Of a stretch of 64,000 nucleotides of DNA, positions 1-64,000 are shown one piece after another. The stretch comes from Bacilli bacterium (GTDB lineage: Bacteria > Bacillota_I > Bacilli_A > ML615J-28 > CAG-698). The position numbers were made by a program, and so were the translations under genes. The stretch covers positions 5,359 to 69,358 of the forward strand of contig CAKJYW010000003.1 in NCBI GenBank assembly GCA_918272565.1, given 5' to 3'. The notes below the pieces were generated by a model. It searched no databases. It was not told where the DNA came from and was given only the letters and a program-made list of their open reading frames with translations. The stretch's first letter is position 1; each line of letters begins with the position of its first letter.

Positions 1-380
1 ATTACATTCTTATCAGATAATCCAAGTAGAGCTAGATTTATTGAATATAAACCTGTCATCGTTATGATACCTGATAGAATCATTGGAATTTTAAGTTTTG
101 TATGAAGTAAACCAGTAACAATTCCTCCTAAGGCACCAGCAACGCATGCAATTAATGTTGCTAAGATTGCAGGAACATTATAATAAATCAAAATACCTGC
201 AACACATGCACCCAAAGGAAATATACCTTCAATACTTAAATCAGCCGCATCTAATATACGATAAGAGATATGCACACCTAGTGTCATGATAGCCATTATT
301 AGGCCAATCTTGACTCCAGTAAGTGCTAAGTCAGCAATATTAACTGCTAAGAAAATATTGATTGACTCTAAGATTTGCAT
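1..380 (-). CDS. ABC transporter permease (5' part only; runs off the window)
   Basis: ATG at 380 overlaps the TAA of the upstream binding-protein gene (TAATG). Hydrophobic translation MQILESINIFLAVNIADLALTGVKIGLIMAIMTLGVHISYRILDAADLSIEGIFPLGA carries the DLS/TxEG motif typical of this permease family. Confidence 0.85.
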   Translation of the reverse strand, partial: MQILESINIFLAVNIADLALTGVKIGLIMAIMTLGVHISYRILDAADLSIEGIFPLGACVAGILIYYNVPAILATLIACVAGALGGIVTGLLHTKLKIPMILSGIITMTGLYSINLALLGLSDKNV

Positions 381-1360
381 TATTTCTTAGCCTTTGCCTT
401 TACAGTTTCAGGAATTGCTAAATCAAATTCTTCTACAGTTTCGAAGTTAACTTTGTAATCAGTGCTTGTGAAGTATTGAACGCTCATCTTAGAGATATCG
501 CCACCGTTAAGAACGTCAGCACCCATCTTACCAGTCATCTTACCTAATTCTAAGTAATTAACACTACCAACAGTGATTGTTCCACCATCATTTACTTGTC
601 CTTCTTCACCGCAGATTGTAATAACCTTAGCTTGATTACAAAGTGATGCAAGTAATGCCATTTGACTAGCTACATCATTATCTGTTGGAACGTATAATGC
701 ATCAATACCAGCACTAATTAAGCTTTTAACTACTTGTTCTAGGTCAGTTGAATTGGTACATGCCTTATCAACGATTTCAACACCGATTGATCTAGCTGCT
801 TCTTTTGCCATATTAAGTTGAATAATAGAGTTATTTTCACCAGCAGTATAAACGAAACCTAACTTTGTAGCTGCAGGGTTGATTTCTTTTAATAACTTAA
901 CTTGATCAGCAACAGGGTTAATATCACTTGTTCCACTAATGCATCCACCAGGAGTTTTAGCATCTTTAATGATGTTAGAAGCAACTGGGTCAGTTACAGC
1001 AGTAAATAATACAGGAACAGTTGATCCTTGTTTATCTAATTCATTTACTAATGCTTGAGCAACAGGAGTTGCGATTGCGAAAATCAAATCGCTCTTCTTA
1101 ACAGCAGTTTCACACATTTGAGCTAAAGTGTCAGCTTTTGCTTGAGGGTTGTAAACTGTGATTTCAACATTTTCCCCATCAACAAATCCTTGAGCTTTTA
1201 ATCCTTCGATAATACCGTCTTTAGCATTATCTAGGGCTGTTGCACTAACGTATTGGATAATAGAAATAACTTTCTTTTCTTTCTTTCCACATCCACCAAA
1301 TACAAATACACTTACTAAAACTAAGCATCCCACTAAAATTTTTCTAAATAGGTTTTTCAT
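380..1360 (-). CDS. ABC transporter substrate-binding lipoprotein, TrpX-like aromatic amino acid family (probably Tyr)
   Basis: Lipobox FGGC; motifs IATPVAQA, PVLFTAVTDPV, SGTSD, YVPTDN. Tyr-rich leader peptide upstream. Confidence 0.85.
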   Translation of the reverse strand: MKNLFRKILVGCLVLVSVFVFGGCGKKEKKVISIIQYVSATALDNAKDGIIEGLKAQGFVDGENVEITVYNPQAKADTLAQMCETAVKKSDLIFAIATPVAQALVNELDKQGSTVPVLFTAVTDPVASNIIKDAKTPGGCISGTSDINPVADQVKLLKEINPAATKLGFVYTAGENNSIIQLNMAKEAARSIGVEIVDKACTNSTDLEQVVKSLISAGIDALYVPTDNDVASQMALLASLCNQAKVITICGEEGQVNDGGTITVGSVNYLELGKMTGKMGADVLNGGDISKMSVQYFTSTDYKVNFETVEEFDLAIPETVKAKAKK

Positions 1361-1401
1361 TCTTCTTCCTCCTAATAAACCTTATAATTTTTTATAGAAT
1401 T

Positions 1402-1431
1402 AAAAAGGGCTACCGCTTTAAGCAATAGCCC
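1402..1431 (-). terminator. Attenuator terminator in the ABC operon leader
   Basis: Minus strand GGGCTATTGCT-TAA-AGCGGTAGCCC-TTTTT: 11-bp stem including G:U pairs, followed by a U-run. Confidence 0.8.
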
Positions 1432-1528
1432 ATATTCACTAGCTATTACTTAAAAACCCTATGGTGTGTAATAACTAGCGTTTATTATTAGTCTTTTCCA
1501 AGCAAAAAGGCCAAGATAATAATGTTAA

Positions 1529-1597
1529 TTAAAACACATTTTCCCTTGGATAATAAGCGTAGCTATAATATAAATAAGTTAAATTAATTACTAACAT
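1529..1597 (-). CDS. Tyr-rich leader peptide MLVINLTYLYYSYAYYPRENVF
   Basis: Hand-translated. Preceded by purine-rich AAGAAGGAAAAGGGA; 6 Tyr within 9 consecutive codons; alternative hairpins downstream. Confidence 0.75.
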   Translation of the reverse strand: MLVINLTYLYYSYAYYPRENVF

Positions 1598-1625
1598 ATA
1601 TTATTCCCTTTTCCTTCTTACGTTT

Positions 1626-1655
1626 ATTATAACAAGGTTGTTTTTTATTAATCAA
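1626..1655 (-). promoter_or_regulatory. SigA-type promoter for the leader peptide/ABC operon
   Basis: TTGATT-N18-TATAAT with extended -10 (TGtTATAAT). Confidence 0.6.
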
Positions 1656-1694
1656 TAAAAATCTAAATGTAAACGTTTTACACGTAACTTTTCT

Positions 1695-2918
1695 TTAGCA
1701 CTCAACTAGATAATAATTCTTCTTACCACGACGAATTACAATATATTTACCTTCAATGGCGGCGTCAACACCAATCATTTCATGGATATCGTTATGAACT
1801 ACACCATTGATTGTAACTCCTCCACCTTCAACAAACCTTCTAGCTTCACTCTTACTTGTAGCTGCACCAACCAAAACAAGCAAATCAACTAAATTAGTTT
1901 CGCCTTCTAGTTTAGTCTTTTCAAAATCACTAAATGCTTGTTCAATCTCTTTAGCATTAAGCTCATTTACTTTTCCACTAAACAATGCTTCACTAATTTT
2001 AACAGCTTCAAGATAAGCATCTTCTCCGTGAAGGAATTTAATAACTTCATGAGCCAAAGCCTTATGAGCTTCTCTTAAGTGAGGTTGTTCTAGATTCTTC
2101 TTTTCTAATTCTTCAATTTCTTCTTTAGATAAGAATGTTAAGAACTTCAAATAATCGATTACTTTAGTATCTTCAGTGTTAATGAAGAATTGATACATCT
2201 CATATGGAGATGTCTTTTCACTATCTAACCAAATAGCTTTTCCATTAGTCTTACCAAACTTTGTTCCATCGCTCTTTGTAAGTAGTGGCATAGTAAATGC
2301 ATAAGCTTCTTTTCCACTCTTTTTTCTAATTAGTTCAATACCAGCAGTAATATTACCCCATTGGTCTTGACCGGCAACTTGCAAAGTGACATTCTTATTC
2401 TCATTTAGCCACCAGAAGTCCATAGCTTGCATAATCATATAACTGAATTCAGTATATGTAATACCTTGATCAAGTCTACGAGCAACGATGTCTTTGCTTA
2501 ACATATAGTTAATATTAAAGAACTTTCCAAAATCACGTAAGAAATCAATGAAATTTAAATCCTTGCTCCAGTCATAATTATTAACTACTTCGCATCCAAA
2601 CAAATTAGTTAATTGTTCTTTTAAACATTTAAAGTTATGTTCAACAGTTTCATACTTAACCATTGGACGTTCACTATCTGGTTTAGGATCTCCGATTAAA
2701 CCTGTTGCTCCACCAACCAAAACGATTGGATTATGACCTGCATCCTTTAATCTCTTACAAATTAAGAAACTTGAGAAGTGACCAATGTGAAGTGAATCAC
2801 CAGTCGGGTCAGTTCCAATATAGAAAGTCATTCCACCTTTATTTAACTTTTCTCGTAATACAGGATCAGATACATCTTTAATTAATCCTCTCCACTCTAA
2901 TTCTTCATAAATACCCAT
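1695..2918 (-). CDS. tyrS: Tyrosine--tRNA ligase
   Basis: HIGH motif, GQDQWGNI, KFGKT, C-terminal S4-like domain ending RRGKKNY. Confidence 0.97.
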   Translation of the reverse strand: MGIYEELEWRGLIKDVSDPVLREKLNKGGMTFYIGTDPTGDSLHIGHFSSFLICKRLKDAGHNPIVLVGGATGLIGDPKPDSERPMVKYETVEHNFKCLKEQLTNLFGCEVVNNYDWSKDLNFIDFLRDFGKFFNINYMLSKDIVARRLDQGITYTEFSYMIMQAMDFWWLNENKNVTLQVAGQDQWGNITAGIELIRKKSGKEAYAFTMPLLTKSDGTKFGKTNGKAIWLDSEKTSPYEMYQFFINTEDTKVIDYLKFLTFLSKEEIEELEKKNLEQPHLREAHKALAHEVIKFLHGEDAYLEAVKISEALFSGKVNELNAKEIEQAFSDFEKTKLEGETNLVDLLVLVGAATSKSEARRFVEGGGVTINGVVHNDIHEMIGVDAAIEGKYIVIRRGKKNYYLVEC

Positions 2919-2944
2919 TTATATATCCTCCATTTCTTATAAAC

Positions 2945-3140
2945 AAAAAAGTCCTTAGATATAAATCTAAGGACGAAAATTTTATTTCGCGGTACCACCT
3001 TAGTTAAAACAAAGCAATGTTTGTTTTCACTTCATTAGTAAACAGCTCCTAAGTGTAATTCTAAAATATCATTGCTTTAGTTTCACCAACCCTAAAGTCT
3101 CTTTCATTCAATTAATATTTTATACTTCTTCTTATTCAAC
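2945..3140 (-). ncRNA. T-box riboswitch (Tyr specifier)
   Basis: T-box AGGTGGTACCGCG at 2988-3000; AGAGA and GGTGAA stem I elements; GAAT-TAC-AC specifier; terminator GTCCTTAGAT-TTAT-ATCTAAGGAC-TTTTTT. Confidence 0.92.
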
Positions 3141-3142
3141 GC

Positions 3143-4135
3143 CTATTTAGTTGATTCTCTCCAACAAATGTCATAAGCAAGTAATATCTTATTTGCTTTT
3201 CTATGATTAGCATTTTCATCTTTCATTAATTCTGTTAAATAACTCATAGCTTTATTACCCATTTCATAAATAGGAATTTCAGCACAAGTTAGTTTAGGAT
3301 TAGAAAGTAATGCATATCTTGTGTTTTGGAATCCAATTACTTGTAACATGTCAGGAACTTTAATTCCTTTTTTATTTGCTACATTCATAAGTGAAATTGC
3401 CATAGAGTCACGAACAACTAAAGCAACTTCTGGTTTGTTATTATCTAAATAATTAGAGAAGAACACTTCATTTTTGTCAATGTTGCCACTTGAGTAGATA
3501 ACTTCAGCCTCAAGTCCAGCTTCAGCCATTGCTCGTTTATATCCACGTTCTTTCATTTCATTTAGTGTATATTTATGTTCTGTTCCAACAAACACGATTT
3601 TCTTATTTCCACGACTAATCATTTCTTTTGTGATTGAATATGAACAATCTTCATAATCTACACATACACTACCAATAGTGTCTTTTTGACTTAATGAGTT
3701 AACAAACACAACAGGAACTGGAGTGTATTCAACTTGACGATAAGTCTCTTTAGTCATTTCATCATTCATAAATAAAATCCCATCTACGCTTGATGCAATT
3801 ACTTCTCCCCACAAATCTTCTTGAAGAAGTTGATTCTTATTTATAAATAATCTAATAGTATATCCATATTTTTTTGCGGCATCGTCGATTCCTTGAATCA
3901 TTTCGGCAACACTGGCACGTGAAAGTTCAGGAATAACAACAGCAACGGTTGTAGATTTACGACTTGCAAGACCACGTGCATTAGCGTTAGGTTTATAGCC
4001 TTTATCTTTGATTATCTTTAAAACTCTATTTCTTGTAGCTTCTTTTACTTTCTCAGGATGATTAAGTACTCTAGAAACTGTAGCTAGGCTAACACCAGCT
4101 GCTCCAGCAATATCATATATCTTAGTTTGATTCAT
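3143..4135 (-). CDS. ccpA: LacI-family regulator, CcpA-like
   Basis: N-terminal IYDIAGAAGVSLATVSRVLN and PNANARGLASRKSTTVAVVIP, close to CcpA. Confidence 0.75.
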   Translation of the reverse strand: MNQTKIYDIAGAAGVSLATVSRVLNHPEKVKEATRNRVLKIIKDKGYKPNANARGLASRKSTTVAVVIPELSRASVAEMIQGIDDAAKKYGYTIRLFINKNQLLQEDLWGEVIASSVDGILFMNDEMTKETYRQVEYTPVPVVFVNSLSQKDTIGSVCVDYEDCSYSITKEMISRGNKKIVFVGTEHKYTLNEMKERGYKRAMAEAGLEAEVIYSSGNIDKNEVFFSNYLDNNKPEVALVVRDSMAISLMNVANKKGIKVPDMLQVIGFQNTRYALLSNPKLTCAEIPIYEMGNKAMSYLTELMKDENANHRKANKILLAYDICWRESTK

Positions 4136-4216
4136 ATGCTTTCCTTCCTTTCATATTATTATTCTATCACACCCTATGAAAATTTGCAACAAATTTATGA
4201 AAACAAAGCAGAAAAT

Positions 4217-4249
4217 AAAAAGGGATATACATTTAAGTATATCCTCTTT
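4217..4249 (-). terminator. Intrinsic terminator after rplS
   Basis: GGATATAC/GTATATCC stem flanked by A/T runs. Confidence 0.7.
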
Positions 4250-4261
4250 ATCGATTTTAAG

Positions 4262-4609
4262 TTATCTACGTTCTTTAATACGAGCTGCCTTAGCAGATAA
4301 TCCACGAATGTAGTTAAGCTTAGCACGACGTACTTTACCTTTACGAACAACTTCAATCTTAGCAACGATAGGTGCATGGATTGGGAATGTTCTTTCAACG
4401 CCTACACCATTAGAGTTCTTTCTAACTGTGAATGTTTCGCTGATACCACTTCCGCGACGTTTAATAACTAAACCTTCAAAAATTTGAATACGATGAGTGT
4501 CACCTTCAATGATCTTTACGTGTACTTTAACAGTATCACCAGGACGAAATTCAGGAACATCACTCTTCATGTACTCACTTGTAATTTGGTTAAGTAATTG
4601 TTGACTCAT
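4262..4609 (-). CDS. rplS: 50S ribosomal protein L19
   Basis: [37 protein letters not shown]. Start MSQQ follows an AGAAGGAG RBS. Confidence 0.97.
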
Positions 4610-4627
4610 TGTTTTCACGCTCCTTCT

Positions 4628-4672
4628 TCCAATGCTCATTCTTACCCACATCTTTTTGGTAACAGCGGAGCA
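4628..4672 (-). ncRNA. Probable L19 leader RNA
   Basis: CCGCTG...ATGAGCA elements around a TTACC/GGTAA hairpin directly upstream of rplS, resembling the Firmicutes L19 leader. Confidence 0.55.
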
Positions 4673-4702
4673 ATGTGATAGGTTATTTTCATAACCTTTT
4701 AT

Positions 4703-4731
4703 ATTATACTATTTTTCTTTTAAAAATGCAA
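4703..4731 (-). promoter_or_regulatory. SigA promoter of rplS
   Basis: TTGCAT-N17-TATAAT. Confidence 0.7.
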
Positions 4732-4760
4732 TACTTTTTTTAACATCCAGCCCCTTAAAA

Positions 4761-4840
4761 AGTATGGCAAAGTATGGCAAAGTATAACAAAGTATTGCAA
4801 AGTATGGCAAAGTATGGCAAAGTATGGCAAAGTATTGCAA
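4761..4840. repeat. Tandem array of 8 x 10 bp (AGTATGGCAA and variants)
   Basis: 5 copies of AGTATGGCAA, 2 of AGTATTGCAA and 1 of AGTATAACAA, contiguous. Confidence 0.97.
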
Positions 4841-4859
4841 ATTTTTAAGCTTTACCATT

Positions 4860-4935
4860 AAAATAATCTCACATTTCTGTGAGATTATTTGTTTTTCCCG
4901 TCTAATTCTTTTAATAATTTACTACTTATTTTTAA
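4860..4935 (-). repeat. Decayed direct-repeat copy of the trmD 3' end plus its hairpin
   Basis: The 30-bp palindrome AAATAATCTCAC-ATTTCT-GTGAGATTATTT is identical to 7852-7881. Adjacent sequence translates SKLLKELDGKNK*, versus SKLLKELEEENK* in TrmD. Confidence 0.9.
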
Positions 4936-4970
4936 TTATATCTCTTTTTCTTATTATTATTTTTGACAGT

Positions 4971-6341
4971 TTATTCTTGTGGAATTAAAAATAAAAGGTG
5001 TTTTGTCCCATTAATATGACCACATTTTGAGCAAACTTGATTTCCTCCGCTATAAACATAAGTATGTTGCTCTAAACCAACATAATCACATTTAGAGCAA
5101 TAAACAGAGTGAGATGTGTTGTTTAGAGAATTATATGACGCACTTGTGTGTGTTATAAGTTTTCTCCCACATGGGCACATACTTCCAGAGCATTTATTTG
5201 ACCCTGACCCTATTTGACAAGTGTAATTATCTGAATGAACATGCGAAGCACTTATATCAAAATAGTGGGCTACAGCATAGTAATACGGATTTATAGCCGA
5301 ATGGCAGTAGCCATTCCATCCAAAATGAGCAATAATGTCATTGTTTTCGTATCCATATACGACAACACTGTGCCCGTCTATTAATTCATCAAAATCATAA
5401 ATTCCAACTATTAATGGATAGCCAGCATCTATTGCATCTTTGCAAAATTTAGTTTTATTAACGTATAAATAAGATGCAGTAGTTACGCTTACAGATATAT
5501 TATATAAATCATCAAAGTAATCTTCAACGAAATTATCAATTTGGAAATAGTCTAGAACGCATTCATTATATGCTGTGTAACCAGCACCTCTTCCAAGATT
5601 TATTAAATATGAATGAAAATCATCATCTATCCCTGGTGAAATATCATAAGAAGACGTATCAAGTGAATAATAGTCGCTAAACACTTCACTATAACCTCTA
5701 TCATAATAATCATTAATTATATTGTCATTTAGAAACGTATCATAATAAGATAGAAGAATACCAACTGCGACATATGAACACGATTCAGCATAAGGATAAC
5801 CATTTGTGCCATAAAAAGTTGTGTCATTTTCAAAATAATATGCATCAGGAACATAGTTTGTGCTTCTAGTATTAGGTTGGTTTTTTTCTACATTTTTGCT
5901 TTGCAAAAATATTTCCTTGATTTCCGTTTCTTTTTCTATCAGACATTCTATAACTTCTTGATCTAATTCTTTATTACTAATTAAATCCTTAATAATGCCA
6001 TTGGTTTTATAAAAATAGTATGTTGGTCCTAAATAAAATTTCTCTTGAAATTCCACTTGACCATATGGATGACAGTCCTCTTTTGAATATTCAGTATATT
6101 CATTTGTATACAAATCATATATCAAATAACAATTGTTCCCTTTTACAAGAACATATCTTTCATTTCCACTGAGATCTTTTAAAAATTCATAATCAAACTC
6201 TTCAATTTGTAATTTAATTGCAACAGTTTCATATCAATCGCTTGGTAAATTGTCACTTCCCTCTGCTTTTGCTACTACAAATCCATAGCAATCAAACAAT
6301 AAAGCTAGTATACAAATGAAGAACAATCTTTTAATATGCAT
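4971..6341 (-). pseudogene. Secreted papain-like (C10/C39-like) cysteine peptidase gene interrupted by one in-frame TGA
   Basis: ATG at 6341 lies right after the upstream stop, encodes a signal peptide and is in frame with ORF 4971-6125. TGA at 6234-6236. Catalytic-like SCSYVAVGILL and GHSVVVYGY...HFGW; Cys/His-rich C-terminus. Confidence 0.65.
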
Positions 6342-6342
6342 A

Positions 6343-7269
6343 TTATCCTATCCCTTTCTTTTGATTTTCGTATTCTTTTATTCCCTCTTCATCAATGTAG
6401 CAAGTCTTACTTTTTCGTACTCCAAATTCACTTTCATCACCATAATAATATCCATATCTAAACAAACAATTAACATCAGCCTCCATTTCTTTTATATCAT
6501 ATTCTTCTTGAGTCCTTGCATAACCTATTTTCATATAAGAAATATCAACTAATATAGTCCCATAATATGAACCATAAATACCATCATAATCGGTGATTAT
6601 ATTTTCTATTTCCATACTTGAAACATTGTTTTGTTTCATCCAATCTTCCATATAATCCCGTATTGACTGAAGAGAGAAAGATAAATTGCTTTCAAATATA
6701 AATATTTTTTTACCTTTATATAAAATGGATGGGTCAAACCACTTTTTTATTTTACTTACTTTCACCGCATCATAGACAGGATAGCATACAATATATACCT
6801 CATCTTTACCATTTTTGATTCCTAAAGATATACTAAATCCAACATCATTGTATAAATCGTTTTGCTTTATTTCTTGTTCATACAATTTTAATTCTTCTTT
6901 ATCTTCATCTGATATAATATCTGTTTTATATAACATATTAATCTTTCCTAGACCTTTTTGCCTTGGCCCACAAGCAATAATAGTATCAAAATATTCGTAA
7001 TACTCTATCAAGTTATTATTATATATATTGTGATTTGGTGTATATTCACCTGTTTTATTCAAAGCTATTGAAGCACCTACAAATGATATTATTAATAACA
7101 TAGTATATATTATGGCACTTAACACTATTTTCTTTTTCTTCAAATTTATGAAACCATTCGAATCATAATCATCTATACCATTTGCAATATTTGATTTGAT
7201 AATTGATTTTATCTTTTCATATTCACAAATATAATAATTTTTATCGTTAATATATTTAATAATATCCAC
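6343..7269 (-). CDS. Single-pass membrane protein, putative anti-sigma factor
   Basis: Short N-terminal segment, KKKK plus one TM helix, large extracytoplasmic domain. Start overlaps the sigma gene stop. Confidence 0.5.
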   Translation of the reverse strand: MDIIKYINDKNYYICEYEKIKSIIKSNIANGIDDYDSNGFINLKKKKIVLSAIIYTMLLIISFVGASIALNKTGEYTPNHNIYNNNLIEYYEYFDTIIACGPRQKGLGKINMLYKTDIISDEDKEELKLYEQEIKQNDLYNDVGFSISLGIKNGKDEVYIVCYPVYDAVKVSKIKKWFDPSILYKGKKIFIFESNLSFSLQSIRDYMEDWMKQNNVSSMEIENIITDYDGIYGSYYGTILVDISYMKIGYARTQEEYDIKEMEADVNCLFRYGYYYGDESEFGVRKSKTCYIDEEGIKEYENQKKGIG

Positions 7270-7793
7270 TATCTCACCACCCCTTGAAATTTCTTTATCG
7301 CCCTTTGATAAATCGAGCTTGTTGTTGATATAGGTAGATGATATTTTTCCGCAATCTCCTTAAATGAATAATCATAGACAGCATGTAGTAAAATAATATT
7401 AATTTCTTTCGAATTCAATACTCTTTCCATATCATGTATCAAATCATAATATCCTCTATCGCTTTCTATTTGAGCGTCTTTCTTTATGTATTCATCATCG
7501 TATACTATATCAACATCACTATCCTTCTTTTTAATGAAGTTAATAGTCTCATTTTTAGCAATCTTAACAAGATATCCTTTTATGTTAGTTATATCTTTAT
7601 CAATGAAGACACTAGAAAATTTAATGAAACAGTCATCAATCAAATCTTCAACATCTTCCTTTCTTGATACATACTTACTAATAATATACCCAACAAGTCC
7701 CGAGTATTCATTGTAAATCTCATTAAAAATGCTTTCTAATTTTTCAACATTCCTCTTTTTCTTTGCATGCAAAAGTCTTTCTTCTAGGGTCAT
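7269..7793 (-). CDS. ECF-type RNA polymerase sigma factor
   Basis: Region 2 (DVEDLIDDCFIK...YLVKIAKN) and region 4 HTH (YSFKEIAEKYHLPISTT). GGAGGAG RBS before ATG 7793. Confidence 0.85.
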   Translation of the reverse strand: MTLEERLLHAKKKRNVEKLESIFNEIYNEYSGLVGYIISKYVSRKEDVEDLIDDCFIKFSSVFIDKDITNIKGYLVKIAKNETINFIKKKDSDVDIVYDDEYIKKDAQIESDRGYYDLIHDMERVLNSKEINIILLHAVYDYSFKEIAEKYHLPISTTSSIYQRAIKKFQGVVR

Positions 7794-7851
7794 ATATAAC
7801 TCCTCCAATAATATAGACAACTTTTTTGTATTTTTTTACGCATTAATACTA

Positions 7852-7881
7852 AAATAATCTCACATTTCTGTGAGATTATTT
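7852..7881. terminator. Hairpin overlapping the trmD stop
   Basis: 12-bp perfect inverted repeat with T-runs on both strands. Confidence 0.7.
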
Positions 7882-8604
7882 GTTTTCCTCTTCTAACTCT
7901 TTTAGTAATTTGCTGTCTTCTTTTGATAATTCCTTACCTATAAGTAAATCATGACGATATTTTTTAGTTAATCTTAGTGATTCTTTTCTTCTATATTTCC
8001 TTATATTTTCATGGTGCCCATTAACTAAGACACTTGGAACTTCGTGCCCTTCAAATTCTACAGGTCGAGTATATTGAGGATATTCAAGCAAATCACTAGA
8101 GAAGCTCTCGTCAACTGTTGATTCGCTGTTACCTAAAACATTAGGAATTAGCCTAATAATACTATCATAGATTGCTAGTGCCGCAATCTCTCCACCAGTT
8201 AAGATGTAATCACCAATTGATATTCCTTCATCTACATAATTCATTATACGATAATCTATTCCTTCATAGTGGCCACATATAATAATCAAGTGATCAATTT
8301 TGCTTAATTCTACTGCTTTCTTTTGATTATAAGTCTTAGCTTGTGCTGTAGTAATAACTTTATATGCTTTCTCATATCCAGGAATTGATCTTAAACAATC
8401 AACAACAGGTTGAACTTCGATTATCATTCCTGCTCCACCACCATAAGAATAATCATCTACTCGCTTATTTCCTTTTCTTGAAAACTCACGATAGTCATGA
8501 ATATAAACTTCAAACAACTTATTTTCTAGCGCTCTTTTAGATATTGATGAATTAATCACTCCATCAAACATCTCAGGGAATAATGTTAATATATCTATTC
8601 TCAT
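7876..8604 (-). CDS. trmD: tRNA (guanine37-N1)-methyltransferase
   Basis: MRIDILTLFPE, YGGGAGM, CGHYEGID, SIGDYILTGGE, LEYPQYTRP. Confidence 0.98.
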   Translation of the reverse strand: MRIDILTLFPEMFDGVINSSISKRALENKLFEVYIHDYREFSRKGNKRVDDYSYGGGAGMIIEVQPVVDCLRSIPGYEKAYKVITTAQAKTYNQKKAVELSKIDHLIIICGHYEGIDYRIMNYVDEGISIGDYILTGGEIAALAIYDSIIRLIPNVLGNSESTVDESFSSDLLEYPQYTRPVEFEGHEVPSVLVNGHHENIRKYRRKESLRLTKKYRHDLLIGKELSKEDSKLLKELEEENK

Positions 8605-9101
8605 AATAACCCCTCGATTGGATTTATATAAATCTTTCCATTTTCTAAATCAACGCTATCAATAAATTCATCTACAAATGGAACAAGTGATTCTTTATCA
8701 CCATTTTTAATTACTAATATTGCTCCTTGAGGAACTTCCATTACGTCAATTACTTCTCCTATTAATGTTTCTTCATTATATGCAGATAGTCCAATCAAAT
8801 CATCATAATAATAATTATCATCATCTAGCGCATTAAGTGCTTCTTTATCAACATATATTGTTTTATCTACATATTCTAAAACATCATTGATATTAGTTAT
8901 ACCATTAAAACTAATTAGTGCCATACCTTTATGCATTCTAAAAGTATCAATCTTTATTTCTTTATATTCTTTATCAAATAAGACATATAAAGTATTACCT
9001 TTTTTGAAACGTACATCAGGTAGTGATGTTGTGATCATTACTTTAACTTCACCTTTAATAGCATGAGGTGATACGATTTTACCAACTTCTAAATATTTCA
9101 T
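8601..9101 (-). CDS. rimM: Ribosome maturation factor RimM
   Basis: VGKIVSPHAIKGEVKV, YYYDDLIGL, LVPFVDEFI; precedes trmD. Confidence 0.95.
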   Translation of the reverse strand: MKYLEVGKIVSPHAIKGEVKVMITTSLPDVRFKKGNTLYVLFDKEYKEIKIDTFRMHKGMALISFNGITNINDVLEYVDKTIYVDKEALNALDDDNYYYDDLIGLSAYNEETLIGEVIDVMEVPQGAILVIKNGDKESLVPFVDEFIDSVDLENGKIYINPIEGLL

Positions 9102-11506
9102 TCTTTATCCACCTTCATTGCTCTAATTGAGTTAAGTACCGCAAGTAGTGATACACCAACGTCTGCAAATATTGCTTCATACATTAGTAATTGATTAACC
9201 CAATCTACTCCTATTACTGATATTGCTAGTACTGCCACTTTTACTGTTAGTGCTAAAACGACATTTTCAATGACAATTCGTTTAGTTTTCTTAGCAATTT
9301 TAATAGCCTTAGGAATACTAGCTAAGTCATCATTCATCAAAACAACATCAGCAACTTCGATTGCGGCATCACTTCCAAGTGCACCCATCGCAATACCGAT
9401 ATCACTAGCACTTAGTACAGGAGTATCATTAACTCCATCCCCAACAAACGCTACATTGCCTTTACCATCTAATTCTTCCTTTAGATCAAGCATCTTATCA
9501 ACTTTATCTAAAGGTTTCATTTCACTGTGGTATTCATCAACTGTAGTCTTATATGCTACTTCGTTAGCTATTTCTTCATTATCACCAGTTAGCATTACAA
9601 CTTTATCAACGCCTACTGCTTTTAATTCTTGAATAGTCTTCTTAGCATTAGATTTAATTCTATCTCTAAATACGAAATATCCCGCATTTACTCCATCAAT
9701 TGAAATTGTGAAGTTATTAAGTTTCTTAACTTCTTTATTAATTTCAATACCTTTGTCTTCTAAATATTCTTTTCTACCTATCCAAACCTCAACTCCATCA
9801 ACTTTAGCACCAATTCCACGCTCATTAGCTTCACTAATTCTTTCAATAATAGTTGGATTAATTGGCTTATTATATGCCTCTACTATTGTTTTAGCGATAG
9901 GATGAGGCGATAAGCTTTCCGCATGAGCAGCGTAATACATGATTTTGTCTTTAGAGTAATTAGATGTACTAATTACTTTCTTTAAGATATATTTACCTTC
10001 AGTGATTGTTCCGGTTTTATCTAGTGCCACAACCTTAACATTAGTTAAAGCTTCTAAGTAGTTACTTCCTTTAATTAAAATACCTTCTTTACTAGCTCCC
10101 CCAATTCCCCCAAAGAATCCTAGAGGAACAGATAAAACTAAAGCACAAGGGCAACTAACAACTAAGAATATTAAAGCAATCCTGATTGATGCCTTATATC
10201 CTTCCCAGTTTAGTGGGTATTTAGCACTAATAAGTGGAAGAAGTCCACCAAGTAAAAGGGCAAGTATTACAACAGTAGGTGTGTAGTAACGAGCAAATTT
10301 AGAAATGAAGTTTTCGCTTTTACTCTTCTTACTACTAGCATTTTCTACCATATCCAAAATCTTTTTAACCATTGAGTCTTCGTAACACTTCTCTACTCTA
10401 ACAATAATGTTACCATTAACTAAGATACTACCACTTAAAACTTTGTTTCCCTCTCTAACTACCTTTTCTAAACTCTCACCAGTTAGAGCAGACTCATCAA
10501 CTTCCGCTTCACCTTGGATAATCTCACCATCAAGTGGAACCTTTTCACCAGTTTTAATGACGATCTTATCACCAACCAAAACTTCTTTAGGGTTCATTTC
10601 GATTACTTCATCATCTACTAAAACAAAAGCTACTTGAGGTTGAATATCAATTAAAGCTTTAATCGAATTTCTCGTTCTATCAACAACATAATCTTGTAAG
10701 AATTCTCCTATTTGATAAAAGACCATTACAAACATCGCTTCATCATAATACTTTATAGCAAGCGCTACAACGGTAGCTAGGGCCATTAAGAACTGTTCAT
10801 CAAATACATGACCATGTATAGCGTTTCTTAGTGCTCCACTTAAAACATTACGTGAAAGAGCAACATATGCAGGGATATATGTAGCATAGACAATTATTAG
10901 CTTTGTTGTTAAGAGGCCATTTAAAACTTCAAATCCATCATCATATTTAATAATGTTTAAAACAGTTTTAGTAATAAAGCCTAGTAAAAAGATAATCCCC
11001 GCTACTACCAGTTCTCTCTTTCTACCTTTTGTTAAGCCTTCTTCTTCCTCTTCATCTTCTTCATCTAAATCATCTAAAACAAGCACGTTCTTATCAACAT
11101 CACTAGCAATCTTCTTCACTTCCTCTTTTAATGTGAGCAAAGCTTCTTCACTAGTTGTTTCGATAACAAACTTACCAGTGTTAAAATCGACACTAATCAT
11201 TTCGTTTTCAATTGTTCTTTTTGCCCTACGCTCAATTGTATTAGCACAATTAGCGCAATCTAAGTTCTTTAATATTAATACTTTTCTTCTTATTTGTTTA
11301 TATTCTTTTTCTACTATATCTATATCTTCATTGATCTTTAGTATTTCACTTTCAATATTACTAAAATCAACGTCACCATCGATTGTTAAAGTTTGTTTTT
11401 CTTTGTTTAATGAATACTTATCGTTACTAACTAACTTTTTTAATAACGCTTCTACTCTAAAAAGTTCACCACTAGAGATATTATCTAACTTATAGAGTTT
11501 CTTCAT
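9098..11506 (-). CDS. cadA: Heavy-metal P1B-type ATPase (Zn/Cd/Co, CadA/ZntA-like)
   Basis: HMA domain with CANC, TGES, SCPC, DKTGT, HP, GDGVND, FADVG. Confidence 0.92.
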   Translation of the reverse strand: MKKLYKLDNISSGELFRVEALLKKLVSNDKYSLNKEKQTLTIDGDVDFSNIESEILKINEDIDIVEKEYKQIRRKVLILKNLDCANCANTIERRAKRTIENEMISVDFNTGKFVIETTSEEALLTLKEEVKKIASDVDKNVLVLDDLDEEDEEEEEGLTKGRKRELVVAGIIFLLGFITKTVLNIIKYDDGFEVLNGLLTTKLIIVYATYIPAYVALSRNVLSGALRNAIHGHVFDEQFLMALATVVALAIKYYDEAMFVMVFYQIGEFLQDYVVDRTRNSIKALIDIQPQVAFVLVDDEVIEMNPKEVLVGDKIVIKTGEKVPLDGEIIQGEAEVDESALTGESLEKVVREGNKVLSGSILVNGNIIVRVEKCYEDSMVKKILDMVENASSKKSKSENFISKFARYYTPTVVILALLLGGLLPLISAKYPLNWEGYKASIRIALIFLVVSCPCALVLSVPLGFFGGIGGASKEGILIKGSNYLEALTNVKVVALDKTGTITEGKYILKKVISTSNYSKDKIMYYAAHAESLSPHPIAKTIVEAYNKPINPTIIERISEANERGIGAKVDGVEVWIGRKEYLEDKGIEINKEVKKLNNFTISIDGVNAGYFVFRDRIKSNAKKTIQELKAVGVDKVVMLTGDNEEIANEVAYKTTVDEYHSEMKPLDKVDKMLDLKEELDGKGNVAFVGDGVNDTPVLSASDIGIAMGALGSDAAIEVADVVLMNDDLASIPKAIKIAKKTKRIVIENVVLALTVKVAVLAISVIGVDWVNQLLMYEAIFADVGVSLLAVLNSIRAMKVDKE

Positions 11507-11804
11507 ATGAAACATGAGAAGCGTGAGTAAGTGATTGCTCAATAATATTCTTTACGTGATGGTCGTCGATAGAATAATACACTTCTTTTCCTTTTCTTTC
11601 CACTTTAACAATATGATATAGTTTTAATACTTGTAATTGATGACTAACAGCAGATTGTCCCATGTTAATTTCTTCACATATAACATTGACACTCTTCTCT
11701 TTATCAAATATTGATAAAAGAATTCTTAGTCTAGTTTCATTTCCAAGCGCTTTTAACATATTTACACTTTCATTTATGTTTTTGTTATTAATAATGTTTT
11801 GCAT
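11490..11804 (-). CDS. ArsR/SmtB metal-sensing repressor, CzrA-like
   Basis: QSAVSHQL HTH; alpha5 metal site DxH-x10-H-x2-H (DDHHVKNIIEQSLTHASH). Confidence 0.9.
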   Translation of the reverse strand: MQNIINNKNINESVNMLKALGNETRLRILLSIFDKEKSVNVICEEINMGQSAVSHQLQVLKLYHIVKVERKGKEVYYSIDDHHVKNIIEQSLTHASHVSYEETL

Positions 11805-11885
11805 AATATAAACCTCACTATGCACCATTATACTCTTTTAAAAATTAAAAAAAATAGAATAATTTACTATTTTAGATTAAATTCT

Positions 11886-11903
11886 TATGAATAGTTGCTC
11901 ATA
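11886..11903. promoter_or_regulatory. SmtB/CzrA-type operator
   Basis: TATGAATA-GT-TGCTCATA imperfect palindrome matching the ATGAA..TTCAT operator core. Confidence 0.7.
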
Positions 11904-11924
11904 TGTTCATTTTTCTCAAAGTAT

Positions 11925-11950
11925 AAAAAAATACCAGTATAAACTGGTAT
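11925..11950 (-). terminator. Intrinsic terminator after khpA
   Basis: ATACCAGT/ACTGGTAT stem followed by a T-run on the minus strand. Confidence 0.75.
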
Positions 11951-11955
11951 ATTAA

Positions 11956-12207
11956 CTAAAATGTATCAACAGATACTTCAATCTTCTTACCAAAGCGAGA
12001 AGCACATGCATAAGCTATTGTTCTAATAGAATTAATAACACGACCCTTTTTGCCAATTACTCGACCTAAGTCTTCGCTATTAACCATAATTTGAACATCG
12101 ATGCAGTCATCTTCTTCTGAGAAAATCTTAACCATAACTTCTTCAGGATAAATAACTAAAGGCTTAACTAAATCAGCCAAGAATTGTTCATAATTGATTT
12201 CGTTCAT
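11956..12207 (-). CDS. khpA: KH-domain RNA-binding protein
   Basis: DLGRVIGKKGRVINSIRT; follows rpsP. Confidence 0.92.
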   Translation of the reverse strand: MNEINYEQFLADLVKPLVIYPEEVMVKIFSEEDDCIDVQIMVNSEDLGRVIGKKGRVINSIRTIAYACASRFGKKIEVSVDTF

Positions 12208-12223
12208 TATTTACTTCACCTGA

Positions 12224-12490
12224 TTACTTATTGTTTTTAGTAAACTTTTCAATAATCCCCATCTTAGTGAATAATGATTTAACAGTATCTGTAGGTTGAG
12301 CTCCTTCAGCTAACCATTTAAGAGCCTTTGCTTCATCAATCTTTAATTGTTCAGCTTCTTTTTCAATTGGATGATATAAACCAATGATTTCAATGAAGCG
12401 ACCATCACGAGGGCTTGTTGAATCAGTAGCTACAATACGATAGTATGGGCGTTTTTTAGCACCATATCTTTGTAATCTTAATTTTACCAT
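12224..12490 (-). CDS. rpsP: 30S ribosomal protein S16
   Basis: [36 protein letters not shown]. Confidence 0.98.
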
Positions 12491-12555
12491 ATATTTCCTC
12501 CTATTTAATAATCCTTTGATATTTTACCATAATCACTATACTTTGTCAAGTGTTT

Positions 12556-13251
12556 TTACTTGACAAATATCTTTTCTATATCTTTTTCTTCTAGTTCCTT
12601 AGCTTCTCCTTCTTTTAACGCACTATCTAGTTCAAGTGATCCTATTTTAATCCTCTTTAAATTTGTAACAACAAGCCCAACTTCATGACACATCTTCTTA
12701 ATTTCATGAAACCTTCCTTCGCAAATTGAAATAAGAGCTTTGTTTTTGCTTGTTATTTCAAGATACGCTTTTTTAGTATGATAAATAGAGCCATCACTAT
12801 CTATTAAATCAAATCCTTCTAAAAAGGCACTAACAAATTCTCTTTTAAATTCTTTATCACATTCTACTTCATATGTCTTATAAATTTCTTGCTTTGGTGA
12901 AGTTACTTTATGAATAAAGGCCCCATCATTTGTTAGAATCATTAATCCCGTTGTATCAATGTCAAGACGCCCAGCAGCTTTTAAGTTTTTCACACCAGTA
13001 ACTAGATCAACTACACAAGGATTTTTGTCATCGCGACTTGCTGAAACGTATCCTTTAGGTTTATTTATCATAAAATACCTAAATTCTTTATATACTATCT
13101 CTTCTTCATTATAATAGACTTTCCCTTTAACTTCTTCACTTCCGCTTTTTGCTACTCTATCATCAATTTTTACTTTCTTTTGTTTTATGATAGTAGTTGT
13201 CTCGCTTCTAGAAATATTAAGTGCTTCTGCTAAATATTTATCTAGCCTCAT
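12556..13251 (-). CDS. RsuA-family pseudouridine synthase
   Basis: S4 domain MRLDKYL, NKPKGYVS, GRLDIDTTG, EGRFHEIK. Confidence 0.92.
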   Translation of the reverse strand: MRLDKYLAEALNISRSETTTIIKQKKVKIDDRVAKSGSEEVKGKVYYNEEEIVYKEFRYFMINKPKGYVSASRDDKNPCVVDLVTGVKNLKAAGRLDIDTTGLMILTNDGAFIHKVTSPKQEIYKTYEVECDKEFKREFVSAFLEGFDLIDSDGSIYHTKKAYLEITSKNKALISICEGRFHEIKKMCHEVGLVVTNLKRIKIGSLELDSALKEGEAKELEEKDIEKIFVK

Positions 13252-13492
13252 TTTGTACCGCCTTCATCGTTTTATAAATAGATATTCCACATTCATCTAC
13301 CATCATCTTATCGTATTTCTTTTCTAAAGATTTACTTCTTAAGATGTTTTGATATTCGTGGTATTTTTCAATAAGTGTAGATACTTTTACTTTTGCTGTT
13401 TTAGTCTTTTCAATCAAATTAAAGAATTCTATAATCTTAATAATCTCTAACGCACTAAACATATCATAATCAATCTTATATTCTTTAACCAT
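13238..13492 (-). CDS. UPF0223-family protein
   Basis: Size, motif EYxID...EIIKIIEFFNLIE...SKSLEK, and position near def. Confidence 0.7.
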   Translation of the reverse strand: MVKEYKIDYDMFSALEIIKIIEFFNLIEKTKTAKVKVSTLIEKYHEYQNILRSKSLEKKYDKMMVDECGISIYKTMKAVQNEAR

Positions 13493-13587
13493 TTTTTTAT
13501 CCCCTTATTAACACAAAACTAATTTTATCATAATTATTAACTATAATAAAGTCAATTTATGTTATAATATTAATAGAGGTATTAATT

Positions 13588-14160
13588 ATGTTACTATATA
13601 AAGATATTGTTAAAGAAAAGGATCCTGTGTTAAGGGAAAAAGCAAAGGAAGTAAGTTTGCCTGTATCTAATGAAGATTTAGAAACATTAAGACAAATGGA
13701 TGAATATCTAACTAATAGTTATGATGAAGAATTTATAAAAAAATACAAAATTAGACCAGGTGTAGGACTTGCGGCTCCGCAAATTGGCGTTAGTAAAAGA
13801 ATGTTCTGTATTCAAGCAGGAGACGAAAAAGGAGAGTTTCATCATTACATCGTTGTAAATCCTAAAATCATCAGTGAATCAGAGCAACTAACATTCTTAC
13901 CAAACGGTGAAGGATGCTTATCTGTAGATAGAGAAACAGAAGGCCTAGTAATGCGTCACAAGAAAATTAAAGCTAGATGTGTTCTATTTAACTTTGATAA
14001 AGCAGACTTTGAAGAAACAGTATTAACTCTAACTGGTTATATTGCAATAGTATTTCAACATGAATATGATCATTTAGATGGAATTTTGTTTGTTGATAGG
14101 ATTAATAAAGCAAATCCATTCTTTGTTCCTGAGAATGCTAAAGAATTAGAATTAAAGTGA
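13588..14160 (+). CDS. def: Peptide deformylase
   Basis: GVGLAAPQIG, EGCLS, QHEYDHL. Confidence 0.97.
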   Translation: MLLYKDIVKEKDPVLREKAKEVSLPVSNEDLETLRQMDEYLTNSYDEEFIKKYKIRPGVGLAAPQIGVSKRMFCIQAGDEKGEFHHYIVVNPKIISESEQLTFLPNGEGCLSVDRETEGLVMRHKKIKARCVLFNFDKADFEETVLTLTGYIAIVFQHEYDHLDGILFVDRINKANPFFVPENAKELELK

Positions 14161-14391
14161 AATTTAAGCTAAATAGTAATATTTAGCTTTTTTCTTTTCC
14201 CTTTATAACTAGGCTGTATTTTACACTATTAATTACATTAATAAAATATACTAAACGATTCTAGATTAAATATGATACCTATATTATTAAAATAGAGGCT
14301 TTTATATCTATTTTTATAAAAACGTTTAACACTTTCTATTTTTCGTCTATTTTGTTATAATAGTAAAAGTAAAGAAAGAGAAAGGAGTAAA

Positions 14392-16086
14392 ATGAATAAC
14401 AAAACAATCGAACAACCTATTATCGACCATTTCAAAGATTCTAATATCAAAATAATGGCTTTAGGTGGTTTAGGTGAAGTAGGTAAAAATATGTACCTAA
14501 TCGAATGTAGCGATGAAATAGTAATCGTTGACTGTGGTATGCTTTTTCCTGATAACAATTACGGCATCGAATATATCGTTCCTGACTTCACTTATTTAAA
14601 AGAAAACGAAGATAAAATAATCGGTCTTTTTATAACTCATGGTCACGAGGACCACATTGGGGGAATCCCTGAATTAATCAAAAACGTCAAAATCAATAAT
14701 ATTTATGCTAGTAGGTTGGCTTTCTATCTAATAAAAGAAAAGATAAGCGACTTAACAAACAAGTCAACTAACCTAATTGAGTACGAGGACTCATCAATCT
14801 ATACCTTTAAAAATTTTGAAATATCTTTCTTTAGAACAAACCATTCAATTCCTGATTCTTTTGGAATTGCGATTAAAACTCGTCTTGGATATATCATCCA
14901 TACAGGAGACTTTAAGATTGATTTAACTCCAATAGCAAATCATACTGATTTTGAAAAACTAGCAAGCTACGCTAAAAGTGGTGTATTATGCTTATTAAGT
15001 GACTCCACAAACGCTAACGTTCCTCGTTTCACGCAATCAGAGCGCCGTGCCGGAGATAGTATAAAGAGCATCTTTTCAACAATCACTGGACGTATCATCA
15101 TTTCAACATTCGCATCTAACGTTTATAGAGTAAAACAGATTGTGGAAGCGAGCGTAGAGACTGGTAGAAAAGTTGTTGTGTTTGGTCGTTCTATGGAAAA
15201 ATGCTTAGATATAGCTCAAAGACTCAATTACATCACTCCGCCTAAAGGAACTTTAATATCAATCAAAGATATGGAATTTGTTAATCCTAATAAATTAACA
15301 ATTATTTCAACAGGTTCCCAAGGAGAGCCCCTTGCGGCACTAAGTAGAATGGCTGATGGCACTCACAAATATGTTAAGATTACGGAAAATGATACAATCA
15401 TCTTCTCATCTAGTGCTATTCCTGGTAACCAAGATAGTATTAATAAGACTATTAATAAATTATATCGCTCTAAAGCTACTGTTATTGTTAATAGTCCTCT
15501 AACAGAAACTCACACTTCAGGCCATGGTGGAGAAACCGAGCTTGAATTAATGGTTGCCCTAACTAAGCCAAGATATTTTGTTCCTATACATGGTGAATAT
15601 GCAATGCTTAAGCGTCACAAGGAACTAGCAATTTTAGCTGGTGTAGCTGAAGAGAACTGCTTCATCTTACAAAATGGCGATGTTCTAACATTCCACCATG
15701 ATATGGTATTCCAAAACTATCGAGTAAAAAGCGGTAATAGTTACATCGACTCTAATAATGTTGAAGTAAGTGGATCAATTATCAAAGAACGTAGGCTCAT
15801 GAGTGAAGATGGTGTTGTGACTCTAACTTTCTTAGTTAACAATAAGAAAGAATTAGTTAGTACTATCAACTTCTCATCTCGAGGCTTCATCTTTATGAAA
15901 GAATCTTTTGAACTAATATCAAAAATTAAGAAAAAGGCTAAAGATATCTATGTAGACTATATCGCAAGAAACCCAGATGGCTCGCTGCAACTAGCAGAAA
16001 ATATCTTAATTTATGAAGTAGGTCAATTCATTCAAACACAAACCAACCGTAAACCTATTATCGTCCCAACAATCCTCGAGGTGTAA
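14392..16086 (+). CDS. rnj: Ribonuclease J
   Basis: LGGLGEVGKNM, THGHEDHIG, HTGDFK, TGSQGEP, HTSGH, PIHGE. Confidence 0.96.
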   Translation: MNNKTIEQPIIDHFKDSNIKIMALGGLGEVGKNMYLIECSDEIVIVDCGMLFPDNNYGIEYIVPDFTYLKENEDKIIGLFITHGHEDHIGGIPELIKNVKINNIYASRLAFYLIKEKISDLTNKSTNLIEYEDSSIYTFKNFEISFFRTNHSIPDSFGIAIKTRLGYIIHTGDFKIDLTPIANHTDFEKLASYAKSGVLCLLSDSTNANVPRFTQSERRAGDSIKSIFSTITGRIIISTFASNVYRVKQIVEASVETGRKVVVFGRSMEKCLDIAQRLNYITPPKGTLISIKDMEFVNPNKLTIISTGSQGEPLAALSRMADGTHKYVKITENDTIIFSSSAIPGNQDSINKTINKLYRSKATVIVNSPLTETHTSGHGGETELELMVALTKPRYFVPIHGEYAMLKRHKELAILAGVAEENCFILQNGDVLTFHHDMVFQNYRVKSGNSYIDSNNVEVSGSIIKERRLMSEDGVVTLTFLVNNKKELVSTINFSSRGFIFMKESFELISKIKKKAKDIYVDYIARNPDGSLQLAENILIYEVGQFIQTQTNRKPIIVPTILEV

Positions 16087-16087
16087 G

Positions 16088-16843
16088 ATGTTAATATGTC
16101 CAATATGTAAAAGTAGAATCGTAAAAGTAGAATCAAGTTACAAATGTGAAAACAACCATTCATTTGACATCTCTAAAAAGGGATATACTAACTTACTTAT
16201 CAACCATCCTAATGCTGGAGATAATAAAGAAATGGTTCTGGCACGTTACAACTTCTTAGAAAAAGGTTATTATCAAGAATTAAAAGATGAAATAAAAAAG
16301 ATAATAAACAAATATGACATTAAAACCATTGCAGATTTAGGATGCGGAACAGGATATTATTCAAGCAACCTAGATATCGAAGTATATGGCTTTGATATAT
16401 CTAAAGAAGCAATAAATAAAGCGTCTAGTAACAGAAGTAATCATTATTATGTAGCATCAAGTCAAAGCGTGCCACTATCAAGTGAAGCGCTAGACGCTAC
16501 ATTAATAGTATTTGCTCCACTATTTATAGATGAAATCTATAGAATATTAAAACCTAATGGATATTTAATCCTAGTAACTCCTTCTATTTATCATCTATAT
16601 GAGTTAAAGACTAAGCTTTATGATAATCCATATTTAAATGAAGAAAAGAAACAGTCAATAGATTGTTTAAAAGAGGTTGAAGCTAAAAACCTAAAATATC
16701 AAAAATTAATAAATAAAGATGATTTATTAAATTTAATCAAAATGACACCTTATTTTTACAAAACTGATTCCTTAAGTTTTGATAAAATTAAAAAAGATGA
16801 ATTAATAACTTTAGATTTCAATATTCAAGTATATAAAAAATAG
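16088..16843 (+). CDS. RlmA-like SAM-dependent rRNA methyltransferase
   Basis: N-terminal CPIC...C...HSFD zinc finger; DLGCGTGYY; MTPY. Confidence 0.85.
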   Translation: MLICPICKSRIVKVESSYKCENNHSFDISKKGYTNLLINHPNAGDNKEMVLARYNFLEKGYYQELKDEIKKIINKYDIKTIADLGCGTGYYSSNLDIEVYGFDISKEAINKASSNRSNHYYVASSQSVPLSSEALDATLIVFAPLFIDEIYRILKPNGYLILVTPSIYHLYELKTKLYDNPYLNEEKKQSIDCLKEVEAKNLKYQKLINKDDLLNLIKMTPYFYKTDSLSFDKIKKDELITLDFNIQVYKK

Positions 16844-16866
16844 TGCACAATTTGTGCACTATTTTT
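16835..16866. terminator. Bidirectional terminator
   Basis: AAAAAA-TAGTGCACAA-T-TTGTGCACTA-TTTTT between convergent genes. Confidence 0.8.
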
Positions 16867-17719
16867 CATTGTTATGATCAGTTTTTTCTTTGAATAAGTG
16901 ATAGATTTCTCTAGTAACCATGGCATCTTCTAAAGCATCGTGAGCTTGAGGCTCTAGGACTTTCCCTGTCATTTCTTCATATGTTTGGAATAGTCCCATC
17001 TCATCTTTGTAATTATAATAATTCTTAATTAATTGCATAATGTTAATATATCTTTTCTTTAAAGGTATGTTTTTAACATTATTTACTTTAAATGATGCTT
17101 CTAGTGTTGCTAAGTCGCTTCTGCCCCAAGCGATAATTTTAGGGTTATATTTATTGATTAATTCTTTAAATGAATTATAGAAATCCATATAATTAATAGC
17201 ACTGTCAAATTCTTCACGTTCTCTTGATAAGAATTTTAATGTTCTATTATTTAATGTTATTCTTCTTTTTGGCTTAACTAACGAACTTTCTTTGTGAATA
17301 ATCTCTCCATTTGCATCTTCAATAACTATTCCATATTGCACAATTTCAGCTACATGTGGAATAGATTGATAATAAGCAGGTAGTGAGAACTCTAAATCAA
17401 GAAACATCTTGTTTTCTAGATTATCAAGAAGTTTTAAAGTATCTACCCTAACTTCATCGATATCATAATACATTACCTTACCTTTAGATGTTGCTTCAAA
17501 GATCTTTTCAAAATAATTGACATCATAAACACAATACTCGCCATTCATGCGTCTATCTTCTTTCACATCAACAAAGATATAAGGATGTTTCTTGAAATAA
17601 ATTGAGAAGTCTTTGTATACTTTTCTACTCATATATAAGTATACTAAGCTACCACTACAATCAATTCTTATTATTCTTTCATCACTTATTGTTTCTATCA
17701 CTTTTCCATATAATCTCAT
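16859..17719 (-). CDS. DEDDh 3'-5' exonuclease (KapD-like) with N-terminal extension
   Basis: FLDLEF, WGRSD, AHDALED. Confidence 0.8.
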   Translation of the reverse strand: MRLYGKVIETISDERIIRIDCSGSLVYLYMSRKVYKDFSIYFKKHPYIFVDVKEDRRMNGEYCVYDVNYFEKIFEATSKGKVMYYDIDEVRVDTLKLLDNLENKMFLDLEFSLPAYYQSIPHVAEIVQYGIVIEDANGEIIHKESSLVKPKRRITLNNRTLKFLSREREEFDSAINYMDFYNSFKELINKYNPKIIAWGRSDLATLEASFKVNNVKNIPLKKRYINIMQLIKNYYNYKDEMGLFQTYEEMTGKVLEPQAHDALEDAMVTREIYHLFKEKTDHNNEK

Positions 17720-17730
17720 AACTTCACCGT

Positions 17731-19467
17731 TTATATATTATATATCTTTAATATTTCTTCTTTTTGTTCTTTACTTAATTTAAGTTTATCTAGTTGACTT
17801 ACAAAATCATCTTTACCAATAATCTCTAATATTTGCATCTTTTTTACTTTACCGATTCCTTTAATAGAATCTAGGGCACTAGCAATTGCACTTTTACCGT
17901 GCAATGTTCTAAAGAAAGTTATTGCATAGCGATGCACTTCATCTTGAATACCTTCTAGAAAGTAAAATAGATTACTTCTTTTATCGATTTTTATCTCTTC
18001 GCCGTTAAATAAGAGATGATCAGTTCTATGATTATCATCTTTTACTAAACCCAAAATCTTAATATCTACTTCAACTTCATCTAGCGCTTTTTTCGCAAAG
18101 TTTATTTGGTTAATAGCTCCATCCATGATGATTAAATCAGGCATCTTCTCGTTTTCTTTCTTTAACCTAGAATACCTTCTTTTAACAATCTCATACATTG
18201 TTCTAGCGTCATCTGCGCCTTCAACCGTTTTAACCTTAAATTTTCTGTAACCTTTTTTGTTTTTCTCTCCATCAACATAACTAACCATAGCGCTAACACT
18301 ATCGTAGCCCATGATGTTACTATTATCGAAAGCTTCTATTGTGTGAATATCTAATCCAAGTAGGTTTGATAACTCTTTATTAGCACCAACTGTTCTATTA
18401 TAGTTTTTCTTTTCTTTTTCTAATAAGATATCAACCTTTTCTAAAGCATTTGTTTCTACCAAATTAACAAATTCCTTTTTCTTTCCTTTTTTAGGAATTG
18501 ATATTAAACTTGTTAGCCTATCATCTAGATATGATATATCAACATTTGGAAGTAGTATCTCTTTAGGTAGAGGATTATTATAAACAAAATAGAACTCACC
18601 AACAAATTCGATAAACATTTCAGCGCTATCATTCATCAGGTCAAACAAGAATCCACTTCTTTCAACCATCTTTTTGTTTCTAATGTGAAAGATTTGAATG
18701 CTTATGTGATTATCTTTAACAACATAACCAAAGATATCAGTATCAACCATATCAACTTCCATCTTTTGTTTTTCCTCTAGTACCTTAATCTCATCGATTA
18801 TGTCTTTATATTCCTTAGCTTTCTCGTAATTTAATCTCTCAGATTCTTCATACATTAAATTCTTTAGTCTTGCTACTTCACTTGATGTATTACCTTTTAG
18901 AAAGTGATTAATCTTATTAGTAATATCTAAATATGCCTCACTACTTACTTCATTAATACAAGGGGCTAAACACTGCCCCAAGTGATAATAAAGACATTCT
19001 CTTTTAGGAATCACATTACATTTTCTTAAAGGATATATCTTATTAAGCATCATAACAATATCCTTAGCTGCTTTGCCATTAGGATATGGACCATAATATT
19101 TAGCTTTCTTATTTAGGTCTCTAGTATAAAAGATCTTTGGATGCTTTTCATTTGATACACAAATATAAGGATATCTCTTATCATCCATAAGCATAATATT
19201 ATATTTAGGATGATATTTCTTAATTAGATTCATCTCAAGGATGAAAGCTTCAGTTTCACTACCAGTGATGATATATTCAAAATCATCAATCAAGCTCACC
19301 ATCTTAGTTGTTTTAGCGTCGTGACTTCCAACAAAGTAGCTCTTTACTCTATTAGCTAGCACTTTTGCTTTACCAACATAGATGATTTTCCCACTTGCAT
19401 CTTTCATCTGGTAGCAACCAGGTTTATTTGGTAAGGTCTTAAGTTTTTCTTTTACTTTGTCAGTCAC
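17731..19467 (-). CDS. uvrC: Excinuclease ABC subunit C
   Basis: GIY-YIG (PGCYQM...IYVGKAK), EAFDNS, PDLIIMDG, DEVHRYAI. Confidence 0.97.
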   Translation of the reverse strand: MTDKVKEKLKTLPNKPGCYQMKDASGKIIYVGKAKVLANRVKSYFVGSHDAKTTKMVSLIDDFEYIITGSETEAFILEMNLIKKYHPKYNIMLMDDKRYPYICVSNEKHPKIFYTRDLNKKAKYYGPYPNGKAAKDIVMMLNKIYPLRKCNVIPKRECLYYHLGQCLAPCINEVSSEAYLDITNKINHFLKGNTSSEVARLKNLMYEESERLNYEKAKEYKDIIDEIKVLEEKQKMEVDMVDTDIFGYVVKDNHISIQIFHIRNKKMVERSGFLFDLMNDSAEMFIEFVGEFYFVYNNPLPKEILLPNVDISYLDDRLTSLISIPKKGKKKEFVNLVETNALEKVDILLEKEKKNYNRTVGANKELSNLLGLDIHTIEAFDNSNIMGYDSVSAMVSYVDGEKNKKGYRKFKVKTVEGADDARTMYEIVKRRYSRLKKENEKMPDLIIMDGAINQINFAKKALDEVEVDIKILGLVKDDNHRTDHLLFNGEEIKIDKRSNLFYFLEGIQDEVHRYAITFFRTLHGKSAIASALDSIKGIGKVKKMQILEIIGKDDFVSQLDKLKLSKEQKEEILKIYNI

Positions 19468-19503
19468 TTAGCGCTCCTTTAATTAAAGAGCCAAATATTG
19501 GCT

Positions 19504-19842
19504 CTATAAATTTAAATTCTTTAAAATACTTTCGATTTTATCTCCATATTCCATTGATTCATCATACTTAAACTTTAAATCAGGAATCTTCTTAACTTGT
19601 AACGCTTTTCCTAAATGGCTTCTTAACATTCCTTTAGCATCAGCTAAAACTTCACCAGTTGATACTTTTTGCTCTTCAGTTCCATAAACTGTATAAAATA
19701 CTGTAGCTATTGATAAATCACCAGTTAAACGGCAATTAGTAATAGTAACGTATTTTAATCTTTCATCTTTTGCTTCCATTAGAAGAAATGTTGAAAGTTC
19801 ACGAACAATAATCTTTTCTAATCTTTCTTGTTTAAATGCCAT
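19504..19842 (-). CDS. rbfA: Ribosome-binding factor A
   Basis: KDERL...DLSIATVF...PDLKFKYDES; follows infB. Confidence 0.95.
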   Translation of the reverse strand: MAFKQERLEKIIVRELSTFLLMEAKDERLKYVTITNCRLTGDLSIATVFYTVYGTEEQKVSTGEVLADAKGMLRSHLGKALQVKKIPDLKFKYDESMEYGDKIESILKNLNL

Positions 19843-19843
19843 A

Positions 19844-22108
19844 TTAGTTCACTTGCTCCATAACAAAGGCTTCAATTCTATCGCCTTCTTTAATATCATT
19901 GTAGTTTTCAATAGTTAAACCACATTCAAATCCAACTTTAACTTCCTTAACATCATCTTTAAAACGTTTAAGTGAAGATAGTTTTCCTTTGTAGATTTCA
20001 ATATTATCTCTAATTAATCTAACACCACACCCACGACTGATTAATCCATCAGTAACGTAGCAACCAGCGATTGTACCAATCTTACTAGCTTTAAAGATAC
20101 TTCTAACCTCAGCTTCTCCGATGTTCTTTTCTTCATAAACTGGGTCAAGCATTCCCTTCATTGCTGCTTCGATATCTTCTAGAACCTTATAGATAATATT
20201 ATATAATCTAATTTCAACAAATTTATCTTTAGCAAATTTCATGATTGCTGCATTAGGTCTAACATTAAATCCAATGATTACAGCTCCTTCTGCTTCAGCT
20301 AAGATAATATCAGTTTCTGTTACACTACCAACACTAGCACGAAGAATATGGATTTCAACACCTTCTACATTAATCTTTTCGATAGAATTACGCAATGCTT
20401 CAGCTGAACCTTGAACGTCACATTTAATGATTAAGTTAAGTTCTTTATCAGTATTTGCTAGAGTTGTTTGACGACGGAATTTACTCATTTCCATTTCAAA
20501 TGCTCTCTTAGCACGTTCTTCAGCAATTAGTCTAGCTGTCTTTTCATCTTCAAATACCATGAACTTATCACCAGCTTGAGGAACATCAACTAAACCAGTT
20601 ACTTCTATTGCTTTACTAGGTAGAGCAGTTTTGATGTTTGTTGAAGATTCATCACTCATAGCACGAATCTTACCAAATGTATTACCAACTACAACTGGGT
20701 CACCAACTTTAATTGTTCCGTTTTTAACAAGTAGGGTAGCTACAGGTCCTCTTCCTTTATCAAGTTTTGCTTCAATTACAACACCCATACCAAGTCTATT
20801 AGGGTTAGCACGGTAGTTTTCCATTTCAGCAGTTAACAAAATCATATCTAATAATTCATCTACACCCATTCCAGTTAAAGCTGAAATATTAACGAATATT
20901 GTGTCTCCACCCCACTCTTCAGCAACTAAATTTAGTTGAGCAAGTTCGGTTTTAACTCTATCAGGATTTGCTTGAGGCTTATCCATCTTATTAACCGCTA
21001 CAATAATTGGAACTTTTGCAGCTTGGGCATGGTCGATTGCTTCTTTTGTTTGAGGCATTACACCATCATCAGCAGCTACAACCAATACAACGATATCGGT
21101 TACTTCAGCACCTCTTGCTCTCATTTCAGTGAATGCGGCATGTCCTGGTGTATCAATAAAAGTAATAAGTTGATCTTTCTTCTTTACTTGATAAGCACCG
21201 ATATGTTGAGTGATACCACCAGCTTCACCAGCTACAACTCTACTATTACGAATTGTATCAAGCAAAGTTGTTTTACCATGGTCAACATGGCCCATGATAG
21301 TAACAACAGGAGGACGAGGAAGAAGGTTTTCTTCATCATCTTCAATTACTAATTCTTCAAACTTAGTAATATCTTCTTCAATCTTATCTTTTAAAGCAAA
21401 ACCAAACTCATCAGCAAGTATCTCAACAACATCTCTGTCTAGTGGTTCTGTTGCAGAAACCATATAACCAAGTTCAATAAGCTTTTTAACAACTTCACCA
21501 TAGCTAATATTTAGAGCACTAGCAAGAATTGCTGGTGACATATTAGGCATGTAATATACAACGTTCTCATCTTGTGGCTTTTTCTTATCTTTGATATTAC
21601 CTTGACGCTTTTCATTCTTTTGAGCACCTTTCTTACGTCTAGCACTCTTAATTCTAGTATATTCCTTATCTTGACTAACATACTCGTTATAAGCATCATC
21701 GTATACTCTAGATAATTCAACTTCTTTGATTTCGTCTTTCTTTTCTTCTTTTTTAGCTTCTGACTTTACTTCTTCTTTAGGCTTAACTTCAACCTTTGGT
21801 TCTTCTTTCTTTGTCTCTACCTTAGGTTCTTCTTTAGGTTTTTCTTCAACCTTTACTTCTTCCTTAGGTTTAACTTCAACTTTTGGTTCTTCTTTCTTTA
21901 CTTCAACCTTTGGAGCTTCTTTCTTAGGTTCAGCTTTCTTCTTAACAGGTTTAATTTCCATCTTGTATTTCTTACTTAATTTCTTTAAGACATCATCTTT
22001 AATGTCAGTTTCAAGATCAGCAGTAATACCGATGTTCTTTAGTAGCTTAAGAAGAACTTCTTCAGTTTCTTTTCCCTTTAAGACTTCTAATATATCTTTT
22101 ACTTTCAT
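19844..22108 (-). CDS. infB: Translation initiation factor IF-2
   Basis: [22 protein letters not shown]. Confidence 0.98.
21745..21925 (-). repeat. Intragenic K/E/P/V-rich repeats in the IF-2 N-terminus
   Basis: [16 protein letters not shown] occurs twice, with further KEEPKVE/KEAPKVE units. Confidence 0.8.
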
Positions 22109-22118
22109 CTAGTTCACC

Positions 22119-22424
22119 TCATCTTAAATTTTCTTTAAACGCATTACTAAATCCCTCATCTAAAAGTGCTACTACTTTTACTAAGCCTTTCCCTAAAGCT
22201 TTACTTATTTCTTCAGTAGTAAACTCTAGATTAAGTTCTGTTCCATAAAAGAAACATTTCTTTTGGAATTTGTCGATGGTTCTATTTGATGCATCACTCG
22301 CCACAATCACCATCTTGCATTTACCTTTTTGTAGATTATCTGTTACAACCTCATCGCCGTTTATGAGTTTTCTAGCACGATATGCTAGACCTAGTAAGTT
22401 TAATGCCTTTTCTCTTTTTTCCAC
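22119..22424 (-). CDS. ylxQ: L7Ae-family RNA-binding protein (YlxQ)
   Basis: LNLLGLAYRA, VIVASDAS, ALGK; position in the nusA operon. Confidence 0.9.
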   Translation of the reverse strand: MEKREKALNLLGLAYRARKLINGDEVVTDNLQKGKCKMVIVASDASNRTIDKFQKKCFFYGTELNLEFTTEEISKALGKGLVKVVALLDEGFSNAFKENLR

Positions 22425-22425
22425 A

Positions 22426-22692
22426 TTAAGCCTCTAATAATTTAATTAATTCATCATAAACTTCATCTTTTACTTCGGCTTCTAGATATCTATCTAAAAT
22501 CTTTTTCTTTCTAGACAACTCTATTGCTTCCATACTTTTACTTAAATAAGCACCATGCCCATTAAGTTTACCAGTCAAATCGATTTTAACTTCTCCTTCA
22601 GGTGTACGAACAATCCTAAACATCTCCTTTTTAGGAAATTGAGCGTTTGTTGCTACACACTTACGAAGGGGAACTTTCTTAGTCTTGTTCAT
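22426..22692 (-). CDS. ylxR: YlxR/RnpM RNA-binding protein
   Basis: PLRKCVAT, RIVRTPEG, GHGAY. Confidence 0.93.
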   Translation of the reverse strand: MNKTKKVPLRKCVATNAQFPKKEMFRIVRTPEGEVKIDLTGKLNGHGAYLSKSMEAIELSRKKKILDRYLEAEVKDEVYDELIKLLEA

Positions 22693-22705
22693 TTTCTCAC
22701 CTCAC

Positions 22706-23785
22706 TTACCTCAAATCTACGTTATAAGAAAATTTAATTCCCTCACTTGTTGCATCAGATAGCTTCTTGATGTCAATCTTCCAATCAATCGCATAAGCTG
22801 CAAGTCTTGCATTTTGACCGCTCTTACCAATCGCTAGAGAATATTGTTCATCTTGAACAATAACTAATGCCTTTCTTGTCTTTTCATCAGCGATAACACT
22901 AACACACTTTGCAGGTAGTAGTGCTTCAGCTATTAACTCTACAGGATCATCTTTCCATGTAAAGATATCAATCTTTTCATTATTTAATGCTTCATTAATT
23001 TCTTTAATTCTTAATCCACCATGACCAACGCATGCACCCTTAGCATCAACATTAGGTTTTGTTGAAAGAACTCCAATCTTAGTTCTACTTCCTGGGTCAC
23101 GGCTAATACCCATAATTTCAATACTTCCATCAGCAATTTCAGGAATATTGATTTCAAACAACTTTTTAACGATTTCTCTACTAGTTCTACTTAAGAATAC
23201 TTTAGGTCCCTTAGTAGTCTTATCTACTTTAACAATATAAACCTTCTTAGTATCACCAATATTAAACTCTTCGTTAGGTAATCCTTCAGTTAGAGGCATT
23301 GTAGCTTCACAGTTAGATCCAATCAAGAATGTAACAAATGTGTCAGTCTTGGCCACAACCTTAGCATTAACTATTTCTCCAACTCTTTCACTAAAGAAAT
23401 TATAAGCTTCTTCTCTTTCTAATTCTTTTAGTCCACTTAGTAGTGCTTGTTTAAACTTACCAGCATTCTTTCTACCAAATGTATCAAGCTTAATCTCACG
23501 ATTAATTTCGCTACCAACTTTTACTCTAGTCTTAATTTTAAGAGCATCTTCAAGTAATATTTGTCCTTTTTTATCTTCAGTAATTTCACTAACAACTTCA
23601 TAGTGATCAATAAACTTAATTGTCTTTTCTTCAAAATCAACCTTAGCTTGAACTTCACCTTTGTATTCAGTATCCTTACAAGCAACAGCTACAGCTGCTT
23701 TAACCTTCTCTAATACAAGATTAATATCCAAACCTCTTTCATAAGCAATACTTTCTAATGATTCAAAAAAACTCTTACTTTTCAT
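22706..23785 (-). CDS. nusA: Transcription factor NusA
   Basis: RDPGSRTKI, GACVG, SLAIGKSGQNARLA. Confidence 0.97.
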   Translation of the reverse strand: MKSKSFFESLESIAYERGLDINLVLEKVKAAVAVACKDTEYKGEVQAKVDFEEKTIKFIDHYEVVSEITEDKKGQILLEDALKIKTRVKVGSEINREIKLDTFGRKNAGKFKQALLSGLKELEREEAYNFFSERVGEIVNAKVVAKTDTFVTFLIGSNCEATMPLTEGLPNEEFNIGDTKKVYIVKVDKTTKGPKVFLSRTSREIVKKLFEINIPEIADGSIEIMGISRDPGSRTKIGVLSTKPNVDAKGACVGHGGLRIKEINEALNNEKIDIFTWKDDPVELIAEALLPAKCVSVIADEKTRKALVIVQDEQYSLAIGKSGQNARLAAYAIDWKIDIKKLSDATSEGIKFSYNVDLR

Positions 23786-23794
23786 AATATCCTC

Positions 23795-24262
23795 CTAAAA
23801 CTTAACAGCTAGTCTAACTTTCTCTATAATTTCTTTATTAATTTCTATTTCTTTCATTCTTCCTTTTAAATTAACCTTTAACTTAAAAGTTCCATCACTA
23901 TAATCAAGTAAATCTCCATACACCTCATTCTTATTTAATACCTTTTCTTTTGTATAAATACAAATATAAGAACCGATATACTTAATATAGTCTGCATCAG
24001 TCTTTAGTTCGCGCTCTAGTCCGGGACTAGAAACCTCTAAACTATATTCTCCATCGATAAAGTCTTCTTTATCGAGCACCTCGCCAATTGCTTCATTTAG
24101 TGCTGTTGCTTGATTAATATCAAGTCCACCTTCACTATCAGCAATCACTCTTAACACCATGCTACCAAACTCTTTAACATACTCAACTTCGATAATTTCT
24201 AGATTAAGCTCCTTAGCACAGTTATTTGCAATCTCTAAACTTCTTTTTTCAATTTCCTTCAT
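23795..24262 (-). CDS. rimP: Ribosome maturation factor RimP
   Basis: YSLEVSSPGLEREL; first gene of the nusA operon. Confidence 0.96.
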   Translation of the reverse strand: MKEIEKRSLEIANNCAKELNLEIIEVEYVKEFGSMVLRVIADSEGGLDINQATALNEAIGEVLDKEDFIDGEYSLEVSSPGLERELKTDADYIKYIGSYICIYTKEKVLNKNEVYGDLLDYSDGTFKLKVNLKGRMKEIEINKEIIEKVRLAVKF

Positions 24263-24273
24263 ATTTCATTTTT

Positions 24274-24299
24274 AAAGGAGTGAGATTAACTCACTCCTT
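24274..24299 (-). promoter_or_regulatory. rimP leader hairpin
   Basis: AAGGAGTGAG-TTAAT-CTCACTCCTT, resembling the conserved GAGTG/CACTC rimP-leader hairpin. Confidence 0.6.
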
Positions 24300-24359
24300 G
24301 ATACACTTTCTATATGTATTATATCACAACACAACCTATAAGTCAAATAAAGAAAAGCA

Positions 24360-25088
24360 CTACTTATAAAAGTAGTGCATAATAATACCTGATGCAACAC
24401 TTACGTTTAGTGATTCTAATCTTTCATCAATTTCAATATAAATGTTCTTATCAGTTATTTCTAATAATTCTTTTCTTACTCCATTACCTTCATTCCCTAA
24501 TATTAAAGCATAATTGTTTACTTTCTCTATTTTTTCTAGCGGAGTCCCATTTTGAAGTGATGTACCAAACACTTTAACGCCATTTGCTTTAATTTTATTA
24601 ATTGCATCAACCAAATCTTCTTCAATTACCTTAACTTTAAATAAAGCCCCTTGAGTTGATCTAATTAGCTTATCATTATAAATATCACAGCTTCCTTTTG
24701 ATAACACAACTAAATCAACATTAAAACCTAAGCTTGATCTAATGATAGTACCAATATTCCCTGGATCTTGTAAATTATCAAGTAGTATCATCTTCCCACA
24801 ATACCTAACGTCTTCATCACTAAAATATCTACATACTCCAATAATGTTTTGAGGAGTGATTGTTGAAGAAAGTTTTTTAATAACATCCTCTGTTACTAAG
24901 ATATTTTCTACACCTTTAACTTCATCTTTTTCATCTACTATTAAAACTAATTTTAAGAACTTCATCGCTTCTTCTACTAGATGATAGCCTTCAACTAAGA
25001 ATTCTTTTCTTTCATCTCGATATTTCTTTTGTTTAAGCTTAGATAGTTCTTTAATTAATTCATTATTAACTGATGTTATTTTCTTCAT
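24360..25088 (-). CDS. TrmH/SpoU-family RNA methyltransferase
   Basis: LQDPGNIGTIIRS, GNEGNG, ESLNVSVA. Confidence 0.93.
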   Translation of the reverse strand: MKKITSVNNELIKELSKLKQKKYRDERKEFLVEGYHLVEEAMKFLKLVLIVDEKDEVKGVENILVTEDVIKKLSSTITPQNIIGVCRYFSDEDVRYCGKMILLDNLQDPGNIGTIIRSSLGFNVDLVVLSKGSCDIYNDKLIRSTQGALFKVKVIEEDLVDAINKIKANGVKVFGTSLQNGTPLEKIEKVNNYALILGNEGNGVRKELLEITDKNIYIEIDERLESLNVSVASGIIMHYFYK

Positions 25089-25090
25089 TA

Positions 25091-25765
25091 TTAGAAAAAT
25101 ACCTCAATAATTTGTAATACTGAAATAAGTGATGCTACAACATGAACTAAAATAACAACCGCCATTGTTATTTTATTAACTTTGTTCTTTTTGATAAAAC
25201 TAAAGAATACTAAATCAATAACAATAAACAAAACATAATAAAGTAGATACAAACTAAAGTTCATTATGTCAAATGCTTTATCACTTAATTCTAATGTTTC
25301 GTTAATTGATGATGCTAGTTTATATGAAAGATTAGCATAATACGCACTAATCATTGTTCCTGTAGGATACATTACTAGAATTAGTGCGATAAACGCATAA
25401 ATTATATAGTAGATATTAATCTTATCCCAAATAGAATTAGATTCTTCTTTCTTCTTTTTATTAATCTCTTTTAATCTTTCTTTTAGTTTCTTAACCTCAG
25501 CCTTTAATGACGCATATTCTTGCTCTTCATCGATTGTTATATCTTCAGATGCAATATCTTCTAATTGTTCTAGCCTTAAATCAAGTTCATGGAGCTTAGC
25601 ATAGATTTCATCTTCTTCAGTTGTTTCTACATTTTCTTCTGCTTCGCCTTGATTTTCAGCTTGTTTCTCAACTGCATCAGTTTCTTCAACAGGTGTAGCT
25701 TCTTCTAAGCTTTCCTTTTCTTCACTTTCTCCTAATTCTTCTTTCTTTAAATCTTCTTCTAACAT
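25091..25765 (-). CDS. Hypothetical membrane protein with acidic/coiled-coil N-terminus
   Basis: Glu-rich N-terminal half and three hydrophobic C-terminal segments. Confidence 0.7.
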   Translation of the reverse strand: MLEEDLKKEELGESEEKESLEEATPVEETDAVEKQAENQGEAEENVETTEEDEIYAKLHELDLRLEQLEDIASEDITIDEEQEYASLKAEVKKLKERLKEINKKKKEESNSIWDKINIYYIIYAFIALILVMYPTGTMISAYYANLSYKLASSINETLELSDKAFDIMNFSLYLLYYVLFIVIDLVFFSFIKKNKVNKITMAVVILVHVVASLISVLQIIEVFF

Positions 25766-25774
25766 ATTCTCTCC

Positions 25775-26995
25775 TTAGATATCAAATTCATCATCTTTTT
25801 CAAACACGTTATATTTCTTTGTATCATTTAAAGTAATAATTTCTTTGTTTTCTATTGCTTCCATAATTAAATCATCTAAATTGCATTTAGCTTCTTCAGC
25901 TAAAACTAAATCTAGTTTAGGTTTAATTATAGGATGTTCAGGAACAAACACTGTACAACAGTCTTCATATGGTCTAATAGAAATATCAAAAGTCTTAATA
26001 CGTCTAGCTATATCTACTATTTCTTCTTTATCAAAAGTAGCAAGTGGTCTAATAATAGGAATATTAGTTACTTCGTTAACAACCTTCATACTTTCTAGTG
26101 TTTGACTAGCTACTTGTCCAATTGATTCTCCATTTATTATTACATCAATATTTTCTTTTTTACATATTTCACTAGCTATCTTATACATTGCTCTTCTCAT
26201 TAAAGTAACCATATAGATATTTGATGCATTTTCGTGTATTGAATCTTGTATCTTAGTGAAAGGTATAACTATTAAATCAATTTTACTGTTTGATGAATAA
26301 TTTGTTAGTACTTCAGTTAAGTCTACAACCTTTTGTAAAGCTAGATCACTAGTATAAGGAGGAGAAGCAAAATGAATTGCTTTTAGGTTTATACCTTTCT
26401 TTAAAGATAAAAACCCTGCAACCGGTGAATCAATTCCACCACTCATCATAAGTAGACCGCACCCTGCAGTTCCACTAGGATATCCTCCTAAACCTTTAAT
26501 TGTTTCAACATAAAGGTAAGTTCCTTCACTTCTTAAATCGATATTTAGAGTGATTTCTGGATTATGTACATCTACATATAAACCTTCTACCTTTGGTAAA
26601 ACCCTACGAGCGACTTCTTGACTAATTTCAATTGATGTGGCTGGGTAGTTTTTATCCCCTCTATTAGTTTCTACTTTAAATGAAGCCCTAGCCCCTTTTT
26701 TATATTCACTAACAAGTTTAACACCAAGTTCACCCATCGCTTCATAAGTATTAGCGCACTCGCTACAAAGGCTATAACTAGCAAGCCCTGAAACCGTATT
26801 AAGTTTATCGATAACTAATTTATAATCTTCTCCATTAAGATAAATATAGAAGCGGTAATCAGTATTAAAATATTTAATTTTCTTAAACTCTTTTAGTTTT
26901 CTTTTGATATTATCATTAATCATTTGAAGAAATTGACGATAGTTTTTCTTCTTTAATGTCATTTCTCCATATCTTACTAATATTAAACTAATCAT
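25775..26995 (-). CDS. thiI: tRNA 4-thiouridine synthase ThiI
   Basis: VRYGEMTLK, THUMP domain, SGGIDS, GQVASQT, PYEDCC. Confidence 0.97.
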   Translation of the reverse strand: MISLILVRYGEMTLKKKNYRQFLQMINDNIKRKLKEFKKIKYFNTDYRFYIYLNGEDYKLVIDKLNTVSGLASYSLCSECANTYEAMGELGVKLVSEYKKGARASFKVETNRGDKNYPATSIEISQEVARRVLPKVEGLYVDVHNPEITLNIDLRSEGTYLYVETIKGLGGYPSGTAGCGLLMMSGGIDSPVAGFLSLKKGINLKAIHFASPPYTSDLALQKVVDLTEVLTNYSSNSKIDLIVIPFTKIQDSIHENASNIYMVTLMRRAMYKIASEICKKENIDVIINGESIGQVASQTLESMKVVNEVTNIPIIRPLATFDKEEIVDIARRIKTFDISIRPYEDCCTVFVPEHPIIKPKLDLVLAEEAKCNLDDLIMEAIENKEIITLNDTKKYNVFEKDDEFDI

Positions 26996-28107
26996 TTTAT
27001 ATTCTCCAAAGCACTAACTAATTCCTCTATTTCACTTTCTTTAGTTAAGTGAGATAGACTTATTCTAATAGATGATAAAGCAAGACCCTCATCATTAGTT
27101 AAAGCAAGTATTGTCTTTTCAGGTTTCTTTAATTTAGATGCACAACTTGACCCCGTTGATACATATATCTCTTTTTCTTCTAATTTATGCACTAAAGTCT
27201 CTCCATTAACTCCTGGTATAGATACACTAGTTATATAAGGACTTTCTCCAACAAGATTAATTACTATATTCTTATTGTTTTTTAAACGTTCTATTAGCTT
27301 TTCTTGTAATCCTTTAACATAATTATAGTGCTCTAAAGTTAGAGGATAGTATTTCTTTATCGCTTTACATGTACAAGCAACAAGTCCCACATCCATAGTT
27401 CCTGGCTTTAACCCATTTTGATTATTAGAGCCATACATGATTTTACCAATTTCAAGATTCTTTTTATAGATTAACCCTCCAACTCCTTTAGGTCCATAGA
27501 TCTTATGAGTTGAAAATGTTAATAAATCTATTTTATTAAAATCAAATGTTGGCTTAACCTTACATAAACCTTGAACCGCATCAACATGTAATTTACATTT
27601 AGGATAGTCTTTAACAATATCAATAACTTCACTAATTGGCTCAACTGCACCAACAATATTATTCACCCACATAACCGATACTAAAAGTGTATCTTTATTT
27701 ATACATCTTTTTAGTTCATCTAAATCGATTTTTCCATCTTTATTAATATCTAAATAGATAACATCGAACCCTTTTGTTTCTAGATATTTAAATACTTCTA
27801 TAACTGAAGGATGTTCGATTTTTGTTGTGATGAGAGTGCCTTTAGTGTAATTCTTTAAATATCCTAAAATAGCAATGTTATTAGCTTCTGTAGCATTAGA
27901 TGTAAAAACGATATCGTGACTATTTATTCCTAAAGTCTCTAATATCTCGTTCTTACATTTATTAATCATATATTCGCTTCTTTGCCCAAGCTTATTAAGG
28001 CTTGTTGAATTGGCAAAAAACTCTTTTTGCATTCTAGAATATAATTCTATAATCTCCTCATCCATTGGAGTTGTGGCTGTGTAATCTAAATAAATCATAT
28101 CATTCAC
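26992..28107 (-). CDS. Cysteine desulfurase (NifZ/IscS-like)
   Basis: YLDYTATTP, HVDAVQ, STHKIYGPKG, STGSSC; paired with thiI. Confidence 0.93.
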   Translation of the reverse strand: MNDMIYLDYTATTPMDEEIIELYSRMQKEFFANSTSLNKLGQRSEYMINKCKNEILETLGINSHDIVFTSNATEANNIAILGYLKNYTKGTLITTKIEHPSVIEVFKYLETKGFDVIYLDINKDGKIDLDELKRCINKDTLLVSVMWVNNIVGAVEPISEVIDIVKDYPKCKLHVDAVQGLCKVKPTFDFNKIDLLTFSTHKIYGPKGVGGLIYKKNLEIGKIMYGSNNQNGLKPGTMDVGLVACTCKAIKKYYPLTLEHYNYVKGLQEKLIERLKNNKNIVINLVGESPYITSVSIPGVNGETLVHKLEEKEIYVSTGSSCASKLKKPEKTILALTNDEGLALSSIRISLSHLTKESEIEELVSALENIK

Positions 28108-28241
28108 CGTTATCTATAATATTATATACTTTTTTTCAATCTTTTTAAAGACCCATATTTTTAGATAACTCAATTCTTTTAAGCAATCTATTTGCTTTTT
28201 TTTAATCTTTATAATACAATTAAGCAAAGAAAGGACAAATT

Positions 28242-28493
28242 ATGAAACATTATACTTATAAAACATCTGGCGTTTGTAGCCAAAAAATCGACTTTGATGT
28301 GACTGATGATAAGAAAATCACAAACATCGTATTTCTAGGAGGATGTAACGGAAACCTAAAAGCCATCGCAAAACTTTGTGAAGGAAAAGATGCAGAAGAA
28401 ATAGCCACTATCCTAGAAGGAAACACTTGTGGGTACAAAGGAACAAGTTGTGCTGATCAATTATCAAAAGCAATCAAAGAAGCATTAAAATAG
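28242..28493 (+). CDS. TSCPD-domain protein (TIGR03905-like)
   Basis: GVCS, GGCNGN, CGYKGTSCADQL. Confidence 0.9.
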   Translation: MKHYTYKTSGVCSQKIDFDVTDDKKITNIVFLGGCNGNLKAIAKLCEGKDAEEIATILEGNTCGYKGTSCADQLSKAIKEALK

Positions 28494-28722
28494 AACCAAT
28501 TATATATTATTTTATTATTAATATCTTAAATTATAAAACGCCTAAAAGCATATTATTGCCTTAGGCGTTTTTGATTCTATTTTGTCAAATATTCTTCTTT
28601 CTTTAAATACGGAAGAAATAAATAATAAAAAACATATGAATAAAAAATTAAAACTTTTAATATGATTTCATAAATTCCACCTAACAATTCTAATAATAAA
28701 TTGTTATCTGCTTTTTAATTAA

Positions 28723-29316
28723 TTAATTAATTATTATTTCATCATTTTCAATTTTGTAATATAAACGTGTAACAATTCCTCTACTTTCATCACTAACAAT
28801 ATCATCATATACACCATAGATATCGATATGAATATAAAAATATCCCATTGACTCAGTAAATTTATATGAAGGAATTATTATTTCTTCATATTTTGAGTTT
28901 TCATCTATTCCATAATAAATACTTGGATAATCACTAAGACAAAAATCCTCAATAGTTTTGTAGATATATTCACTTATTTTTGTATGTATTGAAGTTTTCT
29001 TTTTCTTAGAACAAGAAGAATTATAATCTGTTATATAATACTCTTCATATTTACCATATTCTATTTTTATTTCTGCTGTGTATCTATCTGCAGGCACACC
29101 TTCTTTACTACGAAGTTTGAATCCCGATTGTACTCCAAAATATAATTTAATCAACACATCTTCGCCTTTTTTTATTCTGTTATTTTCTAAAATTGCTTTT
29201 GTAGACATTACTTTTTCTGCATTATCATATGAATCATCTATTATTTTCTTACATCCAAAAAAAGGAACTAGCAAAATTAAAATTACCAAAACTAGTATTT
29301 TTCTTTCTTTCATCAT
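28723..29316 (-). CDS. Hypothetical lipoprotein, array paralog 1
   Basis: Lipobox FFGC; IKKGEDV..KLY, EYGKY, YKTIEDFC, EEIIIPS shared with neighbours. Confidence 0.75.
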   Translation of the reverse strand: MMKERKILVLVILILLVPFFGCKKIIDDSYDNAEKVMSTKAILENNRIKKGEDVLIKLYFGVQSGFKLRSKEGVPADRYTAEIKIEYGKYEEYYITDYNSSCSKKKKTSIHTKISEYIYKTIEDFCLSDYPSIYYGIDENSKYEEIIIPSYKFTESMGYFYIHIDIYGVYDDIVSDESRGIVTRLYYKIENDEIIIN

Positions 29317-29349
29317 TTTTCCCTTTCTTTTTTTATCATTATAATTCCT

Positions 29350-29438
29350 CTCATACATTTATCCAACAAATTCAATTTTACTAAATTCAACAATATTCAT
29401 TTTAAAGACTATCCATTTTGTATCAGGATTAGAAGCAT
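29350..29438 (-). repeat. 89-bp direct repeat of 30851-30939 (3' remnant of a 30860-31390 paralog)
   Basis: Manual alignment gives 4 mismatches in 89 bp. Confidence 0.9.
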
Positions 29439-29446
29439 TAGTTGAA

Positions 29447-30130
29447 TTATTGATTTATTACTATACTATCGCCATTTAGTTCGTAAGAAATAAAGCACGT
29501 CACACCTCTAGGAGCAATTTCATCTATGTCGTCACCATAAATACCATATATGAATATTCCAAGACGAACATATCCTTTTTCTTCAGTAAAAATATAGGAA
29601 GGAAGAGTTATTTCTTCAAATTTAGAAGTATCATCGATTTTTGGATAAAAACTTGGATAATTATAAGAACAAAAATCATCAATTGTTTTATAACAATAAT
29701 CGTTTGTTTTTAGAAATTCCGTTTCATACCTATCACTTCCATCAGTATAAAAATTTGGTTGAATCAAAATTCTATTATATTTACCATATTCAATTTCTAA
29801 TTTAACTAAATAATCATCGGCATATACACCATCCCTTGTATATTTCATTTTATTAATGTTTTGCAAAGTTGTTCCTATATACAATTTAAAAACTAAATCT
29901 TCTCCTACTTTTATTGTGTCCTTTTCAAAAACAGGCTGAAAAGAAATAAGTTCTGGGCCAGAAACATCAGAAGAACTTGATGGAATGACAAAAACATCAT
30001 TAGCATCAGTCACTGCACTAGAATTAATTTTTTCATTATCTGTTTCAACTGTTGGGTTACCATTAGCGTTACATCCAAAACCAAATAAAGCAACTATTAG
30101 TATAAAACAAAAAAATACTGATTTCTTCAT
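29447..30130 (-). CDS. Hypothetical lipoprotein, array paralog 2
   Basis: Lipobox GFGC; IKVGEDL..KLY, EIEYGKY, YKTIDDFC, EEITLPS. Confidence 0.8.
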   Translation of the reverse strand: MKKSVFFCFILIVALFGFGCNANGNPTVETDNEKINSSAVTDANDVFVIPSSSSDVSGPELISFQPVFEKDTIKVGEDLVFKLYIGTTLQNINKMKYTRDGVYADDYLVKLEIEYGKYNRILIQPNFYTDGSDRYETEFLKTNDYCYKTIDDFCSYNYPSFYPKIDDTSKFEEITLPSYIFTEEKGYVRLGIFIYGIYGDDIDEIAPRGVTCFISYELNGDSIVINQ

Positions 30131-30174
30131 TTACTCCACCTATATATTATTATTTTTTTAATCATCACTTTACC

Positions 30175-30840
30175 TCACGCATTATATAATTTATTTAATA
30201 CTTCGTTTTCTCTTCTATCATATATTATCACTTCACCATCATTTATTTTATACCATATTTTAGATGAAACCGAATAGGTCTGCGATAATACAAATTGCTC
30301 TTCACCATCAATATTTCTTTTTTCATATACACACATTTTAAATTCGATAAAACCTATTTTTTCCTTAAACCAAGTTGAAGGAATTATGAAATCTTCACTC
30401 TCATATTTATTAATAGGATAATCATCTTGTTCTGCAACAACTAATTCTTCATATTCTTTATGATAATATTCTTCTTTTGTATCATATCTACAATAATACT
30501 CTCTTTCATATTTGTTTTTTCCACACGATTTCAGTTTTATATCAGAATAGCCTATTTTAACACTACCACAGTATATTTTTATATCTACTTTGTGATTGTC
30601 AAAAAATTCTCCACCTTTTGCAAAATAGCTTTCTGGGTCTTCTATTTGGTTTCGATAAGCGTTATATTTCATGCTAATTTCCAAATCTTCGCCTACTTTG
30701 ATTTTATTAGTTTTAGTAAGCACTTCAAAATTTATCAATGGAGATGGGGTTGGAGAAGTGGCCTCTAACTTCATTGAAAAGCTGTTGAAGCACATTATAA
30801 AAAAGAAAATAAATAATATTGCAATTCTTTTTTTTATCAT
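30175..30840 (-). CDS. Hypothetical exported protein, distant array paralog 3
   Basis: Signal peptide; LINF...IKVGEDL, EDFIIPSTWFKEKIGFI, YKINDGEVII. Confidence 0.7.
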   Translation of the reverse strand: MIKKRIAILFIFFFIMCFNSFSMKLEATSPTPSPLINFEVLTKTNKIKVGEDLEISMKYNAYRNQIEDPESYFAKGGEFFDNHKVDIKIYCGSVKIGYSDIKLKSCGKNKYEREYYCRYDTKEEYYHKEYEELVVAEQDDYPINKYESEDFIIPSTWFKEKIGFIEFKMCVYEKRNIDGEEQFVLSQTYSVSSKIWYKINDGEVIIYDRRENEVLNKLYNA

Positions 30841-30859
30841 TATTTTTCTCCTCATACAT

Positions 30860-31390
30860 TTATCCAACAAATTCAATTTTACTGAATTCAACAATATTCA
30901 TTTTAAAGACTATCCATTTTGTGTCGGGAATAGAAGCATCAGGTACATATAAGTCTCTAGAGTTTTTATATTTCTTTCTGATCTCACACGTTATTTTCAA
31001 TGAATCGTCAACCAATCTTGCTTCAGTTATTATGTAGTATTTTTCTCCTAATTTTTCTGGATGCGCAGCTGTTGTAAAGCCATATAATACAACCATTTCG
31101 CTATTAAAATCGACATCAATAAAATCATCAAATGCTTTATTTAATTCTTCTTCACTTCTTATTTTTATTATTAATTCTTTTGGAAAACTATCATCATAAA
31201 TATAATACGTATACTCATTTATTACGTCTATTGCACCACATGTTTTATTGTTTGCTAGAAAATCTTTATTAAATGTGTAATCAGTATTTTTTAATATTTT
31301 TACATTATATTCGTTAGTGACATTTTCTTTACACGAACATCCAAATAATAGAGCAATGCAAGCTATTATATAAATTAGTACTTTTTTCAT
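30860..31390 (-). CDS. Hypothetical lipoprotein
   Basis: GAGGAGG RBS; lipobox LFGC. Confidence 0.75.
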   Translation of the reverse strand: MKKVLIYIIACIALLFGCSCKENVTNEYNVKILKNTDYTFNKDFLANNKTCGAIDVINEYTYYIYDDSFPKELIIKIRSEEELNKAFDDFIDVDFNSEMVVLYGFTTAAHPEKLGEKYYIITEARLVDDSLKITCEIRKKYKNSRDLYVPDASIPDTKWIVFKMNIVEFSKIEFVG

Positions 31391-31426
31391 TTATCCTCCT
31401 CATATTTAGAACATCTTCAAACTTAT

Positions 31427-31540
31427 TTTATTTTTACTAAATAATCATCGGCATTTACACCATCACCTGTATATTTAATTATATTAATTTTTAGTTATTT
31501 TATTTCAACATACAATTTGGTAAATAAGTCTTCTTTATAA
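31427..31540 (-). pseudogene. Decayed fragment of a 29447-30130 paralog
   Basis: Translates EDLFTKLYVEIK*LKINIIKYTGDGVNADDYLVK versus EDLVFKLYIGTTLQNINKMKYTRDGVYADDYLVK. 31436-31476 matches 29805-29845 at 38/41 nt. Confidence 0.8.
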
Positions 31541-31739
31541 ATGATATATTCTAATCTAATTATAATATATCTTTTTTCCTTTGTAAACGAAAATAAATAT
31601 TTTTAATCTATTAGTTTTGCCTTATTGATTGTATATTATTGATTAAACAACAAATATTGAGTAAGAATTAGACTATAATTGAGCAACAAATACACATAAA
31701 TTTATAAAACCATATGTATATGTTTTAAAACAAGTCATA

Positions 31740-31768
31740 AAAAAAATGGACCTTGCGGTCCACTTTTT
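31740..31768. terminator. Terminator after rpsD
   Basis: TGGACC/GGTCCA stem with A-run and T-run flanks. Confidence 0.75.
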
Positions 31769-32368
31769 TTATCTGTTGTAGAATTCAACGATAAGATTTT
31801 CTTTAATTTCACTTAAGAACTCATCGCGTTCTGGATAACGAACAAATGTTCCTTCCATAGCACCTTCATCAAAGAATACATATTCTTTTCTTGAAACCAT
31901 TGATTCTAAAGCTTCTTGGATAACCTTTAAGCTTCTTGAAGATTCCTTAACAGCAATCTTTTGTCCTGGTTTAACTAGATATGAAGGGATATCTACTTTC
32001 TTACCATCAACTAAAATGTGTCCATGATTAACTAATTGACGAGCTTGAGGACGAGTTGATGCTAAGCCTAAACGATAAACTAAGTTATCTAATCTAGATT
32101 CTAATAATTTTAAGAAGTTGTCGCCATGTTTGCCTGGCATCTTTTCTGCAAGTGCAAAAACCTTCTTGAATTGTTTTTCGCTCATTCCATATGTGAAACG
32201 AACTTTTTGTTTTTCATGTAATTGTGTACCATATTCAGTTAATTTTCCACGGCGTTGACCATGTTGTCCTGGTGCATAACTACGCTTTTGTAATTCTTTT
32301 CCAGTTTCGCTGATTGAATAACCTAATCTTCTTGAAACTTTCCAAGATGAACCTGTGTAACGTGACAT
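31769..32368 (-). CDS. rpsD: 30S ribosomal protein S4
   Basis: [32 protein letters not shown]. Confidence 0.98.
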
Positions 32369-32384
32369 AATTTTTCCTCCTATA

Positions 32385-32540
32385 TAATATTTTGGACTTG
32401 AACATAAGATAAAGTTTAGACGATTTCTAACTTTCGCGCATGCAGCTATGCTACTTGTTCCTCTTAAAGGTTACTCTAATGATTCTATCTTTTTTCAAGT
32501 GCTGCTTTACTTTATGGGTACCCCATAAAAGTTACACCTT
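32385..32540 (-). ncRNA. Probable S4 autoregulatory leader
   Basis: Long structured 5' UTR with GGTGTAA, GTAA and GCTGC elements, downstream of TTGACT-N16-TATAAT (32545-32572). Confidence 0.55.
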
Positions 32541-32575
32541 AATTATTATACACTAAAATCCTAAAAAGTCAAGAA

Positions 32576-33463
32576 TTAATTACTAATTCTACTGATGTAT
32601 TCTCTAATATCTCTAACTATACTACTTCTATTATGAATACTACTAGTAATCATAGCTACATACCTAACAGGTATCTCTTCTTCCAACTCTATTAAATATG
32701 CTCTTTTATTTTCTACACTTTCTTTAGCCATCTCACTAGGAATAAAAGCTAGTCCATAGTTTTTCTCAACCATTGGAAGTAAGACACTAGAACTATCTGC
32801 TTCAAATTCAGGGATGATCTCAACATTATGTTTAATTAAAAAATCATCAATATGGGCTCTAAATTGCATCTCTTCTGATAATAATATAAATGGGTATTTA
32901 GTAAGTTCAGAGATACTTCTTTTTTTGTTTGCTAAATCTTTGTATTTTTCCCCACACAATAACACATTATCAATCGTATAAACGTTTGTTATCCTTAAAT
33001 CATTATATTTTTGAAATGGTGTAGTAACAAAAGCCATGTCAATCTTACCATTTCTAACCATATCAAGTATTGAATGAGATGATCCAGTATATATCCTATA
33101 ATGAACATTAGGAAACTTCTTTTTAAATTCATTCATTGCATCAAACAAAAAGCAGTTTAGGGCAGTAACGGTTGCTCCCAAATAAACTACCTCATCAAAC
33201 ATTTTAGACTTGTCAGGCATTTCTTTATCGAGTCTAGAAAGTTCATTAAATGGATATTCTATTCTTTTATATAAGGCTTCACCTTCTTTTGTTAGTGTTA
33301 CTCCTTCTTTACTTCTAAAGAAGAGTTCCACTTTTAGTTCTTTTTCGATTGTTGAAATGATTCGACTAATAGCTGGCTGAGAAGTATAGAGAGCTTCAGC
33401 TGCCTTTGAAATATTCTTATACTGACACACAGTATAAAAGATTTTTAGATGTTCATAATTCAT
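32576..33463 (-). CDS. LysR-family transcriptional regulator
   Basis: NISKAAEALYTSQPAISR HTH; about 295 aa; divergent from the operon. Confidence 0.95.
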   Translation of the reverse strand: MNYEHLKIFYTVCQYKNISKAAEALYTSQPAISRIISTIEKELKVELFFRSKEGVTLTKEGEALYKRIEYPFNELSRLDKEMPDKSKMFDEVVYLGATVTALNCFLFDAMNEFKKKFPNVHYRIYTGSSHSILDMVRNGKIDMAFVTTPFQKYNDLRITNVYTIDNVLLCGEKYKDLANKKRSISELTKYPFILLSEEMQFRAHIDDFLIKHNVEIIPEFEADSSSVLLPMVEKNYGLAFIPSEMAKESVENKRAYLIELEEEIPVRYVAMITSSIHNRSSIVRDIREYISRISN

Positions 33464-33475
33464 AATAATCTCCTA

Positions 33476-33492
33476 TATAACAAAATGTTATA
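33476..33492. promoter_or_regulatory. LysR recognition site (T-N11-A palindrome)
   Basis: TATAACA-AAA-TGTTATA, about 50 bp upstream of the extended -10 TGTTATAAT (33533-33541). Confidence 0.65.
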
Positions 33493-33600
33493 ATAACATA
33501 ATAATTTATTTGTTTTTATTATACTATAAAAATGTTATAATGTATATATAGATAGATAAAATCAATATATTTATCTTATTAAATGAGGTGATTAAATCAA

Positions 33601-35265
33601 ATGAAGAAGCTCCGAATCATTTTGATGATTATTCCTCTTATTCTTCTCTCTATCTTTTTAACATCTTGTTCAAATAATGAAGAGAAAGTAAGTTACAATA
33701 ATCGCACTTATGATTTGTCTACTGATGGAAGTGCATCAGTAATTGCTAGAAGTGTTAAAGAAGGATCTAAATATACTTTAACAATTTCTGGAAGTGGAGA
33801 AGCAGTTGATTTTGACAGAAAAGAAAGTGTTCCATGGAACCCTATCATTAAAAGTATCGATAAGATCATCATCGAAGATGGTGTTACTAAGATTGGCAGT
33901 TATTATTTCTATTCATCAACAGTTGGTGAATTTTATTTACCACAATCCTTGAAAACGATTTCAGCTAATGCCTTTAATGAGAACGCCATAATCTACTCTT
34001 ATAGTCAAGATATAACTACTTCTATAACTAATAAGATTTACTATTATAGTGAAAAGGCGCCAAGTGAATTTGGCAAGTATTTCCATATTGTTGAAGGGAA
34101 AGCAACAGTTTGGAATAAGTACAAAGTGTTATTTGTAGGTAATAGCTTTACTTATTACACTTTAAGTGCTGAAGACCCAATGGTACCAAAGTATTTTAAA
34201 GAACTGGCAGATAGCTTAGGTGAAGCTGTTGAAATTGATTTTGTAATAAAAGGATCTCACACTCTAACAAAGTTTAGTAATCCAGAAGATGAGATGGGTA
34301 AAATCTTATATGATAAATTAAGTAAATCTAATGATTATACTCATGTAATATTACAAGAACAATCAACTGCTCCAATTAATAGTTACAATAGCTTTAAAGA
34401 AGCAGTTGGTAAAATTAAAGCGCTAGTTGATAAAACTCAAACAAATTGTGAAGTAGTCTTATACGAAACATGGGGTTCTCCAACAGCTATAAAGTCTACT
34501 GGTCATAAGACAATTGGTGCTATGGAAGAAGTTTTAAGAAATGCATATGAAGCTTGTGCTAAAGAATATGGATTAAAAGTTGATTATGTTGGTAAAGCTT
34601 TTACTTATACTTATGAAGTATTAGGTATAAACATCTTCTATGAAGACGAGCGACACCAAAACGAAGCCGGTGCATACCTATCAGCCGCAACTCACCTAGC
34701 ATCGATTTTAAAAATTGATGTTAGAGAATCTAGCTTTAAAGGTAACCTAGATAGTGAACTTGCGTCAATTTTACGTAGTGTTGCTCATAAAGTTGCTTTT
34801 AATTTACCACTTGATGGTGCAACTTCAAATAATCAAGAAAGTGAAGTAGATAACGAAAATCACTTAATAGTTATTGCTTGGTATAAGAAGACAGCTACAT
34901 CAGGTTTAACTGATGAAATAATGAATAGTTTTTTAATTAAGTTAAAATCTTATTTAAAAACATTAAATTATAGCGATGAAGAAATTAATTCTATATTAAT
35001 AAAAGGATACGAAGGAAACGTTGCTCCATCTTGTGAAGCAATTAAACAAGATGGGAATGTTGATATTATGATTGGTTGGAAATCAAACGTTGATACAACA
35101 GGTAATTTATCATTTATTGAGTCTTACCCCTCAAGTGCTGATGGTATTGGCATTAAAATGGGAGAAGTTGATGGTAGATGGATTCATCGTTTGACTGAAA
35201 CTGATATAGCTAAAGTGATATTTAACTGGATTATTGAAGAGAAAGATAACAATCTTTTTCAATAA
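33601..35265 (+). CDS. Lipoprotein: BspA-like LRR fragment + SGNH-type esterase + novel C-terminal domain
   Basis: Lipobox LTSC; IEDGVTKIGSYYF...LPQSLKTISANAF; VLFVGNSF, ILQEQS, YETW, DERH (DxxH). Confidence 0.8.
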   Translation: MKKLRIILMIIPLILLSIFLTSCSNNEEKVSYNNRTYDLSTDGSASVIARSVKEGSKYTLTISGSGEAVDFDRKESVPWNPIIKSIDKIIIEDGVTKIGSYYFYSSTVGEFYLPQSLKTISANAFNENAIIYSYSQDITTSITNKIYYYSEKAPSEFGKYFHIVEGKATVWNKYKVLFVGNSFTYYTLSAEDPMVPKYFKELADSLGEAVEIDFVIKGSHTLTKFSNPEDEMGKILYDKLSKSNDYTHVILQEQSTAPINSYNSFKEAVGKIKALVDKTQTNCEVVLYETWGSPTAIKSTGHKTIGAMEEVLRNAYEACAKEYGLKVDYVGKAFTYTYEVLGINIFYEDERHQNEAGAYLSAATHLASILKIDVRESSFKGNLDSELASILRSVAHKVAFNLPLDGATSNNQESEVDNENHLIVIAWYKKTATSGLTDEIMNSFLIKLKSYLKTLNYSDEEINSILIKGYEGNVAPSCEAIKQDGNVDIMIGWKSNVDTTGNLSFIESYPSSADGIGIKMGEVDGRWIHRLTETDIAKVIFNWIIEEKDNNLFQ

Positions 35266-35318
35266 TATAAATTTGATTTAAAAAGTAAAATAATTTTCAT
35301 TTTTTTAAGGAGGATAAC

Positions 35319-37205
35319 ATGAAAATCAAAAAACTTTTATTATTATTTTTAGTAGCCTTTTTGTTCTTAGGCTTCGTAGGTTGTGGAAAGGGTAATAAAG
35401 ACGAAAAAGAGCCTGACAAACCAGACGATCCTAGTCAAGGAGAAGTAATCGAAAAGGAAACTTTCACAGTTATATTTGAAAGCGAAGGAACTCGTCATGC
35501 AACTGTTAAAGTTAAAGATGGAGAAAAGATTACTGCTGAAGTAAATAACCCTTCAAAAGATGGTTATTCTTTTGTTGGATGGTTCAAAGGTGAAGAAAAA
35601 GTTGATCTAGCTACATTTGTAGTAACAGAGAATGTTACACTTGTTGCTAAATTTGAAAGTGATGCAATTGATAACACACTTGATGTAAATGCTAAGAAAG
35701 AAGCTGGAAAGACTTACACATTAGTAATCGGTTGGTGGGAAGTTAAAAACCCTGATGACCCAGACAAGAAGACAAGTTATTTAACTGAAGAATTAGTTAA
35801 GAAATTCTATACTAACGTAAATCTTTACTTAAAAGTTAAAGGCTTAAGCGATGCTGAAATAGCTAATGTTCAATTCCGTAACTACTCAACTGCAACAGTT
35901 GCTGATATGGGTGCATTAGTTAATGAAGATGGTGATGTAGATATTATGATTGGTGTTGGTAACAACATTAATTCAACTGCTGGTGTTGCTCTATTTGAAG
36001 GAAGTAACGATAACAAGTTTGCAACTCTAATGGGTTCTACTCCAACTTCTCGTTATGTAGCTTTAACATCAGTTGCTACAACTTTAGGTGTTAATGTATA
36101 TGACTGGTTAACTACAGAAACTGGTAAAAAAGCATTTAATGAAATGTTAAAAGAATCTGACATCCAAATCGCTCCTGCAAGAACATCAGAAGCTAATGTT
36201 GATGTAACAGTTCATACTGGTGTAGAAGATGAAAAATTACATTTTGCTTCTAAAGACGATGAATTCCAATTACCAGAAGTAGCAGTTCCAGAAGGATATG
36301 TATTTGATGGATTTGCATTAAGCGATGGTGGCGAATTAGTATTATCAAAAGCAAATGGCGATGTATTAAAATATGCTGATATTAAAGGTTTACTTGGAGA
36401 AGCAACTTCTATTGAATTATTCCCAGTATATAGCGTATTAGTTGTTTCTGAAGAAGATTTGAATGTTTATATCCAATTAAATAATGGATTAAAAGAAGGC
36501 GAAGCTGAATTACTTGTTGCAAGATTCAGACAAACAGTTGATAGCTCTTTAACTATTGCCTTCACATTCATTGAAGGAAATGCTGACACATTCACTGCTG
36601 AACTTAATAATGCTTCAAGTCAAGTAGATGTTATCATCGGTGGAAATAACCCACTTAAGAATTATCCTGCTCATGAAGATGGTAAGTTAGCTAACGCTGG
36701 TGCTAAACACTTTGCTGATGGAAGCCGTAAAGTATTAATTCATGCTAATACTCAACACTTAGAACTTGCTAAGAAATTATATGACTTTGTTGTAGCTGAT
36801 GCTCCAGCATATGAATTACATATCACATTCTGGCTAAATGAAAACAAGTGGATCACAGTTGATGAACTTGCCGCATTAAAGAGCGGACTTGAAACATTCA
36901 TTAATACAAGATTCGCTTTAGCTGATGGCGCTAATTTATATGATCTATATAACTTCAAAGTAACTACTTACGATGCTACAAACACTAAAGTTGCTGAACT
37001 TGGTGAAGAAACAAGAGCTCAAAGAGACGGTAAAGGAACAGATTTAATTGTTGGCTGTGGCGCTAATGTAACAACAACAGGTGGATTTGAAGATGCATTT
37101 GTTAAAGACATTAACACAACAATGGTTGCTGCTGGAAGAAAAGTTGCTTTAATCAACTCTAACCCACTTACTATGGCAATATACTTTAATTTCTTTACTG
37201 AATAA
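35319..37205 (+). CDS. Lipoprotein: InlB B-repeat-like domains + three copies of the novel domain
   Basis: Lipobox FVGC; PSKDGYSFVGWF...NVTLVAKF and PEGYVFDGF; repeated VDIMIG/VDVIIG/TDLIVG. Confidence 0.8.
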   Translation: MKIKKLLLLFLVAFLFLGFVGCGKGNKDEKEPDKPDDPSQGEVIEKETFTVIFESEGTRHATVKVKDGEKITAEVNNPSKDGYSFVGWFKGEEKVDLATFVVTENVTLVAKFESDAIDNTLDVNAKKEAGKTYTLVIGWWEVKNPDDPDKKTSYLTEELVKKFYTNVNLYLKVKGLSDAEIANVQFRNYSTATVADMGALVNEDGDVDIMIGVGNNINSTAGVALFEGSNDNKFATLMGSTPTSRYVALTSVATTLGVNVYDWLTTETGKKAFNEMLKESDIQIAPARTSEANVDVTVHTGVEDEKLHFASKDDEFQLPEVAVPEGYVFDGFALSDGGELVLSKANGDVLKYADIKGLLGEATSIELFPVYSVLVVSEEDLNVYIQLNNGLKEGEAELLVARFRQTVDSSLTIAFTFIEGNADTFTAELNNASSQVDVIIGGNNPLKNYPAHEDGKLANAGAKHFADGSRKVLIHANTQHLELAKKLYDFVVADAPAYELHITFWLNENKWITVDELAALKSGLETFINTRFALADGANLYDLYNFKVTTYDATNTKVAELGEETRAQRDGKGTDLIVGCGANVTTTGGFEDAFVKDINTTMVAAGRKVALINSNPLTMAIYFNFFTE

Positions 37206-37217
37206 AAAGGATGACTA

Positions 37218-38015
37218 ATGATTAAAATAAAAAAGATTATATTATTACTACTTGCTTTCTCTAGTGCTTTTATTCTAGCAAGCTGTGCTGCTAAAGGCTT
37301 AGAAAAAGAAATCAATGTAGTTTTCGAGGTCGATGGAGAATATATATCTTGTGGTAAAGTAACTCAATTTGATAGTATCTTTACTCCAGAACTAGACGAG
37401 GCTTATATCCCACTAGGATATAAGTTCCTCGGATGGACTCCATACGAATTAAATGAAGTAAAACCAACTGATCCAAATCTAAAAGATAAGTATGTACCTG
37501 CTGGAAAGATGGTTCATTATTCAGAAGTTTGTGATAAAGCATTAAATTCAACAGTAGTTTTAAAAGCATTAATGTTTGATAAGGCTGATATTCCTGTTGA
37601 ATATCATTATGTAGTTATCGCTTGGTACGATAAAGAAACAACAAGTGGTATTACAGCTGCCAAGATGGATGAACTTCTTACAGCACTAACAAATCACTTA
37701 CGCTCAACTGGCGTTAGTGAAGACGATATTAAATCAATCGTTATTAGAGGTTACGACGGAAACGTTGGTGCATCTACTGGTAAAATCGTAGATGACGATG
37801 ATGTTGACATCATGTTTGGATGGGGCTCTGCTGAAAATGTAACAACTACAGGTGTTTTAAAACCTGAGATGTTAAAGGAAACTGAAGCAAACTACACAAT
37901 CATGTATAATGGAGCCGCAAAATCAAGAACAATCCACCGCTTAACTGATAAACCAACTGCTATTCTAGTAATGGAATGGTTAAAATCAGATGAGTGTCGT
38001 GCATTGTTTAATTAG
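37218..38015 (+). CDS. Lipoprotein: B-repeat-like domain + novel domain
   Basis: Lipobox LASC; PLGYKFLGW; VIAWY...GYDGNV...VDIMFGW. Confidence 0.8.
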   Translation: MIKIKKIILLLLAFSSAFILASCAAKGLEKEINVVFEVDGEYISCGKVTQFDSIFTPELDEAYIPLGYKFLGWTPYELNEVKPTDPNLKDKYVPAGKMVHYSEVCDKALNSTVVLKALMFDKADIPVEYHYVVIAWYDKETTSGITAAKMDELLTALTNHLRSTGVSEDDIKSIVIRGYDGNVGASTGKIVDDDDVDIMFGWGSAENVTTTGVLKPEMLKETEANYTIMYNGAAKSRTIHRLTDKPTAILVMEWLKSDECRALFN

Positions 38016-38026
38016 GGAGGCGTGTT

Positions 38027-40432
38027 ATGAAGAAAAAACTTTTAACTACTGCCCAAGTATTTGAATATATTTTTACTTTCTTACACATGTTTGCTTCAGC
38101 ACTATTCTTCTCAGTAAGAAATAACTTATACATTATGTTTTTAGTGTTTGCTGTAGTAAGCATTGTACTTGGTTTATATACTGAAACAATTAAATTTCAC
38201 TTAAATGAAAAAGATTATAAGATTCACTTAATCGTAATAACTATTTTATCTATAGTTAGCTTTCCTGCTTGTTTATTTAATTTACTTGCAATATTAGCAA
38301 ACAAAGATAGTAAAGTTATTAAAGTAGCTAATTTAGAATATAAAGAAAAAGAATGTTGTAAAGAAAGAAAAGTTAAACCTGCATTAATAGTTTTAATCGT
38401 TTCTCTTGTTTTAATCATTGTATCTAGCATTATAGGTAATGTATTTGAAACAAGTGGAGGAACTGTTAAAGTTGTTGATGGTGTTATAACAAGTGAAGAC
38501 TGTGCTTTATACAACAAGGGTGAAGATAATGCCTTAAATGGTGTTAATTATGTAATTGAAGACCCTCATGTACAAGTTGCATACACTATGTATAAACCAA
38601 AAGCAGCTTCAGCTACAAACCCTTATCCAGTTGTATTTGTTACTCCAGGCTTTACAAGAACTAAAGCTACAATGACACAATATGCAATTGAACTATCACG
38701 TAGAGGTGCTGTAGTATTTGTTATTGACCCAGGAAGTCAAGGAGACACTACATTTGGTGGATACCAAGTTGATGAAAATGGTGAATATGTTCTTGATGAA
38801 AATGGTGATAAGATTCAAAACTCATACAGTGTTGCTCGTAGTGGTATGGGTTACTTAATGCAATATGTATATAATGATGTAGATGATTTTGATTTTATCG
38901 ATAGAGATAGAATCGGTCTAGTTGGTCATAGCGCTGGTGGAGGCGATGCAGCAAAACTTGCTTCAGACTTTGCTGGTAGTAATTATAACGAATCAATTGT
39001 TAAAGCATTATATATTTCTGGTTACATCAAAGCTTCAGCAATCAAAGTATTTGCTAAACTTCATTGTAACGCAGCAATAAGCTATGCAAAATATGATGAA
39101 GGTGCTTTTAGATATCAAACTAAAGATGAATCATATGAAGCAGCAGCCTTAGAATTTATTGATAAAGTAAATCCTGATTCAGGACATTTCATTCAAGATT
39201 ATGATTATGGTTCAATAGATAACGGAACATACCGTATCATTCATCACGAAGAAATCAATCATTGCTTCGAAATGTATGATCCACTATCAATTAGTAACAC
39301 TACATCATTCTTCCGTGAAACTTTAAACATTGATACTACTATAGAAGATACTAGTCAAGTGTGGTTTATTAGAGAATGTGCTAATGGAATTAGCCTTGTA
39401 GCTGCATTTATGCTTGTAATTAGTCTTGCTAGTCTAATTATTGCTTATGTTCCATTTATGAAATCATTATCTAAAGCTGCTAGTGAAAGACGCGAAGATG
39501 AAAAAGCAATCAGAGCCGCCTACACTCTTAACCTTTATGAAAGAGCAATGGCAGGAAGCGATGCAGAAGAAAGAACTTTCACAAAAAGATTATTATTCTG
39601 GCTACCAACTATTCTAACCGCAATCATTGCATGCTTAGATTACATTCCACTTGCTAGACTATCTATGGACTTATTCCCAGATGCAGCTGGTAATGTTTAT
39701 ACATTCTACTTCCCAGCAAGAATGATGAACGCAGTATTTTTGTGGGCTGTAGTAAACGGCTTTATCGGACTAGTTGTCTGGGCACTAACAACTGTTTGTG
39801 AAAATTTAGTATACACAATCATTAGTAAGGTTAAAAACGTTGAAAACAAATCTGATTGGAGTAAATTCAAAGGTCTAAAAGTTAAACCTCTTGATTTATT
39901 AAAATCAGTTGGTCTAGCAGTATTACTATTCTTGGTATTCTTTGGTGTATTACAAGTTGTTTACTGGACAACTCACCAAGACTTTAGATTTATGCTAATA
40001 TCAGCATCTCCATTAAATAAGAGATTTGTTATGACATGGTTAATTTACCTATGTGGATTCTTAGTATTCTATCTATCTAACTCAATTAGAGTTAATCTAA
40101 CTATCGCAAGAGAAGGCTTTAAAGAATGGCAAGTTATGATTATTGGTGGTCTTGCTAACTCTTTAGGTTTACTATTCATCCTAATCATTAACTACTGGCC
40201 ATACTTCACAAATGGTACAGTATTCTATGGATACTATAGTGCAACTGACTCAAGCGAAATGTGGTTATATATTAATATGGTATTTGGATTAGTCGTTATG
40301 ATGTTTATCCTACCTATATTTAATAGAATTATTTATAAGAAGACAGGTAATGTTTATTGTGGCGCATTATTATGGTGTATGATATTTATCATGATGAGCT
40401 TATCAGCATCAATTTCATTTATTCCAATGTAA
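38027..40432 (+). CDS. Polytopic membrane alpha/beta hydrolase
   Basis: PVVFVTPGF, RIGLVGHSAGG nucleophile elbow; several N-terminal and about 8 C-terminal hydrophobic helices. Confidence 0.85.
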   Translation: MKKKLLTTAQVFEYIFTFLHMFASALFFSVRNNLYIMFLVFAVVSIVLGLYTETIKFHLNEKDYKIHLIVITILSIVSFPACLFNLLAILANKDSKVIKVANLEYKEKECCKERKVKPALIVLIVSLVLIIVSSIIGNVFETSGGTVKVVDGVITSEDCALYNKGEDNALNGVNYVIEDPHVQVAYTMYKPKAASATNPYPVVFVTPGFTRTKATMTQYAIELSRRGAVVFVIDPGSQGDTTFGGYQVDENGEYVLDENGDKIQNSYSVARSGMGYLMQYVYNDVDDFDFIDRDRIGLVGHSAGGGDAAKLASDFAGSNYNESIVKALYISGYIKASAIKVFAKLHCNAAISYAKYDEGAFRYQTKDESYEAAALEFIDKVNPDSGHFIQDYDYGSIDNGTYRIIHHEEINHCFEMYDPLSISNTTSFFRETLNIDTTIEDTSQVWFIRECANGISLVAAFMLVISLASLIIAYVPFMKSLSKAASERREDEKAIRAAYTLNLYERAMAGSDAEERTFTKRLLFWLPTILTAIIACLDYIPLARLSMDLFPDAAGNVYTFYFPARMMNAVFLWAVVNGFIGLVVWALTTVCENLVYTIISKVKNVENKSDWSKFKGLKVKPLDLLKSVGLAVLLFLVFFGVLQVVYWTTHQDFRFMLISASPLNKRFVMTWLIYLCGFLVFYLSNSIRVNLTIAREGFKEWQVMIIGGLANSLGLLFILIINYWPYFTNGTVFYGYYSATDSSEMWLYINMVFGLVVMMFILPIFNRIIYKKTGNVYCGALLWCMIFIMMSLSASISFIPM

Positions 40433-40445
40433 GAGGTGATTACTT

Positions 40446-41618
40446 ATGAACATTAAAGAAGAATCATTAAAGTGTCATTATAATTGGCGCGGAAAAATTG
40501 AAATTAAACCAAGAGTAGAAGTAGATACTTGTGAAAAGTTATCTTTAGCTTATACTCCTGGAGTAGCTGAGGCATGTATGGAGATACACAATCACCCAGA
40601 AAAGAGTTTTGAACTTACAAGACGTTGGAATACAGTACCAGTTATAACCGATGGAACTGCAGTGCTTGGTCTTGGAGATATTGGACCTGAAGCTGGTATG
40701 CCAGTTATGGAAGGTAAAGCTGCACTATTTAAGACATTTGGTGATGTAGATGCTTACCCTTTATGTATTAGAAGTAAAGACACAGAAGAAATTATTAAAA
40801 CAATTAAGCTACTTGCTGGTTCTTGGGGTGGAATTAACCTAGAAGATATCTCAGCTCCTCGTTGTTTTGAAATTGAAACAAGACTTAAAGAAGAACTTGA
40901 TATTCCAGTATTCCACGATGATCAACACGGAACTGCAATTGTCACTGCAGCTGCTTTAATTAATGCTTTAAAGATAGTTAATAAAGAAATGAGTGAAATC
41001 AAAGTAGTTATTAACGGAGCAGGAGCAGCAGGTATTTCAATCTGTCGTTTCTTAATTAAGTTTGGTGTTACAAATGCTTTAATTTGTGATAGGCAAGGAA
41101 TTATCTACCGAGGTGCCCCTTGGCTTAACCCATCACAAGCAAAGATTGCTGAAATAACTAATAAAGACAATATTGAAGGATCTTTAAGTGAAGCTATGAA
41201 AGGTGCTGATGTATTTATTGGTGTATCTGGACCAAACTGTGTTACTCAAGATATGGTTAGATCAATGGCAGATAAATCAATCCTATTTACTTTAGCAAAT
41301 CCAATCCCAGAAATTGATCCAAAACTAGCTAAAGAAGCAGGAGCTTACATTATTGGTACAGGTTCAAGTCAATATCCAAACCAAATCAATAACGTATTAG
41401 TATTCCCTGGTTTATTTAGAGGAGCAATAGATGCTAAAGCAACAACCATTAACGATGAGATGATGAAAGCAGCATCAATTGGAATTGCTAGCTGTGTAAG
41501 TAGCGAAGAATTAAGACGTGAATACATCCTACCATTTGCATATGACAAGAAAGCTCACAAATGTGTTAGTGAAAAAGTAAAAGAAGCTGCAATCCAAACT
41601 GGAGTTATTAAAAAATAA
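40446..41618 (+). CDS. NAD(P)-dependent malic enzyme
   Basis: [54 protein letters not shown]. Confidence 0.96.
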
Positions 41619-41620
41619 TA

Positions 41621-41660
41621 AAAAATAAGGAGTAAATCAAATGATTTACTCCTCTTTTTT
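41621..41660. terminator. Bidirectional terminator
   Basis: AGGAGTAAATCA/TGATTTACTCCT stem with A/T runs. Confidence 0.85.
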
Positions 41661-41666
41661 GTTTTA

Positions 41667-42422
41667 TTATTTAACTGCTGCGTTAACTAATGTAACAAAG
41701 TCATCAGCTTTTAGACTTGCACCACCAATTAAAGCACCATCAATGTTTGGTTTGCTCATTAATTCATCAATGTTAGATGTCTTAACACTTCCACCATATT
41801 GAATTCTAATTGCTTCAGCAGTTTCTTTATCATATAGCTTTTCAACCATCTTACGAATGAATCCACAAGTTTCATCAGCAACATCAGCTGTTGCAGTTTT
41901 ACCTGTTCCAATTGCCCAAATTGGTTCATAAGCTATAACTAATTCTTTTACTTGTTCTTTTGTTAAACCAGCTAAATCTAATGTTACTTGGTTTTCTAAC
42001 CATTCTTCAACTTTATTAGCTTCTCTAGTTTCAAGTGCTTCACCAACACAAAGGATTGGAGTTAAGCCAACTTCAAATGCTTTATGAAGTTTTTTATTGA
42101 TTGTTTCATCAGTTTCATTGAACATTGCTCTTCTTTCACTATGTCCAATAATAACATATTCAACTTCGATTGACTTAAGCATTAAGCCACTTACTTCGCC
42201 AGTGAATGCACCACTGTCTTCAAAGTGCATATTTTGTGCACCAATTCTTAAGTTTTCGCCTTGACGCTGAACTAAGCATCTTAAAACTGTGAATTGAGAG
42301 CAAATAACACTGTCAACATAAGCTTTGCTTGGTAATTTATTAGCGACTGCAAGGATGAATTGTAATGCTTCATCACGAGTCTTAAACATTTTCCAGTTTC
42401 CGGCAATAATAGGTTTTCTCAT
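41667..42422 (-). CDS. tpiA: Triosephosphate isomerase
   Basis: [28 protein letters not shown]. Confidence 0.98.
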
Positions 42423-42435
42423 TTTTGTCTCCTTA

Positions 42436-43647
42436 TTAGTGGCAATGTCCACAATGACATTCGTCATCGATACAATCGATTCCTGGTAAAACTTTACCTT
42501 CTAAATATTCTAATGAAGCTCCTCCACCAGTTGAGATGTGAGTGAATTTGTCTTCATAACCTAATTTGATTGCTGCAGCAGCACTATCACCACCACCGAT
42601 GATTGTTACAGCGTCCTTAAGTTCTGCTAATAATTTACAAATTCCATTTGTTCCTTCAGCAAACTTATCAAATTCGAATACGCCAGCAGGACCGTTCCAA
42701 ACAACAGTCTTAGCACCAGCTAATTCTTTTTTGAATAATTCTAATGTCTTAGGTCCAATGTCTAATCCCATCTTATCAGCAGGAATCTTACTTGATTCAA
42801 CAACTTCGCTTTCAGCGTCTTCAGCAAATTCTTTAGCTACAACTGTGTCAAGTGGAAGAATAATCTTACCATTTGCTTTTTCTAATAATCCTTTAGCAAA
42901 TTCAACGAAGTCATCTTCACATTTACTAGTTCCAACTTCATAACCTAATGATTTATAGAATGTGTAAGCCATAGCTCCACAAATTAATACTTTATCAGCT
43001 TTAGTAATTAAGCTTTCGATAACAGAAATCTTATCACTAACTTTAGCTCCACCAAGGATAGCTACAAATGGATGAACAGGATTATCTACAGCGCCACCGA
43101 TAAACTTAATTTCTTTTTCCATTAAGAAACCAGCAACAGTAGTCTTGATGTTACTTGCAATACCAACATTACTTGCAGCTGCTCTATGAGCTGTACCGAA
43201 TGCATCATTTACAAATACTTCACCAAGTGATGCCCAATATTTACCAAGTTCAGGATCATTCTTTGATTCTTTCTTACCATCTAAGTCTTCATAACGAGTG
43301 TTTTCCAACATAACAACTTCTTTAGGTTGTAAAGCTTTAACAGCTTCTTCAACTAAAGCGCCTCTTGTTGCAGGGACAAACTTAACTTCTTGACCTAATA
43401 ATTCAGCTAACTTCTTAGCAACAGGTGCTAAAGTGTTTTTCTTAAGGTCAGCTTCTTCTTTAACTCTTCCTAAGTGAGAAAGTAAAACAACTTTAGCTTC
43501 ATGCTCTAAAGCATACTTAATTGTTGGAAGAGCTTGGATGATACGATTACTATCAGTAATAACACCATCTTTCATAGGAACATTGAAGTCAACACGCATT
43601 AAAACGACTTTGTTCTTTAATTCAACATCTTTAATAGTTTTTTTCAT
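42436..43647 (-). CDS. pgk: Phosphoglycerate kinase
   Basis: [33 protein letters not shown]. Confidence 0.98.
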
Positions 43648-43721
43648 AATTATCTCCTTCTAAATTAATCAACTATTGTAATGATTATTTTATTTTTACC
43701 TTTGATATTATATCACATTTA

Positions 43722-44114
43722 TTAAAAAATGTATAGACCTTTATTTTTGTGATCTAATATTTTATGACAAACTCTCACTCTATTTACAATTACCCTTTTA
43801 CTAACATCTAATTCTAATATTTCTAAATTATTGAAAATAATTATTGATATATCATTTTTAATATCAATGTCCTTTATATTGAAATAATTAATCCAATAAG
43901 TTTTAAAACTCACAACCTTAAACAGCAAAATCTTTTCATTAACATATATAGGAACATTATATTTAAGCTTTAAAAGTTTTCTTACTGCTTCAACCCTTCC
44001 ATTCAATGTTGAAAAGCTTTTAATACATAAACTATTTACATACTTTTTAAAAGTTGTATCCATCTCTTTACCATCAACATTTATTTTTACTATTTCATCT
44101 ATTATATAATTCAT
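43722..44114 (-). CDS. ComK-family-like protein
   Basis: C...STLNGRVEAVRKLL...VPIYV...LLF...WIN pattern resembles the ComK core. Confidence 0.6.
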   Translation of the reverse strand: MNYIIDEIVKINVDGKEMDTTFKKYVNSLCIKSFSTLNGRVEAVRKLLKLKYNVPIYVNEKILLFKVVSFKTYWINYFNIKDIDIKNDISIIIFNNLEILELDVSKRVIVNRVRVCHKILDHKNKGLYIF

Positions 44115-44206
44115 TCTATCACCAAATAGATTATAGCATAGATTTTTACTTTCGTTTTTGAAAAAAATAAAAACTCAAATTGGTTTCAATTTGAGCTTTT
44201 GGTTTC

Positions 44207-44956
44207 TTATTCTTCTACTAATTTATTCTTTTTTACTTTTCCTTTAATCCATTTAATAATTGGAACAATATAAACTAACGTATCACAAAGTAGTGCTAAA
44301 GCGAAATATCTTAAAATATAGACAAACCATCCTTGATTTAGGTTAAGGTATGGAAGACCTTCTTGAGGAGGTCCACTAACATACATGAAGTTTACACTAT
44401 TATCTCCATCTCTAATCCAACTATTTAGATATATTGCTACAAAGAAACAAGCAAAGAGCATTACTAAGCTATGAATATAATCTTTTACAGTAAACTCTAC
44501 TTCGTTAGTTCTTAGTAAAAATATTGCAAAGCAAACAATCATTGTATGGAATCCAAAATACTGAATAGTGATAATTGGAAAGTTTCTAGAACTATATGTA
44601 GCAATTAAAAGTGCCGCAAATCCTCCAATTAGGCATGTTGGAAGCATAAAAGACATAAGTAGTTTCTTTAGATTTTCATTTTTAGAAAAATAAAGAATAA
44701 TAATTAATATTATTTGTATTGAACAAAGGTGAAAAGGAAGATCTCCTTTTGGTAAATATCCCCATCCATCAAATTTATCGATGTTATGAATAACGTAAAA
44801 GAACACTTTAATTGTTTCTGATATTATTCCACCAATTAGTAATATTTTAATAACTGTTGCTAATTTGATTTTCTTTGATATAAATATTGATAATATTATT
44901 ATCGGCAAGCAAATAGATAAAGAAATCAAATGAACAGTTCCAAATAAATCATGCAT
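44207..44956 (-). CDS. YwaF-like integral membrane protein
   Basis: LFGTVH, LPFHLCS, FGFH, NFMY. Confidence 0.75.
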   Translation of the reverse strand: MHDLFGTVHLISLSICLPIIILSIFISKKIKLATVIKILLIGGIISETIKVFFYVIHNIDKFDGWGYLPKGDLPFHLCSIQIILIIILYFSKNENLKKLLMSFMLPTCLIGGFAALLIATYSSRNFPIITIQYFGFHTMIVCFAIFLLRTNEVEFTVKDYIHSLVMLFACFFVAIYLNSWIRDGDNSVNFMYVSGPPQEGLPYLNLNQGWFVYILRYFALALLCDTLVYIVPIIKWIKGKVKKNKLVEE

Positions 44957-45022
44957 ATAAATACTCCTAAAAAATAAGTGGATGAATAATCATCCACTAA
45001 ATAATTATTATTTATTAATTTA

Positions 45023-46144
45023 TTATAATCTCTTAATTCTCATTTCTGTTTCAGGATCAAAGAAGTGAGCTTTTTCCATATTGAATGCAAGTTCAATATC
45101 ATCACCCATATGAAGGTCAACTCTTGCACCAACCTTAGCTACAAGGTTTTGTCCATTCATAATAGCATAGATATTAGTTTCAGCACCTAGTAATTCACTA
45201 ACGTCAACTTTTAGTTTAACAACTGCGCCTGCATATTTTTCAAATAGTTCAGGTTCATCGTGTAAATCTTCTGGTCTAATACCCATAATGATTGGTTTTT
45301 CAATGAAGTGGTTTTCTTTAAGAATGTTCATGCTCTTTTCACTAATCTTAATCTTAGAAACACCAACTTTATGATCACCAACAACGAAGTAGCCATCATC
45401 ATCAACCATACCTTCAAGGAAGTTCATAGGAGGAGTTCCAATGAATCCACCAACGAAGATGTTGTTAGGGTTGTCATAAATATCTTTTGGAGTACCAACT
45501 TGTTGGATCAAACCATCTTTCATAACAACGATTCTTGATGCCATTGTCATGGCTTCAATTTGGTCATGTGTTACGTAGATTGTTGTGATACCTAATCTTT
45601 CAGTAATCTTAATGATTTCAGATCTCATTTGTACACGTAGCTTAGCATCCAAGTTTGATAGAGGTTCGTCCATCAAGAATACCTTAGCATCACGTACGAT
45701 AGCTCTACCTAAGGCAACACGTTGTCTTTGACCACCTGACAAAGCTTTAGGACGACGATCTAAGTAAGGTTTAAGTCCTAAAATTTCAGCAGCTTCATTA
45801 ACTCTTCTTTCGATTTCATCTTTACTGAATTTACGAAGTTTTAGACCAAATGCCATGTTATCATAAACTGTCATATGAGGATACAAAGCGTAGCTTTGGA
45901 AAACCATCGCGATATTACGATCTTTAGGTGCAACATCATTAACGATTTCATCATCAATTCTTAATTCACCTGATGTAATTTCTTCAAGACCAGCAACCAT
46001 TCTTAGTGTAGTAGTTTTTCCACATCCAGAAGGTCCAACAAATACGATAAATTCCTTATCTTTAATCTTTAAGTTAAAGTCAACAACGGCATGAACATTG
46101 CCATCATAAACCTTATTAATGTTAGTAAGTGTTACAGTTGCCAT
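45023..46144 (-). CDS. msmX: Carbohydrate ABC ATPase (MsmX/UgpC family)
   Basis: GPSGCGKT, LSGGQRQR, DEPLSNLD, GFIGTPPMN, TOBE-like C-terminus. Confidence 0.9.
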   Translation of the reverse strand: MATVTLTNINKVYDGNVHAVVDFNLKIKDKEFIVFVGPSGCGKTTTLRMVAGLEEITSGELRIDDEIVNDVAPKDRNIAMVFQSYALYPHMTVYDNMAFGLKLRKFSKDEIERRVNEAAEILGLKPYLDRRPKALSGGQRQRVALGRAIVRDAKVFLMDEPLSNLDAKLRVQMRSEIIKITERLGITTIYVTHDQIEAMTMASRIVVMKDGLIQQVGTPKDIYDNPNNIFVGGFIGTPPMNFLEGMVDDDGYFVVGDHKVGVSKIKISEKSMNILKENHFIEKPIIMGIRPEDLHDEPELFEKYAGAVVKLKVDVSELLGAETNIYAIMNGQNLVAKVGARVDLHMGDDIELAFNMEKAHFFDPETEMRIKRL

Positions 46145-46223
46145 TAAAATACCTCCACGCTATAACTTATTACACTAATAGTATACTTTTTACCTAAAAT
46201 AAAAACAATGTGCAAACTGCACA

Positions 46224-46847
46224 TTATTTTAAGTTAATAAGAAAATATAGCACCACCGCATCTTTAAACTTTAAAATGTTTAATGATGTTTCTTTCTTTA
46301 TTAGATTAATCTTGTTATTAATTGTATTACGATGCATATAAATGCTTTTTGATGTTTTTAAAACATTCAAATCATTCTCAAAAATACCATTAATTACTAA
46401 AGCATTAATTGAATCTTTTAATAAATTACCAAGTAGTAACTCTTTTAAAGATCTAGCATCAGCCAAATCTTTATTAATTGCTTCTTCTATTAATTCACTA
46501 GTATAGAAGAATCTACTTCTATTAGGCAAATATTTATTATACAAGTTATATAAAGGCAAAAACTTATGTTCATTAACATAAAGCTTAGGCATTTTAAATG
46601 ATGTAATACTTATACCAAAGTCATCACTAATTGATAATATTACATCTTCAATCGCAAAATCCAAATCCTCAAAATAGCAAACAATAGTGTTATCTCTATC
46701 TACTACTATTTCAACATGCCCTAAAAGTTCATTCATAATATCACTAAAATCAATTTTCTCTTTTGATTTAATGACAAACGAATTGAACCATTTATGTTTA
46801 AAAGGATATTCTTTATTTAAAAACAAATAATCATATAACTTGTTCAT
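46224..46847 (-). CDS. PucR/CdaR-type C-terminal HTH regulator
   Basis: FENDLNVLKTSKSIYMHRNTI; lies upstream of msmX as yxkF does in Bacillus. Confidence 0.75.
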   Translation of the reverse strand: MNKLYDYLFLNKEYPFKHKWFNSFVIKSKEKIDFSDIMNELLGHVEIVVDRDNTIVCYFEDLDFAIEDVILSISDDFGISITSFKMPKLYVNEHKFLPLYNLYNKYLPNRSRFFYTSELIEEAINKDLADARSLKELLLGNLLKDSINALVINGIFENDLNVLKTSKSIYMHRNTINNKINLIKKETSLNILKFKDAVVLYFLINLK

Positions 46848-46931
46848 TCTATTCACCTTAGTATTATTATACATTAAAATGCATCTAAAATCAAAAAAAG
46901 AGCCTATACTTTTTTGTCTAGGCTCTATTCA

Positions 46932-49820
46932 TTATTTAATTAAGTTTTCTAAATTAGTAAACAACTCTTTACTATCGGTAATCTTTTGACTATTACCAAC
47001 TGTACAAATATTGTTTTCTTTTAACACTTTTTCAAAATAAGGCTTTAATGCTTTGATGTCTTCTAAAGTACAATCGACGATTTCTCTCTTTTCTCTAGCT
47101 AAATCTTCGTTAGTTACACCTTGCAAGTAAGAAGCAAATGATCTAATTCCTCTCACTTTAGGTGTTACAGGATAATCGAAGTTACCAACAGCACCAATTA
47201 TGCACTTAGTCATCTCTTCACTATCTGCATTAAAGTTATCAATGTAATCTAGAACTTTCTTATAAACATCGTAAGTTTCTTTCACTTTAGGATCACGATA
47301 AGAAACAAATGTAATTGCTTCTCTATCAAAACTAGACATGCATCCATATGCTCCACCTAGAACTCTAACATTTTTCCATAAGAAGTCAGTTGATAAGGCA
47401 TTCATTAATACTTGGCTACTGCCTTTGTATTTCATATCATCGCTCGCATATCTACCAGTTAGAGCACAGTAGTTAACATCATATGGAGCCATGAACCCTT
47501 CATTCTTCTTTTCTAATTTAATTATCATTTCTTCTTTCTTACTTGTTTCTTTTAAGTTATTAGTTAAAAGTCCAAATGATTTTTTAAATTCTTCTAGGCC
47601 TTCAGATGATGAAGTTGAAGAAACTAAGATGTTATCTAGAACAAATATTCTAGAAATCAAGTCTTTTAATGTATTAATAACATCATCGTACTTTTCATCA
47701 AAGTTATCTGATAAGTCTTTAACAAAATTATAGCCAGCTATTCCGCTAGTAGCATCGCTAATATATGCGCTCTTGTTCCAATAACTAGCGCTCCTAGTTA
47801 AAGCAACAGAATGACCAGCACCCGCAAACCTATTAGTGTAATTAGTAATTAGTTGAGATAAAACTTCTTTTACTCTTGCTTTATCAAATACTGAATTATT
47901 AATTACTTCATTAATTAATTCAATAGCTTTATTAGTATTAGCATATAGTGCACTAAATGAAACAATTAAATAAGGAAGTGCTTCGCCATCTTTTGAATAA
48001 ACAATATGATTAAAGCCAATTCCACCAGTATAGATGTTTTGTTCTTGTTCTAATTCTAAATAAGAATATTTCTTAGTATTAACCTTACCAAGCAAGAAAG
48101 AAAGTAGTCCGATATATGGTAAGTATTTAACATCGAAGTCTTTTGTACTAAACAAGATCCAAGTGTAATTAATACCATTAGTATCATAAGCATGATGGAT
48201 AACCTTGGCTCCATTAACTTTATATTCTTCATTCTTATATGGAACATAGTTGTAATTTAAGTCTTCCTTCTTTAGTAGAGGAATCTTATCAACATCTTCT
48301 TTTTTATCTTCACTTGCTTGATATTCTTTTAATTCCTTAGTCTCTTTAATAATTTCTTCTATTTCTTTATCATTTAAACTACTCTTATAATCAGCTAACT
48401 CTTTCTTAACTTTAGCTTCTTTTTCGTCTTGTAATGTCTTAGATGGTGCCACAACAACAACTGATTTATGATTATTATTAATTAAATACTTTTCAATTAA
48501 TTTCTCATAGTAATCTGTAGCTATCTTTTCTCTTAAGAAATTATAGATTTCACTATATTCAAATGGACTAAATGGATCATTATCATCATATAGCCATGTG
48601 CTTAAAGCAGTGATTGCATAGATTACACCTTTAGATAAACCACCATAGTCTGCTTCTCTAGTCTTAAATTCGTTAATATTAAGGGCAGCTTCAAGTGCTT
48701 TCTTGCTTAATCCTTCTTTAACAAAGTCTTTTAATTTGTTTTCAATAACTTCAAAGAATTTATCTTTATCTTCTGCTTCTGCATTTCTTGCTTTAACACT
48801 AAACACACCTTGTAATGCTTCATTATCAAATGAACCAGTTATAACTTCACCAATTCCCGCTTCAATCAAAGCTCTTTCAATAGGTGAACCATTTGCCCCA
48901 ACAATAACTTTACTTACTATATCCATACCAACCATTTCTTTTTGGCTTAATCCTTTAGGTAGGGCTACATTATAAGTAAGGTAAGTCTTCTTCTTAATGT
49001 CTTGATCTTTACTAACTGGGTATTCTAAATTTTTTGTAAGCGGAGCATCAAATGGTTTTTGTTCATTAATCTTGCTATCAACTTCAATTTTATCAAATTT
49101 AGATAAATATTCTTTATCTAAATAATCAAGCTTTTCTTCTCTATCAAAGTTACCATATAAAATAATATAACTATTAGATGGATGATAATAGCTTTGGTAG
49201 AACTTTTTAAAGTTTTCGTAAGTTAGTGTAGGGATAGCCTTAGGATCTCCACCAGATTCAACTCCATATGTAGTATCAGGGAATAGTGAGCCGCTAGATT
49301 CTCTACCAACGATAGAATCAGGATTAGAAAATACTCCCTTCATTTCATTATAAACAACACCATTATAGATTAATTCATCATCTTTACTTGCTAGTTCATA
49401 GTGCCAGCCTTCTTGCATGAATATCTTTTTATTAGTTAAGATATTAGGGAAGAATACCGCATCAAGATAAACATCCATTAGATTTTGAAAATCTTTGTCG
49501 TTACAACTAGCAACAGGGTAGATTGTCTTATCAGAGAATGTCATCGCATTTAAGAATGTATTTAAAGAACTCTTCATTAGATTAACAAAAGGTTCTTTAA
49601 CAGGATATTTCTTACTTCCACACAAAACTGAGTGTTCAATAATATGAGGTACACCCGTATCATCTTTAGGTGGAGTTCTAAATCCGATACAAAAAGTCTT
49701 ATTTTCATCATCATTTTCAATTAATAAAACCTTAGCATTAGTTTTATTATGAACAAGTAGTGTTGCATTAGATGCAATATCAACTAATTTCTTTTCTTTT
49801 ATTATTTTATAATTATTCAT
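46932..49820 (-). CDS. M16C insulinase/presequence-protease-like metallopeptidase
   Basis: HIIEH inverted zinc motif, FLNAMT, GVVYNEMKG, GGAYG, SYRDP. Confidence 0.93.
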   Translation of the reverse strand: MNNYKIIKEKKLVDIASNATLLVHNKTNAKVLLIENDDENKTFCIGFRTPPKDDTGVPHIIEHSVLCGSKKYPVKEPFVNLMKSSLNTFLNAMTFSDKTIYPVASCNDKDFQNLMDVYLDAVFFPNILTNKKIFMQEGWHYELASKDDELIYNGVVYNEMKGVFSNPDSIVGRESSGSLFPDTTYGVESGGDPKAIPTLTYENFKKFYQSYYHPSNSYIILYGNFDREEKLDYLDKEYLSKFDKIEVDSKINEQKPFDAPLTKNLEYPVSKDQDIKKKTYLTYNVALPKGLSQKEMVGMDIVSKVIVGANGSPIERALIEAGIGEVITGSFDNEALQGVFSVKARNAEAEDKDKFFEVIENKLKDFVKEGLSKKALEAALNINEFKTREADYGGLSKGVIYAITALSTWLYDDNDPFSPFEYSEIYNFLREKIATDYYEKLIEKYLINNNHKSVVVVAPSKTLQDEKEAKVKKELADYKSSLNDKEIEEIIKETKELKEYQASEDKKEDVDKIPLLKKEDLNYNYVPYKNEEYKVNGAKVIHHAYDTNGINYTWILFSTKDFDVKYLPYIGLLSFLLGKVNTKKYSYLELEQEQNIYTGGIGFNHIVYSKDGEALPYLIVSFSALYANTNKAIELINEVINNSVFDKARVKEVLSQLITNYTNRFAGAGHSVALTRSASYWNKSAYISDATSGIAGYNFVKDLSDNFDEKYDDVINTLKDLISRIFVLDNILVSSTSSSEGLEEFKKSFGLLTNNLKETSKKEEMIIKLEKKNEGFMAPYDVNYCALTGRYASDDMKYKGSSQVLMNALSTDFLWKNVRVLGGAYGCMSSFDREAITFVSYRDPKVKETYDVYKKVLDYIDNFNADSEEMTKCIIGAVGNFDYPVTPKVRGIRSFASYLQGVTNEDLAREKREIVDCTLEDIKALKPYFEKVLKENNICTVGNSQKITDSKELFTNLENLIK

Positions 49821-50016
49821 TGTTTTCCTCTCTTATAATCTTTTTAACTTTCTTATTTAATTCAACACGAGCGATGATGATAATTCTACCACACCCCATG
49901 CACTCTAGCTTCATATCAACTCCCGGTTTAATAACTTTCCACCTACTTGATCCACAAGGGTGGTTCTTCTTAAATTCGAGGATGTCCCCTTCTTTATAAT
50001 CAGTATATATTTTCAT
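49813..50016 (-). CDS. DUF951 protein
   Basis: KKNHPCGS.RW...G.D.KLEC.GC. Confidence 0.9.
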   Translation of the reverse strand: MKIYTDYKEGDILEFKKNHPCGSSRWKVIKPGVDMKLECMGCGRIIIIARVELNKKVKKIIREENNE

Positions 50017-50789
50017 TATTCACCACTTCTTTCAAGTAACTCTTTAGCAAGTTCTCGGTATTCCTTACTTCCTCTAGAGTTATAAGCAAAGTCTAGGACA
50101 CTTTTACCATACATTGGTGCTTCTTGAATATGACTAGATCTACTAATGATTGTTTTAAATATCTTATTAGGGAATAGCTCTTTAACTTTTTCAATCATCT
50201 TATACCCAAACAAGTTACGATTATCATGTTTTGTTAGGAGTACTCCTTCAATAGTAAGTTTCCTTCCTAAAGGATTCTTTTCTTTTTGAATTTGATTAAT
50301 CTTTTGAATCATTTGAGTTAAAGCATCATATGCAAAATAATCACACTCAACAGGAATAATAACTGAATCACTAGCAAAGAGCGCATTATCAATAGTTACT
50401 GAAAGTGATGGAGGACAGTCAAGTAAGATAAAGTCATAATTATCTTTAACACTATTAAGTTTTTTCTCTAATAATCTTTCTTTTTCATCAAGCCCAATCA
50501 ACTTTTCAACAATATTAGCTAGTTTACTTGATGAAGGTATAATACTTAACTTCTCATCAATCTGTAAAATAGTGTCTTCTATTTTTATATCACTAGTTAA
50601 TAAATCATAAGAACTCACCTTAACAAACTCTCTCCCAATACCAAGACCGATTGTGGCGTTAGCTTGCTCATCTAAATCGATGATTAAAGTGTTTAAGTTC
50701 TCTCTAGCTAAAGCGCTAGCTAGGTTGATTGTTGTGGTTGTCTTACCAACTCCACCTTTTTGATTGGCAATTGCAATTATTTTACCCAT
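50016..50789 (-). CDS. parA: ParA/Soj ATPase
   Basis: NQKGGVGKTT, DCPPSL, EAPMYG. Confidence 0.92.
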   Translation of the reverse strand: MGKIIAIANQKGGVGKTTTTINLASALARENLNTLIIDLDEQANATIGLGIGREFVKVSSYDLLTSDIKIEDTILQIDEKLSIIPSSSKLANIVEKLIGLDEKERLLEKKLNSVKDNYDFILLDCPPSLSVTIDNALFASDSVIIPVECDYFAYDALTQMIQKINQIQKEKNPLGRKLTIEGVLLTKHDNRNLFGYKMIEKVKELFPNKIFKTIISRSSHIQEAPMYGKSVLDFAYNSRGSKEYRELAKELLERSGE

Positions 50790-50800
50790 AACATACTCCA

Positions 50801-51484
50801 TTACAATGGTTTTTTCTTTATCTTAGCATAGTCACGTGGAAAAATCAAATCGTTTGCTTTCTCCTTTTTGACTTCAATTAGTGACCTTTCTCCTAAATTA
50901 TTAAGTAATTTATAGTTATAAATATTAACTACTTTTGAATTAAGCTTTTTTAAAGCATTCTTTGCTTCTTCTAGTTCTTGATTCACATCTAATCCCTTAT
51001 AAGCAATAAAGCTTCCCCCTACCTTAAGGTATGGAATTGTAAGTTCAAGGAGAATTCTTAAATTACTTACTGCTCTAGCAGTAACAAAGTCGAAGCTTTC
51101 TCTTAAATCCTTAATCGCATTTTCTGCTCTATCATTAATAATAGTAACATCTCTTAGTTCTAATTTATTACAAAGTTCTTTTAAAAAGTCTGCACGTTTT
51201 TTTGTTGGTTCTATTAAAGTTAATTTGATGTCATTATTAATAATCTTAAGTACTACCCCTGGAAAACCAGCTCCACTACCGATATCAGCTAAACTTTTAT
51301 CACTTAAATCAAAACAATTTAAAGCATAAGATGAGTCATAAAAATGTTTAATATATACTTCATCTAGGTCAGTTATGCTAGTTAAGTTATATTTTTCATT
51401 TTCCTCTTTTAAAAAGTCATAATAGGCCTTAAATTTCGCTTGTGCTTCTTTTGATAAATTAAGACTACTTATTACTTGTTCCAT
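50801..51484 (-). CDS. rsmG: 16S rRNA m7G527 methyltransferase
   Basis: NLTSI, KHFYDS, DIGSGAGFPG, TARAV. Confidence 0.96.
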   Translation of the reverse strand: MEQVISSLNLSKEAQAKFKAYYDFLKEENEKYNLTSITDLDEVYIKHFYDSSYALNCFDLSDKSLADIGSGAGFPGVVLKIINNDIKLTLIEPTKKRADFLKELCNKLELRDVTIINDRAENAIKDLRESFDFVTARAVSNLRILLELTIPYLKVGGSFIAYKGLDVNQELEEAKNALKKLNSKVVNIYNYKLLNNLGERSLIEVKKEKANDLIFPRDYAKIKKKPL

Positions 51485-53363
51485 TTTTATGCTCCAAATA
51501 AACTAATATCATAGTGATGTCACTAGGGTTAACTCCGCTAATTCTAGAGGCTTGAGCGATTGTTTCAGGCATTACCTTCTTTAATTTCTCCCTAGCTTCT
51601 AATGCTAGGTTACTTACCTTATCATAATCGATATCAGCAGGAATCTTTCTAGATTCCATCTTTTCTAACTTATTTGCTTCTTTATATGCTTTTTGAATAT
51701 AACCTGAATACTTAATTTCAATTAACGCTTGCTCTTTAATCTCGTCTTCATATTCTAGTTTATCATCTATTATCTTTTCTAATACGCTAAATGTAGCATC
51801 AGGTCTTTTTAAAAACTCGTTAGCACTAACTTTTTCATTAATAGGTGCTAGTCCTTCACTAGTTAATGTATCATTAATCTCTTTTTTAGGATTAATCTTT
51901 ATGCCTAAAGTCTTTTCTATTAAGGTATCTATTTGTTTGCGCTTTTCTAAATACCTATTAAATCTATCGCTACTAACAAGTCCTACTTCATATCCATGCT
52001 TAATTAACCTATCATAAGCATTATCATGTCTTAATAATAATCTAAATTCAGCACGTGATGTAAGAAGTCTATACGGATCTTTTACACCTTTAGTAATTAA
52101 GTCATCAATTAATACACCAATATATGCTTCATCTCTTCTTAAAACAAGAGGTTCTTTCTCCTTTAGTTTTAATGAAGCGTTAATACCTGCCATTAACCCT
52201 TGACAAGCAGCTTCTTCATAACCACTTGTTCCATTAACTTGACCAGCAAAGAATAAACCACTAACCTTTTTTGTTTCTAAGTTAGCTTTTAATTCTAATG
52301 GATTAATTGCATCATATTCAATAGCGTATGCGTATTTAGCAATTACCGCATTTTCTAGTCCTGGAAGAGAGTGAACCATTTGCTCTTGGATATCGCGAGG
52401 CATAGATGTTGAAAAGCCTTGAACATAAGTCTCATCAATTTCTTCACTTTCGGGTTCTAAGAATATTTGATGACGCTCTTTATCACTAAAACGAACAACC
52501 TTATCTTCTATTGATGGGCAATACCTTGGTCCTACCCCCTCAACAATCCCACCATACATACTAGATTTGCCTAGATTGGCTTTAATTATCTCATGAGTTA
52601 AAGGTGTAGTATATGTTAAATAACACAAAGCTTGTTTTTCAAATGGTCTAATCACTTCATATGGAGTATCATCACTAAATCTAAGCTTAGTGTTATCGCC
52701 ATATTGAGGAGTAGTTTTACCAAAATCAATTGATGCAGTCTTAATTCTTGGTGGAGTACCAGTTTTAAGCCTAATTAGGTCAAATCCTATTTCCTTTAAA
52801 CACTCAGAAAGTTTTGTTGTGGTAGGTTCGTTATCTGGTCCACCAGGATGAAACTCATGACCACATAAAATTCTACTAGCTAAATATGTTCCACTAGCTA
52901 TAATTACGGCTTTTGCTTCAATCCATCTTCCATCTTCTAATGTAACACCATTAATTTTATTATCTTCTAAAGTGACATTTATAACATATGCTTCTAAAAT
53001 ATCTAAGTTTTCTTGATTAAAACATATTTCTCTCATTCGTCTTGGATATTTAACTTTATCTGATTGTGCCCTTAGCGCTCTAACGGCAGGGCCTTTAGAT
53101 AGATTTAACATCTTTATTTGAAGAAGTGTCTCATCAGCAACCTTGGCCATTTGTCCACCCAAGGCATCGATTTCACGTACAATGATACCTTTAGCGGGAC
53201 CTCCAATTGATGGATTACATGGCATATTAGATATTCTATTGATGCTTCCAACAATCATTAGTGTTGCCTCACCCAATCGACTTGAAGCAAGTGCTGCCTC
53301 AGCTCCCGCATGGCCACCACCAATAACTATAACATCATATTTATTTTTTATCTTACCGTTCAT
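51465..53363 (-). CDS. mnmG: tRNA modification enzyme MnmG (GidA)
   Basis: GGGHAG, CNPSIGG, KTGTPPR, GPRYCPSIEDK, YEEAA. Confidence 0.98.
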   Translation of the reverse strand: MNGKIKNKYDVIVIGGGHAGAEAALASSRLGEATLMIVGSINRISNMPCNPSIGGPAKGIIVREIDALGGQMAKVADETLLQIKMLNLSKGPAVRALRAQSDKVKYPRRMREICFNQENLDILEAYVINVTLEDNKINGVTLEDGRWIEAKAVIIASGTYLASRILCGHEFHPGGPDNEPTTTKLSECLKEIGFDLIRLKTGTPPRIKTASIDFGKTTPQYGDNTKLRFSDDTPYEVIRPFEKQALCYLTYTTPLTHEIIKANLGKSSMYGGIVEGVGPRYCPSIEDKVVRFSDKERHQIFLEPESEEIDETYVQGFSTSMPRDIQEQMVHSLPGLENAVIAKYAYAIEYDAINPLELKANLETKKVSGLFFAGQVNGTSGYEEAACQGLMAGINASLKLKEKEPLVLRRDEAYIGVLIDDLITKGVKDPYRLLTSRAEFRLLLRHDNAYDRLIKHGYEVGLVSSDRFNRYLEKRKQIDTLIEKTLGIKINPKKEINDTLTSEGLAPINEKVSANEFLKRPDATFSVLEKIIDDKLEYEDEIKEQALIEIKYSGYIQKAYKEANKLEKMESRKIPADIDYDKVSNLALEAREKLKKVMPETIAQASRISGVNPSDITMILVYLEHKNGTSNK

Positions 53364-53459
53364 TATTATCACCAACTTCTTAATGATATTTTAATAAAGG
53401 GATGTTAAGACCAAATACTCTAACATCCCTTGCAAAGCTATTTAGTTTTTAACCCAGAA

Positions 53460-54833
53460 CTATTCTTCAAGTGGAATAATATGGATTGTAATTACTTTTG
53501 TAACTGTAGGATCAATTGTTGAAGTGATTGTGATTGTCATATCACCAATTTCTAATCCTGTTACCTTTAGACCACGATTATTCTTTTCAACTTCAGCAAT
53601 TGTTTCACTTGAAACAGTGAATTCATAATCTTGTTTAGCATCAGCTGGGCTAATAGTTACATTAATTGTTTCATCACATTCTACTTCAATTGTCACTTCA
53701 GTTACTTCTTTGTTACCAAGTTTAGTAACGATTGTTTCTGGATCTGGACGACCAGTAACTGTAACTGACATTTCACCTTTAGTAGTTCCATCAGCTGCTA
53801 GTGCAGTAATTATTACTGTACCTTTCTTAATACCAGTTACAACACCTTTAGCGTCAACTGTTGCGATTTCTTCATCGCTACTACTCCATGTAACTGTTTG
53901 ATTAGCGTTTGTTGGAGTAACAGCTGCTTTTAATGTGATAGTCTTTTCTTCAAATACTTCAACAACTTCTAATGTAGAAGTGATTGTGACAGCTTCAGCA
54001 GGAGCATAAACAACTTTAATTTCGACTTTTTGTTCTTTGCCATCAACTGATTTAGCAGTAATAGTAACAGTCTTTCCTTCAGGAGTTACCTTAACAGGAG
54101 TGATGACACCATTTTTAACTGTTGCATATTGAGCATCAGATGAAGTCCATGTTACATTTGGATTTGCAAATTCAGGATATACTTTTGCTTCTAGTGTTGA
54201 AGTTGTAGCTAGAACTACATTTTCATCTCCACTAACAAAACTTAATTCAATACTTGATGTAGCTTGATATAATACTTCAACTGCTTTTCTTGCAGAAATT
54301 GTTTCATCGTATACTGATTTAGCTGTAATAACAACATTACCAGGTTTGATAGCTTTAACCACACCACTTGCATCTACTATTGCGATTGCTTCATCACTAC
54401 TACTCCAAACAACATCATTTGTAATATCACTAGGATTTGTTTCAGTAGTAAATGTCTTAGTATCGCCAATATTCATTTGATCAATACCATTAATCTTTAA
54501 ACCTGATAACTTTTCACCAGAAACTGTTATTTCAACAGTTGCTTTTGTTGTTGGGATTCTCTTAACTTGAGCAGTTACTTTAACAACACCTTCGCCAACT
54601 GCTTTAGCAACATTGCCAGTTAATTCAATGATTCCTTCTTCACTTACGAAATAAACTATTTCTTCTTTCTCGCTTACAGAACCATAAATCAACTTAAGTT
54701 CAATTTGCTCTCCAGTTCTCATGTCTAATTGATGTGCTTCAAATCTAAAAACATCAGTTTCTTTAGTTCTTGCGCACCCAACAAACACTAAAGCTAAAAT
54801 CATCACAAAGAATAGAACAAGTCTTTTTTTCAT
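53460..54833 (-). CDS. Lipoprotein with tandem bacterial Ig-like (Big_2) domains
   Basis: Lipobox FVGC; repeated VTWSSSD..IATVD..GVV. Confidence 0.88.
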   Translation of the reverse strand: MKKRLVLFFVMILALVFVGCARTKETDVFRFEAHQLDMRTGEQIELKLIYGSVSEKEEIVYFVSEEGIIELTGNVAKAVGEGVVKVTAQVKRIPTTKATVEITVSGEKLSGLKINGIDQMNIGDTKTFTTETNPSDITNDVVWSSSDEAIAIVDASGVVKAIKPGNVVITAKSVYDETISARKAVEVLYQATSSIELSFVSGDENVVLATTSTLEAKVYPEFANPNVTWTSSDAQYATVKNGVITPVKVTPEGKTVTITAKSVDGKEQKVEIKVVYAPAEAVTITSTLEVVEVFEEKTITLKAAVTPTNANQTVTWSSSDEEIATVDAKGVVTGIKKGTVIITALAADGTTKGEMSVTVTGRPDPETIVTKLGNKEVTEVTIEVECDETINVTISPADAKQDYEFTVSSETIAEVEKNNRGLKVTGLEIGDMTITITSTIDPTVTKVITIHIIPLEE

Positions 54834-55000
54834 ATTTTATACCCTTTCAATATTCATACTCGTTTACTAACGTATTATATCATACTTTTCTTTGTTTGTT
54901 AACAATTTTTATATTTTTGTTATTCGTCCTCATTTTAAACAATTTACTTTTTTTTGAAAATGTGGTATATTTATTTTGTTATATATGTGGAGGACCCCTT

Positions 55001-56329
55001 ATGAAAAAATTTATTTTAATACTACTGATGCTGATTGTTTTTACCCTCACAGCCTGTGAAAGTAAAACCGAAACATCATTTGATAGAAATAATCCTTCTC
55101 CAATAATTGTAACAATTGAGGGTGACTTGAAAGAAATCACAGTTGTTGGCGTTAACGTTAACGATAAAGTTACTGAGTTTGAAGACATAATTAAAAATGG
55201 TAATGTTGTTTTAGGTTCCCTTTTCTTCTCTAAATATGAAAACGGAAAATACGAAATTACTGTTAAAGCTGATAATAAAGTAGTGTTAACTGTTAACCTT
55301 GAGGGAAATGATTACAATTACACATACACTAAAAAAGTTGATGTCTTTAAGAAGAACGAAAAAAGATATTATGTTTTGTTCTCAAGAAGCGGTTGTAGCG
55401 GATGTGCACAGCTTAGTCCAGACTTAATTGTATTCAATAATTTCCTACAAGAATACCCTAAGGGAATGGTATCAAGTTTGTATGTAGTAGACTATGATGA
55501 CCCTGAATTTGAGGCTTCAAAAGGTGAAGGAACAAACTATACAGGAATCTCTACTTACGATGAATTAATAAACAATGTTTCAATTTCCACTCCAACTCTT
55601 ATGGTTATAGAAAATGGAGCTGTTCAAGATTATTATATTGGAGCATCAAACATTTCTTCTTATTTCTATATAGAAATGGATAATATTAAAAACAATTGCA
55701 TCATCCATAATGTCGATGACGCAAAGACAATTAAGATTGCCTTAGACTTTACACCAACTCACTTTAGATTATATGAAGAAGATAACACAAGTTATAATTA
55801 TAAAGTATCTGAATACACCGAAGGTAACACTGGATTTGATGGAAGCGATATGATCTTTGGTCAATATTACTTTAACTCTTTCTTACCAGGTAACTATAGA
55901 TTAGAGTTCTATAATTCAGAAGGTAATTCTAAAGAAGTTCAATTAATTATTAAGTCAACATTTAGATATATCACTGTTGACACAATGTTTGATCAAGAGG
56001 AAGAAGCATATTATGTATTCTTCTTAAGAGATGGCTGTAGCGGATGTAACGCTGTTAAACCAACACTATTAAAATATTCTAATTACTATGATATCTATGA
56101 TAATGGTGAGAACTATCCAATCTATGCTGTTCATAGATCAATGAACAATAGATTTAAATATTTTGGTGATCCTGAATTCTTTGTTGGGGCAAAGAGTTAC
56201 GAAGAAATAAAATTAGGTTACTACCCTAGAGTAGTTCTAGTTAAAAACCACGAGATTGTAGAAGTATATAAAAATGAAGGAAATCAAATACTAACTCATT
56301 TTAAAGAATTAATGAGTAAAATAAAATAG
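55001..56329 (+). CDS. Lipoprotein with two thioredoxin-like (CSGC) domains
   Basis: GGAGG RBS before ATG 55001; lipobox LTAC; YYVLFSRSGCSGC and YYVFFLRDGCSGC. Confidence 0.8.
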   Translation: MKKFILILLMLIVFTLTACESKTETSFDRNNPSPIIVTIEGDLKEITVVGVNVNDKVTEFEDIIKNGNVVLGSLFFSKYENGKYEITVKADNKVVLTVNLEGNDYNYTYTKKVDVFKKNEKRYYVLFSRSGCSGCAQLSPDLIVFNNFLQEYPKGMVSSLYVVDYDDPEFEASKGEGTNYTGISTYDELINNVSISTPTLMVIENGAVQDYYIGASNISSYFYIEMDNIKNNCIIHNVDDAKTIKIALDFTPTHFRLYEEDNTSYNYKVSEYTEGNTGFDGSDMIFGQYYFNSFLPGNYRLEFYNSEGNSKEVQLIIKSTFRYITVDTMFDQEEEAYYVFFLRDGCSGCNAVKPTLLKYSNYYDIYDNGENYPIYAVHRSMNNRFKYFGDPEFFVGAKSYEEIKLGYYPRVVLVKNHEIVEVYKNEGNQILTHFKELMSKIK

Positions 56330-56340
56330 GTCTTTAAGAC

Positions 56341-56835
56341 CTATTTTTTATATGTCACAAGTTGTGTATTCAATATTTCAACAATCTTATCTTTTCCTTG
56401 TCCAGCATACTGAGTAGTTTTAACACCATCTTTTAAATATACAGTAATTAGAGAAGGAGTAGACCCAATCTTAAGTTCACTCCAATTAGTGACGCCATCA
56501 ACCCAGAATCTACCATCGGTTCCTTGTCCACCAGCTTCTTTATTAGAAACATACATTGTGTAATTTTTCTCATCTGACAAGTTTACTCCATAAATTTGCC
56601 TTGCTCCATCATAGTCTCCACTCTTTAGGGCTTTGATATAAGCTAAGATATATGGCTTAGTATCCTCACAGCCGCTACATCCTTCACGATAAAAGAAAAT
56701 ATAATATTTATCTTCCTTTTGTTCGTAGATTTGTTGTTGAGTTAAGTTCTTGATTCCTTTCATGTCACTGCTTCCACAGCCAACAAGGAATGAACTAATA
56801 ATTATAGACAATATTAATAAAACAACTTTTTTCAT
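56341..56835 (-). CDS. Thioredoxin-like lipoprotein (CSGC)
   Basis: Lipobox LVGC; YYIFFYREGCSGC; GSTPSL cis-Pro loop. Confidence 0.8.
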   Translation of the reverse strand: MKKVVLLILSIIISSFLVGCGSSDMKGIKNLTQQQIYEQKEDKYYIFFYREGCSGCEDTKPYILAYIKALKSGDYDGARQIYGVNLSDEKNYTMYVSNKEAGGQGTDGRFWVDGVTNWSELKIGSTPSLITVYLKDGVKTTQYAGQGKDKIVEILNTQLVTYKK

Positions 56836-57273
56836 TTAATTACCTCTGATAAAATCTAGGATTTTGTTGTGCTCTTCGTTTGTTATCATATTATATCTAT
56901 TCCCTCTTGCAGTACTAGATACATAACATTTGTCTTTTCTTATTATTCTAATCATTTTATATAAACTAAAGAACAAGAATAATGAAGCAATAAATATAAA
57001 GAACACAAAAACGTTAATATGTAGATAGTCCTTAAATAGCACCAATAGTAAACAAATAATACTAACTAAAGCTCCAAAGAAGGTTGCTGGTAAAACCATA
57101 TATAGAGCGGTGTTTCTTTTAATGTTAGATAAATAGATATCTTCTATTTGCTCTTTTGTTAGCTCATTATCAAATTGAGGTAGAGTATAAGTATCATTCA
57201 CTTTAATGAAATTACAAACTCTATTCTCGAATTCTGTTTCTTTATATGTTTTTCCTCTATATTCAACCTTCAT
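56836..57273 (-). CDS. Hypothetical two-TM membrane protein
   Basis: Two adjacent hydrophobic helices; tight spacing within the operon. Confidence 0.65.
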   Translation of the reverse strand: MKVEYRGKTYKETEFENRVCNFIKVNDTYTLPQFDNELTKEQIEDIYLSNIKRNTALYMVLPATFFGALVSIICLLLVLFKDYLHINVFVFFIFIASLFLFFSLYKMIRIIRKDKCYVSSTARGNRYNMITNEEHNKILDFIRGN

Positions 57274-57294
57274 ACTACCACCATTATACTCTAA

Positions 57295-58110
57295 TTAGTC
57301 ATTAAATACAATTTCACTTGCAACTTCAACTGCAGGTCCTTCCATATAAATGTCATCATCTATTGATGATATTTTTAATTTGCCTTTCTCTAGGTTGATA
57401 GTTATCTCATTATTAATTAGACCTTTTTTCTTCAATATAACGTAGGCACTACTTGCTCCTGTTCCACAAGCTAGAGTCCATCCCGCACCTCGTTCGTATG
57501 TCTTCATTGTTACATTATCTCTATCAATCACTTGAACTAGGTTTACATTAATACCTTTAGTAAATACTTTATTCTTTTGAATCTCTTGAGCCATTCCGCT
57601 GTTAATTGCTTCTTCTAAATCATCTACAATCACAACCAAGTGGTGTGTAGTCATATAAATAGCACTTACTTCAATTTCTTTTCCGCTAGATAACTTAATC
57701 TTTTGATCTAAAAAAGTATCTAGTTTTGTATCTAAGTCAAGTTTCTTGCTACTAAAGTCAGCTTTTCCTAAGCACACTTTACACATAAATGGATTATCGT
57801 TTGTCACTTCAACGTGCATAATTCCACTTAATGTATCTACATCAAAGTTCTTTCCACTTACAACTCCTTCTAAAATCAAGTAATAAGAGAAGCATCTAAT
57901 CCCATTACCACACATAGGAGCTAAGCTTCCATCACTATTATAGAAGACCATATAAGGTAAATTACCTTTCATTTTCATAAGCAAAAGCCCGTCAGCACCA
58001 ATTCCTGTGTGTCTATCACAAATCTTTTTACTTAAATCTTCGTAATTAACACCCTCAACGTATCTACCAATTATAAAGTCATTACCTACACCATGTAATT
58101 TTCTAAACAT
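57295..58110 (-). CDS. dapF: Diaminopimelate epimerase
   Basis: HGVGNDF, GIGADG, NSDGS.APMCGNG, YERGAG.TLACGTG. Confidence 0.95.
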   Translation of the reverse strand: MFRKLHGVGNDFIIGRYVEGVNYEDLSKKICDRHTGIGADGLLLMKMKGNLPYMVFYNSDGSLAPMCGNGIRCFSYYLILEGVVSGKNFDVDTLSGIMHVEVTNDNPFMCKVCLGKADFSSKKLDLDTKLDTFLDQKIKLSSGKEIEVSAIYMTTHHLVVIVDDLEEAINSGMAQEIQKNKVFTKGINVNLVQVIDRDNVTMKTYERGAGWTLACGTGASSAYVILKKKGLINNEITINLEKGKLKISSIDDDIYMEGPAVEVASEIVFND

Positions 58111-61100
58111 CTTTTTCACCTACACTACTTAACAATTTAGTAAATTTATAAATCCAGTCTTTACTATTAGCTTCTTTTGTTAGTTTTACAACTAATTGAT
58201 TATTCTTATAATCAAAAGAAAACTCTTTTGAAATGTTTGTTGAAGCTAAAAACAAATCTTTTGGACTATAAATCTTAAGTGCTTCATCAGGAATAATCAC
58301 TGATACCATATACTTATTCTCTAGTATACTCTTAATCTTAAACTTTTTAAATAGAGATTCCATATATTTTTCTTCAATGTAAGTTAAAATGGTTTCACTT
58401 AACTTGCCAAACCTATCAGTAAATGATTCGATTAGTTCTTTTTTCTTGGTTTCAGAATCAATTCTACTTATTTCTTTATGAATCTCAATTCTAATTGTAT
58501 CATCACTGACATAGTCTTTGCTTACGTGCTTTGATATATCAACAACATAAGTTGGTTCAACTTCTTTAATCTTGCCTTTTCTTTCGCTAATTGCTTCATC
58601 AAGTAACTTCATATACATATCAAGTCCGATTGTATCGATATATCCTGATTGCTCTTTCCCTAGAATATCTCCACAACCTCTAATAGCTAGGTCACGCATT
58701 GCTATTTTATATCCGCTACCTAGCGTAGTATATTCTTTAATAGCACTTAACCTCTTAGCTTCGTTTTGAGATAAGACTTTATTGGTTCTATAAGTTAAAT
58801 ATGCGTATGCTATCTTATCACTTCTACCAACTCTACCTCTTATTTGATAAAGTTGAGCAAGACCTAATCTATCAGCTTCATCAATAATTAAAGTGTTACT
58901 ATTTGGTATATCGATTCCTGTTTCAATGATTGTTGTACAAAGAAGGACATCATATTCTCTATCAATGAATGATTGAATAGTATCTTCTAACTCATCTTTT
59001 GTCATTCTACCATGCCCAACACAAATTCTAGCTTCAGGCACTAATCTATGAAGCTTTCTATATACTATTTCAATATCGCTAATTCTATTATGTAAATAGA
59101 ATACTTGTCCACCTCTACCAAGCTCACGGTAAATTGCTTCTTTAATAACCGAATCATTGTATTCTAAGACATAAGTTTGAATAGGATGACGATCAAGTGG
59201 CGGAGTTTCAATTAAACTTAATTGTCTAACTCCCATAACAGCCATCTGTAAAGTTCTTGGAATTGGGGTAGCTGACAAAGTTAAAACATTAATATTCGCT
59301 TTTAAACGCTTTATTGCTTCTTTATGAACAACTCCAAACCTCTGTTCCTCATCTATTATTAGTAAACCTAAATCTTTAAATCTAACATCACTACTTAATA
59401 ATCTATGAGTTCCTATAACAACATCAACTAATCCTTCTTTTAAGTCTTTGATTATCTTGTTTTGTTCTTTTTCTGTTATTAATCTATTTAATAACTCTAC
59501 TCTAATACCGAACTTCTCAAATCTTTCTTTAAATGTATAGTAATGTTGCCTTGTAAGGATTGTTGTTGGAGCGAGGTATGCAACTTGTTTACCACTATAT
59601 ACCGTTTTAAAAGCAGCACGCATCGCAATTTCTGTCTTACCAAACCCAACGTCTCCACAAATAAGTCTGTCAATTACTAATCCTCTTTCCATTTCGTCTT
59701 TTACTTCATTAATAATTCTAGTTTGATCTTTTGTTTCTTCAAACTCAAAATCATCTTCAAAGATCTTTTGGAACTCAGAATCTTTTTGATAAATAAATCC
59801 TTTCTGTGATTCCCTTTCAACTTGTAAATCAATTAGGTCTTTAGCAATGCTTTCAACCTTTTCTTTGATTTTGTTCTTTTTCTTTTCCCACTCTTTATTA
59901 CCAATTCTAGTTAATTTAGGTGTGACACCTTCACTTGCTTGATATTTTTCAAGCAAATTAAACTTCTCAACAGGAACATAAAGAGGCATGTTCTCATATT
60001 GAATAACTAAATAATCGTTTTTAATATTATTTAGTTCGATAGTTTCAATTCCTAAATACTTTCCAATACCATAATCATAGTGAACAACGTAGTCCCCAAC
60101 AACCAAATCATCTCTTGATTCAAGGATTGTTTTCTCATCATCACTACGATACTTAGCAAAAGTCTTTTTTAATTTAGGGAATAGCTCTTTTTCGGTTATT
60201 ACTTCTAACTCATCATAGAAAGCAAAACTTATAGCATTAGCTATTTCCATAATATTGACTTCTTTTTCTTTTACATCATTAGTCTTTTTACATTTATTGA
60301 TGCTAATTCCGTTTTCTTTTAATAATTCTATAATTAAGTTTTCTTTTTCTTTAGAAGAAAAAGCTATTACATAAGTTTTTGCACTCTTATCCTTTAGTTC
60401 AGTATAAAGTAATCTTAAGTCAGTATCATATGTAATAACAGAGAACCCTCTAACATCAAACACCTTATCGAGTTTAATATCTTTTAAGCCACTTTTAAAC
60501 TCGCTACAAAATATTTGTTTATCTTTAAGTGCAAATATAGAAAAATAGTCAAGATTAAAAGTTAAATTTAAGCCTTTAGGTAGATTTGCATCCATCAAAT
60601 AATTAGCTAAATCACTATCTATTTGATCATTTGCTTTATTTAAACGGTTTATATCATCATAAACAATTACTTTATCATCTAAATAATCTAAGATACTACC
60701 AACATTACCAAATATCATACCAAGATATTTAGTCATTCTATCCATGTTTTCGTAGTTTTTAATATCATTTATATCTCTACTTATTATTTTATTATCACTA
60801 AACTTTTCTACACTATTACAAAAATCAGCAATTTGCTTTTCACTTAGTACTATTTCATTAAATGGTAAAATCTCTACTTCACTTATTTCTTCAATAGTTC
60901 TTTGTGTTTCTATATTAAAATATCTAATCTTTTCTATCTCATCATCAAATAGATTGATTCTAACCGGCTTATCTAAGCAAACCCCATAGACATCAATAAC
61001 TTCGCCTCTAACGCTAAATTCTCCTTCACTTTCAGTAATTGCTACTTTCTTATAACCTAGGTAGATTAGCTTTTTTATAAATTCTGTAACATTAATAACA

Positions 61101-61537
61101 TCATTTTTCTTTATCTTAATTATGTTTTTAACAAACTCATCTTTAAATAGACATGGTCTTAATGCTCCTAAAACATGAGTAACAATGATTTTAGGTGTAT
61201 TATTAACGATACTTTTAATAGTGTTGATTCTTTCTTTCTTAAATTGACCACTTACAGCAACAAGTTCACTTGATAATATTTCATCTGTCAAATAAAGATT
61301 GACATTTTCATATCCTGCAAGATGGCAGAACGCTTCGTATGCTAAGTTTGCTTTATAAACATTACTAGCAAGATAAACGACAAAACCGCCACTTTGGATG
61401 TAAGTGGCATATGTCAGTAAATATTGGTGGTTCTCAGTCACTCCATTAACAAAATATGAATAATTATCTTTGTTGATGGAACTTAGAACCTCGCTAATTG
61501 TTTTGTTTTTCTTAAATAATTCTAATACATCTATCAT
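58103..61537 (-). CDS. mfd: Transcription-repair coupling factor
   Basis: GDVGFGKT, DEEQRFG, SATPIPRT, QIRGRVGR, DLAIRG. Confidence 0.97.
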   Translation of the reverse strand: MIDVLELFKKNKTISEVLSSINKDNYSYFVNGVTENHQYLLTYATYIQSGGFVVYLASNVYKANLAYEAFCHLAGYENVNLYLTDEILSSELVAVSGQFKKERINTIKSIVNNTPKIIVTHVLGALRPCLFKDEFVKNIIKIKKNDVINVTEFIKKLIYLGYKKVAITESEGEFSVRGEVIDVYGVCLDKPVRINLFDDEIEKIRYFNIETQRTIEEISEVEILPFNEIVLSEKQIADFCNSVEKFSDNKIISRDINDIKNYENMDRMTKYLGMIFGNVGSILDYLDDKVIVYDDINRLNKANDQIDSDLANYLMDANLPKGLNLTFNLDYFSIFALKDKQIFCSEFKSGLKDIKLDKVFDVRGFSVITYDTDLRLLYTELKDKSAKTYVIAFSSKEKENLIIELLKENGISINKCKKTNDVKEKEVNIMEIANAISFAFYDELEVITEKELFPKLKKTFAKYRSDDEKTILESRDDLVVGDYVVHYDYGIGKYLGIETIELNNIKNDYLVIQYENMPLYVPVEKFNLLEKYQASEGVTPKLTRIGNKEWEKKKNKIKEKVESIAKDLIDLQVERESQKGFIYQKDSEFQKIFEDDFEFEETKDQTRIINEVKDEMERGLVIDRLICGDVGFGKTEIAMRAAFKTVYSGKQVAYLAPTTILTRQHYYTFKERFEKFGIRVELLNRLITEKEQNKIIKDLKEGLVDVVIGTHRLLSSDVRFKDLGLLIIDEEQRFGVVHKEAIKRLKANINVLTLSATPIPRTLQMAVMGVRQLSLIETPPLDRHPIQTYVLEYNDSVIKEAIYRELGRGGQVFYLHNRISDIEIVYRKLHRLVPEARICVGHGRMTKDELEDTIQSFIDREYDVLLCTTIIETGIDIPNSNTLIIDEADRLGLAQLYQIRGRVGRSDKIAYAYLTYRTNKVLSQNEAKRLSAIKEYTTLGSGYKIAMRDLAIRGCGDILGKEQSGYIDTIGLDMYMKLLDEAISERKGKIKEVEPTYVVDISKHVSKDYVSDDTIRIEIHKEISRIDSETKKKELIESFTDRFGKLSETILTYIEEKYMESLFKKFKIKSILENKYMVSVIIPDEALKIYSPKDLFLASTNISKEFSFDYKNNQLVVKLTKEANSKDWIYKFTKLLSSVGEKDV

Positions 61538-62094
61538 CCATTATACCTACTCATAAAGTTATCAAAGGTTTCAGCAATGAAAGACTTAACCATATCTTGC
61601 GCTTTAGCTGTGGCAATAGAGATGCTTATTGCATCATCTTTACTAAATCTACCTAAAACATAATCGATAGTTCCGTTTTCATCACTACTTCCAATACCTA
61701 TTCTAACTCTCTTTATATCACTTGTTTTTAAGTGTTCAATGATATTTTTCATTCCGTTATGACCACCACTAGATCCATTAGGTCTAATTCTAACTTTACC
61801 AACAGGTAAATCTAAGTCATCATAGATTACTAAAACATCACTCACATCGATTTTATAATAATTCATAACTGCCTCAACCGCTTCTCCACTGAGGTTCATA
61901 TAGGTTTGAGGCTCAATGATTATTACTTTTTCACCCTCAATTGTAGCTTCAGCAATCATTGATTTGAGTTGTTTATTTAGTGAGAACTTTACTTTTAATG
62001 ATTTTACTAAGTCATCATTAAACATAAATCCCACATTATGTCTTGTCTTTCTATATTTTAAACCAGGATTGCCTAGTCCTACAATTAATTTCAT
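61534..62094 (-). CDS. pth: Peptidyl-tRNA hydrolase
   Basis: VGLGNPG, TRHNVG, YMNLSG, GGHNG. Confidence 0.97.
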   Translation of the reverse strand: MKLIVGLGNPGLKYRKTRHNVGFMFNDDLVKSLKVKFSLNKQLKSMIAEATIEGEKVIIIEPQTYMNLSGEAVEAVMNYYKIDVSDVLVIYDDLDLPVGKVRIRPNGSSGGHNGMKNIIEHLKTSDIKRVRIGIGSSDENGTIDYVLGRFSKDDAISISIATAKAQDMVKSFIAETFDNFMSRYNG

Positions 62095-62103
62095 TTTTTT
62101 CTC

Positions 62104-62934
62104 CTATTTGTTTTGCATTTTATAACAATCTACAATATTTTCTAAAAGTGAAGCTATAGTCATTGGCCCAACTCCTTTTGGAACAGGGGTAATGAAGGAC
62201 GCAATTTTGCTTACTTCATCAAAATCAACATCACCACAGATGTGACCATCTACTCTATTAATACCAACATCAACAACGACTGCGCCTTCTTTAATCATAT
62301 CAGCAGTAAAAAATTTAGGTTTTCCGATTGCGGCAACCATTATATCAGCTTGTTTTGTCATCTCTTTTAAGTTCTTAGTCCTTGAGTGACAAATAGTGAC
62401 AGTTGCATTGTTTTGTAAGAATAGTAAAGCAAGTGGTTTACCAACTAATATGCTTCTACCAACAATAACAACGTGTTTTCCTTCAATCTCAATATTATTT
62501 CTCTTTAATAATGTAATAACTCCTTTTGGTGTTGCAGATGGGATTGTTGGTAAGCCTCCCATAAGTTTACCTTGATTTACAACTGTTAATCCGTCAACAT
62601 CTTTATTAGGATCAATTGTATTAATTACTTTTTCTTCATCCATATGACGAGGAAGTGGCATTTGTACTAAGATTCCGTTGATGCTAGCATCTTTATTACA
62701 TTCATCAATGATCTTTAATAATTCACTTTCTTCAGTATCCTCACTTAATCTATAGTTCTTTACTTCAATTCCTACTTTTTGACAAGCTATATTTTTATTT
62801 CTAACATAGATTTCACTTGCAGGGTTTTCCCCAACCAAAATAAGAGCAAGAGTAATCTTATAATTATTCTTTTCTATTTCTTCTTTAGTAATACCGGTAA
62901 TTGTTTCTGCCATTTTCTTTCCATCTAGAATCAT
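62104..62934 (-). CDS. folD: Methylene-THF dehydrogenase/cyclohydrolase
   Basis: KDVDG, GRSILVGKP, DVGIN, TPVPKGVGPMT. Confidence 0.96.
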   Translation of the reverse strand: MILDGKKMAETITGITKEEIEKNNYKITLALILVGENPASEIYVRNKNIACQKVGIEVKNYRLSEDTEESELLKIIDECNKDASINGILVQMPLPRHMDEEKVINTIDPNKDVDGLTVVNQGKLMGGLPTIPSATPKGVITLLKRNNIEIEGKHVVIVGRSILVGKPLALLFLQNNATVTICHSRTKNLKEMTKQADIMVAAIGKPKFFTADMIKEGAVVVDVGINRVDGHICGDVDFDEVSKIASFITPVPKGVGPMTIASLLENIVDCYKMQNK

Positions 62935-63028
62935 ATGAACCTCCATTAGTTTTATACACATGATATTATACATCAAATTGATTTCTTTTTCTATATATAA
63001 ATAAAAAGAAGGGATAACCCTTTTAAGA

Positions 63029-64000
63029 TTAATCCCTTTTCTCTGTTATTACAAAGTTATCACCAGCTACATCAACGATATATCTTACATTAGGTAAAAT
63101 CTTTTCTTCGATAATAGCCTTAGCTAGAATAGTTTCAATTTCTCTTTGAATAAATCTCTTAATTGGACGAGCACCATATTCAAATGAGAAACTAACATTA
63201 ATGATTTGTTCTTTACATCTATCGCTAAATTCAACATTATAGTGTTCTTCTTTAAGACGATTTTGTAAAATCTTAAGCATCTTAGTAACAATCTTAAGTT
63301 GTGTGTCTTTATCAAGTGGTTTGAATGTAATAATCTCATCAATACGATTTAAGAATTCTGGTCTAAATGAATTCTTTAATAATTCATGAGCCTTATCAAC
63401 CTCACCATTTAGAAGTAACTCACTACCCAAATTAGATGTCATAATAATGATTGTATTCTTAAAATCTACAACACGTCCTTGAGAGTCTGTAAGTCTACCA
63501 TCATCTAGAATTTGAAGCAAAATGTTAAAGACATCACTGTGAGCTTTCTCAATTTCATCAAATAAGACAATTGAGTAAGGATTACGTCTAACTTTTTCGG
63601 TTAATTGTCCGCCTTCTTCATATCCAACATATCCTGGAGGAGCACCAATCAAACGAGAAACGCTAAACTTTTCCATATACTCGCTCATATCTAATCTTAT
63701 AATATTATTCTCTGAATCAAATAGTGCTTCAGCTAAGCTTTTAGCTACTTCAGTTTTACCAACACCGGTAGGTCCTAAGAACAAGAATGATCCGATTGGT
63801 CTATTTTGATCTTTAATACCTGCTCTTTGACGAATGATAGCATCACTTACTAGATTGATTGCTTCATCTTGACCAATTACTCTTAACTTCAAAGTATCTG
63901 CAAGGTTCAAAACTTTCTCTCTATCACCTTTCATAATCTTTGAAATAGGAATATTAGTGCTCTTTGATATGATTTTCGCAATCATATCCTCAGTTACAAC
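63029..64000 (-). CDS. clpB: Clp/Hsp100 ATPase, C-terminal part (ClpB-like; 5' end outside the window)
   Basis: [36 protein letters not shown]. Confidence 0.85.

Follow-up and report, generated by a model that had tools for sequence, protein, structure and literature searches.

The leader and its surroundings

The window analysed here is a stretch of 64,000 nucleotides from the genome of an uncultured member of the Bacilli, and all features described below lie on its minus strand. Close to the start of the window a leader sits between tyrS, the gene of tyrosine-tRNA ligase (1695..2918), and the genes of a three-gene ABC importer. The leader contains a promoter, a ribosome-binding site, a small upstream open reading frame (uORF), the alternative helices 1:2, 2:3 and 3:4, and a U-run. 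The first importer gene (380..1360) encodes a CD0873-like lipoprotein substrate-binding protein (PF04392), and the second (3..380) a permease (BPD_transp_2) that runs off the window; on the contig beyond, the full permease gene (327 aa) is followed by an ABC ATPase (265 aa). Directly upstream of the leader, tyrS has a T-box leader of its own (2966..3148), which scores 105.7 bits (cut-off 93) and whose specifier position, as read from the printed alignment, is UAC. The first-pass annotation of this DNA, made from the sequence alone, had placed a tyrS gene with a Tyr T-box beside the element, and this holds.

The promoter, TTGATT-18-TGtTATAAT (1626..1655), has the -35 box TTGATT, an 18-nt spacer and an extended -10 box; 10 of the 12 hexamer positions match and the TG is present. 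Transcription would start near 1620, about 25 nt before the uORF. The ribosome-binding site AAGGGA (1605..1610) lies 7 nt before the ATG of the predicted leader peptide MLVINLTYLYYSYAYYPRENVF, which is encoded at 1529..1597 by 22 codons plus a stop. Its Tyr codon run (1550..1576) reads Y-L-Y-Y-S-Y-A-Y-Y, that is six Tyr codons (5 TAT, 1 TAC) in nine. Just upstream of the -35 box there is also a cre-like palindrome, TGTAAA-ACG-TTTACA (1668..1682), possibly an operator for a CcpA/LacI-type regulator. A cre-like box within three errors of TGTAAGCGTTTTCA is found at the same place in 33 of the 52 distinct leaders described below, and within two errors in 26.

The segments that can pair follow each other from the uORF to the terminator. 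Segment A (CCAAGG, 1544..1549) lies within the uORF right after the Tyr run and forms the 5' arm of hairpin A:A', whose 3' arm is segment A' (UCUUGG, 1511..1516). Segment 0 (1533..1539), at the end of the uORF, overlaps the stop codon, and its partner is segment 1' (UGUGU/ACACA plus GG/CC). A small hairpin B:B' (CCUUUUU ... GGAAAAG, 1493..1510), its pairing judged by eye only, contains a CYTTTT that is nearly invariant among the sequences of relatives. The stretch 1463..1479 holds segment 1 (GCUAGUUAUUAC), which is extended on its 3' side by 1' (ACACACC, 1463..1469). Segment 2 (AAGUAAUAGCUAG, 1439..1451) can pair either with segment 1, as an anti-antiterminator, or with segment 3 (GGGCUAUUGCUU, 1420..1431), as an antiterminator, and segment 3 has either 2 or 4 as its partner. 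Segment 4 (AGCGGUAGCCC) together with U5 (1402..1417) makes up the 3' arm and tail of an intrinsic terminator.

Helix 1:2 consists of CTAGTTATTAC (within 1479..1468) paired with GTAATAGCTAG (within 1451..1439), and the antiterminator helix of AAGTAATAGC paired with GCTATTGCTT, with one G-U pair. The terminator GGGCTATTGCT/AGCGGTAGCCC (1431..1407) has 11 pairs, six of them G-C, and a loop of 3; it is followed by TTTTT and lies after the leader ORF and ahead of the structural gene. The antiterminator 2:3 is mutually exclusive with the terminator 3:4, while the upstream helix 1:2 pre-empts 2:3. All the elements named in the first-pass annotation, i.e. a 22-aa uORF led by a ribosome-binding site with six Tyr in nine codons, competing helices and a U-run, are thus present. 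It had drawn the helices as a four-segment design, however, where we find six segments, the long-range pairing having been missed.

Conservation of the leader and its significance

The genome (1.69 Mb, 31.5% GC) was scanned in all six frames for small ORFs of 12-45 aa, counted from the first ATG to the stop. Six Tyr in nine codons occur in exactly one of 13,566 such ORFs, the leader uORF, and six reach five. The 265-nt leader has a folding energy of -64.3 kcal/mol, compared with -48.6 +/- 4.6 in 200 shuffled sequences (z -3.4).

Among relatives, the uORF is found directly upstream in 23 of 26 loci of the binding protein, led by a Shine-Dalgarno (SD) sequence and ending in ...[FY]YYYY[FY]PR.... 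The covariance model R1 matches in 55 of 106 genomes of the order, once per genome (twice in G013), and it finds no second copy in the genome of the window. All 52 distinct leaders have a uORF of 18-25 codons (two copies were read by eye) preceded by an SD-like motif. Over these leaders the predicted peptides contain 24.3% Tyr, 12.0% Phe and no Trp, with a median of five Tyr per peptide, and the codon runs of relatives read YYYYY(F), FYFYFYY, YFYFYFF and similar. All 52 copies keep the SD, the ATG, the frame and the placement of the stop; the N-terminal codons vary freely, and the run itself tolerates exchanges of TAT with TAC and of TTT with TTC. The first-pass annotation had named the lack of a conserved Tyr-rich uORF in relatives as a result that would refute it, and the outcome is in its favour.

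The Tyr content does not have to be asked for to be found. A pattern written without Tyr codons and run against a contig collection gave at least 119 stretches, mostly chance matches in unrelated phyla. Among the matches listed, the 17 with the full downstream architecture all have a Tyr/Phe-rich uORF, and none without it has more than three Y/F in the last 10 codons. At the level of the class, a pattern search matches 20 of 401 genomes, 19 from the same order plus G130, and the reversed-pattern control gives 0 matches; on a smaller class sample the model matches 5 of 61 genomes, four of the same order (G000 included) and again G130.

A simpler reading is that the uORF is a chance ORF in AT-rich DNA in front of an ordinary tyrS terminator, and TAT is indeed frequent in such DNA. 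Yet only one small ORF in 13,566 has this Tyr density, a promoter of its own, located after the tyrS gene, serves the leader, and the uORF is kept across two families and beyond, with other upstream neighbours. We give this reading next to no probability: the conservation data rule it out.

The leader sequence also turns up in the bovine gut metatranscriptome, where four runs have small shares of it. Two contigs, each from a different study, fall entirely within the leader, at 1368-1527 (one other letter) and 1375-1602 (none); as these contigs carry no ends, strand, level or conditions, they attest no more than the presence of the stretch in RNA libraries, and uncovered parts carry no information.

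Covariation and long-range pairing

The terminating fold is well supported by the alignment. In it 96.1% of the cells are paired and 11 of 23 pairs show a compensatory change, a value that none of 500 shuffles reaches; the proposal that relatives might show compensatory stem changes is therefore borne out. Helix 1:2 is paired in 98.5% of the cells with compensatory changes in 5 of 9 pairs, and helix 3:4 in 94.3% with changes in 5 of 8. The antiterminator 2:3 is paired in 85.4% and beats its shuffles at p <= 0.05 in 51 of 52 copies. The mean duplex energies of 1:2, 2:3 and 3:4 are -12.1, -11.3 and -12.1 kcal/mol, respectively.

In the window copy the uORF stop ends at 1529 and region 1 starts at 1479, leaving a gap of about 50 nt. 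This gap had been raised as a caveat against ribosome control; the distance is correct, and on the sequence evidence the gap is bridged by a covarying long-range pairing 0:1', giving a six-segment relay of the his type. Since the pairing register of 0:1' shifts between subfamilies, we scored it not by column-wise pair counts but by duplex energy per sequence, against shuffles and non-cognate partners. The family mean is -9.98 kcal/mol with the copy's own partner and -4.90 kcal/mol with the partners of other copies. The duplex is significant against shuffles (p <= 0.05) in 39 of 52 copies and not significant in 13, and there are, by our reading, about 15 sequence types of it. The window copy (-5.4 kcal/mol, p 0.13) is among the weakest of the family.

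Hairpin A:A' behaves differently. Its C-C-A-A-G/C-U-U-G-G core is present in 52 of 52 copies, two of which carry a C-to-U change that leaves a U-G pair. The five core pairs never covary, and the support for them consists of these two copies and of frame independence: CCAAG is kept in three different reading frames, as P-R (also P-S), F-Q-E and N-Q-G, which places the constraint on the RNA. The invariance of the core is stricter than pairing alone explains. Folded alone, with segments 2 nt short at the 3' end, hairpin A is not more stable than shuffled sequences (mean z -0.67), and in the same short segments segment 0 is paired inside it at 54% of positions (248 of 456).

Folding with a masked ribosome

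The effect of a ribosome was modelled by masking its footprint at the decision point, on transcripts that end after segment 3, and scoring whether P(2:3) exceeds 0.5. Without a ribosome this is the case in 16 of 52 leaders, with an early stall in 37, with a late stall in 33 and with a ribosome at the stop in 9. For the window copy P(2:3) is 0.06 without a ribosome, 0.53 and 0.68 for the early and late stall, and 0.01 at the stop. Masking the Tyr run or the stop thus shifts the fold of the truncated leader in the directions that the attenuator model predicts. At full-length equilibrium the picture is another: the window terminator has P = 1.00 under every mask, and over the family it forms in 45 of 52 leaders without and 34-35 with masks, a modest shift. 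The attenuator model therefore depends on kinetics.

The importer and its probable substrate

The closest solved relative of the binding protein is the tyrosine binder CD0873 (E 3.6e-52). In this C. difficile protein two residues are reported to confer tyrosine specificity (PMC6816091), and the equivalents of both, Glu-263 and Tyr-279, are present in the window protein (Glu252 and Tyr269) as well as in all leader-linked binding proteins aligned. The alignment has 39 rows: L001-L022, L024, L028 and 16 from loci of the contig collection. According to the same report the Glu forms a hydrogen bond with the hydroxyl of Tyr, and Phe and Trp binders have Ala in its place, while Gln occupies the position linked to Trp binding (PMC6816091); there the window protein has Tyr, not Gln. 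The T-box-linked locus L025 has Val at the first specificity position.

The gene had at first been described as TrpX-like. The TrpX equivalog model NF041285 scores 244.6 bits, below its curated cut-off of 390, and in sequence the binding protein is closer to CD0873 than to the TrpX equivalog, so this label is not retained. Tyrosine as the predicted substrate, which had been proposed from the leader, gains independent support from the residues that set the specificity of CD0873. This amounts to a sequence-based substrate call for a poorly annotated family of ABC importers in uncultured rumen and gut bacteria.

Further, a single family search for prephenate dehydrogenase gave no match in the genome of the window (97.4% complete), while a control was found in 14 of 14 genomes. 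By this search the small-genome gut Bacilli that carry the leader appear to lack the enzyme, and may therefore depend on imported tyrosine.

Leader variants before other genes

The same scaffold is found in front of other genes. In G006 and G080 it has a Y/F uORF and precedes the aroB-aroC-aroE/K-DAHP synthase operon, which ends in the DAHP synthase gene. In a single case, G017, a scaffold with the peptide FNFYCAYCICF, containing three Cys codons, precedes cysK (TIGR01139, 407.5 bits). In these predicted peptides the regulatory codons track the regulated genes: Tyr with the importer, Y/F with aro and Cys with cysK. Upstream of the aro operon in the genome of the window, where the intergenic space is 94 nt, there is no such leader.

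Proposed mechanism and alternatives

We consider it very probable that the leader is a ribosome-mediated transcription attenuator which responds to the charging of tRNA-Tyr, perhaps also of tRNA-Phe, and governs the genes of a tyrosine ABC importer. In this model we infer that the uORF is translated, that read-through responds to tyrosine, that the polymerase pauses, and in which order the steps follow one another. In the terminating fold, hairpin A:A' (around the end of the uORF) would coexist with hairpin 1:2 and with the terminator 3:4 and its U-run. In the read-through fold segments 0 and 1' would pair, leaving segment 2 free for 3, and no terminator would form. When Tyr-tRNA suffices, the ribosome would reach the stop and cover segment 0 while 1 and 2 emerge, so that helix 1:2 and then 3:4 form and transcription ends. 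When it is scarce, the ribosome would stall in the Tyr run and open or block A:A', leaving segment 0 free; 0:1' and then 2:3 could form, and the polymerase would read into the importer genes. Hairpin A:A' followed by CYUUUU may make the polymerase pause until the ribosome arrives, with a candidate pause position after CUUGGCCUUUUU, at about 1504.

How specific the sensing would be for tyrosine is the question on which a rival reading has most weight. The leader could be a general aromatic sensor, where stalling at Tyr or Phe induces an importer of both and tyrosine is not specifically assigned. In favour of this, 12% of the residues encoded by the uORFs are Phe, and in several copies Tyr and Phe take turns (FYFYFYY, YFYFYFF). 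The aro variants, which stand before genes of the common pathway, have this Y/F mix as well, and the aroR leader of C. glutamicum, whose peptide contains Phe-Tyr-Phe, reportedly reacts to Phe but not to Tyr (PMC11802643). On the other hand Tyr exceeds Phe 2:1, with a median of five Tyr per peptide, TTT is a common codon in DNA of 31% GC, and the Glu described as binding the Tyr hydroxyl (PMC6816091) is kept in all leader-linked binding proteins aligned. We hold this broader sensor to be a minority reading, with perhaps one chance in a few. The earlier claim of a Tyr-specific attenuator accordingly stands in part: the Tyr-rich run and the CD0873 residues speak for it, while the Phe codons mixed into the run leave room for sensing of Tyr and also Phe.

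Two further readings replace the starved ribosome by another signal. The choice of fold could be set by a protein or small ligand on the leader RNA, at the UAU/UAC run or the CCAAG/CUUGG hairpin, with the uORF incidental. The hairpin is indeed invariant beyond the needs of pairing, and the triplet run loosely resembles the targets of repeat-binding attenuation proteins. Against this, every one of the 52 copies has the SD, the ATG, the frame and the stop in place despite a drifting N-terminal part, the run tolerates TAT/TAC and TTT/TTC exchanges, and its codons turn to Cys before cysK; further, the in-silico ribosome mask reproduces the expected switch, and a riboswitch or T-box match to Rfam is absent in the leader. 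This makes such a ligand improbable. A little more improbable still is a nascent peptide (...YYYYFPR) that arrests the ribosome on free tyrosine, in the way TnaC responds to tryptophan, and not on a shortage of charged tRNA-Tyr. A C-terminal F-P-R is frequent, but CCAAG persists as nucleotides where other frames make it read F-Q-E, N-Q-G or P-S; the peptide thus has no conserved P-R motif, and arrest by abundant tyrosine would induce the importer when it is least needed.

Within the preferred reading, the ribosome-mediated attenuator, the variants allow a tentative extension, to which we give somewhat less than an even chance: the leader would be a modular scaffold of a pause-release hairpin and a fixed GUUAUUAC/GUAAUAAC relay with a codon run that is re-targeted, mostly combined with a cre-like operator. 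The CCAAG/CUUGG hairpin and its U-run would then be a dedicated pause-release element synchronising polymerase and ribosome, with the relay fixed behind it. Evolution would swap only the codon run, giving a Tyr importer, a Tyr/Phe aro operon and a Cys cysK, and the cre-like operator upstream of -35 in most copies would join a CcpA-like carbon status to tRNA charging at one promoter. The covarying 0:1' pairing together with the Cys and aro variants could provide a natural test bed for how the position of a ribosome is relayed to a distant terminator.

Relation to known systems

The his operon leader of Salmonella and E. coli is a six-segment leader-peptide attenuator, and trpL, pheL and pheM are leaders of E. 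coli. Like these, the present leader has a short ORF with a run of the sensed codons and a choice between terminator and antiterminator, and three hairpins in relay set against two alternative helices, the arrangement of his, would let a ribosome stalled far upstream decide on the terminator. Unlike all four, it would sense Tyr (plus Phe), for which we found no such described leader, and its target would be an importer, not a biosynthetic operon or a synthetase. Its relay strand lies in the loop of the invariant CCAAG/CUUGG hairpin, and its hosts are uncultured Acholeplasmatales or 'Mollicutes'-labelled Bacilli that otherwise use T-boxes, with 11 T-box matches in the genome of the window. The mechanism is classical, and the advance is one of breadth, not of principle: leader-peptide attenuation would now also cover tyrosine as a signal and an uptake system as a target, in gut Bacilli with small genomes whose other leaders of this purpose are T-boxes.

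A scan of window positions 1..8000 with the 4,227 families of Rfam 15 (E <= 1) finds only the T-box of tyrS, at 3148..2966. There is no T-box match in 1361..1694, and none upstream of 20 orthologous loci. Nor does the leader match, at E <= 1, the Rfam amino-acid leader families (Trp, His, Leu, Thr, Phe and Leu/phe).

In the literature we found no Tyr leader-peptide account of this leader family beyond two related cases (PMC8632094, PMC11802643). The uORFC-13-1 motif is described from Acholeplasma, exclusively upstream of aroF, with a U-run that encodes one Phe or more (PMC8632094). It is likewise a candidate attenuator of the leader-peptide type for aromatic amino acids in Acholeplasma-type bacteria, and has a promoter, an RBS, a uORF and a terminator; our main family differs from that description (PMC8632094) in its many Tyr codons and in standing before the genes of an ABC importer. 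The aroR leader of C. glutamicum (Phe-Tyr-Phe), before aroF, is reported to respond to limitation for Phe and not for Tyr (PMC11802643). It shares with the window leader a Tyr-containing peptide, aromatic metabolism and ribosome stalling, but as described there (PMC11802643) it belongs to an actinobacterial biosynthetic gene and has one Tyr codon only.

Finally, importers of the COG2984/PF04392 family are reported with Tyr or Trp T-box leaders, for example S. suis trpX (PMC9382623). These T-boxes and that of tyrS resemble the present leader in the tRNA charging signal and in the terminator/antiterminator output, and the former also in the transporter family. In contrast to them, the leader has no specifier loop or T-box sequence, and its proposed sensing goes through a translating ribosome and not through direct binding of the tRNA. 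A stretch of 1.8 kb would hold two different sensors of tRNA-Tyr charging, one for tyrS and one for the tyrosine importer.

A tyrosine-rich leader between tyrS and an ABC importer

On the minus strand, tyrS (2918..1695) is preceded by a T-box (3148..2966, 105.7 bits) and followed, after a spacer of 334 nt, by the gene of a PF04392 substrate-binding lipoprotein (1360..380). Next comes a permease gene that extends past the window end (327 aa on the contig); an ABC ATPase gene (265 aa) lies beyond the permease on the contig, outside the window. In the spacer, scans placed a promoter (TTGATT-18-TGtTATAAT) at 1655..1626 and, at 1431..1407, a terminator of 11 pairs followed by TTTTT, both on the minus strand. 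Between them, the Tyr-rich ORF with a ribosome binding site claimed in the first-pass annotation is indeed present: this uORF (1597..1529, minus strand) encodes MLVINLTYLYYSYAYYPRENVF, has AAGGGA at 7-nt spacing before the start and contains 6 Tyr in 9 codons. It had been cautioned that Tyr codons could arise by chance in AT-rich DNA. However, of the 13,566 ORFs of 12-45 aa counted in all frames of the genome (31.5% GC), no other is that dense in Tyr, so the worry does not hold.

Conservation and distribution

Searching with the binding protein, a match was found in 27 of 41 related genomes, and the upstream DNA was read at 26 loci from relatives and at the paralog in the own genome. At 23 loci an SD-led uORF with a terminal Tyr/Phe run is followed by CCAAG, with a stop codon within 6-30 nt, and further 3' by CTTGG-CYTTTT, the series GTTATTAC / GTAATAAC / GTTATTAC / GTAATAAC and a T-run. 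The exceptions are L023, which has no uORF, L025, with a T-box and UGG at the specifier position, and the own paralog L029, whose T-box stays below the threshold (77.5 bits).

A covariance model was made from 24 leaders, and its E-values are rough. It has one match in the own genome and matches 55/106 genomes of its order (37/67 among those at least 90% complete), with one match per genome except for two in G013. In a sample of the class 5 of 61 genomes match: four of the own order, including the own genome, and G130 of another family. The G130 leader (L203/L224, G130:C64, about 15804-15987), the only match outside the order, has the uORF MILQFIQEQLYSYYYYNQGDVL and stands directly before permease and ATPase genes, with no binding-protein gene first. 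An IUPAC pattern that contains no Tyr codon has matches in 20/401 genomes of the class, 19 of which belong to the own order, and its reversed control in none of the 401. Over a named species collection the pattern finds at least 119 stretches. Among the matches listed, 17 have the full downstream architecture, all 17 with a Tyr/Phe-rich uORF, and in the stretches lacking it the last 10 codons contain at most 3 Y/F. The named records, MAGs that go under the labels Acholeplasmatales, Acholeplasmataceae, Mollicutes, Bacilli or Bacillota, come in many cases from animal guts, and one, an Acholeplasmatales record, has the same-genus peptide. The distribution is sampled rather than exhaustive, and related genomes are non-independent observations.

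After removal of duplicates there are 52 distinct leaders. All 52 have a uORF of 18-25 codons (50 by script, and two, with CTAAG, by eye), with an overall composition of Y 24.3%, F 12.0% and W 0. The Tyr-rich uORF is hence conserved in relatives, a comparison that the first-pass annotation had proposed together with a search for compensatory changes in the stems.

RNA structure

The three helices described earlier, 1:2 (anti-antiterminator), 2:3 (antiterminator) and 3:4 (terminator), are all present in the window, and across the 52 leaders their mean duplex energies are alike (-12.1, -11.3 and -12.1 kcal/mol). In the terminating fold, composed of 1:2, 3:4 and the CCAAG/CUUGG hairpin A:A', 96.1% of the cells are paired in a model-fitted alignment of 53 distinct rows, where the fit leans to the model structure. 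When the partners are slid, pairing is 33-53%, and none of 500 shuffles equals the fold on any measure. Compensatory, both-side changes occur in 11 of its 23 pairs. The five core pairs of A:A' show no covariation in the 53-row alignment; a C-to-U change gives U-G in two copies. CCAAG is read as P-R, F-Q-E, P-S or N-Q-G, that is, it is kept whatever peptide it encodes, indicating a constraint on the RNA and not on the peptide. The antiterminator is paired to 85.4% over 11 pairs, the first nine almost always, and is better than shuffles in 51/52 single sequences.

A gap of about 50 nt between the uORF stop and the first helix had been raised as a caveat. The gap exists, but across the family it can be bridged by a long-range pairing, 0:1', between the bases after CCAAG (the last uORF codons and the stop) and those that directly follow segment 1. 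Subfamilies differ in sequence here but keep the complementarity, as in GAUAUCUUGUAA with UUACAAGAUAUC, AUCGUGUAA with UUACACGAU and GGAUGUCAUGU with ACAUGACAUCU. The mean duplex energy is -9.98 kcal/mol with the own partner versus -4.90 with the partners of other copies, and p <= 0.05 against 300 shuffles in 39/52. In the window copy the bridge is weak (UGUGU with ACACA and GG with CC, -5.4 kcal/mol, p 0.13). The his leader is a six-segment relay and trp a four-segment design; the complementarity across the gap points to the former, so that the Tyr leader resembles his and not trp.

Ribosome masking in silico

Folding with and without a masking ribosome, also proposed in the first-pass annotation, gave the expected shift when transcripts were cut after segment 3, the decision point. 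P(2:3) exceeds 0.5 in 16/52 leaders with no ribosome (window copy 0.06), in 37/52 with a stall early in the Tyr run (0.53), in 33/52 with a late stall (0.68) and in 9/52 with the ribosome at the stop codon (0.01). Full-length RNA folded to equilibrium shows a smaller shift: in the same four states the terminator exceeds P = 0.5 in 45/52, 34/52, 35/52 and 45/52, respectively, and in the window copy masking has no effect on it. Given this small effect, absent in the window, the switch would in these models have to be kinetic, as in classical attenuators.

Regulated genes, mechanism and alternatives

A binding-protein gene follows 49 of the 52 distinct leaders, aro genes follow two and cysK one. 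The aro-linked scaffolds, in G006 (L182, G006:C3, 3973-4168, minus strand) and G080 (L183, G080:C107, 251-449), have the Tyr/Phe uORFs MNIINNIINNMFYYYYFNPRKSRV and MSVTMNMFYFYDYFNPRKGRV. The G006 operon contains aroB (3-dehydroquinate synthase), aroC (chorismate synthase), an aroE/aroK (shikimate dehydrogenase/kinase) fusion and DAHP synthase; in G080 aroB and aroC are confirmed by Pfam, up to the locus end. In G017 the scaffold (L181, G017:C7, 282-501) carries the uORF MININKSFNFYCAYCICFPRKLVS with three Cys codons (FNFYCAYCICF), before a 33-codon ORF and cysK (741-1664; TIGR01139, 407.5 bits, cut-off 350.95). In these leaders the regulatory codons match the genes downstream, Tyr/Phe before aro and Cys before cysK, the apparent switch to cysteine being seen in G017 alone.

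The leader is best explained by ribosome-mediated attenuation of the classical kind, which would sense tRNA-Tyr through the relay A:A'/0:1'/1:2/2:3/3:4. A Tyr-specific ribosome-mediated attenuator had been put forward in the first-pass annotation, and the uORF conserved in 52/52, the competing helices and the predicted masking shift argue for it. Hairpin A and its U-run could serve RNA polymerase pausing. With SD, start, frame and stop position conserved, the codons swapped and CCAAG independent of the frame, a switch on the leader operated by a protein or ligand, an arrest peptide of the TnaC kind and a chance ORF are all disfavoured. Within ribosome-mediated attenuation, it is possible that the importer operon is induced by Phe limitation too.

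The leader has no match in Rfam 15 at E <= 1, and in the literature on Tyr-codon leader peptides we found no description of this element. Closest in the literature are the candidate uORFC-13-1 (Phe, aroF, Acholeplasma; PMC8632094) and the C. glutamicum aroR leader, said in a review not to respond to Tyr (PMC11802643). As described, uORFC-13-1 is linked to Phe and aroF, whereas the window leader is Tyr-rich and precedes an ABC importer; the aro-linked scaffold of G006 and G080 may be related to it.

Substrate and tyrosine supply

Among solved relatives, C. difficile CD0873 is closest to the window binding protein (E 3.6e-52); 3LKV, which binds Phe, and 3LFT, which binds Trp, rank below it. CD0873 is described with tyrosine bound and a thermal shift with tyrosine only; its Glu-263, replaced by Ala in 3LKV and 3LFT, makes a bond to the hydroxyl of Tyr, and its Tyr-279 is Gln in the Trp binder (PMC6816091). 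In the window protein these columns hold Glu252 and Tyr269, consistent with the tyrosine substrate proposed in the first-pass annotation. Every aligned leader-linked binding protein has Glu and Tyr there, and the T-box-linked L025 protein has Val at the first position. The NCBIfam TrpX model gives the window protein 244.6 bits, below the cut-off of 390. The paralogous PF04392 binding protein (L029, G000:C31, 1501-2352, 37% identity) has its T-box at about 1167-1378; with the specifier UGG, read by eye, it would serve Trp import, next to the importer for Tyr.

Outside the window, the own genome, which is 97.4% complete, contains an aro operon (G000:C14:6869-12769) with no such leader upstream; by its N-terminal sequence a small divergent gene near it looks like chorismate mutase. 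Prephenate dehydrogenase (PDH_N, PF02153) has no match in this genome, with the control positive in 14/14 genomes. The result hints at a need to import tyrosine, and the organism may be a tyrosine auxotroph.

A possible second input and neighbouring genes

Just upstream of the -35 box lies a cre-like palindrome, TGTAAA-ACG-TTTACA (1668-1682, minus strand). A box in the same place (TGTAAGCGTTTTCA-like in other loci) departs from the consensus by at most 3 errors in 33/52 leaders and by at most 2 in 26/52, in every case 127-172 nt before CCAAG. The box points to a LacI/CcpA-type regulator as a second input, and its candidate partner is a CcpA-like gene of the LacI family that lies 5' of the T-box of tyrS (4135..3143, minus strand; top model ccpA, 257.9 bits, under the cut-off of 442).

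About 2.4 kb past the importer operon, just outside the window, another class-I W/Y tRNA synthetase is encoded (L150, G000:C3, 1550-2548, 332 aa), with its own T-box (1267-1503, 106.1 bits); two genes for aromatic aminoacyl-tRNA synthetases thus lie in the neighbourhood of the putative tyrosine importer. Finally, two short bovine gut metatranscriptome contigs from two studies, which carry no strand or ends, are fully contained in the leader (1368-1602) at 99-100% identity.

Follow-up and report, generated by a model that had tools for sequence, protein, structure and literature searches.

The window, i.e. the whole 64,000-nt stretch of DNA that we analysed, harbours a compact block of six genes between positions 32576 and 41618. 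A gene for a LysR-type transcriptional regulator (32576–33463, minus strand; PF00126 at 67 bits and PF03466 at 115.6 bits) is separated by a divergent promoter spacer of 137 nt (33464–33600) from five genes on the plus strand. These code for three lipoproteins, called LipoA (33601–35265), LipoB (35319–37205) and LipoC (37218–38015), a polytopic membrane serine hydrolase (38027–40432) and a small NAD(P)-malic enzyme (ME; 40446–41618). An ORF check gave intergenic gaps of 53, 12, 11 and 13 nt. Each of the five starts has a purine-rich ribosome-binding motif ahead of it, in gene order GAGGTGA, AAGGAGGA, AAGGA, GGGAGG and AAGAGGTGA; the last belongs to the ME gene, which starts 13 nt past the hydrolase stop, and a search for a terminator-like site at that junction found none. 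A bidirectional intrinsic terminator (41628–41653; stem of 11–12 bp, loop of 4, T-runs on both strands) is common to the operon and the convergent tpiA gene. None of the five operon genes scored with an ATPase or known permease family in the Pfam and NCBIfam profiles. RNA contigs from four bovine-gut libraries (four studies) cover all five genes and span the LipoA–LipoB junction, these being contigs only, with DNA carry-over possible. The source of the window is an uncultured cattle-gut bacterium. Sequence checks confirmed what an earlier note on this DNA had described at the locus, namely the genes and their gaps, the ribosome-binding sites, the terminator, the lipoboxes, two serine hydrolases, an unnamed domain shared by the lipoproteins and the ME.

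For comparison, we used 80 public loci encoding a homolog of the membrane hydrolase (43–78% identity), i.e. 81 loci counting the window. LysR homologs are present in 48 of the 80, where their genes are mostly divergent from the operon. The LysR protein of the window does not reach the cut-off of any NCBIfam equivalog (best score 142.5 bits against 250). The T-N11-A palindrome reported in the spacer is present, as TAACAAAATGTTA at 33478–33490, but it is weaker evidence than had been stated. The pattern occurs three times in the window for 1.76 occurrences expected, a number reached in 31 of 100 shuffles, and of the 45 LysR-operon spacers that we compared, just 10 (including that of the window) contain perfect palindromes of this type, with differing sequences. 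As the palindrome is neither above chance in the window nor conserved across spacers, we can only infer a role as a LysR box.

The lipoboxes read LTSC in LipoA, FVGC in LipoB and LASC in LipoC; Cys23 shows no variation among 30 LipoC homologs and is retained by at least 90% of 59 LipoA homologs. LipoA is composed of a BspA-type LRR region, an SGNH esterase domain (residues ~175–400) and a copy of the shared domain, which we called WY (423–547). Its SGNH domain scores 27.7 bits with PF16227 (DUF4886), for a cut-off of 26.7, and the G180-N181-S182, D349 and H352 residues are invariant in 59 sequences. Among the 59 homologs, 49 have LRR_5 and 38 have DUF4886 matches. LipoB harbours a Listeria-Bacteroides (InlB B-repeat) domain (PF09479, 51.3 bits) and two clear WY domains (135–267 and 503–628), between which lies a possible degenerate third one, undetected by the profile. 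LipoC consists of an N-terminal part similar to the InlB B-repeat followed by a single WY domain (129–265). The relationship of the shared domains is apparent from pairwise comparisons (LipoC and LipoA: 38% identity over 144 residues, E 4e-26; LipoC and LipoB: BLASTP E 1e-8), and the WY profile detects one copy in LipoA (E 4.3e-42), two in LipoB and one in LipoC. Across loci, there are one to five copies per protein.

No Pfam family matches LipoC or the WY domain, and the WY profile matches only 255 library representatives at E ≤0.001, among 1.84 billion proteins. The residues conserved across WY copies are W-Y-x-K-x-x-T-S-G, G-x-V, D-x-D-I-M-x-G and an Arg. According to the structure model of LipoC (mean pLDDT 92), the WY domain corresponds to just one lobe of the type-2 periplasmic-binding-protein fold: the modelled residues 129–265 superpose on one of the lobes of ModA-type binding proteins (4kd5; Z 11.3 and an rmsd of 2.6, with 113 of ~229 residues aligned). 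One might therefore view the system as an importer in which binding proteins deliver free malate or some other dicarboxylate, with the WY lipoproteins as receptors, the polytopic protein as permease and hydrolysis as a secondary function. The lobes of ModA, the sulfate-binding protein and MalE (Z 9–11.3) are consistent with this idea, as are the constant pairing of a WY lipoprotein with the membrane protein, the linked ME and the finding that no carriers of the 2HCT, DASS or AEC families were detected in the window's genome. However, the WY domain has one lobe, which means that a single domain cannot close on a ligand in the usual two-lobe manner, and the two invariant catalytic triads of the system argue for essential hydrolysis. 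In addition, the membrane domain is unlike any known transporter, and a DcuC-family carrier is encoded elsewhere in the genome. We consider such an importer improbable.

The membrane hydrolase is predicted to comprise N-terminal membrane helices (residues 1–141), an alpha/beta-hydrolase domain (~142–445) and a C-terminal domain of eight model helices (446–801; mean pLDDT 79.6 and pTM 0.79 for the whole model). It contains a GHSAG motif, and all 26 sequences compared retain S302, D357 and H412. Lys and Arg residues are concentrated on alternate loops of the protein, and this alternation of loop charges places the hydrolase domain outside. The structure that residues 146–436 match best is that of the feruloyl esterase 7z2u (Z 16.1), although thioesterases, methylesterases and dienelactone hydrolases come within 1 Z unit of it; PET46 (Z 16.1) and cutinases (Foldseek probability 1.00) also match the fold. 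The model thus indicates a feruloyl-esterase/cutinase-like domain facing outward between membrane helices. The C-terminal domain yielded no PDB sequence match at E ≤10, no Pfam family and no named Atlas cluster; its conserved motifs are predicted to lie on outward loops beside the hydrolase domain.

These similarities bear on the nature of the substrate. At the family level, the hydrolase homologs match PF12740 (PETase/cutinase-like; 26 of 26), BD-FAE (PF20434; 24 of 26) and AXE1 (6 of 26), the window protein itself scoring 21.6 bits with PF12740, under the cut-off of 28. Its structural neighbours include feruloyl esterases of Lactobacillus, Geobacillus and Butyrivibrio, a CE15 glucuronoyl esterase and the methylesterase BT1017. 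The system might then act at the cell surface to remove acetyl, feruloyl or similar groups from starch or plant polysaccharides, the ME being co-regulated without consuming the product. In the two loci without ME that we scanned (L069 and L100), a CE2-type acetyl-esterase gene (CE2_N plus GDSL) follows that of the hydrolase. Two of the 10 long WY proteins scanned carry starch-binding CBM26 domains: in P0190, WY is fused to LRR, GH13 (amylase), three CBM26 and DUF4886, and in P0207 to SLH, two CBM26 and DUF4886. The CE2 neighbours and the CBM26/GH13 fusions point to carbohydrate esters, with an acid other than malate, and many MalE-type sugar-binding proteins match the WY lobe (Z ~9). Nevertheless, such CBM26 fusions concern just those two of the 10 long proteins, and CBM26 is absent from all 59 SGNH lipoproteins of the loci. 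Neither a glycoside hydrolase nor a sugar transporter gene is found in the window cluster or recurs in the 80 loci, and the existence of a dedicated ME clade (see below) is left unexplained. Carbohydrate esters as the target thus appear unlikely, although less so than a simple importer.

We give about the same low weight to the idea that the apparatus scavenges lipids in bacteria unable to make fatty acids, with surface lipases freeing from dietary lipids the acyl chains that the membrane domain would import. The window's genome (97.4% completeness) has no match to ketoacyl synthase (PF00109), which all 14 control genomes have, and the synthase is similarly unmatched in 27 of the 30 genomes that carry the cluster (Bacilli, Clostridia and spirochaetes), two others having weak matches (~25 bits) and one a strong match. 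Moreover, the SGNH and cutinase/PAF-acetylhydrolase-like folds include lipases, the placement of the membrane domain's motifs beside the hydrolase domain would suit acyl import, and one distant hydrolase homolog adjoins an FGGY sugar/glycerol kinase-family gene. Yet a strong synthase match is also missing in 43 of 60 relatives and in 49 of 81 genomes of the order of G081. Absence is common among non-carriers too; its enrichment in carriers is modest and confounded by ancestry. Genomes with distant hydrolase homologs (G004, G021, G025, G040 and G055) do have the synthase, no fatty-acid kinase or fatty-acid-binding gene was found in the cluster, and the ME would have no obvious role in lipid scavenging.

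We determined how far the block is conserved. In 76 of the 80 loci, the hydrolase gene is preceded by a gene homologous to that of LipoA, LipoB or LipoC, the remaining four being cut contigs that extend no more than 399 nt upstream, and the profile detects WY domains in 78 of 81 loci. The SGNH lipoprotein and the ME are encoded in 60 and 63 of the 80 loci, respectively. For ME adjacency, the informative loci are the 47 that have flanks of at least 1.3 kb in both directions; an adjacent ME gene is present in 39 of them, co-oriented in every case. The ME gene stands at the end of the gene row in Bacilli and at its start in Clostridia, and the linkage is maintained through at least five gene orders. 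Hence, the co-occurrence of the genes and the linkage of ME in other genomes, on which the earlier proposal depended, both hold. Beyond the five families of the cluster, the next commonest neighbour is a pyrophosphatase, in only 16 of 81 loci. In a genome of the same genus (G003), rpsD and tpiA are 240 nt apart and a 9.3-kb block is missing; the whole block from LysR to ME thus represents a single insertion or deletion relative to that genome. Altogether, the block is a real recurring unit found in dozens of gut bacteria, without a described counterpart.

The ME itself is a canonical enzyme that scores above the cut-offs of PF00390 and PF03949, and its best solved relative is the NAD-ME 5cee (E 1.7e-127). 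Its gene is the only PF00390 gene found in the window's genome. In a phylogenetic tree, all but one of the 58 linked MEs group in a single clade (SH-aLRT 94), from which the 15 unlinked MEs that we sampled are all excluded. A genome of the same genus that lacks the cluster encodes an ME of just 61% identity, whereas linked MEs of other orders or classes are up to 77% identical (median between pairs, 72%). Together with linkage, co-occurrence and the single insertion or deletion, this clade strongly supports the earlier claim of an undescribed co-regulated module that includes the ME.

The linkage could also be historical, if a LysR–ME pair and a lipoprotein–hydrolase cassette had come to reside by chance on the same mobile segment. 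An adjacent ME gene is missing from eight of the 47 informative loci, pairwise identities of ME and hydrolase are only moderately correlated (r 0.50), and in Clostridia the ME–SGNH spacer of ~90–290 nt leaves room for a separate promoter. In Bacilli, by contrast, the gaps to the ME gene are only 13–63 nt. The persistence of linkage and orientation through repeated rearrangements also argues against mere chance, as do the separate clade of the linked MEs and the failure to find a recurrent integrase or transposase among the neighbours or a close plasmid copy. A historical accident is therefore quite improbable in our view. The three spirochaete loci have no ME gene in the available sequence (one is among the eight, and two are cut upstream), and five carrier genomes with ME-less loci (L069, L075, L089, L099 and L102) have only an unlinked generic ME (57–61% identity). 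These cases indicate that the hydrolase apparatus works without a dedicated ME.

As to where malate might come from, the window's genome has no match to Ldh_1_C, Ldh_2 or class I fumarase, so that an internal source is not evident. Malate supply by the cluster also agrees with the negative result of the search for 2HCT, DASS and AEC carriers in this genome. The earlier note had observed that the cluster encodes no malate carrier, and this holds; nevertheless, the DcuC-family carrier and an aspartase/class-II-fumarase-like gene found elsewhere in the genome indicate that separate malate import or an internal malate route may exist. In relatives, unlinked ME genes occur in hydroxy-acid contexts, either in the order Ldh_2–ME–LarA or followed by an aspartase/fumarase-like gene.

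The reading that we tentatively favour, although it falls short of being probable, is that of a horizontally mobile, LysR-controlled six-gene module of gut and rumen bacteria, in which a surface esterase apparatus is genetically coupled to a dedicated ME and supplies it with malate. The B-repeat and LRR binding modules of the lipoproteins, with their one to several WY domains, would capture an esterified substrate. The SGNH (DUF4886) esterase lipoprotein and the outward Ser-Asp-His domain of the polytopic protein would cleave it. A C4 hydroxy-acid, most simply L-malate, would then enter the cytoplasm, possibly via the conserved C-terminal membrane domain of the hydrolase, and the ME would turn it into pyruvate, CO2 and NAD(P)H. 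We infer the joint action of the proteins, an ester as the bond cleaved, malate as the product and the membrane domain as the entry route. The interpretation given in the earlier note is thus partly supported. Among the substrates that it had named, hydroxycinnamoyl-malate would be a guess with which the modelled feruloyl-esterase-like fold is compatible, its Z of 16.1 being tied with many esterases, and polymalate is likewise a guess.

The closest known systems each share part of this organization. The mleR-mleS-mleP and mae loci of lactic acid bacteria are LysR-controlled malate decarboxylation loci. As in those, a LysR gene is divergent from an operon encoding a decarboxylase of the malic enzyme family; however, the enzyme here is a small NAD(P)-ME rather than a malolactic enzyme (NF041582, 82 bits for a cut-off of 850), no 2HCT or AEC permease was found in the cluster or the genome, and there are four extra genes, for the surface lipoproteins and the membrane hydrolase. 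ABC, TRAP and TTT transporters similarly have lipoproteins of a binding-protein fold encoded directly beside a polytopic membrane protein. In contrast with them, an ATPase or known permease is missing here and the membrane partner bears a hydrolase domain, and unlike type-2 binding proteins such as ModA, the sulfate-binding protein and MalE, the WY domain is one-lobed and present in one to five copies per protein. With feruloyl/cinnamoyl esterases and cutinase/PETase-like hydrolases, the membrane protein shares the predicted fold, the G-H-S-A-G elbow and the Ser-Asp-His triad, but the known enzymes are soluble, secreted proteins of ~260 residues, whereas here the domain is inserted between membrane parts.

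OatA, PatA/PatB and DltB/DltD are systems made of a membrane acyltransferase plus an SGNH protein. They likewise combine a polytopic membrane protein with an extracytoplasmic protein of SGNH fold; in contrast, the membrane protein described here has no AT3 or MBOAT score and itself bears an alpha/beta hydrolase, and no surface-polymer biosynthesis genes were found nearby. Such membrane acyltransferase–SGNH systems provide the comparison in the sections of a 2022 review on which we draw, and those sections give no known activity for the DUF4886 family (PMC9487903). The catalytic domain of LipoA reaches the cut-off of this family (PF16227), and the structural genomics entries 4s1p and 4i8i are sequence relatives. 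What sets LipoA apart is that its DUF4886 domain is fused to a BspA-type LRR region and a WY domain in a lipoprotein encoded within a conserved operon.

The six genes lie where an earlier note on this DNA had placed them, with the intergenic gaps that it had listed. The gene of the LysR regulator (32576-33463, minus strand) is divergent from an operon of five ORFs on the plus strand. These code for the lipoproteins LipoA (33601-35265), LipoB (35319-37205, after a gap of 53 nt) and LipoC (37218-38015, gap of 12 nt), a polytopic membrane hydrolase (38027-40432, gap of 11 nt) and a malic enzyme, ME (40446-41618, gap of 13 nt). As also described in that note, a ribosome-binding motif, purine-rich in each case, precedes all five operon starts, and a single terminator hairpin (41628-41653) closes the operon; it is shared with the convergent tpiA gene. 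The block from the LysR gene to the ME gene is bordered by rpsD on its upstream side and by tpiA-pgk on its downstream side, all housekeeping genes, in a region of ~30-36% G+C. The genome, G000, is a 1.69 Mb assembly in 47 contigs that is 97.4% complete. Further out on the minus strand, pgk is followed at 43722-46144 by genes for a ComK-like protein, a TMEM164-family membrane protein and a MalK-type ABC ATPase, and same-genus genomes keep the MalK-ComK-pgk-tpiA order. On the other side, 28723-31390 (minus strand) harbours four successive ORFs of 176-239 residues without a Pfam family, two of which (28723-29358 and 29447-30130) are paralogs that group together by clustering.

We searched species-representative genomes with the hydrolase and analysed the best 80 of 116 loci (43-78% identity). 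Genes for lipoprotein homologs are found upstream of the hydrolase gene in 76 of these 80, in agreement with the proposed co-occurrence, and in the other four the sequence available upstream does not exceed 399 nt. The SGNH lipoprotein is present in 60/80, LysR in 48/80 and ME in 63/80. Among the 47 of these loci with at least 1.3 kb on either side, the ME gene is adjacent and always co-oriented in 39, and its linkage to the cluster thus holds in other genomes. The order in most Bacilli is LysR (divergent)-SGNH-WY-WY-hydrolase-ME, where WY denotes lipoproteins with the domain common to LipoA, LipoB and LipoC, and that in Clostridia and a few Bacilli is LysR (divergent)-ME-SGNH-WY-hydrolase; at least three further permutations occur. 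In G003, a genome of the same genus, pgk-tpiA is separated by only 240 nt from rpsD with no block in between, which makes the 9.3 kb from LysR to ME a single presence/absence difference. The module, including ME, is thus real and conserved. Its scattered distribution among lineages is indicative of horizontal transfer.

According to record titles, the carriers are uncultured, reduced-genome bacteria: gut or rumen Bacilli, Mollicutes and Erysipelotrichaceae, Christensenellales-type Clostridia (Christensenella, Borkfalkiaceae, Coproplasma and Gallimonas), three spirochaete bins and a few other labels. The samples, again by title, are from the rumen or gut of cattle, buffalo, deer, sheep, chicken, rabbit and horse. 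At four loci (L092, L046, L043 and L103), the bin of the cluster contig bears the name of Alistipes, Prevotella or Lachnospiraceae, yet the ME and hydrolase encoded there are grouped with their counterparts in carriers from the Bacilli and Clostridia; binning or label errors may be involved. A gene for a family I inorganic pyrophosphatase (PF00719) adjoins the cluster in 16 of 81 loci (e.g. L042:13617-14198, 202 bits). In Clostridia it is upstream of LysR, in some Bacilli it follows ME, and in L057 it is located within the cluster; a search of G000 with that query found no homolog. A literature search, with subscription journals and supplements outside its scope, found no description of the cluster.

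The product of the fifth gene is, by its sequence, identified as a canonical small NAD(P)-dependent malic enzyme. Both of its domains score above the curated cut-offs (PF00390, 99 bits; PF03949, 90.7 bits), and its closest solved relatives are 5cee (E 1.7e-127) and 2a9f (E 3.9e-125). No other ME gene was found in G000. Within the order of this genome, ME is present in 44/61 genomes and close hydrolase homologs in 3/61. Linked MEs have up to 77% identity to the ME of the window, with a median pairwise identity of 72%, and ten unlinked MEs of relatives have 46-61% (61% for that of the same-genus genome). A tree of 73 MEs places 57 of the 58 linked enzymes in one clade (SH-aLRT 94 in one of the tree analyses) that includes none of the 15 unlinked enzymes sampled, ten of them from the window's own order; the linked ME of L086 falls outside. 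The pairwise identities of ME and hydrolase are correlated with r of only 0.50. We conclude that ME belongs to the block; that its linkage is purely historical appears very improbable. In two relatives without the cluster (L107:5969-9645 and L112:6851-10502), the ME gene is located between those of an Ldh_2-family dehydrogenase and a nickel-dependent LarA racemase (620 bits for a cut-off of 460), and six more loci have ORFs of fitting size beside ME (L109-L111, L113 and L114, and L108 on one side).

The three lipoproteins have lipoboxes at residues 20-23 (LTSC in LipoA, FVGC in LipoB and LASC in LipoC), with C23 invariant or nearly so among homologs, and they are thus predicted to be lipidated bacterial lipoproteins. 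LipoA consists of a BspA-type LRR, an SGNH domain of the DUF4886 family (27.7 bits for a cut-off of 26.7) and a C-terminal WY domain. DUF4886 is an SGNH family to which a 2022 review (PMC9487903) ascribes no activity. LipoB and LipoC begin with a Listeria-Bacteroides/InlB B-repeat followed by WY. We named this domain for its W-Y-x-K-x-x-T-S-G motif, and a profile built on 30 copies detects two instances in LipoB and a single one in each of LipoA and LipoC, which bears out the view that the three proteins share a repeated domain. No Pfam family corresponds to WY, and no periplasmic-binding-protein family scores in Pfam searches. The structure model of LipoC (mean pLDDT 92) shows WY as one predicted lobe of the type-2 periplasmic-binding-protein fold. 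Residues 129-265 of LipoC best match the ModA-type protein 4kd5 (Z 11.3, rmsd 2.6, 113 of 229 residues, chain positions 42-262); the next matches, with Z of 8-10, are to sulfate-, iron- and maltodextrin-binding proteins and to LysR effector domains. Among 1.84 billion representative proteins, the WY profile has 255 matches at E up to 0.001. Two of them have WY at their end: P0190 is composed of LRR, GH13 alpha-amylase, three CBM26, DUF4886 and WY, and P0207 of three SLH, two CBM26, DUF4886 and WY. Other large WY surface proteins (941-1293 residues) bear the B-repeat, and three also have GLUG motifs. A metagenome scan placed P0190 on two cut contigs, neither with genes of the cluster.

The hydrolase has 801 residues, with N-terminal helices, an alpha/beta-hydrolase domain (~142-445) and then eight helices in the structure model (pLDDT 79.6, pTM 0.79). 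It harbours a GHSAG nucleophile elbow, and S302, D357 and H412 are invariant in 26/26 homologs, as expected of an alpha/beta-hydrolase. In LipoA homologs (59 sequences), G180, N181 and S182 of the block I GNS and D349 and H352 of the block V DxxH are likewise invariant. Thus, the cluster does encode two serine hydrolases of different folds, SGNH in LipoA and alpha/beta in the fourth gene, as first proposed. With a Z of 16.1, feruloyl esterases, PET46 and cutinases are the closest structural matches of the alpha/beta domain, and numerous further esterases score at most one Z unit lower; the superposition on feruloyl esterase 7z2u (Z 16.1) has an rmsd of 3.0 over 207 residues. The PETase/cutinase family PF12740 matches all 26 homologs at E up to 1 (best E 5.6e-9), and the protein of the window scores 21.6 bits for a cut-off of 28. 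Lys and Arg residues are concentrated on every second loop, and from this charge pattern the hydrolase domain faces the exterior of the cell.

The C-terminal membrane domain (residues 446-801) has many invariant polar residues. It gave no recurrent Pfam family and no usable named Atlas match (query 445-801), and its profile retrieved no PDB sequence at E up to 10. Foldseek and VIA searches with the whole protein returned alpha/beta hydrolases alone. A complex prediction of the hydrolase with the WY domain of LipoC scored 0.00, run without controls, and is hence evidence neither way. More distant homologs (22-30% identity; G004, G021, G025, G026 and G040) share no gene context, and neither lipoprotein nor ME genes are among their neighbours. 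The gene of one of them (L020:9092-12580 in G004; ~25% identity, 652 residues) follows that of an FGGY-family kinase at a distance of 46 nt. The hydrolase match is in two overlapping pieces in L103:3224-6477, by duplication or frameshift, and is devoid of its middle part in L052:4227-6161. A plasmid search with the hydrolase gave one remote match (20% identity).

The regulator is a LysR-family protein (HTH_1 domain PF00126, 67 bits for a cut-off of 26.6; substrate-binding domain PF03466, 115.6 bits for a cut-off of 28), and it reaches no equivalog cut-off of NCBIfam-type models. The T-N11-A palindrome reported earlier in the spacer is indeed present at 33478-33490; it does not exceed chance and is not conserved in 45 spacers, so that a role as a conserved operator is not supported. 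Rfam searches detected no riboswitch at 31000-43000 of the window (E up to 0.1) or in the cluster leaders of six loci. At L058:293-504, a cobalamin riboswitch (59 bits) is located ~4 kb upstream of the LysR gene, outside the cluster. DNA runs of 13 studies, mostly labelled bovine gut, contain the stretch or part of it (two possible source runs set aside), and four bovine-gut RNA libraries, each from a different study, contain short contigs that match all five operon genes with few differences. They span the LipoA-LipoB spacer, with DNA carry-over possible; none crosses from the hydrolase gene into that of ME, and coverage of the former is incomplete, so that they show co-transcription neither way.

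We tentatively propose, with somewhat less than even confidence, that the cluster encodes a surface esterase apparatus that provides a dedicated ME with a C4 acid, most likely malate. Several observations argue for malate supply. G000, at 97.4% completeness, has no match to Ldh_1_C, Ldh_2 or class I fumarase, and appears from its sequence to have no recognised lactate or malate dehydrogenase of the Ldh_1_C/Ldh_2 families. It also has no match to 2HCT, DASS or AEC carriers. Unlinked MEs of relatives are encoded in hydroxy-acid operons, either as Ldh_2-ME-LarA or as ME followed by an aspartase/fumarase-like gene; the ME of this lineage thus acts in C4 or hydroxy-acid metabolism. The feruloyl-esterase-like domain could cleave hydroxycinnamoyl-malates, as the earlier note suggested. 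However, G000 has a DcuC-family carrier and an aspartase/fumarase-like gene. The linked ME is missing in 8 of the 47 informative loci among the best 80 of 116, none of the three spirochaete loci, of which one belongs to those eight, has an ME in the sequence examined, and five ME-less carriers have just a generic ME elsewhere in the genome.

Two other lines of evidence count against malate supply. A CE2 acetyl-esterase gene follows that of the hydrolase in two ME-less loci, and WY and DUF4886 are fused to starch-binding CBM26 in two library proteins, one with a GH13 amylase. The apparatus might instead strip esters from carbohydrates, a function that we regard as unlikely. Polysaccharide utilisation loci have a glycoside hydrolase and a sugar transporter, whereas the cluster of the window has neither, and no such family is recurrent among the neighbours of the best 80 of 116 loci. 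Lipid scavenging, to which we give a similarly small chance, would agree with the lack of a match to ketoacyl synthase (PF00109) in G000 and in 27 of 30 carrier genomes; at 97.4% completeness, the organism of G000 looks, from its gene content, unable to make fatty acids. However, this absence is also common in non-carriers (43/60 relatives and 49/81 genomes of one Clostridia order). In the order of G081, the cluster is present in 1/81 genomes, the centre genome alone, which is too few to relate it to ketoacyl-synthase loss.

If the acid is malate, the proposed C4-acid supply would give gut bacteria a new means of drawing C4 acids out of plant esters; should the module instead release fatty acids or acetyl groups, it would show how bacteria incapable of fatty-acid synthesis nourish themselves in the gut. 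Two domains without family assignment (WY and the membrane domain of the hydrolase) and DUF4886, a family without known activity, are genetically tied to a well-understood cytoplasmic enzyme, which provides a concrete handle on their function.

The cluster differs from known systems for malate. Its ME scores 82.4 bits with the malolactic enzyme model NF041582, far from the cut-off of 850. MleR-MleS-MleP loci have a 2HCT or AEC malate permease, whereas no permease family scores in the cluster of the window, and searches of G000 found neither PF03390 nor PF03547. Import of free malate, for which G000 has the DcuC-family candidate mentioned, is a highly doubtful role for the module. Consistent with the original description of a cluster without ABC ATPase or permease, none of the six genes matches an ABC, TRAP or TTT family with E up to 0.1. 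Type-2 periplasmic solute-binding proteins enclose their ligand between two hinge-joined lobes, whereas WY appears to be a single lobe. A bolder reading, which we consider distinctly unlikely, is that of an importer in which single-lobe WY arrays and an esterase fused into a permease physically couple hydrolysis and import. The WY arrays on the lipoproteins would hand an esterified nutrient to the serine esterase within the polytopic membrane protein, whose C-terminal membrane domain would conduct the freed acid, malate or an acyl group, into the cell for consumption by the dedicated ME. As a conduit, this membrane domain would represent a new transporter architecture, and the system as a whole, a new class of uptake system, would parallel binding-protein-dependent transport without an ATPase and be specific to gut bacteria with reduced genomes.

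Follow-up and report, generated by a model that had tools for sequence, protein, structure and literature searches.

Three neighbouring genes for putative surface lipoproteins encode copies of a domain that the first-pass annotation took for a lone lobe of a type II solute-binding protein (SBP; PBP2 fold). Is such a half-protein really encoded here, and if so, what might a lobe do without its partner? We addressed these questions for the window, that is, the whole 64,000-nt stretch of DNA analysed, to which all positions refer. The DNA comes from a gut bacterium with a small genome (1.69 Mb).

Organization of the locus

A LysR-family regulator gene on the minus strand (32576..33463; Pfam HTH_1, E = 1.4e-18; LysR_substrate, E = 2.5e-33; no NCBIfam equivalog at its cut-off) is transcribed divergently from a series of plus-strand genes. 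The first of these (33601..35265) encodes P0001, a 554-residue protein with a lipobox, a BspA-type leucine-rich repeat region (LRR_5, E = 4e-07), an SGNH-type esterase domain (DUF4886, E = 1.7e-06) in which GNSF and DxxH motifs can be read, and copy A of the domain of interest (residues ~419–554; 34855..35262). P0002 (35319..37205; 628 residues; 178 homologues) consists of an InlB B-repeat, copy B1 (residues ~132–274; 35712..36140), a second β domain, and copies B2 (residues ~376–497; 36444..36809) and B3 (residues 498–628; 36810..37202). P0003 (37218..38015; 265 residues) has a lipobox, a B-repeat-like β domain and copy C (residues 128–265; 37599..38012), and each of its 85 homologues is named 'hypothetical' at best.

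All three proteins are predicted to be bacterial lipoproteins, based on a signal peptide and a lipobox cysteine. Lipoboxes (LTSC, FVGC and LASC, respectively) are readable at residues 20–23; Cys23 is invariant across the P0003 family, and of the 137 family representatives with a full start, 109 have a lipobox-like pattern. The N-terminal domain of P0002 (35460..35660) is an InlB B-repeat (Flg_new, PF09479), as judged both by Pfam (E = 1.3e-13 at residues 49–111) and by comparison with a solved B-repeat (2y5p_A; VIA Z 11.0, rmsd 1.3, 68 residues aligned; Foldseek E = 2.7e-05, TMt 0.84). The corresponding domain of P0003 resembles a B-repeat less strongly (Foldseek E = 5e-3; 20 of the 52 proteins in its family show Flg_new at E ≤ 1).

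Two further plus-strand genes follow. One (38027..40432) encodes an 801-residue membrane α/β-hydrolase with weak Pfam matches to PETase and Abhydrolase_6; its Atlas clusters are named PET hydrolase/cutinase-like (score 0.98–0.99). Hydropathy and charge analysis predicts three transmembrane (TM) helices, an outward hydrolase domain of ~310 residues containing GHSAG, and then ~8 TM helices. The other (40446..41618) encodes a short-type NAD(P) malic enzyme (Pfam malic, E = 3.8e-28; Malic_M, E = 1.2e-25; NCBIfam NADP-malic enzyme subfamily, 1.4e-105, below its cut-off), which is the sole cytoplasmic enzyme of the module.

Five homologous copies of a rare domain

The motifs quoted in the first-pass annotation all occur in the ORFs to which it assigned them, and the homology it saw between the C-termini of P0001 and P0003 is clear: in BLASTP against a three-protein database, copies A and C share 37.8% identity over 143 residues (E = 1.8e-21 to 1.1e-25). 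The same search relates A to B1 (27% over 144 residues, E = 1.2e-10) and gives E values of just 0.15–2.9 for B2 and B3. Alignment of family profiles with hhalign extends these relationships, matching B1 to C (99.6%, 4.9e-24), B3 (97.6%, 3.7e-12) and B2 (93.6%, 2.2e-7), and C to B3 (93.8%, 1.8e-7); the C–B2 and B2–B3 comparisons reach 47% and 57%. Since B1 matches the profiles of the other copies, it ties all five together, and the three divergent copies proposed for P0002 are borne out.

Searched with a profile built from 59 copies, the 1.69-Mb genome yields five matches and no more, even with the threshold relaxed to E ≤ 1; 'about five' had been suggested. All lie between positions 34855 and 38012, with E values from 1e-44 to 1e-19 (A, 1.1e-44; B1, 4.8e-39; B3, 1.9e-27; B2, 1.2e-19). 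The domain, ~130 residues in length, matched no Pfam or NCBIfam family and is rare (a search of 1.84 billion proteins gave 294 clusters). Thus the claim of novelty holds at the level of the family, which is undescribed and lies within an undescribed gene module; the fold itself is known.

The domain is predicted to be one lobe of a class II SBP

In the AlphaFold2 model of P0003 (pLDDT 93.1), copy C most closely resembles a ModA-like protein (4kd5_C; VIA Z 11.2, rmsd 2.5), with 113 of the 229 residues of that chain aligned over the range 42..262. The three top matches score Z 11.2, 11.1 and 10.5 (rmsd 2.5–2.8, 113 residues aligned), and rank 50 still scores Z 8.3. Judged by their titles, the best 50 VIA matches are all class II SBPs or LysR effector domains. 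For copy B2, taken from the P0002 model (residues 378–496; pLDDT 88.4 for the whole model), VIA scores against class II SBPs run from Z 11.3 to 9.0 with ~105 residues aligned, and 47 of the 50 best chains for P0002 are proteins of this fold. No other α/β fold appears among the best VIA matches listed for copy C or P0002. Foldseek matches for P0003 are weak (E = 0.009–0.15) and agree with a class II SBP lobe. The VIA matches are 5–18% identical in sequence.

The models therefore place copies C and B2 in the lobe fold of PBP2. The two lobes and hinge of a complete PBP2 protein are lacking: with its ~130 residues, the domain covers roughly half of target chains that are twice as long. Yet the aligned ranges reach both ends of those chains. 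This, together with a match of the last strand and helix to ModA-type proteins (see below), suggests that what each unit retains of a class II SBP is the 'discontinuous' lobe, built from both ends of the chain (N+C-terminal), and that its partner is missing. Where ModA-type relatives have a second lobe of ~130 residues, a short helix and a β-hairpin appear to take its place. The structural guess of the first-pass annotation is thus upheld, although its expectation that the three P0002 segments would align structurally is realized directly for B2; B1 and B3 are placed instead by profile and by their secondary-structure elements, which follow the same order in the P0002 model.

Some trace of this relationship can be detected in sequence. 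The C-terminal strand and helix match a ModA-type alignment at 80.1% (P = 1.4e-5; ModA columns 218–247 of 257), compared to P = 0.49 for the reversed alignment and a best score of 11.5 versus 30.5 among 20 column shuffles. The N-terminal part is collinear with ModA columns 44–88, a match that is not significant (P = 0.098). Whole-domain profiles compared with ModA-type, other SBP_bac_11 and SBP_bac_1 families gave no significant match (best 32.6%, P = 4.7e-4), and none of the 59 copies reached a Pfam SBP cut-off. SBP_bac_1 matched 2 of the 59 weakly (best E = 0.0046), and one homologue, P0254, fell short of the SBP_bac_8 cut-off of 27 with 26.0 bits, a total summed over three near-identical repeats.

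Conserved positions cluster in loops

The copies contain the predicted strand-helix-strand-helix-strand pattern with its 'D(V/I)D-I-M-x-G' strand, and each ends, as had been noticed earlier, in a helix bearing an aromatic residue (VMEW, IFNW, VYDW, LYDF and IYFNF). Just two positions, the Gly that follows this strand and an Arg, never vary in the alignment of 59 copies, and one Asp hardly does. Within the P0003 family (52 sequences, 33–78% identical to P0003), 19 columns do not vary and 44 hardly do. The residues that most copies retain lie in the last strand and in the loops that follow strands 1, 2 and 3 (W-Y-x-K-x-x-T-S-G, Y-x-G-N-V-G, D-I-M-x-G-W-x-S...N..T-G and the invariant Arg). From topology, these positions would correspond to those lining the ligand cleft of two-lobed relatives.

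In ModA-type proteins the oxyanion is held by backbone groups and Ser hydroxyls from the loops that follow strands 1 and 2, and it is there that the T-S-G and G-N-V-G loops sit by sequence. Because the domains are acidic (mean net charge –7.8), the retained Arg and Lys are conspicuous. The T-S-G loop is absent from 10 of the 59 copies, including B3 and the most divergent of the five, B2, and hence the binding mode cannot be equal in all copies.

The lobes belong to a conserved gene module

Five families recur over 33 related loci: the lobes (33 loci), the ~800-residue membrane hydrolase (31), the SGNH esterase (26), the malic enzyme (25) and the LysR regulator (20). Several of the eight loci lacking the malic enzyme gene are truncated by contig ends, and this gene is found on either side of the lipoprotein genes. 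None of the five recurring families is an ABC, TRAP, TTT or other known transporter, the module contains no chemotaxis gene in the 33 loci, and a scan of 109 family members revealed no fusion to a transporter or signalling Pfam domain.

Of 106 genomes of the order, 7 have lobes; these same 7, and no others, have close orthologues of the hydrolase, in each case adjoining the lobe genes on the same contigs. In the loci listed with gene order, the hydrolase gene lies immediately 3' of the last lone-lobe gene (13/13). Arrays contain one to five copies. Some but not all P0001 orthologues have the C-terminal lobe.

Comparison with known lobes

The domain shares its lobe with class II SBPs (ModA/sulfate/ferric type, SBP_bac_11) and LysR effector domains (Z 10–11, rmsd 2.4–3.0, 105–122 residues aligned). 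Comparing consensus sequences by eye, we also find in common with class II SBPs a strand followed by a Ser-containing loop, a strand followed by a Gly-rich loop, the 'D-hydrophobic-hydrophobic' strand 3, and a closing 'F/Y..[YW]l.S/T' helix. An extracytoplasmic, lipid-anchored location would be shared with Gram-positive SBPs. Unlike class II SBPs, the domain has one lobe and neither a hinge nor a closed cleft, occurs in tandem arrays and appended to B-repeat and esterase domains, and is encoded in a module without ABC, TRAP or TTT transporter genes.

A natural single-domain SBP, RmSBP of Rhodothermus marinus (PDB 6K1W/6K1Y; PMC10805632), is described as one α/β lobe of ~185 residues and unknown function, similar to the C-terminal domain of Trp/Phe-binding SBPs, present in single copy and encoded near a chemotaxis-receptor gene. 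It shows that lone lobes exist in nature; the domain studied here differs in being an N+C-terminal class II lobe, arrayed on lipoproteins beside esterases. RmSBP-type PDB chains gave no sequence match with the 59-copy profile at E ≤ 10, and RmSBP is not among the best 50 VIA matches for copy C. The isolated discontinuous domain of LAO (dA), a class II lobe of the same kind with fused termini, is stable and binds arginine with a KD of 131 µM versus 1 nM for intact LAO (bioRxiv 10.1101/2023.03.18.532921). Halves of ribose-binding protein can each fold by themselves (PMC10601554). The LAO and ribose-binding-protein pieces are laboratory constructs from two-lobed proteins, whereas the present lobes are natural and reside in multidomain lipoproteins. 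The deletion of a lobe seen here is natural, and old enough for four paralogue types to have diverged.

Possible roles of the lobes

On balance we lean towards the lobes being multivalent modules that bind an anionic ligand beside the esterases, on an open face and with low affinity. They would be exposed on the cell surface as parts of lipid-anchored proteins, following InlB-type B-repeats or an SGNH esterase. The simplest candidate ligand would be a malyl ester, or malate freed from one, which could be held at the membrane surface near the SGNH esterase and the ~800-residue membrane hydrolase, the product passing to the co-regulated malic enzyme. The link to malate is one we infer from gene neighbourhood. 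Two fusions, of one family member to an α-amylase with three CBM26 modules and of another to a pullulanase X25 domain, hint at glycan instead of malate ligands.

The first-pass annotation imagined that lobes might pair in trans or serve as docking modules, ideas for which we found no positive evidence. Pairing in cis or trans (B2 with B3, B1 or A with C), rebuilding closed two-lobed sites, strikes us as unlikely. There is precedent in ribose-binding protein, a class I SBP, whose separated halves recover full binding as a heterodimer (PMC10601554). Four lobes is the commonest locus total (19/33 loci), and loci L009 and L011 arrive at four by combining a two-lobe P0002-type protein with one esterase-borne lobe. 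B3 abuts B2 without a linker, a gap of 0 residues being seen in all 13 B1-B2-B3 proteins of related loci, and the last two copies in Clostridia arrays are 3–10 residues apart. However, totals of 1, 2, 3 and 5 also occur, the window itself having five. Foldseek aligns the tandem lobes of P0002 with two-lobed SBPs over 230–320 columns at rmsd 15–22 Å (TMt 0.16–0.24), which is no superposition, and hence the modelled arrangement is not PBP-like; one caveat here is that the pTM of 0.53 carries little information on inter-domain packing. Moreover, as every copy is of the same N+C-terminal kind, a pair would not recreate the normal lobe I/lobe II cleft.

Quite unlikely, in our estimation, is a docking function in which the open face binds the membrane hydrolase (its outward domain or loops) or the SGNH esterase, forming a surface complex with no small ligand. 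The co-occurrence and strict adjacency of hydrolase and lobe genes fit this idea, as does the presence of one fused lobe on the SGNH esterase, in the window as well as at loci L004, L009 and L011, but gene adjacency alone is weak evidence of binding. Small polar, aromatic and basic types make up the conserved residues, which resembles a ligand site rather than a hydrophobic patch, and a single hydrolase gene is accompanied by one to five copies.

More speculative still, and in our view improbable, the lobes could be binding subunits of an undescribed binding-protein-dependent hydrolase-importer. A lipid-anchored array would catch a malyl or other acyl ester and dock on the ~800-residue hydrolase, whose outward domain would substitute for the missing second lobe; the ester would be cut in the composite cleft, and the acid would reach the malic enzyme by crossing the membrane through the hydrolase's eight C-terminal helices. 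If true, this would be an uptake route without an ABC, TRAP or TTT component.

That the likeness is convergent, the unit being a generic three-layer α/β spacer with no binding role, is hardly credible: the failure to reach a Pfam SBP family, the non-significant whole-domain comparisons and the 5–18% identities speak for it, against the class II SBP fold of the best chains (50/50 for copy C, 47/50 for P0002), the topologically correct C-terminal ModA-type match with its clean controls, and the conserved columns of the P0003 family.

Five copies of one domain in adjacent lipoproteins

Between window positions 33601 and 41618, five closely packed genes lie on the + strand in surroundings otherwise read on the − strand, and the sign of the GC skew flips over the same interval. 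The first three encode proteins with a lipobox Cys: P0001 (33601..35265; 554 aa), which carries BspA-type LRR and an SGNH-type DUF4886, P0002 (35319..37205; 628 aa), which carries an InlB B-repeat (Flg_new), and P0003 (37218..38015; 265 aa). These are followed by genes for an 801-aa membrane protein (38027..40432) and a 390-aa malic enzyme (40446..41618), and a divergent LysR regulator gene lies upstream. Pfam and NCBIfam contain no family for the C-terminal ~135 residues of P0001 (copy A) and P0003 (copy C), nor for three stretches of P0002 (copies B1, B2 and B3).

The first-pass annotation had proposed that these segments are homologous copies of a novel domain, and both parts of the proposal hold. 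By BLASTP, copy A is 38% identical to C across 143 aa (E 1e-21 to 1e-25) and 27% identical to B1 (E 1e-10); B2 and B3 are linked only at E 0.15–2.9. Family alignments (52 relatives of P0003 and 56 of P0002) were cut by domain and compared with hhalign, giving 99.6% for C–B1, 97.6% for B1–B3, 93.6% for B1–B2, 93.8% for C–B3, 47% for C–B2 and 57% for B2–B3. B1 thus joins all five copies. We then aligned 59 copies, drawn from 19 related loci as well as the window. Two positions are invariant, a Gly that follows strand 3 and an Arg, and one Asp is nearly so. In the window's 1.69-Mb genome, a profile of this alignment has exactly five matches at E ≤ 1, all within the lone-lobe cluster. None of the 59 copies reaches a Pfam cut-off for solute-binding proteins (SBPs), and SBP_bac_1 is weakly matched in two.

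Predicted fold

The same annotation had likened the domain to a single lobe of class II SBPs. AlphaFold2, run on the family alignments, gave models with pLDDT of 93.1 (P0003) and 88.4 (P0002), in which each lobe is predicted to follow the order strand-helix-strand-helix-strand-short helix-hairpin-helix. Foldseek found nothing at E ≤ 1e-3 for the P0003 model; ModA, sulfate-binding protein and LysR domains appeared at E 0.009–0.15, along with weak InlB B-repeat rows for the N-terminal domain. The SBP relationship is clear with VIA-align only, by which 48,161 chains were searched. The best 50 rows for copy C are, by title, class II SBPs or LysR-type effector domains, except 6lkg, whose title does not show its kind. 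The best is 4kd5_C (Z 11.2, rmsd 2.5, 113 aligned, range 42..262, 229-residue chain), and Z is still 8.3 at rank 50, where the stated background for models lacking a clear match is Z 7–8 for the best row and 4–5 at rank 50. Among the 50 rows for P0002, 47 are of the same kind and fall on residues ~378–496, which is copy B2 (Z 11.3–9.0, ~105 aligned); the other three are B-repeats on residues 46–116. Thus, the resemblance to one lobe is borne out by the models (best Z 11.2 and 11.3). In the targets, about half of the chain is aligned and the aligned range touches both chain ends, which argues that the modeled unit corresponds to the lobe built from the N- and C-terminal segments, with the second lobe gone.

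Sequence comparisons bear on the same point. We prepared alignments of SBPs from Bacilli genomes (loci L037–L096), comprising ModA-type (n = 12), other SBP_bac_11 (n = 17) and SBP_bac_1 (n = 20) proteins. Whole-domain hhalign against these three alignments was not significant. The closing strand and helix of the lobe matched columns 218–247 of 257 in the ModA-type alignment (80.1%, P 1.4e-5), where lobe I has its C-terminal strand and helix, and the N-terminal part aligned collinearly in columns 44–88 (P 0.098). In controls with the alignment reversed or its columns shuffled (20 times), P was at least 0.16 and no score exceeded 11.5, compared to 30.5 for the unaltered alignment. The ~130 ModA columns that separate the matched segments have ~25–35 residues as their counterpart in the lone lobe, a shortening that fits excision of lobe II. 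The helix with an 'xYD/NW' motif, which had been said to end each copy, thus represents the ordinary closing helix of ModA-type proteins (consensus compared by eye).

Searches of PDB-chain sequences with P0003 and with the 59-copy profile gave chance or designed-repeat matches and nothing else, and in the ESM Atlas the domain scored 0.78, under the useful level. P0254, a fragment that holds three near-identical copies, reached 26.0 for SBP_bac_8 against a cut-off of 27; we discounted this near-match as independent evidence, since the repeats inflate the score. The P0002 B-repeat (residues 46–116) aligns not only to Listeria InlB but also to an N-terminal domain of the sialidase TDE_0471 from Treponema denticola (PDB 10qf; Z 9.4, 33% identity). 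A second β domain of P0002 (residues 291–373; window 36189–36437) separates B1 from B2; profile comparison gives it a weak B-repeat likeness, with 68.8% against the N-terminal domain of P0003 and 43% against the first repeat.

Relation to known single-lobe proteins

Two-lobed binding proteins are thought to stem from duplication of a single lobe. To our knowledge, work on isolated lobes has so far dealt mainly with constructs made in the laboratory, and a single natural one-domain protein, of unknown function, is on record. That precedent, RmSBP (PMC10805632), corresponds to another lobe, from another SBP class, and is encoded in single copy near a chemotaxis gene, unlike the arrays seen here. 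Within the limited range of literature covered, only the Hocker and Nam papers deal with natural single-lobed SBPs, and there is no account of lone class II lobes, of lipoprotein lobe arrays or of this module. The predicted fold belongs to a well-known superfamily; given this and the RmSBP precedent, we rate the lone lobe, within that same range, as an undescribed family in a known fold, one that merits its own family entry. In this natural and conserved family, a class II lobe has shed its partner, expanded into arrays and been co-opted by surface lipoproteins, the reverse of the duplication route, and the family offers protein-evolution work a natural test case of what a single lobe can do.

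Distribution and conserved module

Among 1.84 billion proteins, the 59-copy profile matched 294 cluster representatives at E ≤ 1e-3 and 237 at E ≤ 1e-10. Of 150 listed, 109 were scanned with Pfam: Flg_new or Flg_new_2 occurs in 43, LRR_5 in nine (with DUF4886 in five of the nine), GLUG motifs in five, and Big_2, FtsX_ECD and pullulanase X25 (P0220) in one each; most others have no family. P0322 (1754 aa) combines LRR_5, the catalytic domain of an alpha-amylase, three CBM26 modules (starch-binding), DUF4886 and a lone lobe. For P0088 (457 aa; CNNM (PF01595) and CBS domains), encoded on a 1.9-kb contig, the match covers 28% of P0003 with 61% identity; this gene call may be chimeric.

Pattern scanning across 185,579 species genomes found 33 loci with lone lobes; their hosts are uncultured rumen and gut bacteria, either Bacilli (Acholeplasmatales-like) or Clostridia (Christensenella-like). 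Proteins carry one to five copies, nearly always at the C-terminal end. Loci hold four lobes (19), five (3, as in the window), three (5), two (2) or one (4), several low counts reflecting contig ends. Besides lobes (33 loci), the recurrent families are the membrane hydrolase (31), the SGNH lipoprotein (26), malic enzyme (25; its gene after that of the hydrolase or before that of the esterase) and LysR (20); there is no other, further recurrent ORFs being apparent antisense shadows of the same genes. The result is a compact five-gene module, scattered horizontally among poorly known gut and rumen bacteria.

In the window's order, lone lobes occur in 7 of 106 genomes (5 of 31 genera). Close hydrolase orthologues (68–100% identity) are found in exactly these seven, adjoining the lobe genes, and three more genomes have distant paralogues only. 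In the window's hydrolase (38027–40432), an acidic, outward-facing alpha/beta-hydrolase domain of ~310 residues (~138–446) with GHSAG is inserted after three N-terminal membrane helices and ahead of about eight C-terminal ones; the C-terminal membrane part has no family match. The protein belongs to ~800-aa 'PET hydrolase/cutinase-like' clusters, and related clusters of this size are known from Bacillota and Mycoplasmatota.

Proposed role of the lobes

Most copies keep W136, Y137, K139, T142, S143 and G144 after strand 1 (P0003 numbering), Y179, G181, N182, V183 and G184 after strand 2, G201, W202, S204, N207, T211 and G212 after strand 3, and R237, H240 and R241 on the last strand. By topology, these loop and last-strand positions would be the cleft-facing ones of two-lobed relatives. 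The domains are acidic overall and retain Arg and Lys, which suggests an anionic ligand. According to a preprint (bioRxiv 10.1101/2023.03.18.532921), the corresponding lobe of LAO keeps arginine binding in isolation, at 131 uM, so a lone lobe can bind weakly. Each lobe would thus bind weakly and the arrays add avidity, capturing an ester substrate or its acid product, malate, at the cell surface. Given that the module has two outward-facing esterases and that its sole cytoplasmic enzyme is the co-regulated malic enzyme, such capture is the economical model and the most likely one; the malic enzyme is the sole hint to the module's substrate.

Alternatively, the ligand could be an acylated glycan, given the amylase/CBM26 fusion in P0322, which together with the pullulanase X25 of P0220 may hint at alpha-glucan substrates. 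The lobes might instead pair with each other; complex prediction for B1 and C scored 0.00 in two runs in which controls failed to fold, and weighs neither way. Another possibility is that they dock on the hydrolase. A catalytic Ser/His/Asp reading was dropped, as the invariant Asp residues lie before strand 3, on the sheet edge opposite to that of the T-S-G loop, and B-type copies lack His240. A cell-wall-anchor reading was also dropped, lipoboxes being already present and the domain lying at the far C-terminus.

Genomic site

The ~9.3-kb module sits between rpsD (window 31769–32368) and tpiA (41667–42467). Two same-genus genomes were compared (sites G096:C5:20605-22199; L097). In one, the rpsD–tpiA gap is 243 bp, and in the other the two genes are 9.9 kb apart, separated by genes unrelated to the module (GMP synthase C-terminal part, IMPDH, an FtsX/ABC pair, MarR and FeoAB). 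Therefore, the module is accessory and located in a variable site. Nearby, on the − strand (window 29447–31390), are three neighboring small ORFs (176–239 aa) with hydrophobic N-terminal leaders; two have a lipobox-like Cys, and the first two have a common 'KVGEDL' motif and look paralogous.
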